Part shown: positions 1 to 64,000 of the stretch, one piece after another
Numbering within the stretch: position 1 is the first letter of the stretch
Layout: every line of letters begins with the position of its first letter
NCBI GenBank assembly: GCA_012026655.1
Contig: JAAILG010001123.1
Span: 1 to 64,000 of the forward strand
From: Hydrolagus affinis
Lineage: Eukaryota
Direction: 5' to 3'
Length of the DNA stretch: 64,000 bases
Notes under the pieces: model-generated
What the model saw: the letters and a program-made list of their open reading frames with translations, nothing else
The model's database searches: none
What the model was told of the DNA's origin: nothing
Translations under genes and position numbers: made by a program

Positions 1-300
1 CCCCCTCTTTTCCATTCCATCCCTGGAAGTATTCTTGTGAATTCACGCTGGAATCTTCCTCAAAATCGTATCCTTTTGGATTGTGGTCTGGCAAAGGAAT
101 CCAACAATACTGTACGATATCAAGCTCTTTGGCATAGGTTCACTCTTCACAGTATCCTGATAGGCCGAGAGCTGCCTGTGCGTCACAAGAGGTGATGAAG
201 CTGGGAACTATTGACTTTCTTGTTGATTCCGTGACCCCCAGAACTTTGGTGACAGCAAAGTACATCCAACAACATGAGACTGGATAGTCTGTGTTGAACT
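1..300 (-). mobile_element. Degenerate CR1-type LINE RT fragment
   Basis: The minus strand encodes QREFTRILPGME, resembling the CR1 ORF2 motif QRRFTRMIPG; frameshifted. Confidence 0.45.
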
Positions 301-1187
301 ATGCGGCCTTGTTTCTCTGCCAGGCTACATAATAAGCATGTCCCATATTTTCATTCTCTGGTATTGTCCAAAAAAATTCTAGCTAGCCTTTGAGTGTTTG
401 AGCTCAGTCCCTGAGCTCTGCTTGGGTCCATATACGAGCAGGCGTTCAAATTAAGGGGCTGTCATTTCAACAGCTTAACACAGATTATTCTTCAAGTGTC
501 GTTTCACGTGAAGTGTTTTGCTGTCAAGATTCATGAGCTCAAGAGCTGACAGCTCTCTGTCTGACAGCCCAGCTCAGGAACCTTCTAGTTTTGGGGTTGG
601 AGCATGATGATAACATGTGTTTCTTTCACGTAAAATAATAATGGTCTCCAAATGAATTTGCGGAGGTAAACACGGCAGCTAATCTGTCCCTGCAGCAAGT
701 CAAGTTGATTTGAGTTTATTTCTCGAACATTGTGTATCAGGACAGAGAGAGCAATCCTGCATTTACCATCTGCTCAGATACTGTACCCTTCCTTGGGACA
801 CTGCCAGACACTCATGTGACTGAGTGTGGGAAGCGTTGAGGTTCAGTGTGTAAAAATGTAGTGTGGGAATAGAGCAGTGTTTGGTTTATTGTGGGGATTG
901 GGGTGGGACCTGGCTCCAAGCCCTGGGAGAATGTATGGATCTCGGTCTGTTAAGGAGAAAGGAATGAGGGGGTCAGGGGCTGGAAGTGCAGCATTATTTG
1001 GGAATCGGGACTGGAGCGACTTTTAAAAGAGCCACAAAGTCTTCTGAAACGTTATAGAGCTGGGAAAGGGCCCCCTTCCCTGACCCAACACAATTATACA
1101 ACCGGAAATAACACTTTCCAATATCGTGAGCCAGCAAAGCACTCCCAGTGTGTCAAGGGAACATTGAAACTGATTATAATCCAGTTC

Positions 1188-1620
1188 TGTGTGTTTGTTG
1201 GCGTGTGTATGTGCGTGTGTGTGTTTATTGGAGTTGCTGTGTAGATGGGGTGGGAGGGACTGGTGTGTGTTATGTGTGTAGTGTATATGTGTATTGAGGT
1301 TGGTATGTATGTGTATTTGTGTGAGTGTGTATATTGGGGTTGTTGAGTGTTTGTGTGTGTATTGGGGTTGTTGTGTGTGTTTGTGTGTGCATTGTTGTTG
1401 TGTGAGTGTGTGTTTGTGTGAATGAGTGTGTATTGGGGTTGTTGTGTGTGTGTGTGTATTGGTGTTGTTGTGTGAGTGTGTGTGTTTGTGTGAATGAGTG
1501 TGTGTATTGGGGTTGTTGTGTGTGTGTTTGTGTGTGTATTGGTGTTGTTGTGTGAGTGTGTATTGGAGTTGTGTGTGTGTATATTGGGGTTGTTGTGTGA
1601 GTGTGTTTGTGTGTATTTGT
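1188..1620. repeat. Degenerate (TG)n-based minisatellite (units like gtgtgtattggggttgtt)
   Basis: Directly visible; produces the spurious His/Thr-rich ORFs 1023-1859 and 1270-1641. Confidence 0.9.
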
Positions 1621-2710
1621 GGCGGGGGAATGTTTGTACAATTCTGACTGTGATTCAGTGCCTGACGTATCTGTTCAGACACTAGCACAGCTGACCCCTG
1701 GCTACTGCGACTGACAGGCTCATTCTGCACTTTTATGTCCAAAGCAAAACTGCTGAAGTCCGGCAGAGACAGGCAGGCGGGTGGTGGGAGTAGACATTTC
1801 TTCTGTGAAGTTCTGTGAGGAACATTTAGAAGACGTGAAAAGCGCTGTATCAAACACAAGGATTATTACTAGTATTATTATTAAATACTTGGGCTCCAAA
1901 ATTCTGCTTCTATTTCATACAAGGAAATATTGACCCTAGGAGAATTCCAACTGATGCTTTTTTAGATGGTAATCTCCTCCCCACCATTTCTCCATTCCAA
2001 CATCAAGCTACTTCTTAAATGTGCTCATCATCCTGCCCTCAGCCATGCTTCCTGGTAATCTTTTCCAGGTGTTAAATACCAAGGAATACTTTCTGGGATG
2101 GGTCCTGAAATTTCCCTCCTCCATTCGACCTAGGAAATTCTGGAACTGGTACCAGTGACCAAACCTGTGAATAAATGCAAGTTTACAGCATACGCTGTGA
2201 CCTGTCTGCACCCTAGTATCGACTTATTATATATTGCTCCAATCTGTGGATTCATAGAATCAAATGGATTATTGTACAACAGGAGGCTATTCAACCCATC
2301 GAGCTCACACTGAATTTAGCTCCTTCACTGAAGTTCTTTTTGTATTCTTCCATGTCAAATATTGATCCAACTTGGGCTGTGTGGGAGGTGAGGTCACTGT
2401 GGTCTGTGGTCCCCACAACATGTATAGGGAGAGGCTCTTTGTTGTGTGTATGTGGGGGGAGTGTCTGGTGGGGTGGGATATCTTTGGGAGATATTATCCC
2501 AAATCCCCCCCTTTCCCTTCACCCGCCCCCATCCCCGACCCCAGCTCACATCTGAAACAATGACTGTCCAGGGCCTTGGGACATCCTCCTGACGTGAAAG
2601 GTGCTGTACAAGTGTAATTTGGGTTGTTGTGTGTGTGTGTGTGTGTATGTGTTTGGGATGCTTCACTGCGTGAGCCTAGCTGATCTTATCTGTTCCTGAT
2701 GTCTTCCCAG

Positions 2711-5700
2711 GGTGATCATGCCACTGTACGATGCTGACACTGGGCTACTGATTCTGAGTGGAAAGGTAAGTCGTGGTGTGAAAAGCAATTACAGCACAAA
2801 AGAAGATCAACCACCCATCAGATGTGATGCTTCAGTGCTTTTCTGCCCTGCGCCTGATCTTGCAACACACCCATTGCAATATTTATCCAATTCCTTTTCG
2901 AATCTTGATGTGGTCTCGGGCTTCAAAAGCCGCTTGTGCAAAAAAATTCCATGATCTAGCAACTCTCCGTGTGAAAACGTTTCTTCTAATCTCCCCCTTA
3001 CCTCTTTAAGTGCTAATACATACTGAGCTAATGCAATTGATTTTTTGCCACAATTTGCCACCAGCGGGACTAACCTTGTGATTTACAGCGTGCCGTGGAC
3101 AAAATCAGGCGCCAGGGAATCAATATGTGGAATGGGTCACTCGGAAGAGTCACTTGAGGCATAGATACTTATCCTGTCAGAATAACCACCCAACCAGTTT
3201 TCCATTCCAAACATCGATCTACTTCTTAAATGTGCCCAGGCATCCTGGCCTCAGCTACCCTTCCTGGTAACCTCTTCCAGTTGTTAATTACCCTCCAATT
3301 GCTATGATGAGATGAAGTATGTGTGTGGCTGTGTATTCTGGAAGGATAAGATTAAAATGGGTCAAAGGGTTTTCTTCACTCTCCAACCACTCCCGATGAT
3401 CCAGTTTCTAACGCTTTGTTCTCCCCCCCCATCCACACTCAGGGTGATAGCTTCCTTCACTGTTATGAGGTGGCTCCTGCACAGGCTGCCATTACCCACG
3501 GTAAGAATTGAGACTCAATATGGCAACTCCTGAATCTAGACGCAATCGCACTGTCGGCTGTAATGTCCAAACGTGACATCAATAATATCAATCGGTAATT
3601 GCATTTATATAGCGCCTTTCACGTCGGGGGGACGTCCCAAGGCGCTGAACAGTCAGGTAGGGATCAGAGCGGGGTGGAGGGGTCGGGGGAAGGAGAGTAG
3701 GAAAATTGACTGTATATTTGTGGGCGAAACGCGGCAGCCAAATTGCGCACAGCAGTGTCCCACAAACAGTCATGGAAATGGGGTTAGGGAAGAAAGGGGG
3801 TTAAGATGGCAAGGGGAGGGGTCGGGGTAGGGGGGAGGAGAGCAGGAAAACCGACTGTATATTTGTGGGCATTGAGGACATTGAATAGAAGTCCAGTTAT
3901 CTGTTCAGGTGGACATTTTAAAAGTGACGAGACACTATTGGCAAAAGAAGGTACAGTGTTGACCAGTGATTCAGTGATTCAGTTTAGATTCATCAGTCTT
4001 TCACTTCTTGGTTGTTTGCGGGGACTTCGAAAACAGTCACCACACTTGACGGTAATTACTTGTGAAGCACTTTGAGACGTTTAAAGGTTTATAATAGTGC
4101 AACTTCTTGCCTCGTCCGTGCACAATGCCACACCCCGTGCAAGACTGAAACCAAGTTTGTTGTATTTGTGGGAAATCATCTTTAAAATTAGTACTGACTG
4201 GCATAAGTCATAATACCGACATCAACAGAGTGACCAGCTGCTCAGTGGGGGGACACCAAGTGGGGGACACACACAGTGGAGTACAGGATCACTGGCAGCT
4301 TGAGCGTTTACAGCTGATGGTGACTTTGTGATTTTGGCAGTGAGTCAGTGCCTGATGGAGACCAAATCCAGGGGATCTGCTCTGGTGCCCAAACTCGCCC
4401 TGGATGTGATGGCGTGTGAGGTCCTTCGCGTGCTGCACCTCACAGAGACTAGCATCGTCCCAGTCACTTACACTGTACCCCGCAAGGTAACCGGAGACCT
4501 GCCTAGGTCTCTTATGTATGTGTGTGTGTGTCTGTTTAATTGTACTGATGTCCCTCCCTCCCTGTGGCTCTATCCTTGTTTGTTTGTTTCTCTCTCTCTG
4601 TATACGCCGCTTCCATTTCTCAATGCTGGTGTATCCGAATTGTTCAACTCTTTTCACGATAGGAGCGGAAATTTCTTGTTCACCATCAATCCAGCATTAA
4701 AAATGCCCCGGTCCCCTTGCTCACTGACACACACACACACACATCACACTTGTTGGATCGTGCTCACTGACGCGTGCGACACCTGTACCCAGTTCACTGA
4801 CACACACACACACACACTGCATCACGATTAGCGAACGACCCCAGAAGTTATGCTTTTGTGCTGTGTTTTTGTATCCAAGTCTCAGAAGGAATTCCATGAG
4901 GATTTATTCCCTGATACAGTTGGTGCCGTTCCTGCCATGGCTGCCCAGGATTGGTGGAGTGGATCTAACAAGGAGGTGAGGTTGAAATCAGCATCCATAA
5001 CTGTGTGTTGTGAGTATGAGAGACTGTGTGTGTATGTGTGTATTGTGACTCTGTGTGTATTGTGACTGTGTGTACTGTAACTCTGTGTGTGTGTGTGTGT
5101 GACTGTGCGTGACTCTGTGTGTGAGACTATGTGTGTCACTATGTGTGTGAGAGACTGTGTGGTGTGTGTGTGTGTCTGGGCGTGCATGCGCAAGTGTGTA
5201 CTGTATCTGTATGTGTGATTGTGTGTGGATGTGATTGCTTGAGACTGTGTGTCTGAGAGACTGTGTGTGACTGTGTGAGTCTGTGTATGTGTGTGTGTGT
5301 GCACTCTCAGCCTTGAGACGTACAAGCTGCTATTTCCCTCAGGTGCCGAAAGTGTGTTTAAACCCAGGAAAACGCACAAATCAAAGTTTCAGCTCGATCG
5401 CTGTCCCCGGCTCCAGGGGGACACCAGAGGAGACTGCACGACCTGTTGTAGGAGAACCAGGGCCCAAAGAGCAGCCGGTAAGAACTTCAATCACCGGTAA
5501 CATTATACAACTCTAATAGATGAAGTCCCCTCTACACAGTCCCAGGTCAGCTACAATAGGAGCCACTAGAGAGCTTTTGGGTGTATTAAAGTGCCAGGGT
5601 TGTCCCAGTGATTAACATCTGAAGTTAGCTGTGGAGAATTTCTGCCGGGGTTAAATGTCTGGCTTTTTAGCAATGTCAGCTTCCATCCCAAATGTCTGCA

Positions 5701-8700
5701 CCACTGACAGATGTCAGACCATCTGGGGAATCACAGCACAAACAGTCTCTTGGGTGACACCGAGACCAGTTTGTGACAGAGTCTGGCTAAGAAACGTAGC
5801 ACTTTCCCTCAATGTCTACAATAATAATAATACTTGCATTTGATATAGCACCTTTCACATCTTCTAGACGTCTCAAAGCGCTTCACAGAATATACTGTAA
5901 AGTGAATTGACTGTATATTTATGGGCGAAATGGTCGTCTCATCTGATCCTCAAAATTCAACCTCAGTTTGTGAGTCCCTCGTGGAGACTTTTCAGCCAAA
6001 TTTCTAACACGTAATTCTTGTTGGAACTCTGCGTTGAACGTTTACATCACTTTGTGTTCCCAAGGCATATCATATACTCACTGCTACTCCGTCGCCTTTC
6101 AGCTACAGAGCGGGCAATCACCATCCTCAAGCCCCTTGACCTCGCCATCCATGAGCTCGCCATCCATGACTTCTCTGAGCAGCACCAGTGGAAAGTCGAG
6201 TGGCTTCGTAACCAGCCCGCAGAGCCAGAAATCCCAGCTCAGCCTTTTTGGTAAGTTAGAGAGTAACGGGTTGCACGCCGACAGCATTGGAAGCCATTCA
6301 CTGTCCTGTGTGTGGCTAGCTGCTTGATGGAGCGTTAGCCCAAGGTAATTGATCTGAATGAAGTAGGAGATAGCCAGTTCAATATTGTACAGAGTAACTC
6401 ATTGTAGATGCTTAACTTTGGTGTCACCTCACTGTGTATACATGGGAACTCATTGGGCTAGGGGTACAGTACATTGTAGTGAGCGTGTGTGTGTGTGTGT
6501 GTGTGAGAGAGTGAATATTTAGCATTAGATGCATTGTCTTTATCAGGGTTATCCAAGGCTGGGATCAGGTTGTTGCTGGGTACAGGAGCCACGCAGAGAG
6601 GTTGAGTGTGAGCATCGAATGACCATATTTGTGACTATTGATCCTCAGGCTCCAACTCCAAGTTCCGACACATGCAGGGGATAGTCAGCCATCGGGACAC
6701 TCACATCACCAACCTGAAGGGGCTGAACCTGACCACCCCTGGGGAGAGTGATGGCTTCTGTGTCAATCGGGAGAGGATTGCAGTGCCATTGTCCATATCA
6801 GGAGGGCAGATCGCTGTCCTGGAGGTAAGCGTAAGGCGGACGCCAGGAAGTATTTCTTTACGCCTAGGGGGAAATCCACAGCTGGGAGTGGGTTACCAGG
6901 AACGGTGTTTGAAGCCGGGATACAGGGATTCTATCAGAAGCAATTTGATGCTGTAATGAGAAGGTAGAGGGCCCCCTCCTGAACCTGCTCTTTTTGAACT
7001 TTAAGAACATAAGAAATGCTAGACGAAGAAAGACCAAGTTCTATCTGGTTTGCCTTCCACTTTCCTGGCGGTCGTTTCCTTACTCCACACGCCTAATAAT
7101 AATCCCTCAAAACAAATAATAATTGGTTACTTCAATCCATGACTGTTTGCGGGAGACTGCTGTGCGCAATTGACTGCCGTGTTGCCCACATATACAAGGT
7201 CAATTAATTTCACAGTGTATTCTGTGAAGCGCTTTGAGACGTCTAGAAGACATTAAAAGTGCTCTATTGATTGCAAGTATTATTATTATTATTAAACTGT
7301 GTCAGGATTCTCCTACTATTTCGGCTCGCTCTTGATCTTTTGATCAGCAGGAAACCTCGACGTCTCTTGTTGGTCGCATTATTGGAAGACGTGAAAAGCG
7401 CTATATCAAATGCAAGGATTATTATTAGTGCTATTTTTATTATTATTGCCCCAGCACCTCGCGATATTCTCCCGACTATACAAATGTAATTTGTAGTTAT
7501 TGTTGTTGTTGATTCATATGCAGTTTCTACATGAGGCTTGTTTAATGCTTGTGTCCCCCTACAGCTCTCCAAGTGTGGCCGATTGCCGGACGGCTCCATA
7601 CCTACCATCCAGAACACAGCGTCCGTGGTGGACCTGAGCTGGGATCCCTTTGATTGCTCCCGCCTCGCTGTTGGTACTGTCTGCCCTCTTTGCTAAACAC
7701 TTATGACGTTGTTCAAGGCCTAAGAACTCCCATTGCCCAGGGAACAGTGTCTTGGAGGGTAGGGCGGTGGAGGAGGGGGGAATCACATGTATAAAATTGG
7801 CTTTACTGTTAGAATCACTCCGCTTGCTTCCTTAGCTTTCCCTTCTCGTCTCTCGCTGACATGAATCGTTTGCTATTCTCCAACATCACTCAGACTATCC
7901 AACCAGTCCCATCATTTCATTACATTATCGAACATACTTTAATCCCGCTCCCCTGACTGTACTCCATACTTTAAGACTGTACTTTAACACACTTGCTTTC
8001 CAAGTTCAGTATCTACCTGTTTCCATTTTGAACATTTCAATTAATTCTGCCTCAATGGCTCTCTAAGTCAGTATATTTCATAATTCCCTGTGTGATAAAA
8101 TGCTTTCAGATTTTCTAACTACCCTAGCTCTAATTTTAAGATCACTTCATGGATTCCTCAACCCTCAACCAGAGGAAAGAGTTGGTTACTATCCACTTTA
8201 TCAATTGGCTTCATTCGCTAATCTCTTTATCTCCAAGGAAGATTACGCAGATTTGTGTTGTATCAAATGCAAGGTTTAGGATTATATATTTCGCTTCTCA
8301 TTACCGAAGAGTAAACTTCTTCATCCCAGGTATTAATCTAGTGATCTTCACTGGACTAGTATGAAGACTGGATGCCCCAAATCGAACACAATAATACAAT
8401 ACCCTAGATGCCGTGTATCTGACACCCTATATAACTAGAGTAGCACGTCCTTGCTTTTACATTCCAAATGCCTTTGTTTTAAAGCCCATCAGTCCACCCA
8501 CCTGCTTCTCTGCTAGATCTTTACTTGCATTCCCTGAACTGCTGTCACTCAGCCTTGTTCTCAGTGTTACTTCACGATGTCTTATCCCTTCCAGCTCGTC
8601 CGTCTCTTCCTTCTCTCACTCCTTGGACATCGGTTTTCTGATGCATCTTTCCTTGTCCTCAATACCCTAACTGTTTCCCAGTGCCAGGCTGTGGACGGAC

Positions 8701-11700
8701 TGACTGCCTCGGCTCTTCCCTCCCTCTCTGGCTCTCATTTCCTCCCCAAAGGTGATTTAGCGCATGTTTTGATCATTCCCTATGTAGTAAGCTAAAAGCT
8801 ACTCACAGTCTGCGCAGGCAATTGTGTGTGCGTGCGTGAGTGGTTGTCCCACCTCAAACCAGAGTAATGCAGGCCTGTAAATTCCTCTGCCTTTCCTTCC
8901 CTCCCTCCCTGCATCTCACTCTCATTCTCGTGGATCTTGCTTTCAGCGCTCAGGGCCTGCTAACTCCTGTACTGCAGAAAGTGACTCTCAGCTCGCTCGC
9001 TAACCAGCTTGCTCAGTAACCAGCATCCTAGGTTAACCTCAGGTACATCGTGCTCTGATTGTCTCTGTGGAGGTATTTCCTTGGGATCCGTTAGTTCCGA
9101 CACCCGTTAGCACCCGATCAGCTGGGTATTTGCAGAGTGTGTGACTGTATTTGTCTAATTGATTACAGCCGGGGAAGATGCAAAGATCCGGGTCTGGAGA
9201 ATTCCTGCCGGAGGATTGACTGAGGTCATCTCACAGCCTGAGACAGTGCTACCTGGTGAGTGAGTGAGAGGCGCAGAGTCTCTCCAATGAATTAAGGCTA
9301 CAGAGTGTTAATAATAATCATCTTTGCATTTGATATAACACCCTTCACACCTTGGGACATCCTACCAACATGAAAGTTGCTCTATACGTGTAATTTTCTT
9401 GTTGCTGTTGTTCACATCTTCTAGACGTCTCAAAGCACGTCACAGAATATACTGTAAAGTGAATTGATGACATGTATGTGGGCGAAACGCGGCAACCAAT
9501 TGCACACAGCAGTGTCCCACAAACAGTCATGGATTGAGTGACCAAATTATTATTAGGTTTTTTTCTTGAGGGATTATTAGGAGTGTGGAGTAAAGAAACT
9601 TGCTCAATTGAACCCAGGTCTCTTGCTTGCAAGGCAAGTGCTCTAACCACTGAGCTACAGGACTCTATAGTGAGTTGCTCAGTGGTTGAGGTACAGAGTG
9701 CTACCCAATGACTGAGGTACATAGTCCACCCCCCCACCAATAAAACAACAGAACAGTCTCGAAGCCTCATCTCTTTATGTGTGCACACATCATGGAACTA
9801 TCTGGCTTTGCCTCAAACTTAATTCCATCCCACGGTGTCTCGGCCAAGGTTTCAATCCAGTCACTACCGATCCCAAATCTGTCTGAGCTCTCCCAAAAAA
9901 GTAGTGGTTTACTATTACTCAGCCCATGCCAGACATTGTGTTGTTGGGCAGCTTCAGCCACACAGCAGGTATATCAGGACTTCAGCTCACAGTCCACACT
10001 GACAGCAACTGTACGAGGGGGAGCGCGCCATTGATGAAAATGTGTGTCATTCAGATGAAACATTAAAATTGAAGTTAGCTCTGGCTGTTAGTTAGGTGGA
10101 TACAATCCACAATACTAGATTACATTTGCATAGTGCCTTTCGCATCGGAAAGGCACTGGATAGTCAAGGATTTAGACCCGAGCGGGGTGGGGGGGTTTGG
10201 GGTAAGGGAGGGTGAAAAGCAGGTCGTCAAAGAGTTTCTTGAGACGTGCCTTGAAGGAGGCAAGGGAGGGAACGAGGCGATGGGATTGTGGGATGGAGTT
10301 CCAAAGGGTGGGATGCTAAGATGCCATGACACTCTTGGAAACAAGCAAGCAATTTTCTTTGGAGTCTGACCAACAATTCAGAATAATTAGTCATTCACTC
10401 CATGGTGGGATTTTGCCGTGCACAATTTGCTGCTGCGTTAGTCTATACAAAAACATCCATACGCTCAACATCAAATGTCTACCTGTGAGGTACCTTCAGT
10501 CATTTAGACATGATAATAAGACTGTATGAAATGTAAATCCTTTCTTGGTATACCTGGTACAGTATAATGATGTGAATTTAAAAAAAACATTTGTGATCCA
10601 TTAGTACTGGCAGGCGAGGCTCCTTTTATTATGAATAACACGTCTGTGAACATGGGAGCAATGCCCATTTTCCAGCCTGGAACAACTATGTTCTATGCTC
10701 CCAAAATCTTAACACTTGGTCACAGCGACAGAGGAAGAGAGGGTCAGGAAAAGAAGTCCACACCCGACATGAACACAAACACATCCCCAGGAGAAATCAC
10801 TGTACGGTGATCAAGTCTAGCTTTTCACCAGACGGATGTCTGACACATGCAAAAACCCATCACCATCCTTAAGTCTCCAAGCAGAACTTACTGAGAGCTA
10901 TGTCTGATATAGTCTACACACTCTCTCTCTCTCTCGCTCTCTCACGAGGCCCCTCCCTATTTAACGAATCCAGGAGACTTTAGCTATAGCAAGAGAGTTT
11001 AGGTACAAGCCTGGGGACCTCCCGAGTGTTCATTTAGGATAACGCTGGAGTTTAAACAACCAAAACTATGCAACTTGTCATTGTGAACACTGCCAAGCCT
11101 CCATTGTTTGTCCAATATCTCCTAACCTGTCAGTTATTCTCTGGAAACACTCGCTCAGCCATGAGCCAAGGGAGTGTTGTGGGGGTGGGGGGATTGTGGG
11201 TGGGGGAGGTGAGGAGTGGGAGAAGGAGCTCAAAAACAAGGCTTTTTTTTAAGCTATAGGTGAAGATGGCAGTGAGGGCTTTGAAGTGACAATTGCAGTT
11301 GAATGATCAGGATAGGATAGATGTGTTTGAATAGATTATACTAAGCGACCAAAGCGAGACTACAGTCACGTTAGCCCAGCTATAGCTGCACTCGCAAAGC
11401 TGGAGCTGGTAAAGTGTAGCGTGTTTAATCAAGAATGTTGCAATTCAGTCTGTCAAAACCTTCCCTTGTTTAACGGCCTATCAGCTATTCTCATAAACAG
11501 ACACGGCACCCATCCCATATGGTGTCGAGCAGCAAACTCCCCTTTAGTTAGGAAACAGTCACCGAGAGCATTGAACTCAGGATTGTTAGCAGCAAAACTC
11601 GAGGGAGGATTTTAGATGGAATTTCTTCACTCCCGAGGTTGTTAGGCTGAGGAATCCATGACAAGTGATACTTGAGCCTGGATCAACCAAACTTTTTCCA

Positions 11701-14700
11701 AAGGAAACTGAATCAGCAAACAAAATTAGGGGAGTTGGAAAGCGGGATTGCTAAATAAAAAGGTGGTTTAGGAAAACAGATAGAAGTGGTGCCAGGCCAG
11801 AAGATTATTGCTATATTTGTATTTCCAGCATTCTCCCTTTTCATATTGCGTCCCTGAGGACCGACAACGTGCATTTATACAGCACCTTTCATGTTAAAAT
11901 GTCTCAAAGCAGTTGAGAAATGGAGTGGCAGAGATATCTGCAGAGATATCTGTGGTTTAAAATGATTTACCAAGGGTAAGGTCAAAGAGATGTGATTTTC
12001 GGAGACTGGAGACAGTGGTAGAGGTACTGAAGGCAACGTGGACTTGAAAGCGAGAGAGGGCAGGACTAGGGTGGGTAAGGGCTGTGCTCCACCATCAGCA
12101 GCCACGCTATCAGCCACTACACCCTCTCTGCAACAATCCTTACCTTGTGCCCACAAGGATAAATTAGTCATTTCAATCCACGACTGTTTGTGGGACGCTG
12201 CTGTGCGCAATTGGCTGCCGCATTTCGCCCACAAATATACAGTCAATTCACTTTATATTCTGTGAAGCGCTTTGAGATGTCTAGAAGACGTGAAAAGCGC
12301 TACATCAAAAATGCAAGGATTTTTGCCCATCTTCAGATCACACCTGAAGATCTTCCTTTTCAACCGGACGCTTATGCTGCCCATCCCCCAGCTCGGTATC
12401 AAGCTCTGCCACTGTTCAGTTCTCCGAGGCTCTCCCCCGCGTGAAGGACGCTGTATAGACAGATGCAAGTTATTGTTCTAGACAATGCTGAGGACAGTCT
12501 GATGGTTTGTTAGTATTGCGGTCAGGCACCCACTGTGGGATGCAAAGGGTGCGGTGAATCGTGTATGTTGCGATGATATCCCTGAGGGCAGCCCACTGTA
12601 CATCACTTTGTACTGAGATGCCATTCCTTCTCGTCGTTCCCTTCCAGGGCACCCGGACAAAATCTACTCCATCAAATTTCATCCATTGGCGTCCGACATC
12701 CTGGCCTCGTCCTCGCACGACATGACTGTGAAGATCTGGAATCTCAACACGGGCAAAATGGCCATCGAGTTGAAGGGACACACGGACCAGGTAAAGAGAG
12801 ATCTGCATCCGCATTAAAAAAAAATATCTACTTCAGCATCGGTTGTCTTTTATAGCACTGAAACACGCTCGCTCCCCCATTGGATCTACCACCAAAAATG
12901 TAGTTAATCCAGTTTACGGTATATTCTGTGAGGTCTTGGAGAGGTCTCAATGACGTGAGAATGCGCTATATCAAATGCACGGATTATTATTATTATTATT
13001 AGTATTACTTCCTCAATTTCCTCTCCACTTCTCTTTCCCCCCCGGTATGTGCCTTGGGACATCCTCCTGACGTAAACAGTGCTATCTATACAAGTGTAAT
13101 TTTGTTGTATGTGTCTGTCCTGTTAGCTCCCCAGTTGTTAGCTCCCCAGTTGGAGCTATCTTGTCTGATCCTGTCTTGACGCTCTGTTCTCTTCTGTTCC
13201 AGATCTTTAGCTTGTGCTGGAGCCCGAACGGGCAGTTCCTCGCCACTGTCTGCAGAGACGGCAAAGTTCGGATTTATGATCCTCGCCAATCAGGGAACTC
13301 TGTACAGGTAACACTGTGTCCTGTGTGTGTTGTGTGTATGTGTGTGTACGCATTGTGCAGGTATGTGAGCATGGAGCTCGTGTAGCTCAGTGGTTAGAGC
13401 GCTCGCCTTGCAAACGTGAGACCTGTGTTCGAATCCAGGCTGGTCAGGGCGAAACCTTGGGCAAGTTTCCTTACTCCACACGCCTAATAGTAATAACAAA
13501 TAATAATATTTACTATTATTACAATAATAAAAATATTGGTCATTTCAATCCACGACTGTTTGTGGGGACACTGCTGTGCGCAATTGGCTGCCGCATTTCG
13601 CCCACAAATATACAGTCAATTCACTTTACAATATATTCTGTGAAGCGCTTTGAGACATTGATAAGATGTGAAAAGCGCTATATCAAATGCAAGGATTATT
13701 ATTGTTGTATGCTTGTGAGAATATGTGTATGTGTGTGTGTCGAGATGAGGGCTTATGTGTGGGCTTATGAGCGAATGCATGTGAGTTTGCGTGAATTTCA
13801 TCAGCTACCTGTTCTGTTTTGAGTTGATCTCTTCTCTCATTTGTTCTCTGTGTGGGTAGCAGTACACACACTACTCCTTGTGCTGCAGGGCATTGGCTGA
13901 CTGGCACCAACACTTAACACTAACACCTCCCATTGTTGTTTTAGGAGGGAGTGGGACCTGAGAGGAATCGCGGTGCCCGGATCCTGTGGGTGTGCGGCGG
14001 CCAATACCTACTGGTCTCTGGTTTCAACAGGTAAACCTGGGGGAGTGAGGCTAGAGGGCTCGGGGTGAGGCCAGGGATATAAGCCCTGTAGCTCAGTGGT
14101 TAGAGCGCTCGCCTTGCAAATGAGAGATCTGAGTTTGATTCCAGGCAGGGCGAAACCTTGGGCAAGTTTCCTTACTCCACACGCCTGATAATAATCCCTC
14201 AAAAAAAACAATAATAAATTGGTTATTTTTCAATCCATGACTGTTTGTGGGACACTGCTGTGCGCAATTGGCTGCTGTGTTTCTCCCACAAAAAAAAGTA
14301 AATTCACTTTACAGTATATTGTGTGTATACAATACATTTCGCGTCTTCTAGACGTCTCAAAGCGCTATATCAAATGCAAAGATAATTATTATTATAAGGG
14401 GTCGACAGGCACCCTTGCTGAGGCAGTTGGGGCGCAGGAAAGTGGGAGGGTATTTTATTGAGGTTGGAATATGGGGCAAAGGGGTGGCAGAGAATTACCA
14501 GATCTAAAATGCCTGGAGAGTGGGGAGGCAGTGGCCACATTCACACTGTTAATCAGAGGAATAATAATAATGCTAATAAAAATAATGCTTGCATTTGATA
14601 AGGAGCTTTTCACATCTTCTAGACGTCTCAAAGCGCTTCACAGAATATACTGTAAAGTGAATTGACTGTATATTTTGTGGGTGAAACACGGCAGCCAATT

Positions 14701-17700
14701 GTGCTAAGCAGTGTCCCATTGAGATGACCAATTTATTATTATTGTTTTATTGAGGGATTATTATTAACGCGTGTGGAGTAAGGAAACTTACCCAAGGTTT
14801 CGCCCTGACCTGCCTGGAATCAAACCTAGGTCTCTCGCTTGTAAGGCGAGCGCTCTAACCACTGAGCTACAGGACTCCACGAACAAATGAGCGGCTGTCA
14901 GGCTGGGATGAGGGGGCAGTGAAGGGAGACCTCAGGCACTCGGCTGACAATTTCAATTTCCTGTGCCACAGCCTCAGTGAGCGACAGATCTACCTGTACA
15001 AAGCGGAGGCTCTCTCAGGGGGCACCGTGGCCACCGCCAGCATTGACGTGGCTCCGTCTACTCTCATCCCTTTCTACGACGAAGACACCAGCACCGTTTT
15101 CCTCACTGGAAAGGTAACGTATCATGGTGTTATGCCGGGAGGGGAGCCTTTGATGTGTGAAGTGCACCGTGATAGCAGTGGGGGACAAAGGCTGTCGTCA
15201 ATGATGGAGGAAAGTGGGCCGGCAATGTGTGCGGGGCTGTGTGGTTTGGCTGTGTCAGCAAGTCGGGTCGTGTGCTGGGCTGTGCTGCTGGTTGCAGTGG
15301 TGTGATGTGCTTGGCTCTGCCTTTAAGTCGTGTGTACTTACAGTCACCCACCCCCTCCCTTCCCCCGGGCTCAGGCTCGTGCTCAGACTCTGCCACTGTC
15401 AAACTCTCCAGGACACTACCCTGCGTGAATAGCGCGGTATAAATGCGAGCTGTTGTTGTTGCTAACATGTTCGAGTCGCCTCGTCCTCTGACCGATGCCG
15501 TGTCTCACAGGGCGACACCAAGGTTTGCATCTTTGAGATCCAGAAGGAAGATCCCCACTTCCTGGAATGCAGCACTTTCAGTTCATCGGACTTGCACAAG
15601 GTACAGAGGGCGCAGCACAGTTTACCAACCCACACGGTCACTACACTCAACAAGGTTGTCCGTGAATTGTCTTCTAGACGCTCTACCAAAAGACCACTGA
15701 GCTACAAGAGCTAATTTTTTAAAGTAACCTAAATCAATAATCTGTGAACTGATCGGGCGGGAAGTTTCGTCTGATTTTCCCAAGTGACCAGTGCAGCATT
15801 TTGTTGGGTTAAACATATTTTCATCCCAATGAACAGGCATATTTAAAGCAGGTAAGAATACAAATGAATTGGGGCCAGACATTTCATCTGATTTACCTGG
15901 CATTTAGGGCTAACCAGCGTCCAGCTAAAGTAGATTCCACTGTATTGAAAACTTCAATCTGGTTTTATTTACACTCATTATTTTCACAAATAATCTACAC
16001 ATCAGTTGACAAAGTTGACAGAATTTAAGCCTGTATCTAACTATTCTGAATCCACTCAATATTCATTCCAGCCCTTCTTACTATTGTATTCATGACAATG
16101 CAAGGGGCAGTGGAGGCAGCAACATTGGAATGGTTGAGAATGGAGTCGGTGCTGGGAGTTAGTTTGCTGACCAAGCGGCTCGCTGGCTTTACTAATCTCT
16201 GGCTGTTCCTTTGCTGCTCTCCAGGGCTTAGGCTTCCTGCCCAAGACTGAATGTGACATTCGGAAGGTGGAGTTTGCCCGCGCCTGGCGTCTCAGCCACA
16301 ACTCGTTAGATATGGTGCTGTTCAGCGTTCCCCGAGTCAAGGTACTTTGTGTTTACAGTCCTGTGCCGTGTGTACAATCCGGTGCTGTGTTTACAGTGTT
16401 GCCCTCAGACTCTCTGTGTCTAATAATCCCTGTTTTCTGGCCTAACAGAGGGAATTCTTCCAGGATGATATTTTCCCGGAGACCACCGTGTGGTGGAAGC
16501 CCTCGCTGTCCGCCTCCGCCTGGCTCTCCGGCTCCAACCAACAACATCAGAAAATCAGCCTGCAGCCCAGCGACATGACCCCAGGTAGATCAGCTGGTCA
16601 GGTAGTCAGTGACTGCTATACACAGGCTGGTGTGATTCGCACACTGGTTAGTGCGCGTGGTCAGAGGAGGGAACGCCCACAAAATATACTGTCAATTCAC
16701 TTTACAGTATATTCTGTGAAACGCTTTGAGACGTCTCGAAGACGCTATGTCAGATGTAAGGAATATTATTATAACGGGAGGAACCATCCGCTCATCGAGC
16801 CATGGCCTCTGTCTCTCGGGAAGCTCCGCCATGTCACAGAGTTGCGACCGATTGTGAGTAGGGGGTTGCAGTCCCGGTGCTCTTTCCGAATCCTGGGGTT
16901 TGGGGACCTCAGTAACAGTGTCCCTCCCTCCTCGGGGAGAGGATTGGGAGGTTTAAGGCCTTTCATCCTCACAAAGGCGGTGTCAGGGTTACCCGGCCCC
17001 TTGTAGCGGAGCGGGAAGCCCCATCCTCCCCTCCTGCCCTGGCTCAGCTCAAAATATATGGAAAGTCTTTGGCACACGGGATCTCGGGATCGGGTTGTCT
17101 GTCCTCTGTGATGTTTGAAGGGTAAATAGCTACTTGAGAAATAAGGGCATTAAACAGCATTAGAAAAAGGTGGGTAAAGAGGATTAAAAGATTTGCTGTA
17201 ATCTAATAAACTGGCAGGGCAGACTCAGTGGGCTGAACAGACTCTTCCTGTTTCTATGTTCTTATGCATCTATGGCAACCCTTTAATTCTCATTTCACTG
17301 AATTTCTCCACATCCTTCATTACTGTATCTCCATTTACAGTCTATCCACACAGAGCCATTCAGAGCCCGAGTTGACCTGTCATATTTACGAGACAGTCTG
17401 TGACTCCATTCTCACCGTCGTGATTTCTATTTGCCGGGTGAGCTGTGGAGAACACAAAAGTAACAGCGTGTTTGGCATCATCTCTGAGACGTCTCAAAGA
17501 CGTGATAAGGCGCCATATCAAATGCAAGGATCATTATTGTTATTACTATTATTTGACCCACAGTGAGTGCTGCCCCCAAAGAGGTTCCAGTCAGGAAATA
17601 CCCTACCTCAGCCTTCTACCTGGAGGAGAAAACAGACGATCAGAAGAAAGAGGAGGTAACGCGATTAGCTGTGAAGCTGGGCCGAGTTCTATGTCTGTAC

Positions 17701-20612
17701 TGTGATAATTCCTCATTCATTCAGCTTTCATACACCTCCTCCGTCAATTGGCATGGGCTGCACTGTCTCTCTATGATCCCATTCTAGTTGACCACCCAAC
17801 TCTTGCACAAACAGCTGTGAAAATCAAGACTGTTACCACTGTGTGAAACAACAACAACACGAACAGCAAAACTAAATTACATTTGTACAGCGGACGTCAC
17901 ATTGGGAGGACATCCCAGGGCTCTGGACAATCAGTGTTTCGGACGGGAGCTGAAGGTCAGGATCGGAGAGGCTCTTCAGGTTGTTTCACATAGTGGGAAC
18001 AATCTTGATTTACACAGCCGTTTGCGCAAACATATTCCATAATCCTACAGTCTTGGAGGGAAAATATCAGACCTTCCCATTAGTTTTCCTGGTGATAAGG
18101 TTCTGCCTCTTATATCTGACTCGATTGATGAGATTGATTTGATTTGACCCAGTCTGGTGAAAGGTTGGTGAGGACCTTGGGATACAAGTTAGACCCTGGA
18201 AAGTTAGGAGTAAGAAAGTCATCTGGAACTTGTTGCTCTGGTATAAATTATTGAATATGTTACCAGAGAAGCAGACACTCTGCTGTGATTTGTTTGAGGC
18301 ATTTGTGGAGGGAGCTTATAGAGAGATGGGCTAAAACCAGTCAAGGCTGGCTGTTGGATCTCACTTATATTTCTGCTCTTAAACATTCTTATGTTCAAAC
18401 CACTGCTATATTTAGAGAGAAAGTGAGTCAGAGAGAGAGAGAGAGAGGAAAACAAGCACGCATCTCAGACAGACTCATATGTCAGAGAGAGGAATGAAGA
18501 TAGTCAGAGTGAAAACACTGTTCCCGAGCTGACGATTGACTTGCTTTCATTAGTTAAGTGAAGTCACAGAGGAGACATGATCCAAGTCCTAGAATGGTGA
18601 AGGTATGGATGTGGGCAGGTTAGTTCACGCAACTGACCCAAAGTACAAAGCGCAGTGTTTGTCACTTCAAAATATCTCAAAGCTCTTCACTGGTAATTAC
18701 TGCCAAACATAGCAACTGTTTTTGTAAGTAAATTTTCAAACTTCTTGCCTATATAACCCCCTCTCTCTCTACTCAGCATCAACCTCCGCCTTGTCCTTCT
18801 ACACAACAACAACAACAACAAATTGCCTTAATGTTGCGGCTTTCACGTCAGGAGGACGTCCCAAGCCCTCCCAAGACCTTACCCCACAAGCGCTATATAA
18901 ACGCAAGTTGTTGTTGTTGTTGCTGCCATTTTAGACAATACAAGCCCCCCCCCACCCCCAGTTAAGCAGTGAATGGATCTGAAGGCTGATTGACCAGGAC
19001 ATGGAGAGAAATTCTCTTTAATCATGTCATGGAAACTTTGACGTCTTTGATTTGACAGCATCTCTGCCAATGATGCACTCTTACGCAACTTCATTGGAAC
19101 GTCAGCCTGGATTGTAAACTCAGGCAGGCCCTGATGTAGCAAACATGCTACTAACTGGAACACATGTGAGCTGGTTAATTACCTGCAAGCAAACTAATTG
19201 CACCATGATTCCCAGTCAGTATGGACACCAGGCTCTGTTGGAATGGAAAGGGTAGATGGCTGAGATGGCCTTTTGTTTTTGTTTACTTGTGTTCCAGCCT
19301 CCGTCAGACTGTGGCACTGTCAGCGGCCCCACCAGCGCATGGCATCCAGTGCAGCCTCACCATTCTCCTGGCATTACTGGGAGAGAATAGCAAGAGGAGT
19401 TTGACCTGCCGGCTGGGATTTCCCCCCCCAGCCCTGCTCATTTAAAGAGCACAACCATTAGGGAGTAAGCTGCAAACAGCACTGGCCTGGTGCTGCGATA
19501 CACGGCAAGCAGCTTTGAATCCGGGCGTGTGAAGGGCGCTACATAAATTGTTGTTACATTTCAGCCGCTCACTACATTCTCCCCCTATCCCTGCAGTTGC
19601 TGAACGCCATGGTGTCAAGGCTGGGAAACATGGACGACCCCCTCCCTCAGGACTCATTCGAGGGGGTGGACGAGGAGGAGTGGGTGAGTAAAGTCAGTGC
19701 TTTTCAGGTGCAGCACCAGCACTGGCACAAAATCTGTAAAGCGTATCAAAGCTTCACAAGCCACAGAAATCCCTGCCTTGGCTCAGTTTTAGGCTCAGCT
19801 TTATGTGGCTTCATTCTACATTAGGTGGCAGATGATTTTCATACATTAAAACGTTTGAGCAATTAAGACTAATTGTCTTAATCATTACGCACAAACACTC
19901 GCACACAAACACACCCGCGCAAAAATTTGGGAGGATAATACGTGAACTGGGATTTGAATTTGGCTGAAAAGGAACGAAGCAGAAGTTAGTGGTTAGGGGG
20001 AGCTCGCTCAATAAAGAGTTGTTAAGTTTTCTTATGACTTCAAATCAGGGTCAACTGAAGAATCAAAGAGGCATCAAAGATCTTCCAAAGAGAGTTTGTT
20101 AGGTAGAGTTCGCACACAAGCTGTTGATTGACAGCTAAAGGTCAGTATAGCCAAATGTAAAGAACTGTGTGTAGGTAAGAAACTAGAGAGCACATGTACT
20201 CAATAAGCCAGAACCTGACAAACAAGCTGAACAACAGTTTGATGGTTTTACTCATCATTCACAACGACAGCAATTAACAAAACAAACGATCCTTTTTCTT
20301 TGTTGCTCCCTGTGTCTCCCTCCCTCTCTCTCTCTCTATTTTTGTTTTCCAACTCTTTTTCTCTGTGTCTCCCTCTTGTTTCGTGTTTTTCTCTCTCCGT
20401 CTCTCCCCGTTTCGCACATTTCCTGTGCATGTTGTTAATATCGCAGCTGTCACCCTCCTGCAGGTTAATCTCAGTGGGAAGAAGGTGGTGCAGTCCATAG
20501 AGCTGCTTTTATCGGGTGTGACTTGTAAAGCGTATTAGAATGGCTTGTTACTCAGTGCTGCACTCAACCCGATCGCTAACCTGTCCCTCTCCTGGTTTTG
20601 CAGGACGAATAG
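2711..20612 (+). CDS. CORO7: Coronin-7, 3' part (19 coding exons, ~671 aa; 5' exons lie upstream of the window)
   Basis: GT-AG exons with continuous phase: 2711-2765, 3443-3500, 4341-4486, 4880(or 4886)-4975, 5343-5477, 6103-6250, 6649-6824, 7565-7673, 9169-9255, 12648-12790, 13203-13307, 13945-14030, 14972-15113, 15511-15600, 16225-16341, 16449-16584, 17564-17655, 19597-19683, 20604-20612 (GAC GAA TAG). Coronin motifs [40 protein letters not shown]40 [41 protein letters not shown] and the CORO7-type acidic tail [14 protein letters not shown]. Confidence 0.96.
5000..5302. repeat. Degenerate (TG)n / gactgtgtgt low-complexity repeat
   Basis: Directly visible in a CORO7 intron. Confidence 0.85.
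7880..8480 (-). mobile_element. Degenerate CR1 LINE 3' fragment
   Basis: The minus strand near 8390-8435 resembles the CR1 LY..LVRPHLEYCVQFWAP region; downstream sequence resembles the CR1 ORF2 end. Confidence 0.55.
9309..9665 (-). mobile_element. tRNA-derived SINE, near full length, with an L2-like tail piece nested in its 3' end
   Basis: Reverse complement of the tRNA head (ctgtagctcagtggttagagc), the core ctgtgtgcaattggttgccgcgtttcgccc and the (TTA)n tail. Confidence 0.85.
10120..10330 (-). mobile_element. L2-type LINE 3' end
   Basis: Reverse complement of the LWNSIP...FKARLKKL-type ORF2 end plus the gaaaggcactatgcaaatgtaa tail. Confidence 0.65.
12160..12320 (+). mobile_element. SINE 3' half, followed directly by an L2 3' fragment (to ~12480)
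   Basis: Core gctgtgcgcaattggctgccgcatttcgccc and tail tgtgaagcgctttgagatgtc...gtgaaaagcgct. Confidence 0.8.
13373..13707 (+). mobile_element. Full-length tRNA-derived SINE (Deu-domain-like core, L2-like 3' tail)
   Basis: Pol III A box TAGCTCAGTGG, B box GTTCGAATCC, core ctgtgcgcaattggctgccgc, tail gtgaaaagcgctatatcaaatgcaaggattattatt. Confidence 0.9.
14083..14395 (+). mobile_element. Near full-length tRNA-derived SINE
   Basis: Same family as 13373-13707. Confidence 0.88.
14561..14878 (-). mobile_element. Near full-length tRNA-derived SINE (inverted relative to 14083-14395)
   Basis: Reverse complement of the same family. Confidence 0.88.
17110..17265 (+). mobile_element. CR1 LINE 3' terminus
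   Basis: gggctgaacagactcttcctgtttctatgttcttatg, a CR1-type 3' end with TTCTATG-like terminal repeat. Confidence 0.55.
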
Positions 20613-21080
20613 ATTGCCACGATTGACCTCTGCACAACACAGTGTTTTCATCTCGTAATGGCTGAGCTCAGCCTTCCTGTCTGCCTGAGTGCTATCAATC
20701 ACAAGTGCACTGACAGAGCCCACAGCCTGCTCCCCGCTCCCCAAATGCAGCTTGCTCCTCGCTCCCCGTTCAGCTTCGCTTTCCATTTGCAACTTAACTT
20801 CTTATTGTAGCTTGCCCTCCACTGGCACCTCCCCCCCCCCCCCCACCCCCCTTCCTCCCACCACCCACTACCTTCGCACCGCCTCTGCCTGATTTCTTGC
20901 TCACTCTCAAGTACAGGACCCGCAGCTCGCTCACTTACTGCTCACACCTGTGCCGCACTCCCCACACACCCCCACACACAAACGTGCATCACCCCTGGTC
21001 CCCTGCAGGCCCAGCTGGACCTCCCACCCACTTCTGTTTGCATTGTGCCGGTGCCTTTACTAATCGGCAATCCGGGGTTT

Positions 21081-21090
21081 AATAAATAAA
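21081..21090 (+). terminator. Poly(A) signal of CORO7 (overlapping AATAAATAAA)
   Basis: AATAAATAAA ~470 nt after the CORO7 stop, followed by GT-rich sequence (gttgtgtgtgctg). Confidence 0.7.
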
Positions 21091-22249
21091 AACCTTCGGG
21101 TTAAAACAAAAGGGAACGTTGTGTGTGCTGCTGCTTGTTTCTCCTGCTGAATCGGGAAGAAGGTGAGCAGTGTATTATCGGAACCCTTTGCTGTGCCCTG
21201 CCCAGGAATATGAGAGCAGCCGGGGGGGAGGGGGAGCTATAACCTCCACAAGAGTGAGATTCTCAGGTCAGGGGCAGATTTAGGTTTGAGTTAAGCTACT
21301 GAGAGGAAAAGAGGTTCTTTCGGCAGAGGAAGGAAACCAAATTTTGAGGCAATTTTTGCAATGAACCACATGTCCTCTGTTTCCCTAAATCACTTTTTAT
21401 TAATCCCACTGTCCAGCTCTCTCCTGATATCGCGTAATGCATCAGTTTTGCTGCATATCCTCTCTTCTGAATGATTCTATTGATCCAGACTCAGTAGCCA
21501 CGCAAAATCCTGATTTCCACACACTGCAACAACCCTCTGAGTGAAGAAATTCCTTCTAACCGCTCCCTCCATTCATTCTTCTGGTAACAATGCTGAGGCT
21601 GTCCTGCCTTCTCATTGTTTCCCCAACTAAAACTCCCTAGTTTCCCCCCACCTCCCCAACCCCGCATCATGTCACGACTTCTTTATTTTAAATGCCTCCA
21701 TCACATTCCCACCCCATCTGTGCACTCAATCTCAACGTTTGAGTAATCGATGTACAGAGAAACAGCCGCAACTCAACAACTGACAAAAGCTGCACCAGCC
21801 ACAGCACTTTCCCCCTGGACGCTGTGCAGGGACGGTACAGGATGTGCTGCTGTGTGTGAATTATTTCCTGATATAAACATTGCAGGAAAGAGGATGGGTT
21901 TGGCCTGGACAGCGCTCCAGCTTTAATCCCTCCACGTGCGGACATGAAAGGCTTTGTATCCGGGCGTGTGCTGGAATGATTCACAGGGAGCGTCGCTTCC
22001 TCAAGCCAGCGCATCTTTACTGTTTGTAATGAGTTAAGTCAACTCAACCTTTGCCAAAGGCTGCGATCAGCCCGATTCCTCAGCTCGTGCGCGACACTCG
22101 AATCTAGGAAACATTGCTCTTCTGACCAACTACCCCATCAGACATCTGGTCTGATTCACGTCCACTGGCACAGGTGGGCAAGGTTTCAGACACCACCCCT
22201 GCTCTAACAACAACAACAACATCACACTTGTATAGCGCCTTTCTCTAAG

Positions 22250-22632
22250 GAACTCCCTTTCTGGGAGGCCATTCACGGCCTTGCCCCCACCTATCTCTCT
22301 GACCTACTGTCTCCCTATCTGCCTGCCTTCACCTTCCGTTCAACAGACTCAGGTCTGCTCCATGTCCACCGACCTAACCGCCCAATCATCAGCGGCTGGG
22401 TTTTCAGCCTCTCTGCTCCCACACTGTGGAACTCCATCCTGCAGCCCCTCAGCCTCGCTTCCTCCCTTTCCTCCTTCAAGGTCGGTCTCAAGACCTTCCT
22501 CTTCGACCACGCCTTCTCCCTACCCCAACCCTCCCCACCCCCGCTCGGGTCCCGACCTGACTGTTCAGCTCTTTGGGACGTCCTCCCGACATGAAAGGCG
22601 CTTTGTACGTGCAATTTTTTTTTTTGTTGTTG
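22250..22632 (+). mobile_element. L2-type LINE 3' fragment
   Basis: Encodes FSLSAPTLWNSIL and FKVGLKTFLF (L2 ORF2 C-terminus), then ttgggacgtcctcccgacatgaaaggcgct and a (TTG)n tail. Confidence 0.8.
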
Positions 22633-24050
22633 AATTCCTCCACCTTGTCAATCAGCAAGAAGTGCTGTCAATCAGTTACTCACTGTCAGTCAGAGAACAC
22701 TGAGACAAAGCTTTACTATGTTGGGGGCCATTCAGGGTTCCCCGGGTAAATCTCTGCATGTCAGGAATAGGAGCTTCCAAGCCTTTTACTGCACTCCCAT
22801 CACATTCCTCAAACAAGGTTGTTGTTCCTACAGTCTTTTAAGAAACCATAGAAATAATTAACTAACACATCCTGAAACTCAAGAACCTGTCTATCCTGCT
22901 TCATTTTAAAAGATATTTATTTACCCAGGGTGCAGCCCAATGGTAGGTTAGTGTAATAGTACATTATTATGTTGTAATCCTCCCTTCTTCTCCTCTCCCT
23001 TTTCCTCTCAATCACTCTGCTCCTGGTCCTAGTCACATCCCCGTTTCAATTCTGCCCGGAGCCCTCTGCTGATTGTGCCGACCACCTTTCTTTTCCGAAG
23101 AAAACATAAGGCAACTGGAGTTGAGGCTGCATTTAGCTCAGTTATTTTCAGGGTGAAATGGAGCAGGCGCTGAAAGGGTTAAACAAGAGTGTGTATCGGT
23201 CTTTGCGCACAAGGTGTGAATGCTGGCATTCTGCCCTAGACATTCAGGATACTTAGAACAACCATTGTAACAACAACAACAAATGACATTTGTATAACGC
23301 CTTTCGTTATACAAATGTATAACACCATTTTCGCTGCTGACACCCTGAAAGAAATGTGTAATAAACAGATTAACAGGCACTGCGCGGCATTCCGATCAGT
23401 CCTTGTGTCATTTGTGTTTTAACCACACACGGCAAAATTTGTTCTTCACGTCGCGAGGCGTCCCAAGGCGCCGTGTGTGTGTGTGTGTCTGTGTGAGACA
23501 CAGGTCAACTGTCTAATTCTGTCGAGTGTTCAATCCGTAGCATACAAGCGCCCTCTATTGCTGGACTGTTCAACTTACATGCATGACACTGGCCCAATGG
23601 ATGCTCTGTATACCTAGGCAGTCAGGACATTGCTGCCCTACTTTGCGTATCTTGGACCAAATTGAGACCAGAGCAACTACACTGCAGCTAGTGTGAGCAC
23701 TCAGAAGCATAGACATTTTTTGCATAGGGGGCTTTTATAATAATATAAGTTTCATCTGAGTGAATCTGGACTGCACCTTCCATGTCTCTAGGGCATAGAC
23801 TTTGTGATCAAAAACCCCAAACTGAACCCAGTACTCCCAACTGCAGCCTAAACTGTCTTCTACAATTTCAACTGACATCTTTTAGATGTATTTCCGCATC
23901 TTATAAACGCCAGAACTCATCTGCCTTCATGATAGTTTTCTGTCTGTACCTGTCGACACACTACCAGTGATTTAATAAGGCATCAGCAGACATCAGTGTC
24001 CGTGGTAGAGATCACATCCATTCAGTCACTTTAAGAAACAAATACAACAT

Positions 24051-24894
24051 TTTATTCCATTGAATCTTGTTTTATTTGCTGGATAAATGCTCTTTGAATC
24101 ATCCACGTTTATTCTGTGTAATCTCGTACACTGCAGCTATAATGTGATCCAGGCAGGGCTGCTGCTACTTTAATATTGTGTTCATTTGAGTAGATAGTAA
24201 TGAATGCAGTAACTAACAGAGAGGCCCCTTACATCTCCCCTGCCTTACCAAACAAGTCACTTTCGCGCACACTCACACACACATAAACCCATGGAAACCC
24301 CTCACCCTCTCGGGGCTTTGGTCTGCAATGGAGGAGGTTATTATAGGAAGAAACTGTATCCAGCATAGAGCACCCTGTGCACACACAGCTGACTGGCCCA
24401 ATACCAATCAGCCACTGGGTAAATAGCCATCCGCAGACATCCCCAGTCAGAGCTTTGGACTAGAACATTTATACCTGTTTCTGTGCAGGGGAACAAAACC
24501 TCAAGTCAGTTTGAGACCCACGCCTGGTCTTCACGCTTGGGCAGACTTGTCACACTGCAGAACCCACATCCATCAAACGTCGATCAACACGTTGAGAGTC
24601 AACACACTTTGTGAACGGTCCCCATGGCCACATCCGCTGCTCAGAGCAGACCATCCATTCCGAAAAGCACAGACCAGTCAGCAAGCTGATGGCTGCTTGT
24701 CTGGGAAGTTCTGCCCCATGGGAGCGGCTCTTCTTCCAGGCCAGGCTCTGGGCAGCCGTCCCTCACACCGACAGGCGCCACCGTCGTCTGCGAGTCTGGA
24801 GCGAGATCAGAATTGTTGCTTTGCTTCAGGGTGGCACTTTCACCCTCCGTCCTGTCAGAGGAGACTGGGGTTACACATCTCTCCAGACCACAAG
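24051..24894 (-). other. ANKS3: Probable non-coding terminal exon (3' UTR) of ANKS3 with poly(A) signals
   Basis: GTGAGT donor 5 nt after the stop (25046-25041); pyrimidine-rich acceptor ending at 24895; minus-strand AATAAA at 24113-24108, 24076-24071 and 24056-24051. Confidence 0.55.
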
Positions 24895-25051
24895 CTTTAA
24901 ACATACATGGGGACAGAGAAAGGGGAAATGTTAAAATGCTGGCTGGCATTGTCAGAACCAACTAACAACAACAAAGTTACATTTCTAGAGCGTCTTTCAC
25001 ATCGGGAGGACGTCCCGAGGCGCAACAGGTAGAACATGTAACTCACCCTAG

Positions 25052-28000
25052 TTAAAGGTCAGCTCTCTGTGTCCATTCCACATTGTCGGAATTCAGCAGT
25101 TTTTCCAGGTTCTGTTCCACCGCACGCAAGGCCTCACCTGTAACGTAGACATCCGTACACACAGTGAGACACCCTCCCAATAATAGCAGACCAGCTCCCG
25201 AAGACACATGGAGACTTGCTGGGAGGATAGACGAGCAGAAAACAGGGAAGGCTCCCAGCTGCATCTCTATCTGAAGCCCAGCATAGAGGAGCTTCCTACT
25301 GCAATGAGTGGAACAATAGTGTGAGCAGCACATTAACCTCACTCGTGTAATTCAGAACTTTATTGCCAGGGTTTGCTCACTATATATCTGCTACAGTAGT
25401 TTCTGTTATAACTTTTGGGACATGCAGCCCCTTTACAGAACAGCAAGTCTCCCACTAGTGGCAGTATCCAACACTCAAAGCGAATACTCACCTTCCTTCG
25501 GGATCCAGGCTTGCTTCCTGGACTCCAAGTTTCTCCTCTGACCTCCCACGTCGATGGACCGGCCTGTCTGCTCGGTCTGGCAGTCTCTGGAGGGAAAGAA
25601 TGACGGGAATGAGATGCTCTCGCTTTGCATGAGCTGCCCTTGTCTCACACACACACAGTGGGTTGGAGCCAGTGACCAGCTTAAAGAACAACCCATTAAC
25701 AAGAAACACTGCAATGGATCACAGCAATCACTCATGGATTTGTTCTCTTTACACACACACAGCAGGATTCCATACCTTCTGGAACACTGGGAGATGTTAC
25801 CAGGGCAGAGCCAGCACACAATCACTGTGTGTGCCAGTGGCCAGCCTTGCCTCCAGTAACAGGATCGACACAGGTAAACACATTGCCCGAGTCACCACTG
25901 GACACGGCAAGATGTACTGTGTGTCACCCAGTTAGCTTCTCTCTGCTGTACGTTAACACACAATGCACCCTATCTCCCCACCGGGCCCTTCGGACTCACT
26001 GGACATGCTCTAGGATGATGGCGCCGGGCTCGCAAAGCCCCTGCGTCTCTTTGACCCGCTGCTGGTGCTGCCGCCAGGCCATCTTATCCTCCATCAGAAA
26101 GCTTTCCACAATCGTGCGCAACTCCCGCTCCTGAGTCACCTGCCCCGACAACATCTCCACCTCCTCACATTTCTACAGAAGACAAGAAGCACAAGGCGCC
26201 TGCATGAAATAATACAGGATAATAATAATAATAATAATCCTCACGCTTAATTATGGCGCTCAGACTGGCAGAACATCACAAAGCCCTTCACAAATGATTG
26301 CCAAATGTATCGTCTACTTGTACTTGACAAATGTGGCAGCTAATTGATGTACAGCAACAATCGACAATGAGCTGTGGAATGAGGGCCTAATTTAATTGGA
26401 GCCTTGATGGCTGGATGAGAGCAGCAGCGTTTAGATAATCGCTCGCTCTGCTCGAGAATCCACCGGACCCGGGACAGGATTGAGCATCGTGTTTGTGACA
26501 CGTGCATTTACCTCCTGAGCCACCGGGAAGTTGTACCTTAGTGGCTGGCCGACACGTGCGCACCCACACACGCCCCACACACGCGCGCACGCAGAGAGGC
26601 TTATTACCTTATGCAGCTGAATGGCCATTTCCTGCATTTCAGTCTCGAGGCGATCAGCGTAGACCTGCTCCATTGTGTGGCTGAGAGTCGGAGCATTACT
26701 GTGCCACCGGGCAATCGCAGCGGCCATCTTCCGTTTGGGTCCAAACAACCTGGACAAGAACACACACAAATCCAGATGACCAACTATCCTTCCAACACTC
26801 CCCGCATTACATACGCTGTTGAGGATTTCCACCTATCGGTGCGTCTTGAGTGCCATCAGTGTTTGGGAGGAGGATTGAGGGGCTGATTTCACACAGCTCC
26901 CCATCTCCTCCAGAGGATTGAATTCAAGATCCTCGTCCTCACTTTCAAGGCCATTCACAGCCTTGCCCCCTCCTATCTTTCCAACCTGCTGTCCCACTAT
27001 GAACCTGCCTGTTCAGCAGGCTCCAGTCTGCTCCATGGTCCCCGCCCAACCATCGATGGTTGGGCTTCTAGCCTCTCTGACCCCACGCTCTGGAACTCCC
27101 ATCACACAATCACTTTGCCTCGCCTTTTCCCTTTCCTCCTTCAAGGCAGGTCTCAAGACCCTTCTCTACGTTCATGCCTTCTGCTGCCCTCCCAACTCTC
27201 TCCCTCCTCTCTTAATTCTTTCCCTTCCCTCTACACCTCCCCACTGCTTGGGTCCCGACCTGACTGTTCACTTGCGAGAATCCTGCCAGAGAGTACTCAC
27301 GTGATGCCAACTTCTCTCAGGTCAGCCTCAGTCAGAGTGAGAAAGACCCTCAGGTCCACATCCTGCTCCTCAAACACACTCAGGTACTTCTGACACCCGA
27401 TCTGCTCCAGAAACTCAGCCAGGTCCTGTAACATGAGGGGGAGAATTCAACAACAATGGGGAAAACAGGTTGGGGGGAGAGATTGTAGCAAGCAATTTAA
27501 TGTGTTATGTCAATCGGCCCATGTTAATGCTCAGACAATTCAGTCCAATGAGGTTTTAACAGTAACCTGCAAATTGAACAAAGCAGTGGGGCAATTGTCC
27601 AGGCAAACTGGGGAGATGCGATCTCATCGAAAGGAGAGCTCTTTACATTGCTCTCTGCAATGTCAGCCATGACTCTGAAATAGAACCTACAACCTTCTGA
27701 GATACCCTGGCGTCGGGACACACATGACCTGATTGTAGAGAGCAAGCCTGTGACCTGCCACAGTCTCCCATCCCCACCCACCCACCCGCCCGATTCCCTT
27801 GCGTTAGATCTCTGAGTGGCTTCATTGGACAGGTACCTGTGGTCCTTGAAGTACCGACTTCTCGCTCTGACTGTCAACCCGCTGACTGGGAATCACAGGA
27901 ACATCACTGTGACCAGACTGGGGGCTGCTGCTGTTGCTGCTGCCGTGCCCTCGTCTGGTTCGCAACACTCTCCTGGGTGGGGAATGGTTGGCCTGGTCCG

Positions 28001-31000
28001 AGTCCTTGGAAGAGATGAAAGAGGGTTTCCAGAGCGAGTGTTATTATCCAGAGTGAATGTCCAAACATTTGCTCAATCACCAATCACTGCAGCTCAAGTC
28101 AGATGAAGGCACTGTAGCCAAGCTCAGTCAGAGCACAGTTAACATCAGTCACCATCAGCTCTCCTAATGTTATGCGTTGAAAAATCATTAAAAAAAATTG
28201 TAGCTATAATAAAAATAACTGTTGCATTTCATAGAGCTATCTACTGTCAATCCCACCCCCCCCCACCGCTTCTTAACCTAATAATCCCTCCAAAAAAATT
28301 AAAAACCACAATAATAAAATTGGTCATTTCAATCCACGACTGTTTGTGGGACACTGCTGTGCGCAATTTCGCCCACAAACATACCGTCAATTCTCTTTAC
28401 AGTAATCCTATGAAGCGCTTTGAGACGTAGATAAGATGTGAAAAGTGCTATATCAAAATGCAACTATTATTATTATTATTATTATTAATATTTCTATCTT
28501 TATTCTTCAGGTGTTTATTTAATTCCTTTTTTAACCGGTGCAATTGTTTCTGCTTCAGATCCAAACTTTATGAACATTTTCTGTAAAAAAAAATATTTAT
28601 TTCAACACCTCCACCCCCCCACTCCCCCTTTCCCCCAACCACCCTTATGTCTCCTGTAAACACACTGGCGTCCCCAGTCCCTGGCTTCCCACCACAGCGC
28701 GGCAATTCCTCACCTCGTTGCTCTCCAGGGATCCCTCGCGGCTCACGCCCACCACTGGAGCCAGGCCCTCACTGCAGCTACTGCTGCTCCTGCGGATGGT
28801 CACGGCATCGTTGGTGAAGAAAGAATTCTCCTCTGTATCAAGACCACAAGTAGTCAGGCCAGCTTCAATAATGACAATGATAATAACAATCCTTGCATTT
28901 GATAAAAGCGCTTTTCACATCTTATCGACGTCTCAAAGCGCTTCACAGAATATACTGTAAAGTGAATCCACCGTATATTTATTGAAACACGGCAGCCAAT
29001 TGTGCACCACGGCGTCACCACAAACAGTCGTGGATTGAAATGACAAATTTTTATTATTGTGTTACTTTTTGGTGACGGATTATTATTAGGCGTGTGGAGT
29101 CCGGAAACTTGCCCAAGGTTTCGCCCTGATCTGCCTGGATTCGAACACAGGTCTCACGCTTGTAAGGCGAGTGCTCTCACCACTGAGCTACAGGAGCTCC
29201 AAACAACTCTCATCTAACCAATGTATTCTCCTCCTGAAGGGCCCTGGCCCGTGTTGGGGGAGTGGGGGGGGGGGGAATCACAGTCATGCCTGAGCTGTCC
29301 TCATACAATGTCCCAAATTGCATCTTCCAGCAAAGGGTTTCTGGATAGCAAGCCTGGGTTAGTTCCCCTCAGGATATCCCTTGATATCATGAGAGGGGTA
29401 GGTCAAGCATGGACAGCCTCCATCTTGCTGAAAACTCCACTCGCCTCTGCTGCTGTGGCTTTCTACATCCTGTTCATTTATGGGTGAAGTGACATCTCGG
29501 TACAGTATATGCTCGTCTTCATCCTCTGTCTCCTTGTTAAATGTCACATATCCCTGTGGAGGAACACACTCTGAGAGACAGAGAGAGAGAGAAAGAGAGA
29601 GAGATAGCGAATGAGAGAGATGTGATTCACTGGGGGATTCATAAATATCAAAACTTGCTGGTAACAGGCCGTGATTCTACGCTGACTCGTGAGATCCCCT
29701 CATCCTCCCTACAAATTAATCCCCCCTCCTGTCGTCCCCCCGCCATCCCCTCTGCTCACATTCCTCAGACTTACCAAATTGCTGCGACCAGCCTTCAGCT
29801 CTGATGCCTGTGATCTGGGCCAAGGCCTGAGGCCCATCGTGAATACTGGGACCTCTCGGTTTCCGTGCGTGTGGCGGGCGGGGTGTCATAGGGTGTCGGC
29901 TGTGGGGTGGGCAGGACTCGTCAGAGGAACTGAGGTCTTCATATAGACCTGAGGTCAACAAAGCAGGTGAAGCCCCCGTCAGTATTAACACATGCAATAC
30001 CAGACGCCCTCCTTCCACACACTGCCCAGAGAACACTGAACCTCAACCACACACACACACACACTCACCAGCTGTCAGAGGTGTGTGTGTGTGTGTGTGT
30101 AGAGACACTGGGTCCTCACCCCGCAGCAGCCTGTTCATACCTGGATCCCGGCGGAATGACTTGGTCTGTGGGGCGGTGTGCAAGTCGATGAGGGTGGCAA
30201 TCTTCACGTATCCGTACGTCAGTGCTAACAAACGAGCCGTGTCCCCGCTCCTCGCCTTCTTGTCCACCTGGACACCCTGTGCCAGAGACCAGAATAACAT
30301 TGCAAATTCCACTGTGCGGCTCTGAATTACAGATCGTGCAATTAACAGAATGCCCATAGCCAGAGTTGCGAGCCTCCTACTCACAGTCAGCATAACCCAC
30401 CCCACCACGCTCCCATCCAGCACTCCCCTCTTCTCACCTCCCCTCTCCCAGCCAGCACTACTCTCACTCCTGCCCAGCCAGTGCTCCCCTCCCACACAAA
30501 GCCCTAACTCACCCTCAAGACAAATCACTTTACATTTCCTATATTGAGACACCCGCTGACCCAGTCTTCTAAAAATATCAACAAACACGAACTCTTTGCT
30601 CAAGTAGTCCAATTGCCGGACGGGACCCAAAGCCGAGCTCTAAAAACCCGCAGAAACGTACATGATTCAGCAGGTACTGGGCGATTATTTCATGGCCTGA
30701 GGCTGCAGCTTCCATCAGAGGGGTGAATCCACACAGTGGTTCCCTGAAACCGAAGATGGCAGGTTAGACGGTCATCACGAGGATTTGCACGGGAGGCCCT
30801 TGTGGGTGGGATAAAGAAATCAGATCCGGGTTTGAATAAGGGAAGGGAGGGAAGGAGGGAGTCAGAAGATGACTTTGTGTATTAATTTTTTAAAAAACTT
30901 TCTGACCTCAGGTTTGCGTCTGCTCCGCTGTCCAGGAGGAATTTGACCATCTGTTGGTGGCCGGTGCTGGTACAGTGGAACAACGCTGTCCAGCCCCTGT

Positions 31001-32666
31001 TGTCCTTCATCTCCAGCTCGGCCCCTTTCTGCAGACCAAAAGGGAGAGACATGGTGTCAATCACATGCCGAGCTCAGTTCTTTGTATCCACTTGTCATCA
31101 GAATAAACAGCAGACCAGTCAGGTCCGGCAGGCAAAATTTAATCCAGCCGCAACATTCAGAATGACGTCTAACCCAGGTATATACTGCAGCTCCACTGCC
31201 CCCCAGCACCACCGGACTATACACATGTTCCTGATTTGACAGGGCCCAACCCCACCCCGGTCATTCACCAAACACAGCATCTGCTAACATACCAGGATTT
31301 ACATGGGACTATACAGCATGGAAACAGGCCATTCAATCCAACTCGTCATGCTAGCGTTTAAACTCCACATGAACTCCACATGAGTCTTACTCCACATGTG
31401 TAACTCCACCCACGCCTTAGTCTCCTACGTTCTTCTATCCCTTCTCTCTCATGGTGAATGCCGTAAGAAAGTCATGATGTTTTGGTCCAAAAGTTGCAGA
31501 TAGTTTGTTATTATTATATTAATATTATTAAAGTTGCTTAAAGCAATTTTATTACAGCCTCACTCATTTACATATCTCTCTCCCTTAAATGCATCTACAT
31601 TATCTGCTTTAACCAACGCTTTGAGCATCAAGCTCACATTCTCACTCCTGTTTGCATAATAATAATAATCCTTGCATTTGATATAGTACTTTTCATGTCT
31701 TCCAGACATCTCAAAGTGCTTCACAGAATATACCGTGAAGGGAATTGACTGTATATTGTGGGTGAAATATAAACATGAATATAAATATGTAAATGAAGAA
31801 GTTCCACCTCAATTCTCATTTAGATTTAGATCCCTGAATTGTTTATCATAAATGTTTCCTCTGATTACAGACTTGCCGATAATCCTGTTATAGATGGCCT
31901 TGCAACAATCTGTGTCCAATGTCACTCTTGATCCATTCGATCTGTCTACAAGGACCCAGCTGGTCTCTGGCAGCACATGTGGAGACGGGGAAACACTGAA
32001 ATCCACCACATGGATAACAACAACAACAAAATGACATGCCTTTTTCAGCACGTCCCAGAGTGCTGAAGAGTCAGGGGTCAGGACTCGAGTGGTGGGGGGG
32101 GGGGGGTTCAGGGTTGGATTCCAGGAAAGCAGGACCTAACAGGATGGCGCCAACTCACCTGTAGCAGGAAGTACGCAATACTCTCGTTGCCACAGCTCGC
32201 TGCCAACATCAGAGAGCTCTGCCCTTTATCCGTCACCTGGTTGACGTCCACACCTGCCTCTAGCAGCAGATCCACTATGGTGTCATGGCCTATGTAGGAA
32301 GCATACATCAGAGGGGTCCAGCCACCACGGTTCTTCCTGTTCAGATTCACGGTCCCTCTAATGTGGGAGAGAGTAAAGAGACAATCTTTTGCAGTCTGGC
32401 TGCAAGCATGAAGGGGCAATGCCCAGACCATCCCCTCCCCACACATCCATCCCCCACCCACCCATCTCTCTTTGTGTCGCCGCAAATGTCTCTTACCTTC
32501 TGACGCACCCCTTCACTACCTCGTACTGGCCCAGGGAGGACGCGGTGTGCAGATCCAGTGGCACCTCCAGTTCCTCGCTGCTGATGAGCTGTTCAAAGCC
32601 GTGCCACATGGACAAGCTGCGATTGAACAGCTCCGTCTCACTCGCCTCATCGCTCAGCTCAGACAT
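25052..32666 (-). CDS. ANKS3: Ankyrin repeat and SAM domain-containing protein 3 (14 coding exons, ~638 aa)
   Basis: Minus-strand exons: 32666-32497 (MSELSDEASETELFNRSLSMWHG...), 32357-32159 (GWTPLMYASYIGHD ankyrin), 31028-30907, 30743-30662, 30276-30141, 29948-29775, 29570-29445 (GC donor), 28832-28714, 28004-27837, 27425-27301 (SAM: DLAEFLEQIGCQKYLSVFEEQDVDLRVFLTLTEADL), 26749-26608 (LFGPKRKM), 26172-26000, 25586-25492, 25137-25052 (TAA). Total 1917 nt, in frame. The N-terminus closely resembles human ANKS3 as recalled. Confidence 0.96.
26890..27272 (+). mobile_element. L2-type LINE ORF2 3' fragment
   Basis: Encodes RIEFKILVLTFKAIHSLAPSYLSNLL and FKAGLKTLL, characteristic of L2 ORF2. Confidence 0.85.
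28275..28490 (+). mobile_element. SINE 3' portion
   Basis: Family core and (TTA)n tail. Confidence 0.8.
28867..29200 (-). mobile_element. Full-length tRNA-derived SINE
   Basis: Reverse complement with A and B boxes (ggattcgaac; ccactgagctacaggagctcc). Confidence 0.9.
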
Positions 32667-33216
32667 TCTTCACCAGCAGAGCTCCTGCAAAATCACAACA
32701 TTAGCCTCTCAGTAAAAATACCATAACCTAGTCCACGTGAACATTCCTGAACCAAGTACAACAATTCAGAAGACTCTGAAGCATCCTCCTGACCTGAGAT
32801 GAGGTTTAAAATGGAAATTGTTCATGTTCAGGCTACCAAACATTATTACCGAGTCTTGGGACATCCTCCCGACGTGAAAGGCGCTCTATAAATGTAATTT
32901 TGTTGTTGTTTGTTGTTGGGATCCTATGGTAGGTCTGCATCAGGATGCATCACATCCAACTCTTACATAAGAGATAAAGATCCCGCTACACTATAACATC
33001 TTAGCACTTCAGGTCCTGAGGAAAGCTCCACCCTCCACACTGCCCCCAATCAACACTCCACATGTAGCAGGTACAGAACGAGTGACAGACAAGAGTAAAG
33101 GTCCCACAACAACAACAACAACGACACAACATCTCGCCTTTATATCGCGCCCTCCACTTGTCTAAATCACAATTAATCGCTTCTTCCAGCCAGACCCCCG
33201 GATGCAAGTCACTTAC

Positions 33217-33380
33217 CCCGGCAACCCCACAGCTCTGAGCAAAGCCAACCCTGGGATGTTTGTGGTGGGGGAGGGAGGGGAGGGGAGGGAGGGGGGGGCT
33301 GGGGGGGGAATCAATAAACTGCCCACAGAACAAACCCCACTGTCCTCAACAGGTCCCGCTGGCTACTGAATACCGGAAGT
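33217..33380 (-). other. ANKS3: Probable non-coding first exon of ANKS3
   Basis: Consensus GTAAGT donor at 33216-33211 on the minus strand, just downstream of the promoter motif cluster; the first coding exon has an acceptor at 32685, so an upstream exon is required. The TSS position is approximate. Confidence 0.5.
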
Positions 33381-33915
33381 CGCGGTTGTGGGTAATGTAG
33401 TTGGGAGTAAGTAGCAATGCGCACTACAATTCCCACAATGCAGCGCTCCCGCCGTTGTGAGTGACGTGGCATGTACCCAATGAGGAGGCGGCAGGCAGAG
33501 CCGCTGTGGACAGATGGCCCGGGTTTGATGTTCATCTGACCATTTACTTTAATATTTATAGTGTATATATATATATATATATATGCAGCTCAACACGGTG
33601 ACTTTTATTTTCCATTACTTCCAATAACGTTCACCCAGAAAGCTGAACGTCTGCGCGTTAAACGTTCATTCAAAATTTCAAGACAACAATTCAGATGACC
33701 TTTGACCCGAGGCGGGCGGTTTGAGCGGCGGTTAGTTCCCAGGCTGCGGGAGACGGGAGACCGGGGAACGGGGAGAAGGTGATAGGATCGCATGGACCCG
33801 CAGACCGGCAGGTGGAGGGAGGCACTGCAGGGGCGGCCGGGAGGCCCAAGGCTGTCAGGTCCTCGGAAAGTAGCAACAGGAAATCAGCCCGTGTCTGGTT
33901 GCCATGGCGACAGCC
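33370..33915. promoter_or_regulatory. Bidirectional CpG-rich promoter of ANKS3/DNAAF8
   Basis: ETS CCGGAAGT 33373-33380; two divergent ZNF143/THAP11 motifs (ACTACATTACCCACAACC on minus 33384-33401; ACTACAATTCCCACAATGC 33423-33441); TGACGT 33462; CCAAT 33477; RFX X-box GTTGCCATGGCGAC 33898-33911. Confidence 0.8.
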
Positions 33916-33959
33916 TGAAGCTTTTGACGGAGCTGAAGGTTTGAGAGAGAGCGCTGGGA

Positions 33960-34180
33960 GCCTGGGGTCGGGGTGTCTGGGGTCGGGGGGTCGGGGTGTC
34001 TGGGGTCGGGGAGCCGGGGGGCGGGGAGCCTGGGGTCGGGGTGTCTGGGGGCGGGGTGTCTGGGGTCGGGGGGTCGGGGTGTCTGGGGGCGGGGAGCCTG
34101 GGGGCGGGGTGTCTGGGGTAGTGGCGTCTGAGGCGTTTGGGGCCGGGGGGGGATCTGGGATCCGAGCCCCGGGGTCTGGG
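33960..34180 (+). repeat. G-rich ~15-bp minisatellite (CTGGGGTCGGGGTGT variants)
   Basis: About a dozen degenerate units rich in GGGG runs; source of the spurious Pro-rich and Gly-rich ORFs at 33691-34215. Confidence 0.85.
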
Positions 34181-34620
34181 ATTTCAGTTGAGATACCCAT
34201 TTGATCCAGTACCATTTAGGTCAAAAATGTCTCAGAACATCACAGGATTTTACTGTAAAGTGTTGTGAACTGTTTTTCAGACGTTTTGATGATGTGACAA
34301 GGTGCTATTATCACATACGATTATTACATGATCACTCATGGTTTACCCAACTCAGTAATAGACCCATTGTTTTATTTATTTGTTTTGTGTTGTGTCAGGC
34401 TTTGTACTGAAAAGGATAGCAGTAATACAGTTCTATGCTAAAAAAAAACTTGAAATTGTGTGATGTACAGTACTATACATTTAAGTTTTTATTTGTTATA
34501 TCTACGACCAAAACTGTAAATGATGCTCCATCTTTAACCGTTTGTTTTCAAGACTGCTTTCTCGACTAGTGTACTTCTTGTGTGAATGAATGACAAAAGG
34601 AAGCAGCGCCCTGATTAAAG

Positions 34621-37600
34621 ATGACCTCAACCAAAGAGGACCATCGAAATGCCACACAAGTAAATGGCAACAGTTCTGAGTTTCCAACGACAATGATCGA
34701 ATCCCTAAATCCTGTGCAACAGAATCTCAAATCACATTGGGATGCAATATATGCAGCGGTTAAGGATGAGATACCCTCCCTAGATTCAGACTCTTCACTG
34801 GTAAGTCAGGGATTGAATACTAATATGTACTGTACCTTATAGAGCTCTTGCACTTCAGAGATGGATTAAGATAGATTGAAATACCATTTCCACTTGTTCG
34901 TTCACAACACCTTTATGCTGAACAGCATTTTTTTGTCGACCCTTTATTACTTCTCTTAAGTGTGATCATGTTATGCAAGCGCATTCTAATGATGAATGTA
35001 AAAGTGGGAACAAAAGTGGTGCTAGTGTTATCAATGGTCATTTTAAAACAAACATTTGAGTGTAATCTGTTTGTTTCCTTTGTGCAGTCTGATGTAGAAG
35101 ATGGTGAAATAGCTATTTTCCAGCGACCTAAGTCAAAGCAAATTTCCTCTTTACCGGACGATCTGATGGATTTATCCTTGGATGATCCAGTTCTTGAGGT
35201 AAAATTCAACTAGCTTAACATACATGGGTATAATCTTATATTGGAATTAACATCCCTCGTGATAGCTTGTGGGCCTTGATTGTTTAATATTGATTAGTAT
35301 TGTTTTATGGTTTAGAATTATTATCAAGTGTTGAGAAATTTGTTGATAAATGCCCCAATCTTTAAAACTTGTTGATTAATGGCTTTATGATGTCTACAGG
35401 AAATGCTGGAATCCGTAAGGTACTCACGAATGGCCCTGGAAGAATGCTGCACCACCGGACAGCCTGATATTTGGGAGAGCATCGGAATTGAGAGTTCCAG
35501 GAACAATAACACCAGTGCTGAGGTCGATAGTCGTCCTGAATCACCGGAACAACTAACAGATTTTAGCACAGATCAGAACAAAAATCTCTTTGAGATAAGA
35601 AGAGAAGGTGAGCAACAAGGAGAAGAGTCTTGTGTCCAACAAGGAAATAAAGCTGGGAGTGACCCATGTTTATCAGAAGCACAATTAGTTACTGGGAATC
35701 GAGAAGAAAGCCAAAGATTCAATGCCAATGGAGATGGAAATGTAGTTTTCTGCCAAACTCTATCCTCAGCATGGCTATCCAGAATTGAATCTCCACCTTT
35801 AACAATTTCAACAGCCTCCATGCAAACTAATACAGCAAGCACTTCTGATACCATCCAGCAAAAGGCAACAACGACTGAAAACAATTCAGCTGCCATGTGC
35901 CTACATGCAAAACTCTCCAATCATAAATCAGCTCCACACAAAGTTGCACTACAAAACTTTAATGCAGTGAACAAGGAACATATATGCACTTCAGATGAGA
36001 AAATGAATGTCAAGATAGATATTTTTAATAAAAAAGCATCTAAGAAGCATCTAATAAGAGGAACAAGTAAAGGAAAGCAGAGTAAAAGACCTCCCATACT
36101 TTCTTTAGAAGTGAGTATTAATCATTTTTCTATTCTGTTAGCATCAAAAGTATTGATTGTTTAAGAGCGCTGATTTAAAAAAAGGTATCTTCAGCTCTCA
36201 CTAAAACTGCACATTTGATCAGTGCAGAATTAAACCTGTGAGGGTTACATACAACTTTTATAATAATAATAATAATCCTTGCATTTGATATAGCGCTTTT
36301 CACATCTTATCGACGTCCCAAAGCACTTCACAGAATATACTGTAAAGTGAATTGACTGTATATTTGTGAGCGAAATGAGGCAGCCAATTGCGCACAGCAG
36401 TGTCCCACAAACAGTCGTAGATTGAAATCACAATTTTTTTTTATTATTGTGGTTTTTTTGGATGGATTATTATTAGGCGTGTGGAGTAAGGAAACTTGCC
36501 CAAGGTTTTGCCTTGACCAGCCTGGATTCGAATACAGTTCTCCCCAGCTTGGTCTCCCCAGCTTGCAAGACAAGTTCTCTAACCACTAAGCTACAGGAGC
36601 TCCACGAGTAGTGCTTTTGAGTAGATGAACAGTAACTTCTTGTCTCTGAAGTGTGGAGCGTTATGGATAGAGGATATTGTCCTTCTCTCTGGACATTGAT
36701 ATCTTCTCCCCAAATTATAATTTTGTTTGTTTTCAAAGTATTGTAGTTATAAGTGGAGGTATATGTCGAGTTTGTTTCAGATACAGAGTGCTGGGTCAAA
36801 TCCAACAAGTTGATAATCTATTGCTATGGACTTTGTTTTACAGTCTATAAGCCAAGTGGACCTGGATAGGATCCTCCAGAGCTTGGAGCAGATGGAAGAC
36901 AACAACGTTAGTGTTTTAGAGGACACTCCTAATAGAAATCCATCCATCTCTGGTAACATTTCTCAAACAGATGGTTATTTAGGATTTAATTATTTTAGTT
37001 CTCTCTCAATTTATCCTTCAATGTAGGCTGCTGACTTCTGTAGTCTTTCAACCAGGCAGTTGAGCTGGTCTGAGTCTGATCTCACTGCAGTTGTCCAATC
37101 AAGAGTGGCAGTCAACACGCTGAAACCATGCCAGCCAGCACATTGGTTTATCTGGAACCTTCACTACAATGTAGCCACCAGAGCTATTCCTTTGATGGCT
37201 TCCTTATTAATATTAGACAACCCATTAGTATGCTATTGAACATGCTCACATCACCTTACCTGTACCTCCCTGAGAAAATGTCTAGCATTATTTGTTTTTA
37301 GTGTAGATAACATAAAGGCTGGCAAACACTGTTTACTAGTGATTTTCCAGTCCCCCACATTGTTATGTAAATTCAAACTCGTAGCTCATACTCCCTGGAA
37401 ACACTTATGGTGAGGTAGTGGTTAGCCCTTTTTTCCCAATTTTAGAAATGTAGGGTTGCTAATTTCCTTGTAGTGCTACAGTACACAGGAGGAACTTGCT
37501 ATCAAAGCTGACTGCAAAATCTCCATTTTAAAACTAATTAATAGTAGTAATTGTTGCAATTGAGTCCATAAATAGCTTTTTAAAGGGAATTGGCTAAATA

Positions 37601-40600
37601 TTTGAAGCAAATTATGACTGGATGTGGGGAAAGACGAGTGGATGTGATTACTTCCAGTAGGAGCGAGCACCAACATATATACACAATGGGCCAAATTGTA
37701 TTGTGAAGCCTTCTTCAAGCGTGTAAACATTCTTGAGCACATTCAGTCAGCAACCACTGAGTATGCAAATACTTCTCCAGTTCCTAGTTATGGAGAACTG
37801 TGCAATAATGGGGCACTGTATCATATAGTCTATTTGCCATTTGTTAAAAAAAAATTGTTTTATTTTAGCAAAGAAAATCCAAATTTTGGGAAATGTTACA
37901 GCATTTCTTACTGTAGTCTTACTGTGCTCTGCAGCATCTTCTTATGCCAAAAGCCAGGAGAAGCTTATGGAACAGCTCACTTTGCTGGCTATCAACCAAT
38001 CTGGAGGAATGCTGAAAGAGCTATCAGCCAGGTCCCTGTGTGATGAACAAGACCAACCCAAGAGGGAAAAGTGCAAAACCAGGTGTGATTGGGGGGGAAA
38101 AATGGGCAATTTCCAAATATTTTGTTCACATTACTGCCATTAAGCTGCTTTTTTATATTGGAGTCTAATGTGCCTTGCTATTGATTTCAAACGAGATTTC
38201 TCAATATGGAATCCAACTGTGAATTCCTTCTGGTAACAAGGTATATTGTGCGGACTCGCAGGAATTCTGCTCCAAAAGTGTGTACACAAGGGTAATTACC
38301 AGGATTCACAATGTATAACTTGTAAATCTTGCCGGTAACTGATCCTCTGGAACTCCGCTCTAACACAATCTCCTTCAGGCATGTTGGAAGCATTTCTGCA
38401 GATCAGATTGTTGCGTATCTGGTTAGCTGCAGGATTCCAGTTTTGATTCCTGCTTTAGACTGTATTGCCTGGTCAGAATCGCAAAGCTACACTTATAAGG
38501 GTCCTTTGTTACATGCCTCAAGTATGTTTCAAAGTTTAATATTGGAATTCAACCTCATTTGGGTTTCGGAGATCAATACAACAATAACCTCTTACTAAGA
38601 TGAAAACAGTCTTGCTGATTGTTTATTTTTATTTCTCAGCAGTTCTGTTTCCTCATTTCATGCCATCAATCCTCAAGAAGGCAAATATACATGGAAGAAA
38701 GCAGAGAAGCAGGCAATGAGAAAAACTTCTCCAATTGTTCAGCTTGATCTGCGGAATTGGAAGTTGGAAAAGACCACGGAATCGCAGACAGACCTCAGGA
38801 ATAGAAGACATAAGCTTGCATGGCCCAATTCAGAAAGGTAGCATGATAAATCACTACGTGCAGCTACTTGTAATGCTTCAGTTACATCTGGCATTTACCG
38901 ATTGCAAGTATTCAATATTGAAAATGCTACTATAGAATAATAATACTTTAAATTGACATAGCACCTTTCACATCAGGAGGACAGCTCAAAGTTCTCCATA
39001 GGATTTGCTGTAATGTGTAGTGGCTGTGTTTTGTAACCAATTGATGGTGAATTCCCAGGTCTGATATTTATTACCATGTCCATTCCTCTTCACAGTTCTA
39101 GTTCTACTGAAGAAGAGGAGGACATGCCACCCCAGAACCAGAATAGAGAGAAGAAAAAAGAGTGTCTGGCGTCAGGGGATAATCACAGGTATCTCTGAGG
39201 GTATCATTTGAATTTGTACTGTTAATCTATTACTGTTTGTACTGTCATTCTAATTCAGACTGTGGAGTTGAATTTATTGTGATTCAATGGGTTCGAAACT
39301 AATTAATTATCTGGATTGTAAATCCAAGCTTACATTTTCTCCCAATTGAGCTGTAGTATCCATGTATACTAAAGTACAACAATTTTATCCAAATTACTCC
39401 ACCAACAATTTACACTCTATACAACAGGGGAAAGGGCCTCACATAGTTGACTGGGATCCTGAGCAGAGGGCGAGCGAAAATATCACAAAATGTGGTTGAT
39501 AAGGCTCTGAAGACAGGCTTCAAAGGTCGGGAGTGAGGAAGGGAGGGAGCAAGTTGGTGGGACTCGAGGATGGATAATGCAGCACACATCAGGCACTGTA
39601 CTGGGGTGTTAATCTGGACTGTGGTTTCACAATTCAAGCTACAGCAGAGACACAACCTTTTTGACCCAGAGATAAGAGAGCTGGCAATTGAGTCAAGGGG
39701 ATACCAGCAAGAGAAGGAGTTGCACCCATTCAGGGAATGCTAACAACTGCATTTAAAGATGGATAACCCATTATTGCCCAGTCATACTGACGGTACAACT
39801 TGTATTATTTGCTGTATTAGGTGGAGTGGCTGTACAGGTAAAAGTATGTTGCTGAGCCAGCTCCGAAAAGCAACTAAGGAACCCCTGGAAGTGGCAGGCA
39901 GGACTGGGTCCAAACATTGTGCTGGAGACACTGGTAGAAATCTTGTGGAAGGAAAACCACTCCAGAGGAAGAGGAGAAAAGCAATGACTGAAACCACGAT
40001 TGTTGATCACAAACAGGGCAACGTGTCTGTGAGGGCGGAGACCAACACAGAGAAAGGTGGTTTGGGAACACTTCATTCTTCCAATGACCAGCAGATCATT
40101 GAACTTAAAAAAATAGTTCTTCTTGAGACAAGGATAAACGGCACCTCAGACACCGCCACTCATAGTGTGCAGCAGAGTAAATCCAGAGTGCTTGAGAGAG
40201 AGCAAACCCCACAAAGGAAAGAAGAGTCCGCAAATAAAAACAGGTACTGGGGAAGTGCATGGCTACATTCATGAGTTGCCCAGTTTTCTAGCTTTATTTG
40301 TAATACTGTACCAATAAATTATAATCCATCAGAAATCAGCATAAGATTGAACACTGCATAAAAATTTTTCTGGATCATTACCAACTCTCCGCCTTACCTT
40401 CTCTCCTTCAACTTTTGCAATATTGAGATTTCTCTGTAGTTTTCAAAGTAAAATGAGATGTACTTATAGGATTCTAAAACGCTTCAATTTAAATTTTAAG
40501 CAGAAGTATCGGTGCTAGTCACAAGGTGCAGCCTAATGAACAACACAGGAGAGAACAATGCAGAAAAGAGCAGCAGAGCCGTCAACGGCTACAAAGACAC

Positions 40601-43600
40601 CTGAGTAACCTGAAGCCACTGAGGTCCGTGTCCGGGAAACAGTTGAGCGCGGAGTCTACACCTCTGCTCTTCAGCACGGTGAGTGGGGATGGCGGGGGCC
40701 GGAGGGGACAGTGGATGGGAGTGAGTGGGCAGGCAGGCAAGGGAATGGTGCGACAGTGTGCAGCAAATGCATACAACAAGTAAAATTAACGAGTAATAAG
40801 TTTCATTATTGTTTCATTTATATTATGGATACCCATTTGATCTCTTTCTAGTAAAACTTCAAAGAACTGAACAGTTTGTGTGCATTCTGTATATTGTAAA
40901 GTGTAACAAATATTTTGTACAGTACTTGATAGATTTTAGTTATAATGTGAGGTAAATTATTTCATTAAGGGAGCAGCCTTCACCCTACATACAAAAATAG
41001 TGTCCTTTGGGAATGATACAACACGGGCACAGTAGAATGGGATGACATGTATCAGGATAGTTTTACTCTGATCTGAATGTTTTAGTCGTTACACAGAGAA
41101 TGAGGAAGGTGATGCAACTTTTCTTTATTCATTTGTGATTATGCTCAGGAGGCATCATACCTGCCTAACATCAGCACCTTACCTCCGAGAGGAAGAGAAG
41201 AAATGCTTTTACTGACAGTCCACCTCTCCAGCTGTGGACAAGTGGTCCCTAGTGGCCAGCAGGTTGGACGTTTGCCAGACAGTGCACTGACTGCTGCCAA
41301 CATTTACAATGCAGTGGTTTCATGGGTCCTTTCCCTGGTGAGTTTCTGATTGAGAGTGAATGATTCAAACATTGTTCTAGCTGCGAGGCGTACTGTTAGT
41401 TAACATACAGTGCATGTAACGTGTGGACAGGTGGTTTTATACCACTGTCATTTCACTAGATTTGTTGCTTTCAACCATTAGGAACAGAATGACTCAAAAT
41501 CCTGTTGTGATTCCTCGCTCGGTTTATTTGGAAACATCTTTGTAGAATGAATTCACTTTCTTTTTGCTCCTTCACATATTCTCATGCATACCAACATCTG
41601 CACTGATGAACGTGTTCAGACATCCTGATATAAGGAAAATTATTAAACTGAACAATTTTTTTCCCAATTTTTTTTTACACTATAATGCAGTTGGCTAGCT
41701 CCAATGTCTCAGGCTACGTTACAAAAAGCTCAAAAAGAATGACTAAGGGTTATCAGCTTGTTGCTGGTATCACTGACTGCTTTTCCCATTAATCTTTACC
41801 TTTCACTTTCCATTGCCAAGTCAGTTTCAATCAAATTTGTTTGTACTTCTGAGAACCTAATACCACTTTAATAAGCCAACTACATATCTGCTGTAGTTAT
41901 AGAGAAAAAATAGCCACTTATCTTGAATTCTCTGAGCTTCAACCTATTCAATCAACTCATCCCTACAGAAACGTAGCGAGTGATTTTGAGAGAGTAACTT
42001 TATGTGTACATTATATTATTGGGACATAGTAGAAGACGCTTTTCTCTGTAGTTGACCCAGGAATGCTTCATAGTGATGCTTTGTGCCTAAAATGGGAATG
42101 TGTTCCTTCACCTTAATAAACACAGAATAGTCTCTTAGCTGAACCTTGGAAACAACATCATATTGTGTTTGAAAAATAATACTGTAAAGTTTATTAAGTT
42201 ACACACCAATACAAGTGCATTGGATTTTTGAAGTAACTCTGTTTTGGTTGACTAGGTGATCGTTCCTACCATTTCTGAGAATGGATCATCTGGAGATTGC
42301 TCTAGAGCTGATGTGGCCACACCATTTCAGGTGGTGGGTCTCCAACAGACCTGGCGTGAAGATGGGCTCGCTCTTTACGTCTGTGTGATACCAGCGTGTG
42401 AGGGTCTTGTTCAGCCTACCTACAGCAAGAACCGAAAGAACAGGGTTAGTGAAATACCATGAAATACTTCAGTGTGTGTGGGTTATTATAATAATATAAT
42501 AATAATCCTTGCATTATATATAGTGCCTTATCACATCATTGAGACTTCTCAAAGGGACTCACAGGATGCACTATAAATTGTGAAGTGCAGTGACTGTATA
42601 TTTTGTGAGTAAAACACGGCAGCCAATTGCGCCTAGTACTGTACCACACGCTGTCATGGATTGACTCTTTTTTTCGATTATCTTCAGGTAAAGGAAGAAC
42701 TAAGAGGCACCTCTGCATTTTACCAGCTGGTTGTGAAATTCCTATCACAAAGTTGTCTGAAACCAGTGATCTGGTGGAGTGAACAGCTGAACAGTTGTCT
42801 TCGGGAACAATCGTGTCCAATGCACGTGTGCCTTCCTTCTGTTCGCCTCAGCTCTGTGATTTCTGTCAGTGCAGACACTAAGGTCAGTCGGTGGATAGAG
42901 TTTGAATATACTGTGGCTAACGTTGATAGAAGGGATTTTTGAAAAGCAAAAACCTTATGGTTTGAAAGCTTTAAAGAATACTTAATAAAGCAATAGGCAT
43001 TGCTTTATAACAAATCAGCATTGTTATTTGGTGTACATACTATTTGATAGCTAAATGGCCATCGTTATAAATAATAATAATCCTTGCATTTGATATAGCA
43101 CCTTATCACATCTTTAAGACGTCTCAAAGCACTTCGCAGAATATATTGTAAAGTGAATTGACTGTATATTTTGTGCGTTTGTGGATTGCAGTGACTATTT
43201 TTTAAAGGAATTGTTACTAAACTATAAATCAATTAAGAATAAGTTTGACTTTATGATTGGGATTTAGTATCATCTTAGTTTTGGGTTCTTACACAGGCCG
43301 TTGAAAAAGTTTTTAAGGTTCAGATTGGGTTTTACTGGCAAACAATGGAGACCGAGGAAAACTACTGCCCCGGTGCTGAGGAGGTTGGGGAGAAATGCAA
43401 GGAGAATCCTGAGGTAGGGCAAGGCAATCATATGCTTTCTGTGGCTAATAATTCAGACATTAATAATGCGATGGGTGAGAGTTGCCCAATGAAGATTTCA
43501 TTAAAGTGCACATATCTCTGTGCTAACATATAATAATAATAATAATCCTTGTATTTGATATAGCGCTTTTCACATCTTATCGACGTCTCAAACTGTTTCA

Positions 43601-46600
43601 TAGAATATACTGTAAAGTGAATTGACTATATATTTGTGGGTGAAACGCAGCAGCCAATTGGCAGAGCAGAGTCGCACAAACAGTCGTGGATTGAAAATGA
43701 CCAATTTTTATTATTATGGTTTTTTTGGACCGATTATTATTAGGCGTGTGGAGTGAAGAAGCTTGCCCAGGTTTCACCCTGATCTGTCTGGATTCAAACA
43801 CAGGTCTCTCACTCGTAACCACCGAGCTACAGGAGCTCCACATAATACTTTCATAGAATAATTCTACTAAAAAGTACCTGATCTACCAATAGCTTAGGAA
43901 GCACAATGGAAATTGGTATTCTTTGATTGATTGAAACATTAATTCTAATATTTCTCTACTCTTAGGTTACCATGGCACTAGTGTTTGAGAACTTGTTCAC
44001 TGATCCCATAGCATTTCACCACATACTGCAGCTCGTCTTAAGCAATGGTATAGATATCTGTGGTCTTCGACTGCTGTATCCAACACATAGCCTCCTGACT
44101 GACAGCACAGGTAAAGGAATTGTATAACCTGTGGTGGTTGTCCATGATAATGTTGAGTATATTTGCAATGGCTGCACATTTATATGTAATAAATTGGGTG
44201 GGAGAGAGAAGAGTTGAACATTTAAAGGCTTATTGAAGTTGTTTGAATGTACTTAAGTGGTATAATGTGTGCTACATTGTTATGACAGCCTGAAGTGTTC
44301 CCACAGAGTCTATTGTATATACAATGAGGTGCCCATTAAAGCTTAATTTCACACAGTAATAATAATCCTTGCATTTGATATAGCGCCTTATCACGTCTTT
44401 GAGATGTCTCTCCTCCCTGTAAATGCATTCTAACCTATCTTTCTCTGTTCTCATTTGGATTTCTGTTTCTTTAGGTAAATTGCCATCTGCTTATTTCTCT
44501 GATGATACAAAAACAATGCCTGTACTGGCATTGGCTCTGAGAGGTGTGAATGCCCGTGCATTGTGGATCGACATTGTAGGACCATCTGACCCTGGGGTAG
44601 CCAGTGTGACAGATCAGCACTCCATAAATGCATTGTACTGCAAATGTCGTAGTGAGACACTTCTCTACTCCCCACGCCAGGAGAGTCGCACCCACTGGGA
44701 GTTGTACGTCTGGTTTGGTGGGAGGGTTCCTGAAGATGGTATTGTGCAAGTCGGCATTCAGAATCCTTTCAGGAGGACCAGGTTCAGATCCAGGTATGTC
44801 CAGGAAGAGTGTGTCTGTCCGTGCAATGAAAACAAACTTAAAACAGGCTTCTATCCCATTCAATTATGAGCAACAGAATCAATCGTAACTTTCGCTGAAT
44901 CAGGAAAGAAGGGGCGTTAACTTTGGGTTTGTCATTTGAGAGGGAAATAAGCAGAAATAGCTTCATTTAGAGGTTATGTTTTCCTACATTAGAAGACAAC
45001 AACAACTTTGATTTATATAGCGCCCTCCACGCCGGACGGCGTCTCAGAGCGCTTCACAATAGCGGATCCGGGACCGAAGACAGAATCCTTTGACCATACA
45101 AACGCTTAAAAATGAATAGGACATGTACTTGATGGTAAATAAAAGGAAGAGAGATTACAGTAAAAGGGATATTATCCACACAAGCTGAGAGCCTTTTAGA
45201 TATGAAAGCAGTGCAAGTCCTAAAATACAAATCGATTACAGTGTTAAACAAGCAATTCTTCCATTAAGAGTTATACTGTTATTGTGCCAGTCTGTGCCAA
45301 AAATCCTGCTGTGAAATGTGCTATAACATGATTATCATTATTATTATTTCATTCTTTACTTTCAGATCTAACAGTCCACAGCCCAAAGGAACCCACACAA
45401 ACTCCAGACAGGATAGGGATGCACAACAGATTATACCTTGCAGACCTCCTGCTACAGTTGTTGCAACTATCAAAGGTAAATGCTCTGCGACTCCCAACAT
45501 GGATAGAAGAAACAGCACAGGGAGGGTTTAATGGAAGGGAGGGAGACATGATAGAATATAGGAAGTTGTCAGAGATGGCCAGCTTGGCGATGTCACAACC
45601 TTGGGTAACGACAAGATCAAGGGGGATTGCATTCTGTGCTTCGTGTTCCATACTTTCCACAGACTCTACAAGTTTCTGCCCTATGCTAGACCTCAAACTA
45701 TCGAACAAATCTAAAAGTTCCAGTTGGAGACACTACCTGAATTGATATAACTGATAAAAGAATGGGACTTGATGGTTTTATTATTGAGCAGAGCTGTCCT
45801 CTCTGATTTAAAGAAATATAGATTAAATTGGGAAAGGTTTAAAAATATTAAAGAACAAGCATCCCATTTGAAATGTGATTCGGAATGCATGGTTTCAGGT
45901 TAAACTAACTTTAGTGTAACTGGTGCTTTCTGTCAGACAATCAACAATCTGAAGGCCATAATCAACAGAATTTCACTATACTGTATAAAGTTATTTTTTC
46001 ACCCATTGTGTTTGTTGCTTTTCTATGTCCTAGCTGACCTACTGCTGCTGGTGTCGCCTGCTGTGCCTCTGAATTGCTGTGGTGATATCCTGTCAGTCTG
46101 CACCAGACGGGGATTCAGTCTGCAAGGTGTACGGCGTTTGCGTCTGACTCCAAAGCGAGCCAGCAGTCTCAGCATCGGGAGTAAGCAGGTAGGAGACTAT
46201 TGGCAATTCACGGTTTTAGTTAGGAGCAAGTTTGCTGTTCGTCTTATCAAATTGTTTTTCAGTGAAAGAGTTTCAGAAATTGTAACATATTGCCATCATA
46301 TAGTACTAGTGGAGGGATGTAAGTAGAGCAATGAAAAGTTACTGCAATCTGTTTTTAACAAGCAGCATTGATGTCAATATATTTCTGTTACACTTGCAGA
46401 TCTCAGTGTTTTGTCAAACAGCCAGCAATGGATCCCTAATGTCACAAGGCTCTGCTGTTGACGAGGTGCCTAGCCACTGTATTTTAATGCTGCTGAGAAA
46501 AGAGAATGTTTCTCACCATGTTCCCAGTTTACTGAAAGGTACCGCATTGAAATGATTAACCAATATGTTTTTTTTTCTTTGTCTCTTTGTGTTGACCTTT

Positions 46601-49600
46601 CTAATTATTGCCTGTGTTTCTACAGTTTCAGTCAGGAAACTTTTCATAATATCTGGGTTTCTATTCTTCTGCAGGATTAATGAATGAACTGTCTGAACAG
46701 GGATTGATTGGAGGTATACAGAGCAGGCTTCACCACAACACTGAAGTTGATATTGGATTGTGTTTTCATGTGGTGCCTTACTCTGACCACATTCTGCAGG
46801 GACTAGGTAAGGACTTTTCAGTAGCCAGGTATATCATAATTTAGCCCTAACGGGGCTAAATTATGGCATCACTAATCTTTCCTATAACTGACCCATCAAA
46901 CGTGATTCTGGACATTTATTGTTATCTTCATATGAATGTTTCCCTTATAAAACTGTATTATTATACATTTGTTCAGCTTTGTGTTCTTCGATTGCTCTGA
47001 GTAATTCCTTTACCCTAATTTGATTGATGGCTGTGGCAGGAGGAAGTCTGAGTGCAGTGGCCGATTCTGCCAGTCTCACACTGGATGTGCTCTATGAGCA
47101 CAGCTACATGTCCAACCCCGAACTGGAGCAAGTTGTTGTTCTCACATTGACTGGGCACAAAACCATGAAAGAAGCGGGGAACTGCCTGCGAGAGCTTCTG
47201 CGTCCTACAGTCAACCAATCACAAGGTCGATCTGGTAAGACCATGTAATTTATATTAAAGGAGGAATAAAACCTAGCATAAAAACTGTTATCAGGGATAA
47301 GAATCTCATCTCCTTATCTTCCAGTGCAGCAAGCTTAATAATTCAATGGGAAAAAATAATTATTTTGTGAACGTTTCACTGATCAGCAAATCATTAACAG
47401 GTAGTCAAACAAATGAAAAAATTACAGTATAGTACAAGGAATTAAAGAGGAGATTCGGAAAACATTTCTTTATACAGAAGATGGTTGGATTGTTGTTGAG
47501 GCTGAGCAGGTAAATTATTTGAAATGGGATTTATGTAGATCTCAAAGGGATAGTGAGTAGGAATGTGGATTTTAATTATTAGGTTACTCGTGTAAAAATT
47601 CTAACGCAGACTTGATTCACTAAATGGTTTGTTTCTACACTGTAACATCAATGATCCTATGGATGTCTGTTGCTAATTTCTGTGCTGATTTCCTCACATA
47701 ACAATATGGCAGATGGAGGTTTTGAACTGCTAGGCTTGAAATGGTTGCCACATCTGAGCAGCAGCCAAGCCAAGGAACTGACCCCATTTGAGGTGGGCGA
47801 CCGGCACTGGCAGGGCAGCATTGACTGCCTAGTATCCAGCCCAGCTCTTGTATGTGTGCTGCGTCGAGTCCACGCCTTTGGTGTGTTGGCTGAATTTCTA
47901 AATACAACTAACTCCAAAGTTAGTCTACTCGATGCAAAGCAAAGTAACCTGGAGAAAATCATGTCACCAACTCCAGAGATAGCTTTCCGACAAGCTGCTT
48001 TATTCTTCACTGACCAGGAACTAGTTTCAGGTATGATGCATACATATTATTTAACACAATTTTTTTAACTCTGAGTGAGGAAGATCTAATCTACGTGGAA
48101 TGCAGTTATAACCTAACAAGAAATAGTTTGCCACTGATCCATTTAGCTGAAAGTTGCATTGTTTTGACAGTTCAATATTTCACCCACAAAATATACAGTC
48201 GATTCACTTTATAGTATATTCTGTGTGGCAGTTTGAGACATCTTGCAGATGTGATAAAGCCCTATATCAAATGCAAGGATTATTATTATTATTATTTCTG
48301 TACACATTTTCTACTGCCCTCAGATCCAAGTGCCCGGCCATTACTAAAGTACATTCCACCCTCTCTCAGCTCGAGGAACACTGCAACAGGTACATGTCAT
48401 CAATTTCTGATTCTGACTATATATCACTATTTGTTTGTATCTTTTAATATAGACTAACAACAGTTGTAAAATCTAATCCGCATGATCTCTAGCGAAGATA
48501 ATGTGGTCCATGATTCTGGTGATGCTGAGAAAAATGCGGGTCGTACTTAAGCACAACTAATGAAGAGAATTATAAAATCTTAGTAGTAAATAGATTGTGT
48601 AGTTACCACCCATGTATTATTTTCACTGTTGCTATTCCAGTTGGTCTATGCAATGTGTTGTAGATATTAACTCACCTTCTGCATATTTCCTCATCGTTCT
48701 TCTGTAGCTGACTCTCATCAGACCTCTTCTTCTTTCAGGGAAAAGATCACAAGCCGTCAACAAAGAGTCGATCTTTACCTACATGTTGCTTGGTAAGGGC
48801 TGGCTACATGTACAGTTGTTCTTCATTTATTTCCCTGTGTCAGCTCTTTCCCAACGTTGTCTTTCTCCTTGAGTCACAAATTCTAATTTTCTTTCCTCTT
48901 CGGACTTTTTCACAATCCTCTGCCATCATTCCCTCTTTTGTTTCTCTTCTCCCTCTAATATGTCTTATTTTTATTTATTATTATTATTATTATTCTTGTG
49001 TCCATGTCACCCCTCGTTACTGTTCTGGTGTTTTATTCCACAATTATTCTATCTCTTCAATGCTGCAATGATTTGAAATTCACTGTTGAAGCTAGGCCCA
49101 TAAATTTCAGGCTTAAATAAACTTCTCATGTATTGAATTGGTTGATGTTGATCAGTGGCTTGAATCCTTTTGCTATTAGTTCTCAAAAGGACCAGAAAAT
49201 TGTTTGTGACACCTACCCAACCATGCTACTGTCTGTTACAGGAGCCCAGCCCTTGTTGACTGTGCTGGTGATCAAACCCTCCACTTTGCCCCAGCATTTC
49301 TCTAAGGTTCTCCGCAAGCTAGACCTGGAGCACTTCTGTATTGTTGGGATGAAAATGGTCAGTCTGGATAAAGAGAAAGCCTCCCTACTGTCTCCATCTA
49401 TCATACAACAGGTATATATGCCAGTGAAGGAATTTGCTTTCTTCAAACAGTATGGGACAACATTAATAATTTGATCACTTAGTCCATGACTTTGGCATCC
49501 AGTGTGTTTCAGCAAAACGCTACCTGCGAGTTCCTGGAGTTACTGGAATCCTGTAGCTCAGTAGTTAGAGCATTCGCCTTACAAGAAAGAGACTTGGGTT

Positions 49601-52600
49601 TGATTCCCAGCAGGGCGAAACCTTGGCAAGTTTCCTTACTCCATAATAATCCCTCAAAAAAAAATTGGTCATTTCAATCCATGACTGTTTGCGGGAGACT
49701 GCTGTGCGCAATTGGCCACAAAACCCTCCTCTTCGACGGTCCCAGCAATCACCCCAAATCCCCCATTTTCCCTCCCTCCCTCCTCCCCATCCCCACCTCA
49801 GGGCTGAAATAATGGCTGTCCAGCTCCTTGGGACGTCCTCCTGACATGAAAGGCATTATACATTTGTAATTTTGTTGTTGTATTCTGTGAAGTACTTTGA
49901 GATGTATAGAAGATGTAAAAAGCTCTATATCAAACAGAAGGATTATTATTATTATTACTCGGTCGGATGCATTTTGATCTTTTAATAACCGCCCCTCATG
50001 CAGGGTCAAACATTGAAATCAAACATCTGTTTTCAGGAAGAGGATTTGATGAGCCGCAGCATTGATTTCCTGACCTCAAGTCCCTCAGCCATTTTGTGTG
50101 TTCAAAGAGAAAATGCTGTAAAAAAGCTGCTCGACTTGCTTGGACCAGAAGATCCCCATGAGGCCAGAGCCCTGAACCAGTTCCTATGGAGAGGTCACTG
50201 TGGGACAGACCTAGTCCATAACGGCTTCTATGGTACGTCATTTAACAGGTTTTCATATAACACGTATATTATAAAATACGGCATTATTCTTATTTTACTA
50301 AATAACTAAATAACCAATTAACTCAGATTGAACTTGTAGATTTAATGATGAACCAACTGGATGCAACAACTCTTTATCCTTTGTTACAAAATATCTATTG
50401 ATCTCCATCTTCTGAAAGACTCTCAATTGACTAGTTTTGGTCTTCTCAAGTCACCTGTTGCATATTCTCACAACACTTTGTGTAATATTTGTTTTCTCGA
50501 TGATTATGTCACTGAATCAAAACTTTATAGGGGTTCATTGCAGACTATCTGAAGCTATATTACTTGTGTTTTAGCGTTCCGGAACACTACCCTGCATGAG
50601 GGGCGGTATATAATGCAAGTTGTGGTTTCTGAAATGTATAGATTTAGAAAAGACTGGACAGCAGAGTAAAAGATCTCTGTAAATTGTGTTTGTCGGTGTC
50701 TGCCATGTCTGGTACAGGGTAACACTGTATACAGCTGTAACTCTGCCTCAATGTTTAATGGTGTGCTCTTATTTCCAGGTTCCCAGTCTTACAAGACTGC
50801 AGTCAGGGATGTGCAGATGTTTTTCCCGGAAGGACTTTGTTGTGAAGAGTTTCAAATGCTCCTGAATGAACAGGTGAAGCACAGATAGATGCACATCAGC
50901 CTGGTTAGGATACTCTTTACCACAACGATGGGTTTCTGCTCATGTCCAATACCTGACTGACCTAAAAGAAAATAGTGTATTGCTCAAAGCTTTAACTTGC
51001 CTTAACCCTGTACATGAAGTATTTCTCTGAACTGTCCTGGCCTTGTGTAGCGGCATTTCCCAGTGTGTTGCCCTGTCTGTACACATTCAGTAATTGAGCT
51101 ATGATTTGGCGCTTTTGCTTCTCATCTTCAGATTCTCACCCACAAAAAGGACTTGCTGATCAGCCCCGAATTCACACACAACCGAAAGCTCGTCAAACGT
51201 TCTTCTCTTGCTGAGTCCCAGGCAGTAACTGTTGCGTGGAGTGCACAGCAAGGTAATCCCACCAAACCTTAGAGAATCCAAATCTGAGTTGATCACCGTT
51301 CACTGAACAAATAAACTGGAGCGCTGTACATTTAGGGGCAATGATGAGATAACCAATTTCTGTATCATGTTTGCATTATCTTAAATTAATATTTTTTGAC
51401 CAAATGTTAATTATTGCTGCATTCAACCAAATTCATCAAAATGAGAGAATCGGAAATCAATCAAGTGCACAGTTTGATTCACAGTGGTACAGCTCCCCAC
51501 AAACACAACAATAAGATTAGGAGCCAATTGATTTGATTTTGAGGATAAATTTGGATTAGGAAGAGAAAGGCTCCTCTTTAATACTGTCATAGGAGGTCAG
51601 ACTCTAATCCTTTACACAGTTGTTATAATAGGAAGGATTGAAAGCCACAGGATTGCCTAGGCTAATGTCACTTTCATGTGGAGCCAGTACAATCTCTAAA
51701 TGGGAGCCCTTAGCAAGTGAGGACAATATAACTGGTCAAATTAAATTCTTGTCTGATTGCACTGATTGCACTTATTGGCACTTTGAACTGTCCTTCCATC
51801 TCCAAGTTTGTTTAAAATCCAACTCAGATAGAAAGGTAATAAAACAAATGACTAATTTTATCTGGGAGACTATTGGCCAGGACACTAGGAGAAACTTCTT
51901 TAATGTCCACCTGAACAGGAATATGGATCTTGATTAAACATCTCATCCAAAGAATGGAAATGCTGCACATCATTAGAACTGGATTTCGGCGCCTTAGGAC
52001 ATCCCGACGTGAAAGGCACCTATACAAATGTACTTTTGTTGTTGTTGGATTTGGAGTGTGAACGATTCACTGTGTGAGTTTAAAGTCCTGATGTGGGGCT
52101 TGTGGGGATATAGAAATCGATTGTACAGACATGAGGAAGGGGGTTCAAAACTTGCTATCTCTATCTCACTGGTGTATGTTGATTACTGCTGTTTGTAAAC
52201 AGTTCAAAAGATATGTGAGCGTGTGTATAAATACATTAATTGTGTGTGTGTGTGTGTGTATAATTTTAAAATAACACATATATGTAAAGTTAAAATATAT
52301 AAAGCATTTCAAATCATTTTCTGAAGCAATTATATTGACCTCTGGCATCTCTGTCCCCTTTTCCTACAGATCAGCTGCTTCCTACTGTACTCTGTCAGAC
52401 GACTTGCTTGTTGCTCCCCAGTCCCTTCATCAGCAGGAGCCACCACCCACCGTACATTGAGGTTATGGACCAGCTGGTGGGAAGCAAGTTTCTACTGATG
52501 GCGGCCCGGATGGGAGTTCTGGACCAGTCCCAAGCTCAGCATATAGCCAAGCTACTCACTACTGAAAACAGCAGCTCAACAATGGTATACACTCACAGGC

Positions 52601-54235
52601 AGACCTGGGGGCACACATAGGGGCTGATCATGCAGTGTAACCATAGGTAGGGTAGGAGAAAGACACAAGTAATCTCACTATTTCATTTGTGTTAGCAAAT
52701 TTCTAAAGTGAAATTTCTTTATTCGGCAAAGAAATTTGAGAAGTTTGAGAGTATCGCATAAGCTTGCTTACTCCACACATACATATAATAATAATCAGTT
52801 AAAAAAAAACTAGAATAAAAATTGGTCATTTTCAATCCACGACTGTTTGTGGGACACTGCTGTGCGAATTTGGCTGCTGCGTTTCACCCACGAATATAGA
52901 GTAAATTCACTTTACAGTATATTCTGTGAAGCGCTTTGAGAAGCCTAGAAGATGTGAAAAGCGCTATATCAAATGCAAAGCATATTATTATTATTAATTA
53001 TTATGGGTCTTCAGGGCACCTCGCTCTTCCAAGACATAATGTCAAGGATGAGAGCCCTACCGCCCAGCCATTGCTTTTTCCTGACTGCGTTAGGGATACA
53101 GGTGTGATGAGTGCTGATCTGTCACTGCCCCCAGTGTGATGCTGTTGTCTTTGGCAGGATAAGAAGGATTAAAAATATACTGTTTGCTTTTTTTGGCAGT
53201 GCTCATTGCTCACAAGTGGTCCCTGTTTGTTTCTGGCTCTGGAGAGAGATAATGCCATATCTTGTTTCAACATACTGTTAAGCAGGTGAGTGCATCCTAA
53301 ACATTCTGGCTGTTATGGATACTGCAATGCGCAGAAATACGGTGTTTAAAATGGAATTGAGGCATGAAACCCCCTTTGTAGTGTGTGCTCATATTTTCCC
53401 TATTATTTTTTGCTTCCTGTGGGATGATTGAAGAGCGTACGCAGTAGATCAACCGATCCCTGAAATGGCAGGAAAAAATCTGAATTTAAATTAGAAATCA
53501 ACTTGTTTACTGCGTAATTACCAAATCAACACTTCCTGTCTGTTTCAGGATTTCCTGGGACAAATTGCAGCTCCAGGAATATCTGCAATATCTCATCTAC
53601 CCAAAGACTGAGAAACAGGCAAGTGATCTGTGCATTCTCCAGCACAGACATCATTAGCAGCATTGGGGGTCCGAATGTCTGGCTGATTTATATTCCTCAT
53701 AAATATGGTCACACATTAACCACCTGATGATGCAGTGCTGGGATGTCAGTCTGGACCATAAAAGAATGTGAAATTTTGTTTATCACAGCAGTTCCCATAA
53801 TCGGTTAGGATGCATTTGGCAGCTCCAGGTTTCTTCATGTGATGCAAACATTTAGAAAACATTCTTGTAGTACAGATTGCTGCCAGCTGGCAAGCACACA
53901 TAAGAGATAAAATGGTGTTAAAGATGACATTAATGCCTAGTTAAGCAAGAAAGTACAGATATGTTTCAGAAGCACTGCATTAGGTACAATGTGAAGGTGA
54001 TAAGATTTTTCATTCCATTGAAAAGTAATGAAACAGATCATCCATTATTCATCATGTGAAGATAGGGTTAGATTGTTGCTTGCTAGCTCTGACTATTGCT
54101 AACTTGCTGTGTTTGTGTTTCTGACAGGCGGAAAAATTACTCTGCTGTCTGTTTGATACTCTGGCTCCTCAGAGCATTCATTGCATCCAGCACCAGGATT
54201 CCATACCTAATGCAGGAGCAGCACTTGTACTGTAA
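34621..54235 (+). CDS. DNAAF8: Dynein axonemal assembly factor 8 (C16orf71/Daap1), long form with C-terminal tandem NDK-like domains (31 coding exons, ~1844 aa)
   Basis: Exons: 34621-34800, 35088-35198, 35400-36110, 36844-36952, 37935-38082, 38640-38837, 39096-39188, 39821-40243, 40501-40678, 41149-41337, 42256-42444, 42688-42882, 43297-43413, 43966-44110, 44475-44793, 45366-45475, 46034-46188, 46400-46538, 46675-46806, 47040-47234, 47713-48030, 48324-48389, 48739-48792, 49242-49411, 50037-50232, 50779-50873, 51132-51252, 52370-52584, 53200-53285, 53549-53618 (GC donor), 54128-54235. Total 5535 nt, all phases compatible. C16orf71-type motifs WDAIYAAVKDEIPSLDSDS, EIAIFQR, DLDRILQSL, QEKLMEQL, CTGKSMLLSQLR. 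Head-to-head with ANKS3 as in human. Confidence 0.88.
36260..36603 (-). mobile_element. Full-length tRNA-derived SINE
   Basis: Same family; contains a small internal duplication (tctccccagcttg x2). Confidence 0.9.
42490..42665 (-). mobile_element. SINE 3' portion ending ~20 nt before a DNAAF8 acceptor
   Basis: Reverse complement of the family tail and core. Confidence 0.75.
43530..43839 (-). mobile_element. Near full-length tRNA-derived SINE
   Basis: Same family, with a small deletion in the tRNA head. Confidence 0.88.
49545..49957 (+). mobile_element. SINE interrupted by an L2 3' fragment (~49722-49880)
   Basis: SINE head and core to ...gcgcaattggcc, then an L2 end with (TTG)n, then the SINE tail resumes at tattctgtgaag. 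Confidence 0.8.
52760..53004 (+). mobile_element. SINE lacking the tRNA head
   Basis: Family core and tail. Confidence 0.8.
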
Positions 54236-54456
54236 ACGCTGGATTCCTTCCTTGGCTCTTTGTCTCGGAGCAGCTGTGGTCTGGGAGACAACTTCCCAAA
54301 ATGTCATCACATTCACTTCCTCAGATCCTTGTGGGAAGAAACGGTTTCAAGTGGACAGAAAATGTTTTCACTGTTGATGTACGTAACCTTTATGTTCATT
54401 TTAAGGTTCTCACCAGTTTTTATTTTACCACATTTATCGTTCTGTTTGTTTTATTT

Positions 54457-54462
54457 AATAAA
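54457..54462 (+). terminator. Poly(A) signal of DNAAF8
   Basis: First AATAAA ~220 nt after the stop codon at 54235. Confidence 0.6.
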
Positions 54463-55826
54463 ATAGGCCTGAGGGAGCAGTAATACAGTTCATCCTAACT
54501 CTGCTGGCATTCAATTTGTAAAGTATTACTACGGTTTGCTCCCCAGCGAGATTCACAGATTAACTTTGTCTGAGCCTATCTATCCTCTGGAATCAGTACA
54601 GCAACAGCATGTCATGAAGGTTCTCACGTTCAATCATTTCCTACAATAGGGAAAATGTACACATGTTCGTTCATTTAAATTACCAATTTAATTTCCTGCG
54701 TGCTTAAGTTTGATTTCACTATTCAGCAGTTTATTTTGTAAAACTGAATTTTCATATCCTGTAACAAGAGAAGCCAAATGAAAGAGCAAGGCTGCTGTTT
54801 TTCTATTTAACATTAAATATTTAAATGTAAATGATTCTGTATGTTAGTTCTACAGGAACCAAATAAATCTATGTAAATTGCTTTTTGTGACATTGTATTC
54901 CTCAGTGAGTTTTCTGTACCTAATTAGCAATGACATTGGAATCAGCCTCATGTTCAACAAATGAGTATGTACTAGTGATGTAGCTAACAGCAATACTGAA
55001 TTCATTTAATTACTAAAGTCTTGCGTGCAGGATGACATCTCCAAGCGCTTTACAAGGATGATGTGATGAAGACTCTATCAAATAATTAAAGATTCCCATG
55101 TGAAAGATCAAAACTTTGCCCTCACTTTCAAGTGCCCCCATGTGAAAAAGAATTCCAGGAGTACAAGCATTGTTTTACCTTATTGTTTTTTTTAATAAAA
55201 TTTTGCCAGAAACTGGAAAGCACTGTTCAACAGGGCAACATTACTTGCAAAGTCTGGAATGTAGGAAACTGTAGACAGATTTTCCTCTTCAAGCAGTTTG
55301 CAAATCTGCTCCCTCAGCCAAAATACTGAAATCAACAACTTTACAGCACACATGATCAACAGTTAATAGAAAAGGTCATCTGAAACATGAGAGGTTTCTA
55401 ACATGATGGTCCATTATGCAGCGGAAACAGATCAGATTGGAGACGTTGTTCCCAATGGTCTAGTGTGACTCAAGATTTGTTACTGAAGAACCTGCTGGAT
55501 ATCCCACTCTGTGAACCAATCTCTTCCAGCTCCTGTCCTCACACAATAAACACACCTCACAAACCCTTCAACTTAAATACATTGAAAAAATGGCAACTGA
55601 TCTGCTGCATTCATGACCTTCAGTATCCAGCCCTTGTGCAATGTAGTCACAACTGATCATAGTTATAGCACCTGTAGTCCAGGAGTCCAGCTTGGATGTC
55701 GGAGACCTGAGTATTAAAGAGGAGGCAGACTCCTGGGCTAGGTTTGGATCTGAAACTGACTACTTTAAGTTCTGCAAATGAAGCCTGCAAGGCACACAAT
55801 GGTAAAACATACATTGAATTAATCGC

Positions 55827-58800
55827 TCAGAAGAAATTAAAGCAAAAATCTCCTTGGCTGGTTTGGAACAAACCACTCTCCTTTCCGATGCCAGTCTGTG
55901 AGTCTGTGGTGCAGGATTCCTGGGAGTGTTGACTGCTCTGCGACGCACATTTCCGGATTACTTTGCCCTTTGGAGTAACTTCACTGGTTTTAATACTGGC
56001 ACATTTTGCAGCTGAAACAAGAGACAAATTGCAATGAACCATGAACCAGCCTTTCTCTTCCTCCGCTCCCACCACAACACAGTGAACCACCCATCACCAT
56101 GTAATGTACTGCCAAGTGAGACAGGGATTAAAGCTCTTCTCACCTGCCTCCATCAGTTTCAGTTCTCTCTGCCACTCCACCTCCATTTTCTTCCTGTAGT
56201 CTCCAAACATCAATCGCATGAGCTGCCGCTTTTTTACGAGTGGAGCTTTCTTACTACGCAGGGTCCTCACAGCACGCAGTGCTTCCTCAGCTGAAAGGCA
56301 GAGAGTAGTAAATTTATCGTCCTGACAGCTACCTTGTATAGGGCACTGCTTCAGGCAGAGTTATCTAGTTTTACAGAACAAACCACCCCAAATCTGCTAT
56401 TAGTCTATCTAACTGCACTGTCAATTTTGAATTTTGAAATAAGAGAAAGTAAATCCAGAATAATACTTTCAGCAGCACCTCAACTGAAAAATGTCACTTC
56501 GGACTGTCGAGTTCTGTAGCTCAGTGGTTAGATCTCACGCCTTGCAGAGCGAGATCTTGGGCAGGTTTCCTTACTTCACACGTCTAATTATAATCCCTCA
56601 AAAAAAATCTATAATAATATTGGTCATTTTCATTCCACGACTGTTCGTGACACTGCTGTGAGCAATTGGCTGCCACGTTTCGCCCACATATACGGTCAAT
56701 TCACTTTACAGTATATTCTGTGAAATGCTTTCTGACGTCCTCCCGACGTGAAAAGCTACACAAATATAATATTGTTGTTGTTTGGAAGAGAAAAGTGAAA
56801 AGCGCTATATCAAATGCAATGATTATTATTATTATAATAAAGATTTCCCCCAGTGCTGCACTGGAGCATCAAACGAGACTGAGAGTTCAATACCTGACAT
56901 GGGGTTTGAAGCCCATTGCTTTCTGACCTAGATATGAGAGTGCTGCTGCCTGGGTCAAGCTGACACATACCAATCTGCTGTGTGGTGGCACAGCGAGGAT
57001 ACATTACTCCCCACTACTTTGAATGCCAATGAATTCTCAAAACTATGGTTCCACATGATTCATGCAAAACTGAAACATCAGATGCAAGTCCAGCTGTGAT
57101 CAACAGCAACAATTTACATTTATATGTTGTAGAGTCTTTCATGTCATAATCATGTACAGTTGTGTGATCTTCAGCTCCAAGCACATACCTTGTTTCTGAC
57201 TGCCTTTCTGACTGCGAAGCCCCAGCTCCAACTGTCCAACACACCAATCTACCTCCCGCTTTAGCTGCTCCTCTGGAGGCTGGGTGGGAGGTGGTTGGGG
57301 TGGGGGGGGGGGGGAGGAAGAGAAAGGAACGTGAGTTGTGTTGGACTTAAAACATCTACCCAATTCCTCTTTGAAGAATATATGGACTCTGCTTCAATCA
57401 CAGATTCCAATCTTTAAACGTTTGATAAGATCTTCCCTGATATTCTCTTCCCCAACGGGAACATTCAAAGCTTCTGTATTCTTTCCTCAGAACTGATCTG
57501 CCTAATTGTAGGGATCAAACTTGCTGCACTTCCTTCGGAGTAAACTGACCCTTACTGTAAAGACAACAAACAGAGCTATACACAGTACAGGAGTCAGATC
57601 AGGGCACTTTACAAGCCCAGCGTTATGTTCCTGTGTGTCCTCCTAGCTGTATAAGCGCCCTTCACACAAAATAGCATCTTAAGATTTATACACTACTACT
57701 CACAGGTCCCTCTCCTCGTGTGCAGTTATTTTTATTCAGTTGTCAGTTATCCCAGTTTTCTGGCTAGAATCAAATATCGATCCTGATATCATACTAATCC
57801 ACTGCACCTTCCCCATTACATCCCTGGTTTCCCACTTTGGAAACTTTTATGTATCCGTACCAGAGATGGCCCTTTGCCTTGAGCTGCACTGTCCTGGCTT
57901 TCTCCTTCCTGATGTGTGCCCTTGGCTGGCCTGCCAGATTTTTTCTTCTTCTTTTTCTTGGCTTTGGAGGTGACATTATCAACCGATTTCAGGGCTTCAG
58001 ATGTCTCAGAAGCTGGATTCTCATGTCCCACTACAGCCGCCAGCTTTTCCTCAGTGTCTTGATTCCCAACTGCTCCTGGGCTGGACAGCATTGTACAATG
58101 GACATCAGGTAAGGCTATTTGCTGAGCATCACCAGCAGCCTCAGGGATTGCAAATGTAAACATCTCTTGGACGTCAGTTCCTGAAGGGACGGCTGGGAAA
58201 TCAAGACCTACTGTCCCATTCAGAGATTCTTTTACGCCCACCCCACCTTCAACTGGTCTCTTTCTCTCAGAGATCACGGTGACTCCTGCTGCCTTCTCAG
58301 TCGGGTTCAGTGACTCAGTAATGTTGACCTGGCAGCTGTGGCCAGACTCCTGGACCCTCGTCTCTGCCTGGTTTGCGGGGCATCGGGGCTCCGATCCACC
58401 CGTTTCTGTCGTGCTCCCGGCAGATTGCTCGGTTTGTGCTGGTGTTGCTTTGGGCTCTGTGCAGAAAGGGATAATTAGTCAGCCACTAATGGTTTGCAAG
58501 CAAGAAAATATAATTTCACCAAGCCAATCCGCTCTGGCAAATCACAGCCCCAAGGTAAGTTCTCCTCTGTGTCCTTCATAAACACACCTGGATGGTTTTG
58601 AAACCCATTCATGCTGTCTGCTACAATGGTTTAATGGATAATTTACTCCAGGTATACAGTTGAGTCTAGTCACTAACTGCATTCCATGCACTCATTGCAA
58701 CTTCTGGAGTGAAATACTGAAGTCATTCGCTTGGTGTGATTGGCGAATAGCTGTTTTGTTTTCCAGCTCTCTTAGGCCAATCTCACAACCTGCTTTAATG

Positions 58801-59924
58801 TAAAACTCTCAGTTCTGCTAGAGTTCCTCATGATGCCTCCCATTGGCTTTGAAATATGTTACCTCGTCTACTACCCACCTTGCTGTGGTGACTCATCGAG
58901 GTGGGTTTGACCAGGTTCAAGCTGCTGGATGCACCATTTCAGATCCTCCTGGAAAGTCCCTTCAGGAGTCTGTGCCAGGAACAGGAAGGTTTAAGGAAAA
59001 AAATCACTACTAGCGCCAACAACAGAGCTAGGAGATCCAGACATCCACAACTCACTCTTTGTTCCCGTGTTATTTCTGTGTTATTCAGGACGTTGGGACG
59101 CCCTCCCTTCCCTCATTTTGAAATAATTAATAATCATAATTATTATTAGGCGTGTGGAGTAAGGAAACTTGCCCAAGGTTTCCACCCTGATCTGCCTGGA
59201 TTCGAACACAGGTCTCACGCTTGTAAGGCGAGTGCTCTAACCACTGAGCTACAGGCTGAAAGTGCTTGCATTCACTCTGCAATCACTCTGAATTTATAAC
59301 CAAGCATCTCACGCGTTCATCGTGCAACAGCTCGCCAAGGGGACTGCAAAACGGTTTGGAATAACCTTTTGCATTTATTTGACAAAGACAGCGTCCGAGA
59401 TCGCGTCACTGTGGAGTGGTCTCACGGAACGCGTAGATTAAGTAATTAACTTATTAATTAACAGGAGATTAAAATTGCGCGCGGGCGCGGGCGGAACGCA
59501 GCGCAGCCGATTGTGCAGAGCAGCGTCCCACAGACAGAGGGGGGGGGGCCGGGAACACTCCGCAGCCTCCGCGGAGAGAGAGGGAAAGTTTCTGGTCCAC
59601 AAACCTCCTGTGAGGGCGAGGAAAGCCAATCAACCCGAAATGCTGACTCGCTTTTCCGCTCTCCATGGATGCTGCCTGACCCGCTCCGCTGAGAGGATCC
59701 CGGCCATTTTTTGTTTCAGATTTTCTTGCAGGATTTTGGCTGTTTTTTGTGTGTGTGTGTGTCTCCCACCCCCCTCCCCCCCCCACACACACATACATAC
59801 ACACACACATACACATGGGTCGATTCAGTGCGCCACAGTGATCAGCCAGTAGCCGGGAGCCACGGTCTGTCCAACAGATCAACCCCAACCTCACCTCCTC
59901 CTCCTCCAGCATCACCGCCGCCAT
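55827..59924 (-). CDS. C8orf33: UPF0488 protein C8orf33 homolog (6 exons, ~379 aa)
   Basis: Minus exons 59924-59895 (MAAVMLEEEE), 58969-58879, 58456-57861 (Lys run KAKKKKKKK), 57279-57189 (EVDWCVGQLELGLRSQK), 56290-56144 (RTLRSKKAPLVKKRQLMRLMFGDYRKKME), 56011-55827 (ends FCFNFF*). Total 1140 nt in frame; the motifs and the terminal FxFNFF match C8orf33 as recalled. The first exon is less certain than the rest. Confidence 0.88.
56509..56840 (+). mobile_element. tRNA-derived SINE with an L2-type tail nested in its 3' end
   Basis: Head ctgtagctcagtggttag, core, gacgtcctcccgacgtgaaaag...(TTG)n, then the SINE tail. Confidence 0.82.
59140..59255 (-). mobile_element. SINE 5' (tRNA-like) portion
   Basis: Reverse complement of the head with intact A and B boxes. 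Confidence 0.8.
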
Positions 59925-59941
59925 TCACAACCCTTCACCCC

Positions 59942-60093
59942 GGCCCAAGGGGTCCGTCACTCAAACCCTTCCCTCCCGCCCACCAAACACACACACTCAC
60001 AGGGCCAGGGGGTCCGTCACTCAAACCCTTCCCTCCCGCCCACCAAACACACACACTCACAGGGCCAGGGGGTCCGTCACTCAAACCCTTCCC
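59942..60093. repeat. 60-bp tandem repeat, ~2.5 near-identical copies
   Basis: Unit gggtccgtcactcaaacccttccctcccgcccaccaaacacacacactcacagggccagg repeats with exact 60-nt period. Confidence 0.95.
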
Positions 60094-61003
60094 CCGTTGA
60101 GCATACTGGACACACACATAGACAGACAGACAGACACACACACACAGAGGTGTTATTATGGCTCGGAGTGTCCCACCAACAAAATGCTGGTTCAAGGCAG
60201 AAAAAAAGATTTGTTGCTGAAAGGAATGTTATTCTCCTTGGGGTGGGTGGGGAGATGGGGGCCCCTGAGATGCCATCACTACTGTCACAACTCATACGTT
60301 TTGTTGGATGCCCATTTTTTTCCTCTGGATTTTTCTCGCGGGTGAGACATTAAAGCAAAGCCCTCTCTCTCTCTCTCTCTCTCTGCCTGTTCTCACGGCG
60401 GACGACATCGGCCCGATTCCCCCCGAGACGCTTTTTGGAAAAGAGAAAGGATTTCTCCGTCCGACATCGAATCGTTCTTTCGCCTCTCGGGAGGTTGTGA
60501 GAACCTGCGAGGCGAGTGCCGTCAACAACAACAACAACAACAAAATTACACTTGTAGAGCTAAGCGCCTTTCACATATCAACCGAGTCAAGCTGACAACG
60601 ACAGAGAGAGAGGATCTGAATCTTGTCTGTTCATGGCAGCATGCTTCATTGCTTCTCCACGAGCGATGTGTCACGGGGGCAGCAAGATTTGTGCCAGTAA
60701 TGTTATTTTCTAGGCTCAAAGGACAAACTCTTACTAATTTGTATAATTCTAATACAGACGCCATTGATTTGTAAATTAAGAATACAATTTAGGGGAATAT
60801 TTAATGTAATGTTAAACAATAATAACTTCAATTTATATCGCGCCCTCCACGCCGGACAGCGTCTCAGAGCGCTTGACAAAAGCATAGTGTTAAAGCATAT
60901 TGGAGTCTCTGATTTATTAATTCATTCATTCAACACAGACTCGCAACGTTCCAGAATTATTAATGTTCTATGCTTGAAACATTCTTAAACTGTTTCAACT
61001 TTT

Positions 61004-61017
61004 GTTGCCATGGTAGA
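61004..61017. promoter_or_regulatory. RFX X-box-like site upstream of PDZD9
   Basis: GTTGCCATGGTAGA ~150 bp upstream of the putative ATG (consensus GTTGCCATGGCAAC). Confidence 0.5.
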
Positions 61018-61164
61018 TTTGATTTCATAGCTCATTGCTGACCAAAACAGTCACTTTGCAGTAACTAGTAATGACACATTTGGTTAAAGTATTGAGTCCT
61101 TTAAGCAGCGCGGCCTTCCTTCCAAATGTCTACTCACCAAGAAAATAAAAATTCTATTCTCTCA

Positions 61165-64000
61165 ATGGTGACAGAGGACGATGAGCAGTGTTATGAGAAA
61201 CGTAAGCCCAAAATAATATCATTCAATTCATGGCTGTTTGTTAGTTACTGTGCCCAAATTGGCTGTCACAAAATACAGTCACTGCACTTTACAATGTAGT
61301 TTGAGACTTTGAGATGTCTTCGCGATGTGACGGTCATTATATTAATTATCATAATTATTTGTATCAATAAGAGTAGTGAATGAAAAATATAGAGCAGTTT
61401 TATAGTCTGAAAGAAATGTAGCCTTATTGGGAAAGTGTTTCCGCTAATATTTAAAGTTATTTTCTAGGTTCAAAGATTAAACTCCATGTCGTTCTAATCT
61501 TCATGCATTTATCTGATTACCTATTCAATACTGCAGTTGACTTGGCTTGAACTTTGTAAAAATACATTCCACATCCTGAAATCTTTGTGCAAAAGGATTT
61601 CTCCCACGCTTCCTCTTCATGCCTTTCAAATTCTCAAGTTTTGCTGATTATTAATTAGTAGGTAATCTTTCGTTGATCAGCCTTGTTTGTTCAACATCTG
61701 CAACGTGACACACATGATAACATACAAGCATGATCAATGAAGAAAGTGAGACTATTGTATGTTATGTTTCAGGACAAACCAGGTTCATAATAAAGGAAGC
61801 TGAAGAGAAGCAATGTACCATTGTACATGTGCCCATCAAGAAGAGCTTTAAAGGTCTGGGATTAGTGGTCATTCAGAATGGATGTTTTCTGCAAATTGTG
61901 TCTATTATTGAGGATGGACCTGCGGACATATCAGGAATGTTGATGCCAGGTATTTTGTTAACCCCCCCCACCACCCACCCTCGCAAAAAACATTAACATG
62001 GGCATTTCAATAATCTGTTGTAGAGTAGTATTTTCTCCCACTCCACTCACAAATGTGCAGCTAGACATGATCAGAGCAACTCCAGCATATATGAATGACC
62101 TGTGTTCACAGACTCAGTAATGTAGGGGAAAGACTACAGAATCAGAGGAGGATGAGGATCTATTGGGAGTGAGCAAAGGTAATACAGAAAAATTAAGTGA
62201 AAATAGAAGCCGATGGCATAGAATTTGTCAAGTGCGCATTTAAAAATTGACTGATCCACTATTTTGACACCCTGGCTCAGGTGGTTACTCCGCCTCAGTT
62301 ACTGCGGTTTCAAGCCACAACCCGCGACGCCTGTGGAGCAAACAAAAGGGAGTAAAGTCGGCTGTGTTCAAACTAGATTAGAGATTCCATTTGCAGCTAA
62401 CTGTGAGCGAGACTAGTCTATTTAGAGAACTTTACCGCAACCAAATCAGTCCATCAAGTGACAAAATACTGAGGGCCACTTATGAATTGACTGCGGTCGA
62501 GGTACAAAGGATGAATGCTTCTATTGACCTGAATGGTCCTTTGAAGTTCAAGTCCCGATATGGCGCTCAAATTCACGAAAGTTTGACCCAGGTGCAATAA
62601 AGATCTCCTTCAGGAGAGCCGCTCTGACTCTTGTAATGAAGCTCCAACAGAACGTTACAGCACACAAATAAATACATTACAGCTTTTCACTTTGTTGTAC
62701 ACACAATTCTGGACTGAGCTCGTCAATTATTCTTCTGCAGGGGATATTCTAGTTAAAATCGGAAAGACCAATATCCTGGGCTACAAGCTGCGGGACCTGT
62801 GTGATTTAATAGAGAAAATTCCAGAGAACACTAAAATTGAGGTCACTGTGTACAGAAACTACCTCGAACTCCCTGATGACTGGGAAAATGAAGCTGCAAC
62901 CTTAAAATCAATTGTAAGGTAAGGTGTAGAGCTGCCAGGGGTGGACAGCAAGCAAATTTAAGTTTGGCAATAGCAAAAGTTCCACATTAAAAACGGTGGT
63001 GTGTACTTACTTACGTGTCCAGGTATTGTTGTGATGATTGTAAGATGTTAAAACTTTTTTGATGTCACAGTGATAATAATAATAATCCTTGTATTTTGAT
63101 ATAGCGCTTTTCATGTCTTCTAGACGTCTCAAAGCGCTTCACAGAAAAAAGTGAAAAGTGAATTGACTGCATATTTTGTGGGCGAAACGCGGCAGCCAAT
63201 TGCGCACAGCAGCGTCCCACAAACAGTCGTGGATTGAGATGGCCGATTTATTATTTTTATTTCGAGGGATTATTATGGGCTTGTGGAGTAAGGAAACTTG
63301 CTCCAAGTATCGCACTGCCTGGTTTCGAACTCGCTTGAAAGCTCTGACCACTGAACTAGACAACTCAGCAGTGCCTGAAGGTTGCAGGCTGGGAGCACAT
63401 GGCATCAGTAACATCTCAAACCATATGTTCAGAGTTTATGATCAATTAATTTCACCACAGTCTCAAATAGAATAGCCTGGAGATCAGTGATGTGTGCAAT
63501 CTTGTAGTACCATCAAGTCTCTATCCACGCTATTTCATATTGCCTATTTAGTCTTTAGTCTTGATGTACTACTATACACTTGAAATGGGCAACCATTCAT
63601 ACTCACAACAGGAGATTTGAATAACCAAACCCATTTCTCCCATTCCAGCAGTCCTGAATCTGACACGGGGTCAAGCAGTGAGGATGACAATAACATGACT
63701 GTGAAATTCAACCACTTTAAACCCATCTCGACAACATGGCACACCCCCAGTGTTAATCTACCACCAGTCTCCAGAGCATATCACCATTCAAAGACACACC
63801 AAAGAGTTCTGGTTGTTGGACCACAGGCTGATTGCGACATCATCATCCATCAATCCGTTGAAGGCAAACCCAACTCTGAATTTCTAAAGCACAGCCCTAA
63901 GAAGCTTTATTGGTCTCAACAAGCTGACATAGTCTCACCTTCCTCCTCCTCCTCGTCCTCATCTATGGACACTTTCTGGGACAAACCGCCTTCGGACGAG
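61165..64000 (+). CDS. PDZD9: PDZ domain-containing protein 9 (3' end beyond window)
   Basis: Exons 61165-61201 (tentative first exon), 61773-61949 ([24 protein letters not shown]), 62741-62918 ([19 protein letters not shown]...[12 protein letters not shown]), 63649->64000 (open to window end; [21 protein letters not shown]). Single PDZ domain and C-terminal motifs resemble human PDZD9 as recalled. Confidence 0.85.
63073..63360 (-). mobile_element. Near full-length tRNA-derived SINE
   Basis: Same family, diverged head. Confidence 0.85.

What the first reader, a model, noticed from the sequence alone, without database searches (positions are those of the whole stretch)
43966..54235. DNAAF8 carries an array of about five tandem pseudo-NDP-kinase domains
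Seen: after the C16orf71-like N-terminus, in-phase exons continue for ~1180 aa, and five segments show NDK-fold sequence patterns. R1 (43966-44793): ILQLVLSNGIDICGLRL...PVLALALRGVNARALWIDIVGPSDP...SINALY...LLYSP. R2 (46034-46806): LLLVSP...GDILSVCTRRGFSLQGVRRLRLT...ILMLLRKENV...CFHVVP. R3 (47040-48030): GFELLGLKW...LVSSPALVCVLRRVHA...IMSPTPEIAFRQAALFF. R4 (49242-50873): TVLVIKP...FCIVGMKM...FLTSSPSAILCVQRENAVKKLLDLLGPEDP...NGFYGSQS...DVQMFFP. R5 (52370-54235): LLTSGPCLFLALERDNAI...LIYPKTEKQAEKLL. Known: active NDKs need the phospho-His in NxxHGSD; in the best repeat it is Tyr (NGFYGSQ). Human DNAAF8 lacks this region, and I recall a single NDK domain being described for Xenopus Daap1. Inference: the ancestral protein is a disordered dynein-assembly scaffold fused to a multi-NDK pseudoenzyme array. 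A single chain might fold as a pseudo-oligomer mimicking an NME ring, or substitute for NME8/NME9-type dynein subunits during assembly.
Basis: partly seen in the sequence, partly recalled or inferred. Interest (0 to 1): 0.82.

Follow-up and report, generated by a model that had tools for sequence, protein, structure and literature searches.

The report
Five-domain NDK-like array in DNAAF8
This cartilaginous-fish copy of the cilia-motor assembly gene DNAAF8 ends in five tandem, mostly degenerate copies of the nucleoside-diphosphate-kinase domain, a layout found from invertebrates to birds but described in print as a single domain.

Summary
Window 34621-54235 (+) is an intact DNAAF8/DAAP1 gene. 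It is 64-95% identical per exon to Callorhinchus milii DNAAF8.

- R4 is a Pfam- and PDB-grade NDK. The best solved relative is NME7.
- R1 and R3 exons of the window hit solved NDKs directly.
- An R5-only profile hits NDKs at E 4e-11.
- R2 is the weakest. Its profile matches R4 at E 5e-10, but solved NDKs only below threshold: 22 of 23 hits, best E 0.078.

The order N1-N2-R1-R2-R3-R4-R5 recurs in 107 of 109 further proteins, Xenopus Daap1 included. It also occurs in invertebrates and in a few microbial-eukaryote transcripts.

At the phospho-His position R4 has Tyr in the window. Among 172 relatives it is Tyr in 139 and His in 25; the named His carriers are all invertebrates.

Print describes only "an NDK domain" (Lee 2020).

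My reading is a non-catalytic, outer-dynein-arm-binding scaffold; that part is inferred.

The parts
34621..34776 (+). Exon 1 with the ATG; start of the DAAP1 (DUF4701) region
   Evidence: tblastn P0001 residues 1-52, 87% identity. Pfam DAAP1 E 3.4e-7, 30.1 bits against a cut-off of 27. Start codon located.
35088..40241 (+). Seven exons of the poorly conserved DAAP1 part: 35088-35198, 35394-36110, 36838-36954, 37928-38077, 38659-38835, 39121-39192, 39819-40241. Limits are HSP ends.
   Evidence: tblastn P0001 residues 61-655. Pfam DAAP1 covers P0001 38-573. Mean pairwise identity among 29 relatives is 0.19.
40514..43416 (+). Conserved N1/N2 region of unknown family: exons 40514-40678, 41140-41343, 42256-~42444, 42685-42885, 43291-43416
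   Evidence: tblastn residues 657-942. Spliced RNA contigs of a related species join these exons. No Pfam family in P0001 or in the four window exons scanned; the 42256 exon was not scanned on its own. Not NDK-like by hhalign. Mean identity 0.31-0.34.
43966..44794 (+). R1, full-length NDK-like domain: exons 43966-44110 and 44475-44794. Tyr of the LLYSPR motif (44660-44677) sits at the phospho-His column.
   Evidence: Pfam NDK E 0.0042. phmmer against PDB: 13 of 13 hits are NDK/NME, best E 9.6e-4. hhalign to R4 E 3.6e-15 and 8.9e-21 with larger profiles. RNA contig joins 44108|44473. Splice signals read.
45355..45477 (+). Linker exon between R1 and R2
   Evidence: tblastn residues 1093-1133. 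Mean identity 0.15. hhalign to R4 P 0.74.
46003..46823 (+). R2, the most degenerate NDK-like domain: exons 46003-46191, 46397-46540, 46674-46823. Ser replaces the strand-1 Lys (VSP).
   Evidence: No Pfam or PDB hit from window exons. hhalign to R4 E 5.1e-10 and 5.6e-9. R2-only profile against PDB: 22 of 23 hits are NDK, in register, best E 0.078. Atlas lead 0.87 to NDK clusters.
47039..48029 (+). R3, NDK-like domain with a shortened Kpn-loop region: exons 47039-47245 and 47694-48029. The motif starting GFELLGLKW (47718-47744) lies in the best conserved domain after R4.
   Evidence: Pfam NDK E 0.08. phmmer against PDB: 6 of 8 hits are NDK, best E 0.015. hhalign to R4 E 2.7e-12 and 1.3e-15. 95.5% identical to Callorhinchus. 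Five columns of this stretch are invariant in 29 relatives.
48735..48794 (+). Small exon between R3 and R4
   Evidence: tblastn residues 1472-1491, 90% identity.
49148..50873 (+). R4, the canonical NDK domain: exons 49148-49411, 50019-50232, 50779-50873. Tyr (tat 50229-50231) replaces the phospho-His.
   Evidence: Pfam NDK E 3.7e-4 and 8.6e-6 on two exons. The orthologue scores E 6.8e-25. The whole-protein profile hits NME7 at E 1.7e-44 through this domain. Splice sites read.
51129..51254 (+). Exon between R4 and R5
   Evidence: tblastn residues 1644-1685, 90% identity. Mean identity 0.16.
52390..54235 (+). R5, NDK-like domain and end of the gene: exons 52390-52584, 53200-53283, 53550-53630, 54125-54232, then the stop codon at 54233-54235
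   Evidence: tblastn of P0152 residues 1686-1837. Pfam NDK E 0.13 on 53173-53286. hhalign to R4 E 1.5e-17 and 3.9e-41. R5-only profile against PDB: NME7-type chains at E 3.9e-11, and 53 of the 60 rows shown are NDK-type.

Best explanation
The window holds the intact DNAAF8 (DAAP1, C16orf71) gene of a chimaera-like cartilaginous fish. One protein of about 1840 residues has three parts.

1. A poorly conserved N-terminal DAAP1 region.
2. A conserved region of about 290 residues (N1/N2) with no known family.
3. Five tandem domains that all descend from the nucleoside diphosphate kinase domain.

Only R4 keeps most of the NDK signature: the strand-1 Lys, and the Arg, Asn and Ser around the active site. 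In this fish, and in all named vertebrates, its phospho-accepting His is Tyr. R1, R2, R3 and R5 have lost these residues. R3 and R5 have shorter Kpn-loop regions.

Shown: the domains, their order, their homology and their conservation.

Inferred: the array does not transfer phosphate in vertebrates. It serves as a folded binding platform for outer dynein arm parts during cytoplasmic pre-assembly and delivery, while the N-terminal region places the protein in the ODA sub-compartment of DynAPs. That placement was shown for Xenopus by Lee 2020. R4 may still bind a nucleotide.
For: Gene and exons.

Transcripts: spliced RNA contigs of a related species join the last DAAP1-region exon to N1 and N2. 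Separate contigs join N2 to R1 and run on downstream.

NDK nature of each repeat:
- R4:
- R1:
- R3:
- R5:
- R2:

All four degenerate repeats match R4 by profile comparison, while three control segments do not.

Same order of domains: 107 of 109 further proteins, including Xenopus laevis Daap1, P0281.

Constraint: mean pairwise identity is 0.32-0.44 in the repeats, against 0.15-0.27 in linkers and 0.19 in the N-terminus.

R4 columns in 29 relatives: Lys 26, Arg 28, Asn 25, Ser 28, and Tyr 22 against His 7.

Function, from Lee 2020 (PMC7785291, passages read): Daap1 was found as a novel ODA-interacting protein. It sits only in DynAPs, and the N-terminal domain alone suffices for localisation and retention there. 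[quoted passage not shown]
Against: - No structure could be predicted, so the fold of R1, R2, R3 and R5 rests on sequence homology alone.
- R2 never reaches significance against real NDKs (best E 0.078; no hit).
- No single RNA contig bridges 42444 to 42687, so no single transcript record shows the gene as one unit in this lineage.
- The N-terminal domain alone localises correctly in Xenopus, and mammals do without the array, so the array may be dispensable for the core function.
- No binding partner of the array is known.
- The mapping of NDK key residues uses NME1 numbering that I recalled, anchored only on the NME7 alignment printed.
Confidence: 0.72

Rival explanations
1. Only R4 is a true NDK-fold domain. 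The other four segments are unrelated alpha/beta domains whose weak similarity to NDK is chance or a composition effect.
For: Window exons of R2 give no Pfam or PDB hit. The first R5 exon gives only an unrelated hit at E 1.4. Natural fragments holding only R2 and R3 (P0028, P0031, P0036) give no Pfam NDK hit. One of 160 shuffles outscored the real R2.
Against: Profile comparisons to R4 give E 5e-10 to 1.5e-17, while three controls from the same protein give 0.02-0.7. The result repeats with 124-136 sequences per profile. R1 and R3 exons hit solved NDKs. The R5 profile hits them at E 4e-11. R2 profile hits are 22 of 23 NDK, with strand 1 in register. The outlier shuffle aligned only 13 columns.
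Confidence: 0.05
2. Two genes are wrongly read as one: a DAAP1 gene ending near 42.4 kb, and a separate multi-NDK gene starting near 42.7 kb.
For: In all three RNA-like runs the contigs stop at 42424-42444 and start again at 42687. No record bridges the gap.
Against: The break falls inside the conserved N2 unit, beside a repeat of very high depth at 42474-42664. Both contig sets have similar depth. Over a hundred gene models from other species carry both halves, as does an MMETSP transcript. Xenopus Daap1 was expressed as a full-length construct, alongside a truncated one holding only the N-terminal domain (Lee 2020).
Confidence: 0.03
3. The array is still an enzyme or a nucleotide-driven switch. 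R4 binds and perhaps turns over nucleotides, and the other repeats regulate it.
For: R4 keeps Lys, Arg, Asn and Ser in 25-28 of 29 relatives. His is kept in 25 of 172 sequences; the named ones are echinoderms, hemichordates, a tunicate, molluscs and a nemertean (with names).
Against: His is Tyr in all named vertebrates, Phe in the protist-type sequences and Leu in the acoel. Two further phosphate-contacting positions (recalled) are acidic in most R4 copies: Asp in 23 of 29 and Glu in 18 of 29. No assay exists.
Confidence: 0.15

Closest known systems
Xenopus Daap1 / DNAAF8 (Lee et al. 2020, eLife, PMC7785291)
   Same: Orthologue. It has the same N1-N2-R1-R2-R3-R4-R5 layout by my repeat models (P0281) and the DAAP1 N-terminal family.
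   Different: [quoted passage not shown] Here there are five NDK-like domains. Relatives occur in invertebrates, and Haliotis proteins carry PF15773 in the precomputed list.
NME7 (DM10 domain plus two NDK domains; axonemal microtubule inner protein)
   Same: Best solved relative of R4: E 1.7e-44, both NME7 domains. Also among the best hits for R1 and R5. A tandem NDK protein of cilia.
   Different: No DM10 domain was found (Pfam on P0001). The window gene has five repeats, not two. Daap1 is not in axonemes (Lee 2020).
NME8/TXNDC3 and NME9/TXNDC6 (thioredoxin plus NDK domains, linked to outer dynein arms)
   Same: Multi-NDK proteins tied to outer dynein arms. A TXNDC6 chain is among the PDB hits of R4. 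Lee 2020 report Nme9 among Daap1 interactors.
   Different: No thioredoxin domain. The N-terminus differs and there are more repeats. That NME8 has three NDK domains is recalled, not tested.
Tetrahymena Q22MS1 (Mali et al. 2020 preprint, 10.1101/2020.09.04.282897)
   Same: A 222 kDa cytoplasmic ODA-binding factor with a catalytically inactive NDK domain said to be homologous to that of DAAP1. It is needed for ODA delivery (passages read). Its size is close to the 1700-2060 residues of invertebrate relatives.
   Different: The authors state there is no homology outside the NDK domain and no orthologue. I had no access to its sequence, so nothing was tested.

Membership tests
DNAAF8 / DAAP1 (Pfam PF15773) | N-terminal DAAP1 family match above Pfam's cut-off | tested here: met
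   Exon 1 alone scores 30.1 bits against a cut-off of 27, E 3.4e-7. The orthologue P0001 scores 97.7 bits.
DNAAF8 / DAAP1 (Pfam PF15773) | End-to-end collinear similarity to proteins named DNAAF8 | tested here: met
   tblastn of Callorhinchus DNAAF8 covers residues 1-1837 in about 30 exons at 64-95% identity.
DNAAF8 / DAAP1 (Pfam PF15773) | Localisation to DynAPs and a role in ODA deployment | not testable with these tools
   Known only from Xenopus and human (Lee 2020).
Nucleoside diphosphate kinase domain (Pfam PF00334) | Family match above the gathering score | tested here: inconclusive
   Single window exons reach 26.1, 20.8, 17.4, 13.3 and 12.6 bits against a cut-off of 27. The exons were not joined. 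The orthologue's R4 scores 87.9 bits.
Nucleoside diphosphate kinase domain (Pfam PF00334) | Phospho-accepting His in the NxxHGS motif (motif recalled) | tested here: not met
   Tyr in the window (tat 50229-50231). Tyr in 139 of 172 relatives, His in 25. R1 has Tyr and R3 has Ile at the aligned column.
Nucleoside diphosphate kinase domain (Pfam PF00334) | NDK (ferredoxin-like) fold in each of the five repeats | not testable with these tools
Only sequence homology is available.
Group II NME proteins (NME7, NME8, NME9) | DM10 or thioredoxin domain before the NDK domains (recalled) | tested here: not met
   Pfam on P0001, P0002, P0005, P0007 and P0019 lists neither.

The most novel reading that the evidence does not exclude
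DNAAF8 is the animal orthologue of an ancient eukaryotic ODA-packaging factor whose ciliate form is Tetrahymena Q22MS1. The five-domain NDK-like array would be the part that grips the assembled outer dynein arm in the cytoplasm, and mammals would have lost that grip. A bolder variant: the five domains plus the single NDK domain of an NME9-type partner close into a six-membered, NDK-hexamer-like ring.

In favour:
- Array-bearing relatives occur in microbial-eukaryote transcript sets.
- They begin with an acidic Ser-rich motif like that of animals. This was seen by eye only; the profile match is not significant.
- Q22MS1 has a like size, an inactive NDK domain and the same phenotype.

Against: the authors report no homology outside one NDK domain. 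My three searches reached no ciliate.
Probability: 0.3. Interest if true: 0.72.

Novelty: new variant of a known kind. Interest (0 to 1): 0.55.

Why it matters
DNAAF8 is listed among the dynein assembly factors with domains of unknown function and is called largely disordered (J Cell Sci 2025 review, PMC12633730, passages read). That picture comes from the short mammalian form.

The ancestral protein is mostly folded: N1/N2 plus five NDK-derived domains. These are conserved as well as, or better than, anything in the N-terminus.

This gives a concrete target for structure and binding studies of outer-arm pre-assembly in Xenopus, zebrafish or sea urchin. It widens the family beyond vertebrates, and it raises the question of what replaced the array in mammals.

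Tried and rejected
No fold search was therefore possible.
- The whole-protein profile (A1) against PDB shows only R4, because each NDK chain aligns to its best profile region. It does not test the other repeats.
- I first took NxxH motifs in R1 of gar, Coregonus and P0039 for a kept catalytic His. The hhalign register shows that this is another column, so I dropped the claim.
- N1/N2 as a sixth NDK-like domain: not supported. Best P is 0.008-0.05, over short or border overlaps. Four window exons of N1/N2 have no Pfam family at E up to 0.01.
- N-terminal motif in protist-type sequences: seen by eye, but the profile match is not significant at E 0.098-0.59. The acoel protein does match, at E 1.1e-10.
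- A Pfam NDK hit in P0140 (E 1.8e-7) lies in a stretch my models label R5, but its place right after R3 fits R4. I do not count it for R5.
- Searches from protist-type queries found 3 and 8 proteins and no ciliate. Q22MS1 stays untested.
- The single-cell RNA run X5 covered only repeats.
- The two Atlas calls are leads only.
- The search of earlier findings gave nothing that bears on this.
- Not in print, as far as these searches go: only Lee 2020 and the 2025 review hold C16orf71 together with NDK. The Lee 2020 passages I read speak of a single NDK domain; the review's one NDK mention concerns Q22MS1, not DNAAF8.
- Figures and supplements were not visible. Figure 5D of Lee 2020 could show more domains than the text says.

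Full report
**What is there.** The + strand between 34621 and 54235 carries about 30 exons. They are collinear with Callorhinchus milii DNAAF8 (P0001, 1786 aa, and its longer isoform P0152, 1837 aa) at 64-95% identity per exon. The gene starts at an ATG at 34621 and ends at a stop codon at 54233-54235. The window therefore comes from a cartilaginous fish close to, but not identical with, Callorhinchus. The species was not determined. Exon 1 alone matches Pfam DAAP1 above the family's cut-off. Window sequence was searched exon by exon, and whole-protein work used database relatives.

**One gene or two.** I laid contigs of three RNA-like runs of a related species on 39800-45500. They are about 88-96% alike in exons.
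- Exon bins have depth 12-50. Intron bins have depth about 0-3, except over repeats.
- One set of records joins 39819-40243 | 40515-40677 | 41148-41336 | 42255-42444, with up to 3297 more letters upstream.
- A second set joins 42687-42880 | 43295-43411 | 43964-44108 | 44473-44790, with up to 1216 more letters downstream.
- So the last DAAP1-region exon is spliced to N1/N2, and N2 is spliced to R1.
- No record bridges 42444 to 42687. That gap lies inside the conserved N2 unit, next to a repeat of very high depth.
- Gene models of more than a hundred species, and an MMETSP transcript, carry both halves.

**The five repeats.** Evidence for each repeat follows.

*R4*
- Pfam NDK on two window exons: E 3.7e-4 and 8.6e-6.
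- Pfam NDK in the orthologue: E 6.8e-25.
- A profile of 29 full-length relatives hits solved NME7 chains through this domain at E 1.7e-44.

*R1*
- Pfam NDK: E 0.0042.
- The window exon against all PDB sequences gives 13 hits at E up to 10. All 13 are NDK/NME proteins, best E 9.6e-4.

*R3*
- Pfam NDK: E 0.08 in the window and E 8.4e-4 in fragment P0054.
- 6 of 8 PDB hits are NDKs, best E 0.015.

*R5*
- The window exon gives only Pfam E 0.13. The first R5 exon finds nothing relevant in PDB.
- An R5-only profile of 12 relatives hits NME7-type chains at E 3.9e-11.
- Of the 60 rows shown, 53 are NDK-type. The others are one designed repeat protein, which scores by summing eight weak stretches, and six enoyl-CoA hydratases at E 0.17 or worse.

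*R2*
- This is the weakest repeat. Window exons find nothing in Pfam or PDB. Three natural fragments with only R2 and R3 give no Pfam NDK hit.
- An R2-only profile gives 23 PDB hits at E up to 10. Of these, 22 are NDKs, with strand 1 in register, but the best E is 0.078.

**Homology among the repeats.** I cut profiles from orthologous columns of the 29-sequence alignment, so that no repeat contaminates another.

| Compared with R4 | E | Columns | E with 124-136 unique sequences per profile |
|---|---|---|---|
| R1 | 3.6e-15 | 125 | 8.9e-21 |
| R2 | 5.1e-10 | 85 | 5.6e-9 |
| R3 | 2.7e-12 | 109 | 1.3e-15 |
| R5 | 1.5e-17 | 123 | 3.9e-41 |
| N1 (control) | 0.05 | | not significant |
| N2 (control) | 0.024 | | not significant |
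| linker (control) | 0.74 | | not done |

Sixty column shuffles per repeat score a mean of 13-15 with a maximum near 21, against observed scores of 64-107. The exception is one R2 shuffle at 131 over 13 columns. A further 100 R2 shuffles peaked at 24.5. An iterative search from R4 alone also gave five hits at matching places in each of the seven proteins I printed.

**State of the active site.** In the alignments to R4, the phospho-His column holds:
- Tyr in R4 of the window (tat 50229-50231);
- Tyr in R1 (in the LLYSPR motif);
- Ile in R3;
- Ile or Leu in R5.

Counts in 29 relatives:
- R4 keeps the strand-1 Lys in 26, the Arg in 28, the Asn in 25 and the Ser in 28.
- R4 has Tyr in 22 and His in 7 at the catalytic column.
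- The strand-1 Lys column is Ser in R2 (28 of 29) and Gly in R3 (26 of 29). It is mixed in R1.

Over 172 sequences of 900 aa or more with an R4 match (isoforms included), the catalytic column is Tyr in 139, His in 25, Phe in 5, Leu in 1 and a gap in 2. The named His carriers are crinoids, starfish, sea urchins, a sea cucumber, two hemichordates, a tunicate, bivalves, a gastropod and a nemertean. No named vertebrate has His. Other invertebrates (Saccoglossus, Haliotis, Lottia and others) have Tyr. The residue roles are recalled from NME1, anchored only on the NME7 alignment printed.

**Spread and conservation.**
- The single-exon search found 153 proteins at E up to 0.001. The best 150 were listed, and I aligned the 29 of these that are 1400 aa or longer.
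- A second search with the crinoid array found 184 proteins. The 120 listed come from echinoderms, hemichordates, an annelid, a brachiopod, a nemertean, molluscs, sharks and rays, coelacanth, lungfish, amphibians, birds, reptiles and ray-finned fishes.
- Of the 109 newly fetched proteins, 107 show N1-N2-R1-R2-R3-R4-R5 in that order, Xenopus laevis Daap1 included.
- An acoel relative and several microbial-eukaryote transcripts have the array too.
- Mean pairwise identity among the 29 relatives is 0.39, 0.39, 0.41, 0.44 and 0.32 for R1 to R5. It is 0.34 and 0.31 for N1 and N2, 0.15-0.27 for linkers and 0.19 for the N-terminal 650 residues.

**Function.** From Lee 2020 (passages read):
- Daap1 was found as a novel ODA-interacting protein, and Nme9 is among its interactors.
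- It is confined to DynAPs.
- The N-terminal domain alone localises and is retained like the full protein.

From this, and from the loss of catalytic residues, I infer that the array is a non-catalytic binding platform for outer-arm parts. I also infer that R4 may still hold a nucleotide. Neither point is shown. The ring idea could not be tested, because structure prediction was off.

**What is known.** Print describes 'an NDK domain' in non-mammalian Daap1 and calls DUF4701 vertebrate-specific (Lee 2020). The 2025 review calls DNAAF8 largely disordered. Mali 2020 link the Daap1 NDK domain to Tetrahymena Q22MS1, but deny any further homology. My four literature searches found no description of several NDK domains. 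Figures, supplements and automatic domain databases were out of reach, so prior cataloguing cannot be excluded.

**Verdict.** This is a known gene with an undescribed five-domain architecture and a wider range than stated in print. It is of moderate interest.

Noticed in passing
window 40514-43416 (+): N1/N2 is a conserved region of about 290 residues between the disordered part and R1. It is present in 107 of 109 relatives. No Pfam family was found in P0001 or in four window exons of the region, and it shows no detectable likeness to the NDK repeats. Its fold and role are unknown.
   Followed up: partly
window 47694-48029 (+): The main R3 exon is the best conserved exon against Callorhinchus, at 95.5% identity. 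It carries a motif starting GFELLGLKW, followed by a QAKE..TPFEVGD stretch, with several columns invariant across 29 animals. This could be a binding surface.
   Followed up: partly
window 42474-42664, 43047-43237, 43429-43810, 44193-44574, 44957-45147: Intronic copies of a very abundant short repeat, in both orientations, with summed contig depth up to about 3.8e5 in RNA-like runs. They account for the recurrent 'KCKDYYY'-type open frames, and probably for the contig break at 42.4-42.7 kb.
   Followed up: partly
window 33962-34130: A G-rich tandem repeat: period 15, about 12 copies, runs of four G. It lies about 500 bases upstream of the first coding exon, between DNAAF8 and an ankyrin-repeat gene on the other strand.
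   Followed up: no
window 32111-32512 (-): An exon with ankyrin repeats (Pfam Ank E 5.9e-14), head to head with DNAAF8. From memory, ANKS3 neighbours C16orf71 in human; this was not tested.
   Followed up: partly
window 13071-13382 (+) and 62587-62919 (+): A WD40-repeat exon (E 1e-7), coronin-like by eye, and a weak PDZ exon (E 0.0015). They belong to neighbouring genes.
   Followed up: partly
P0187 and P0195 (microbial-eukaryote transcripts), first 40 residues: Both begin with an acidic Ser-rich stretch ending in VF[EQ]R, like the animal N-terminal motif. The similarity is seen by eye only; the profile match is not significant.
   Followed up: partly
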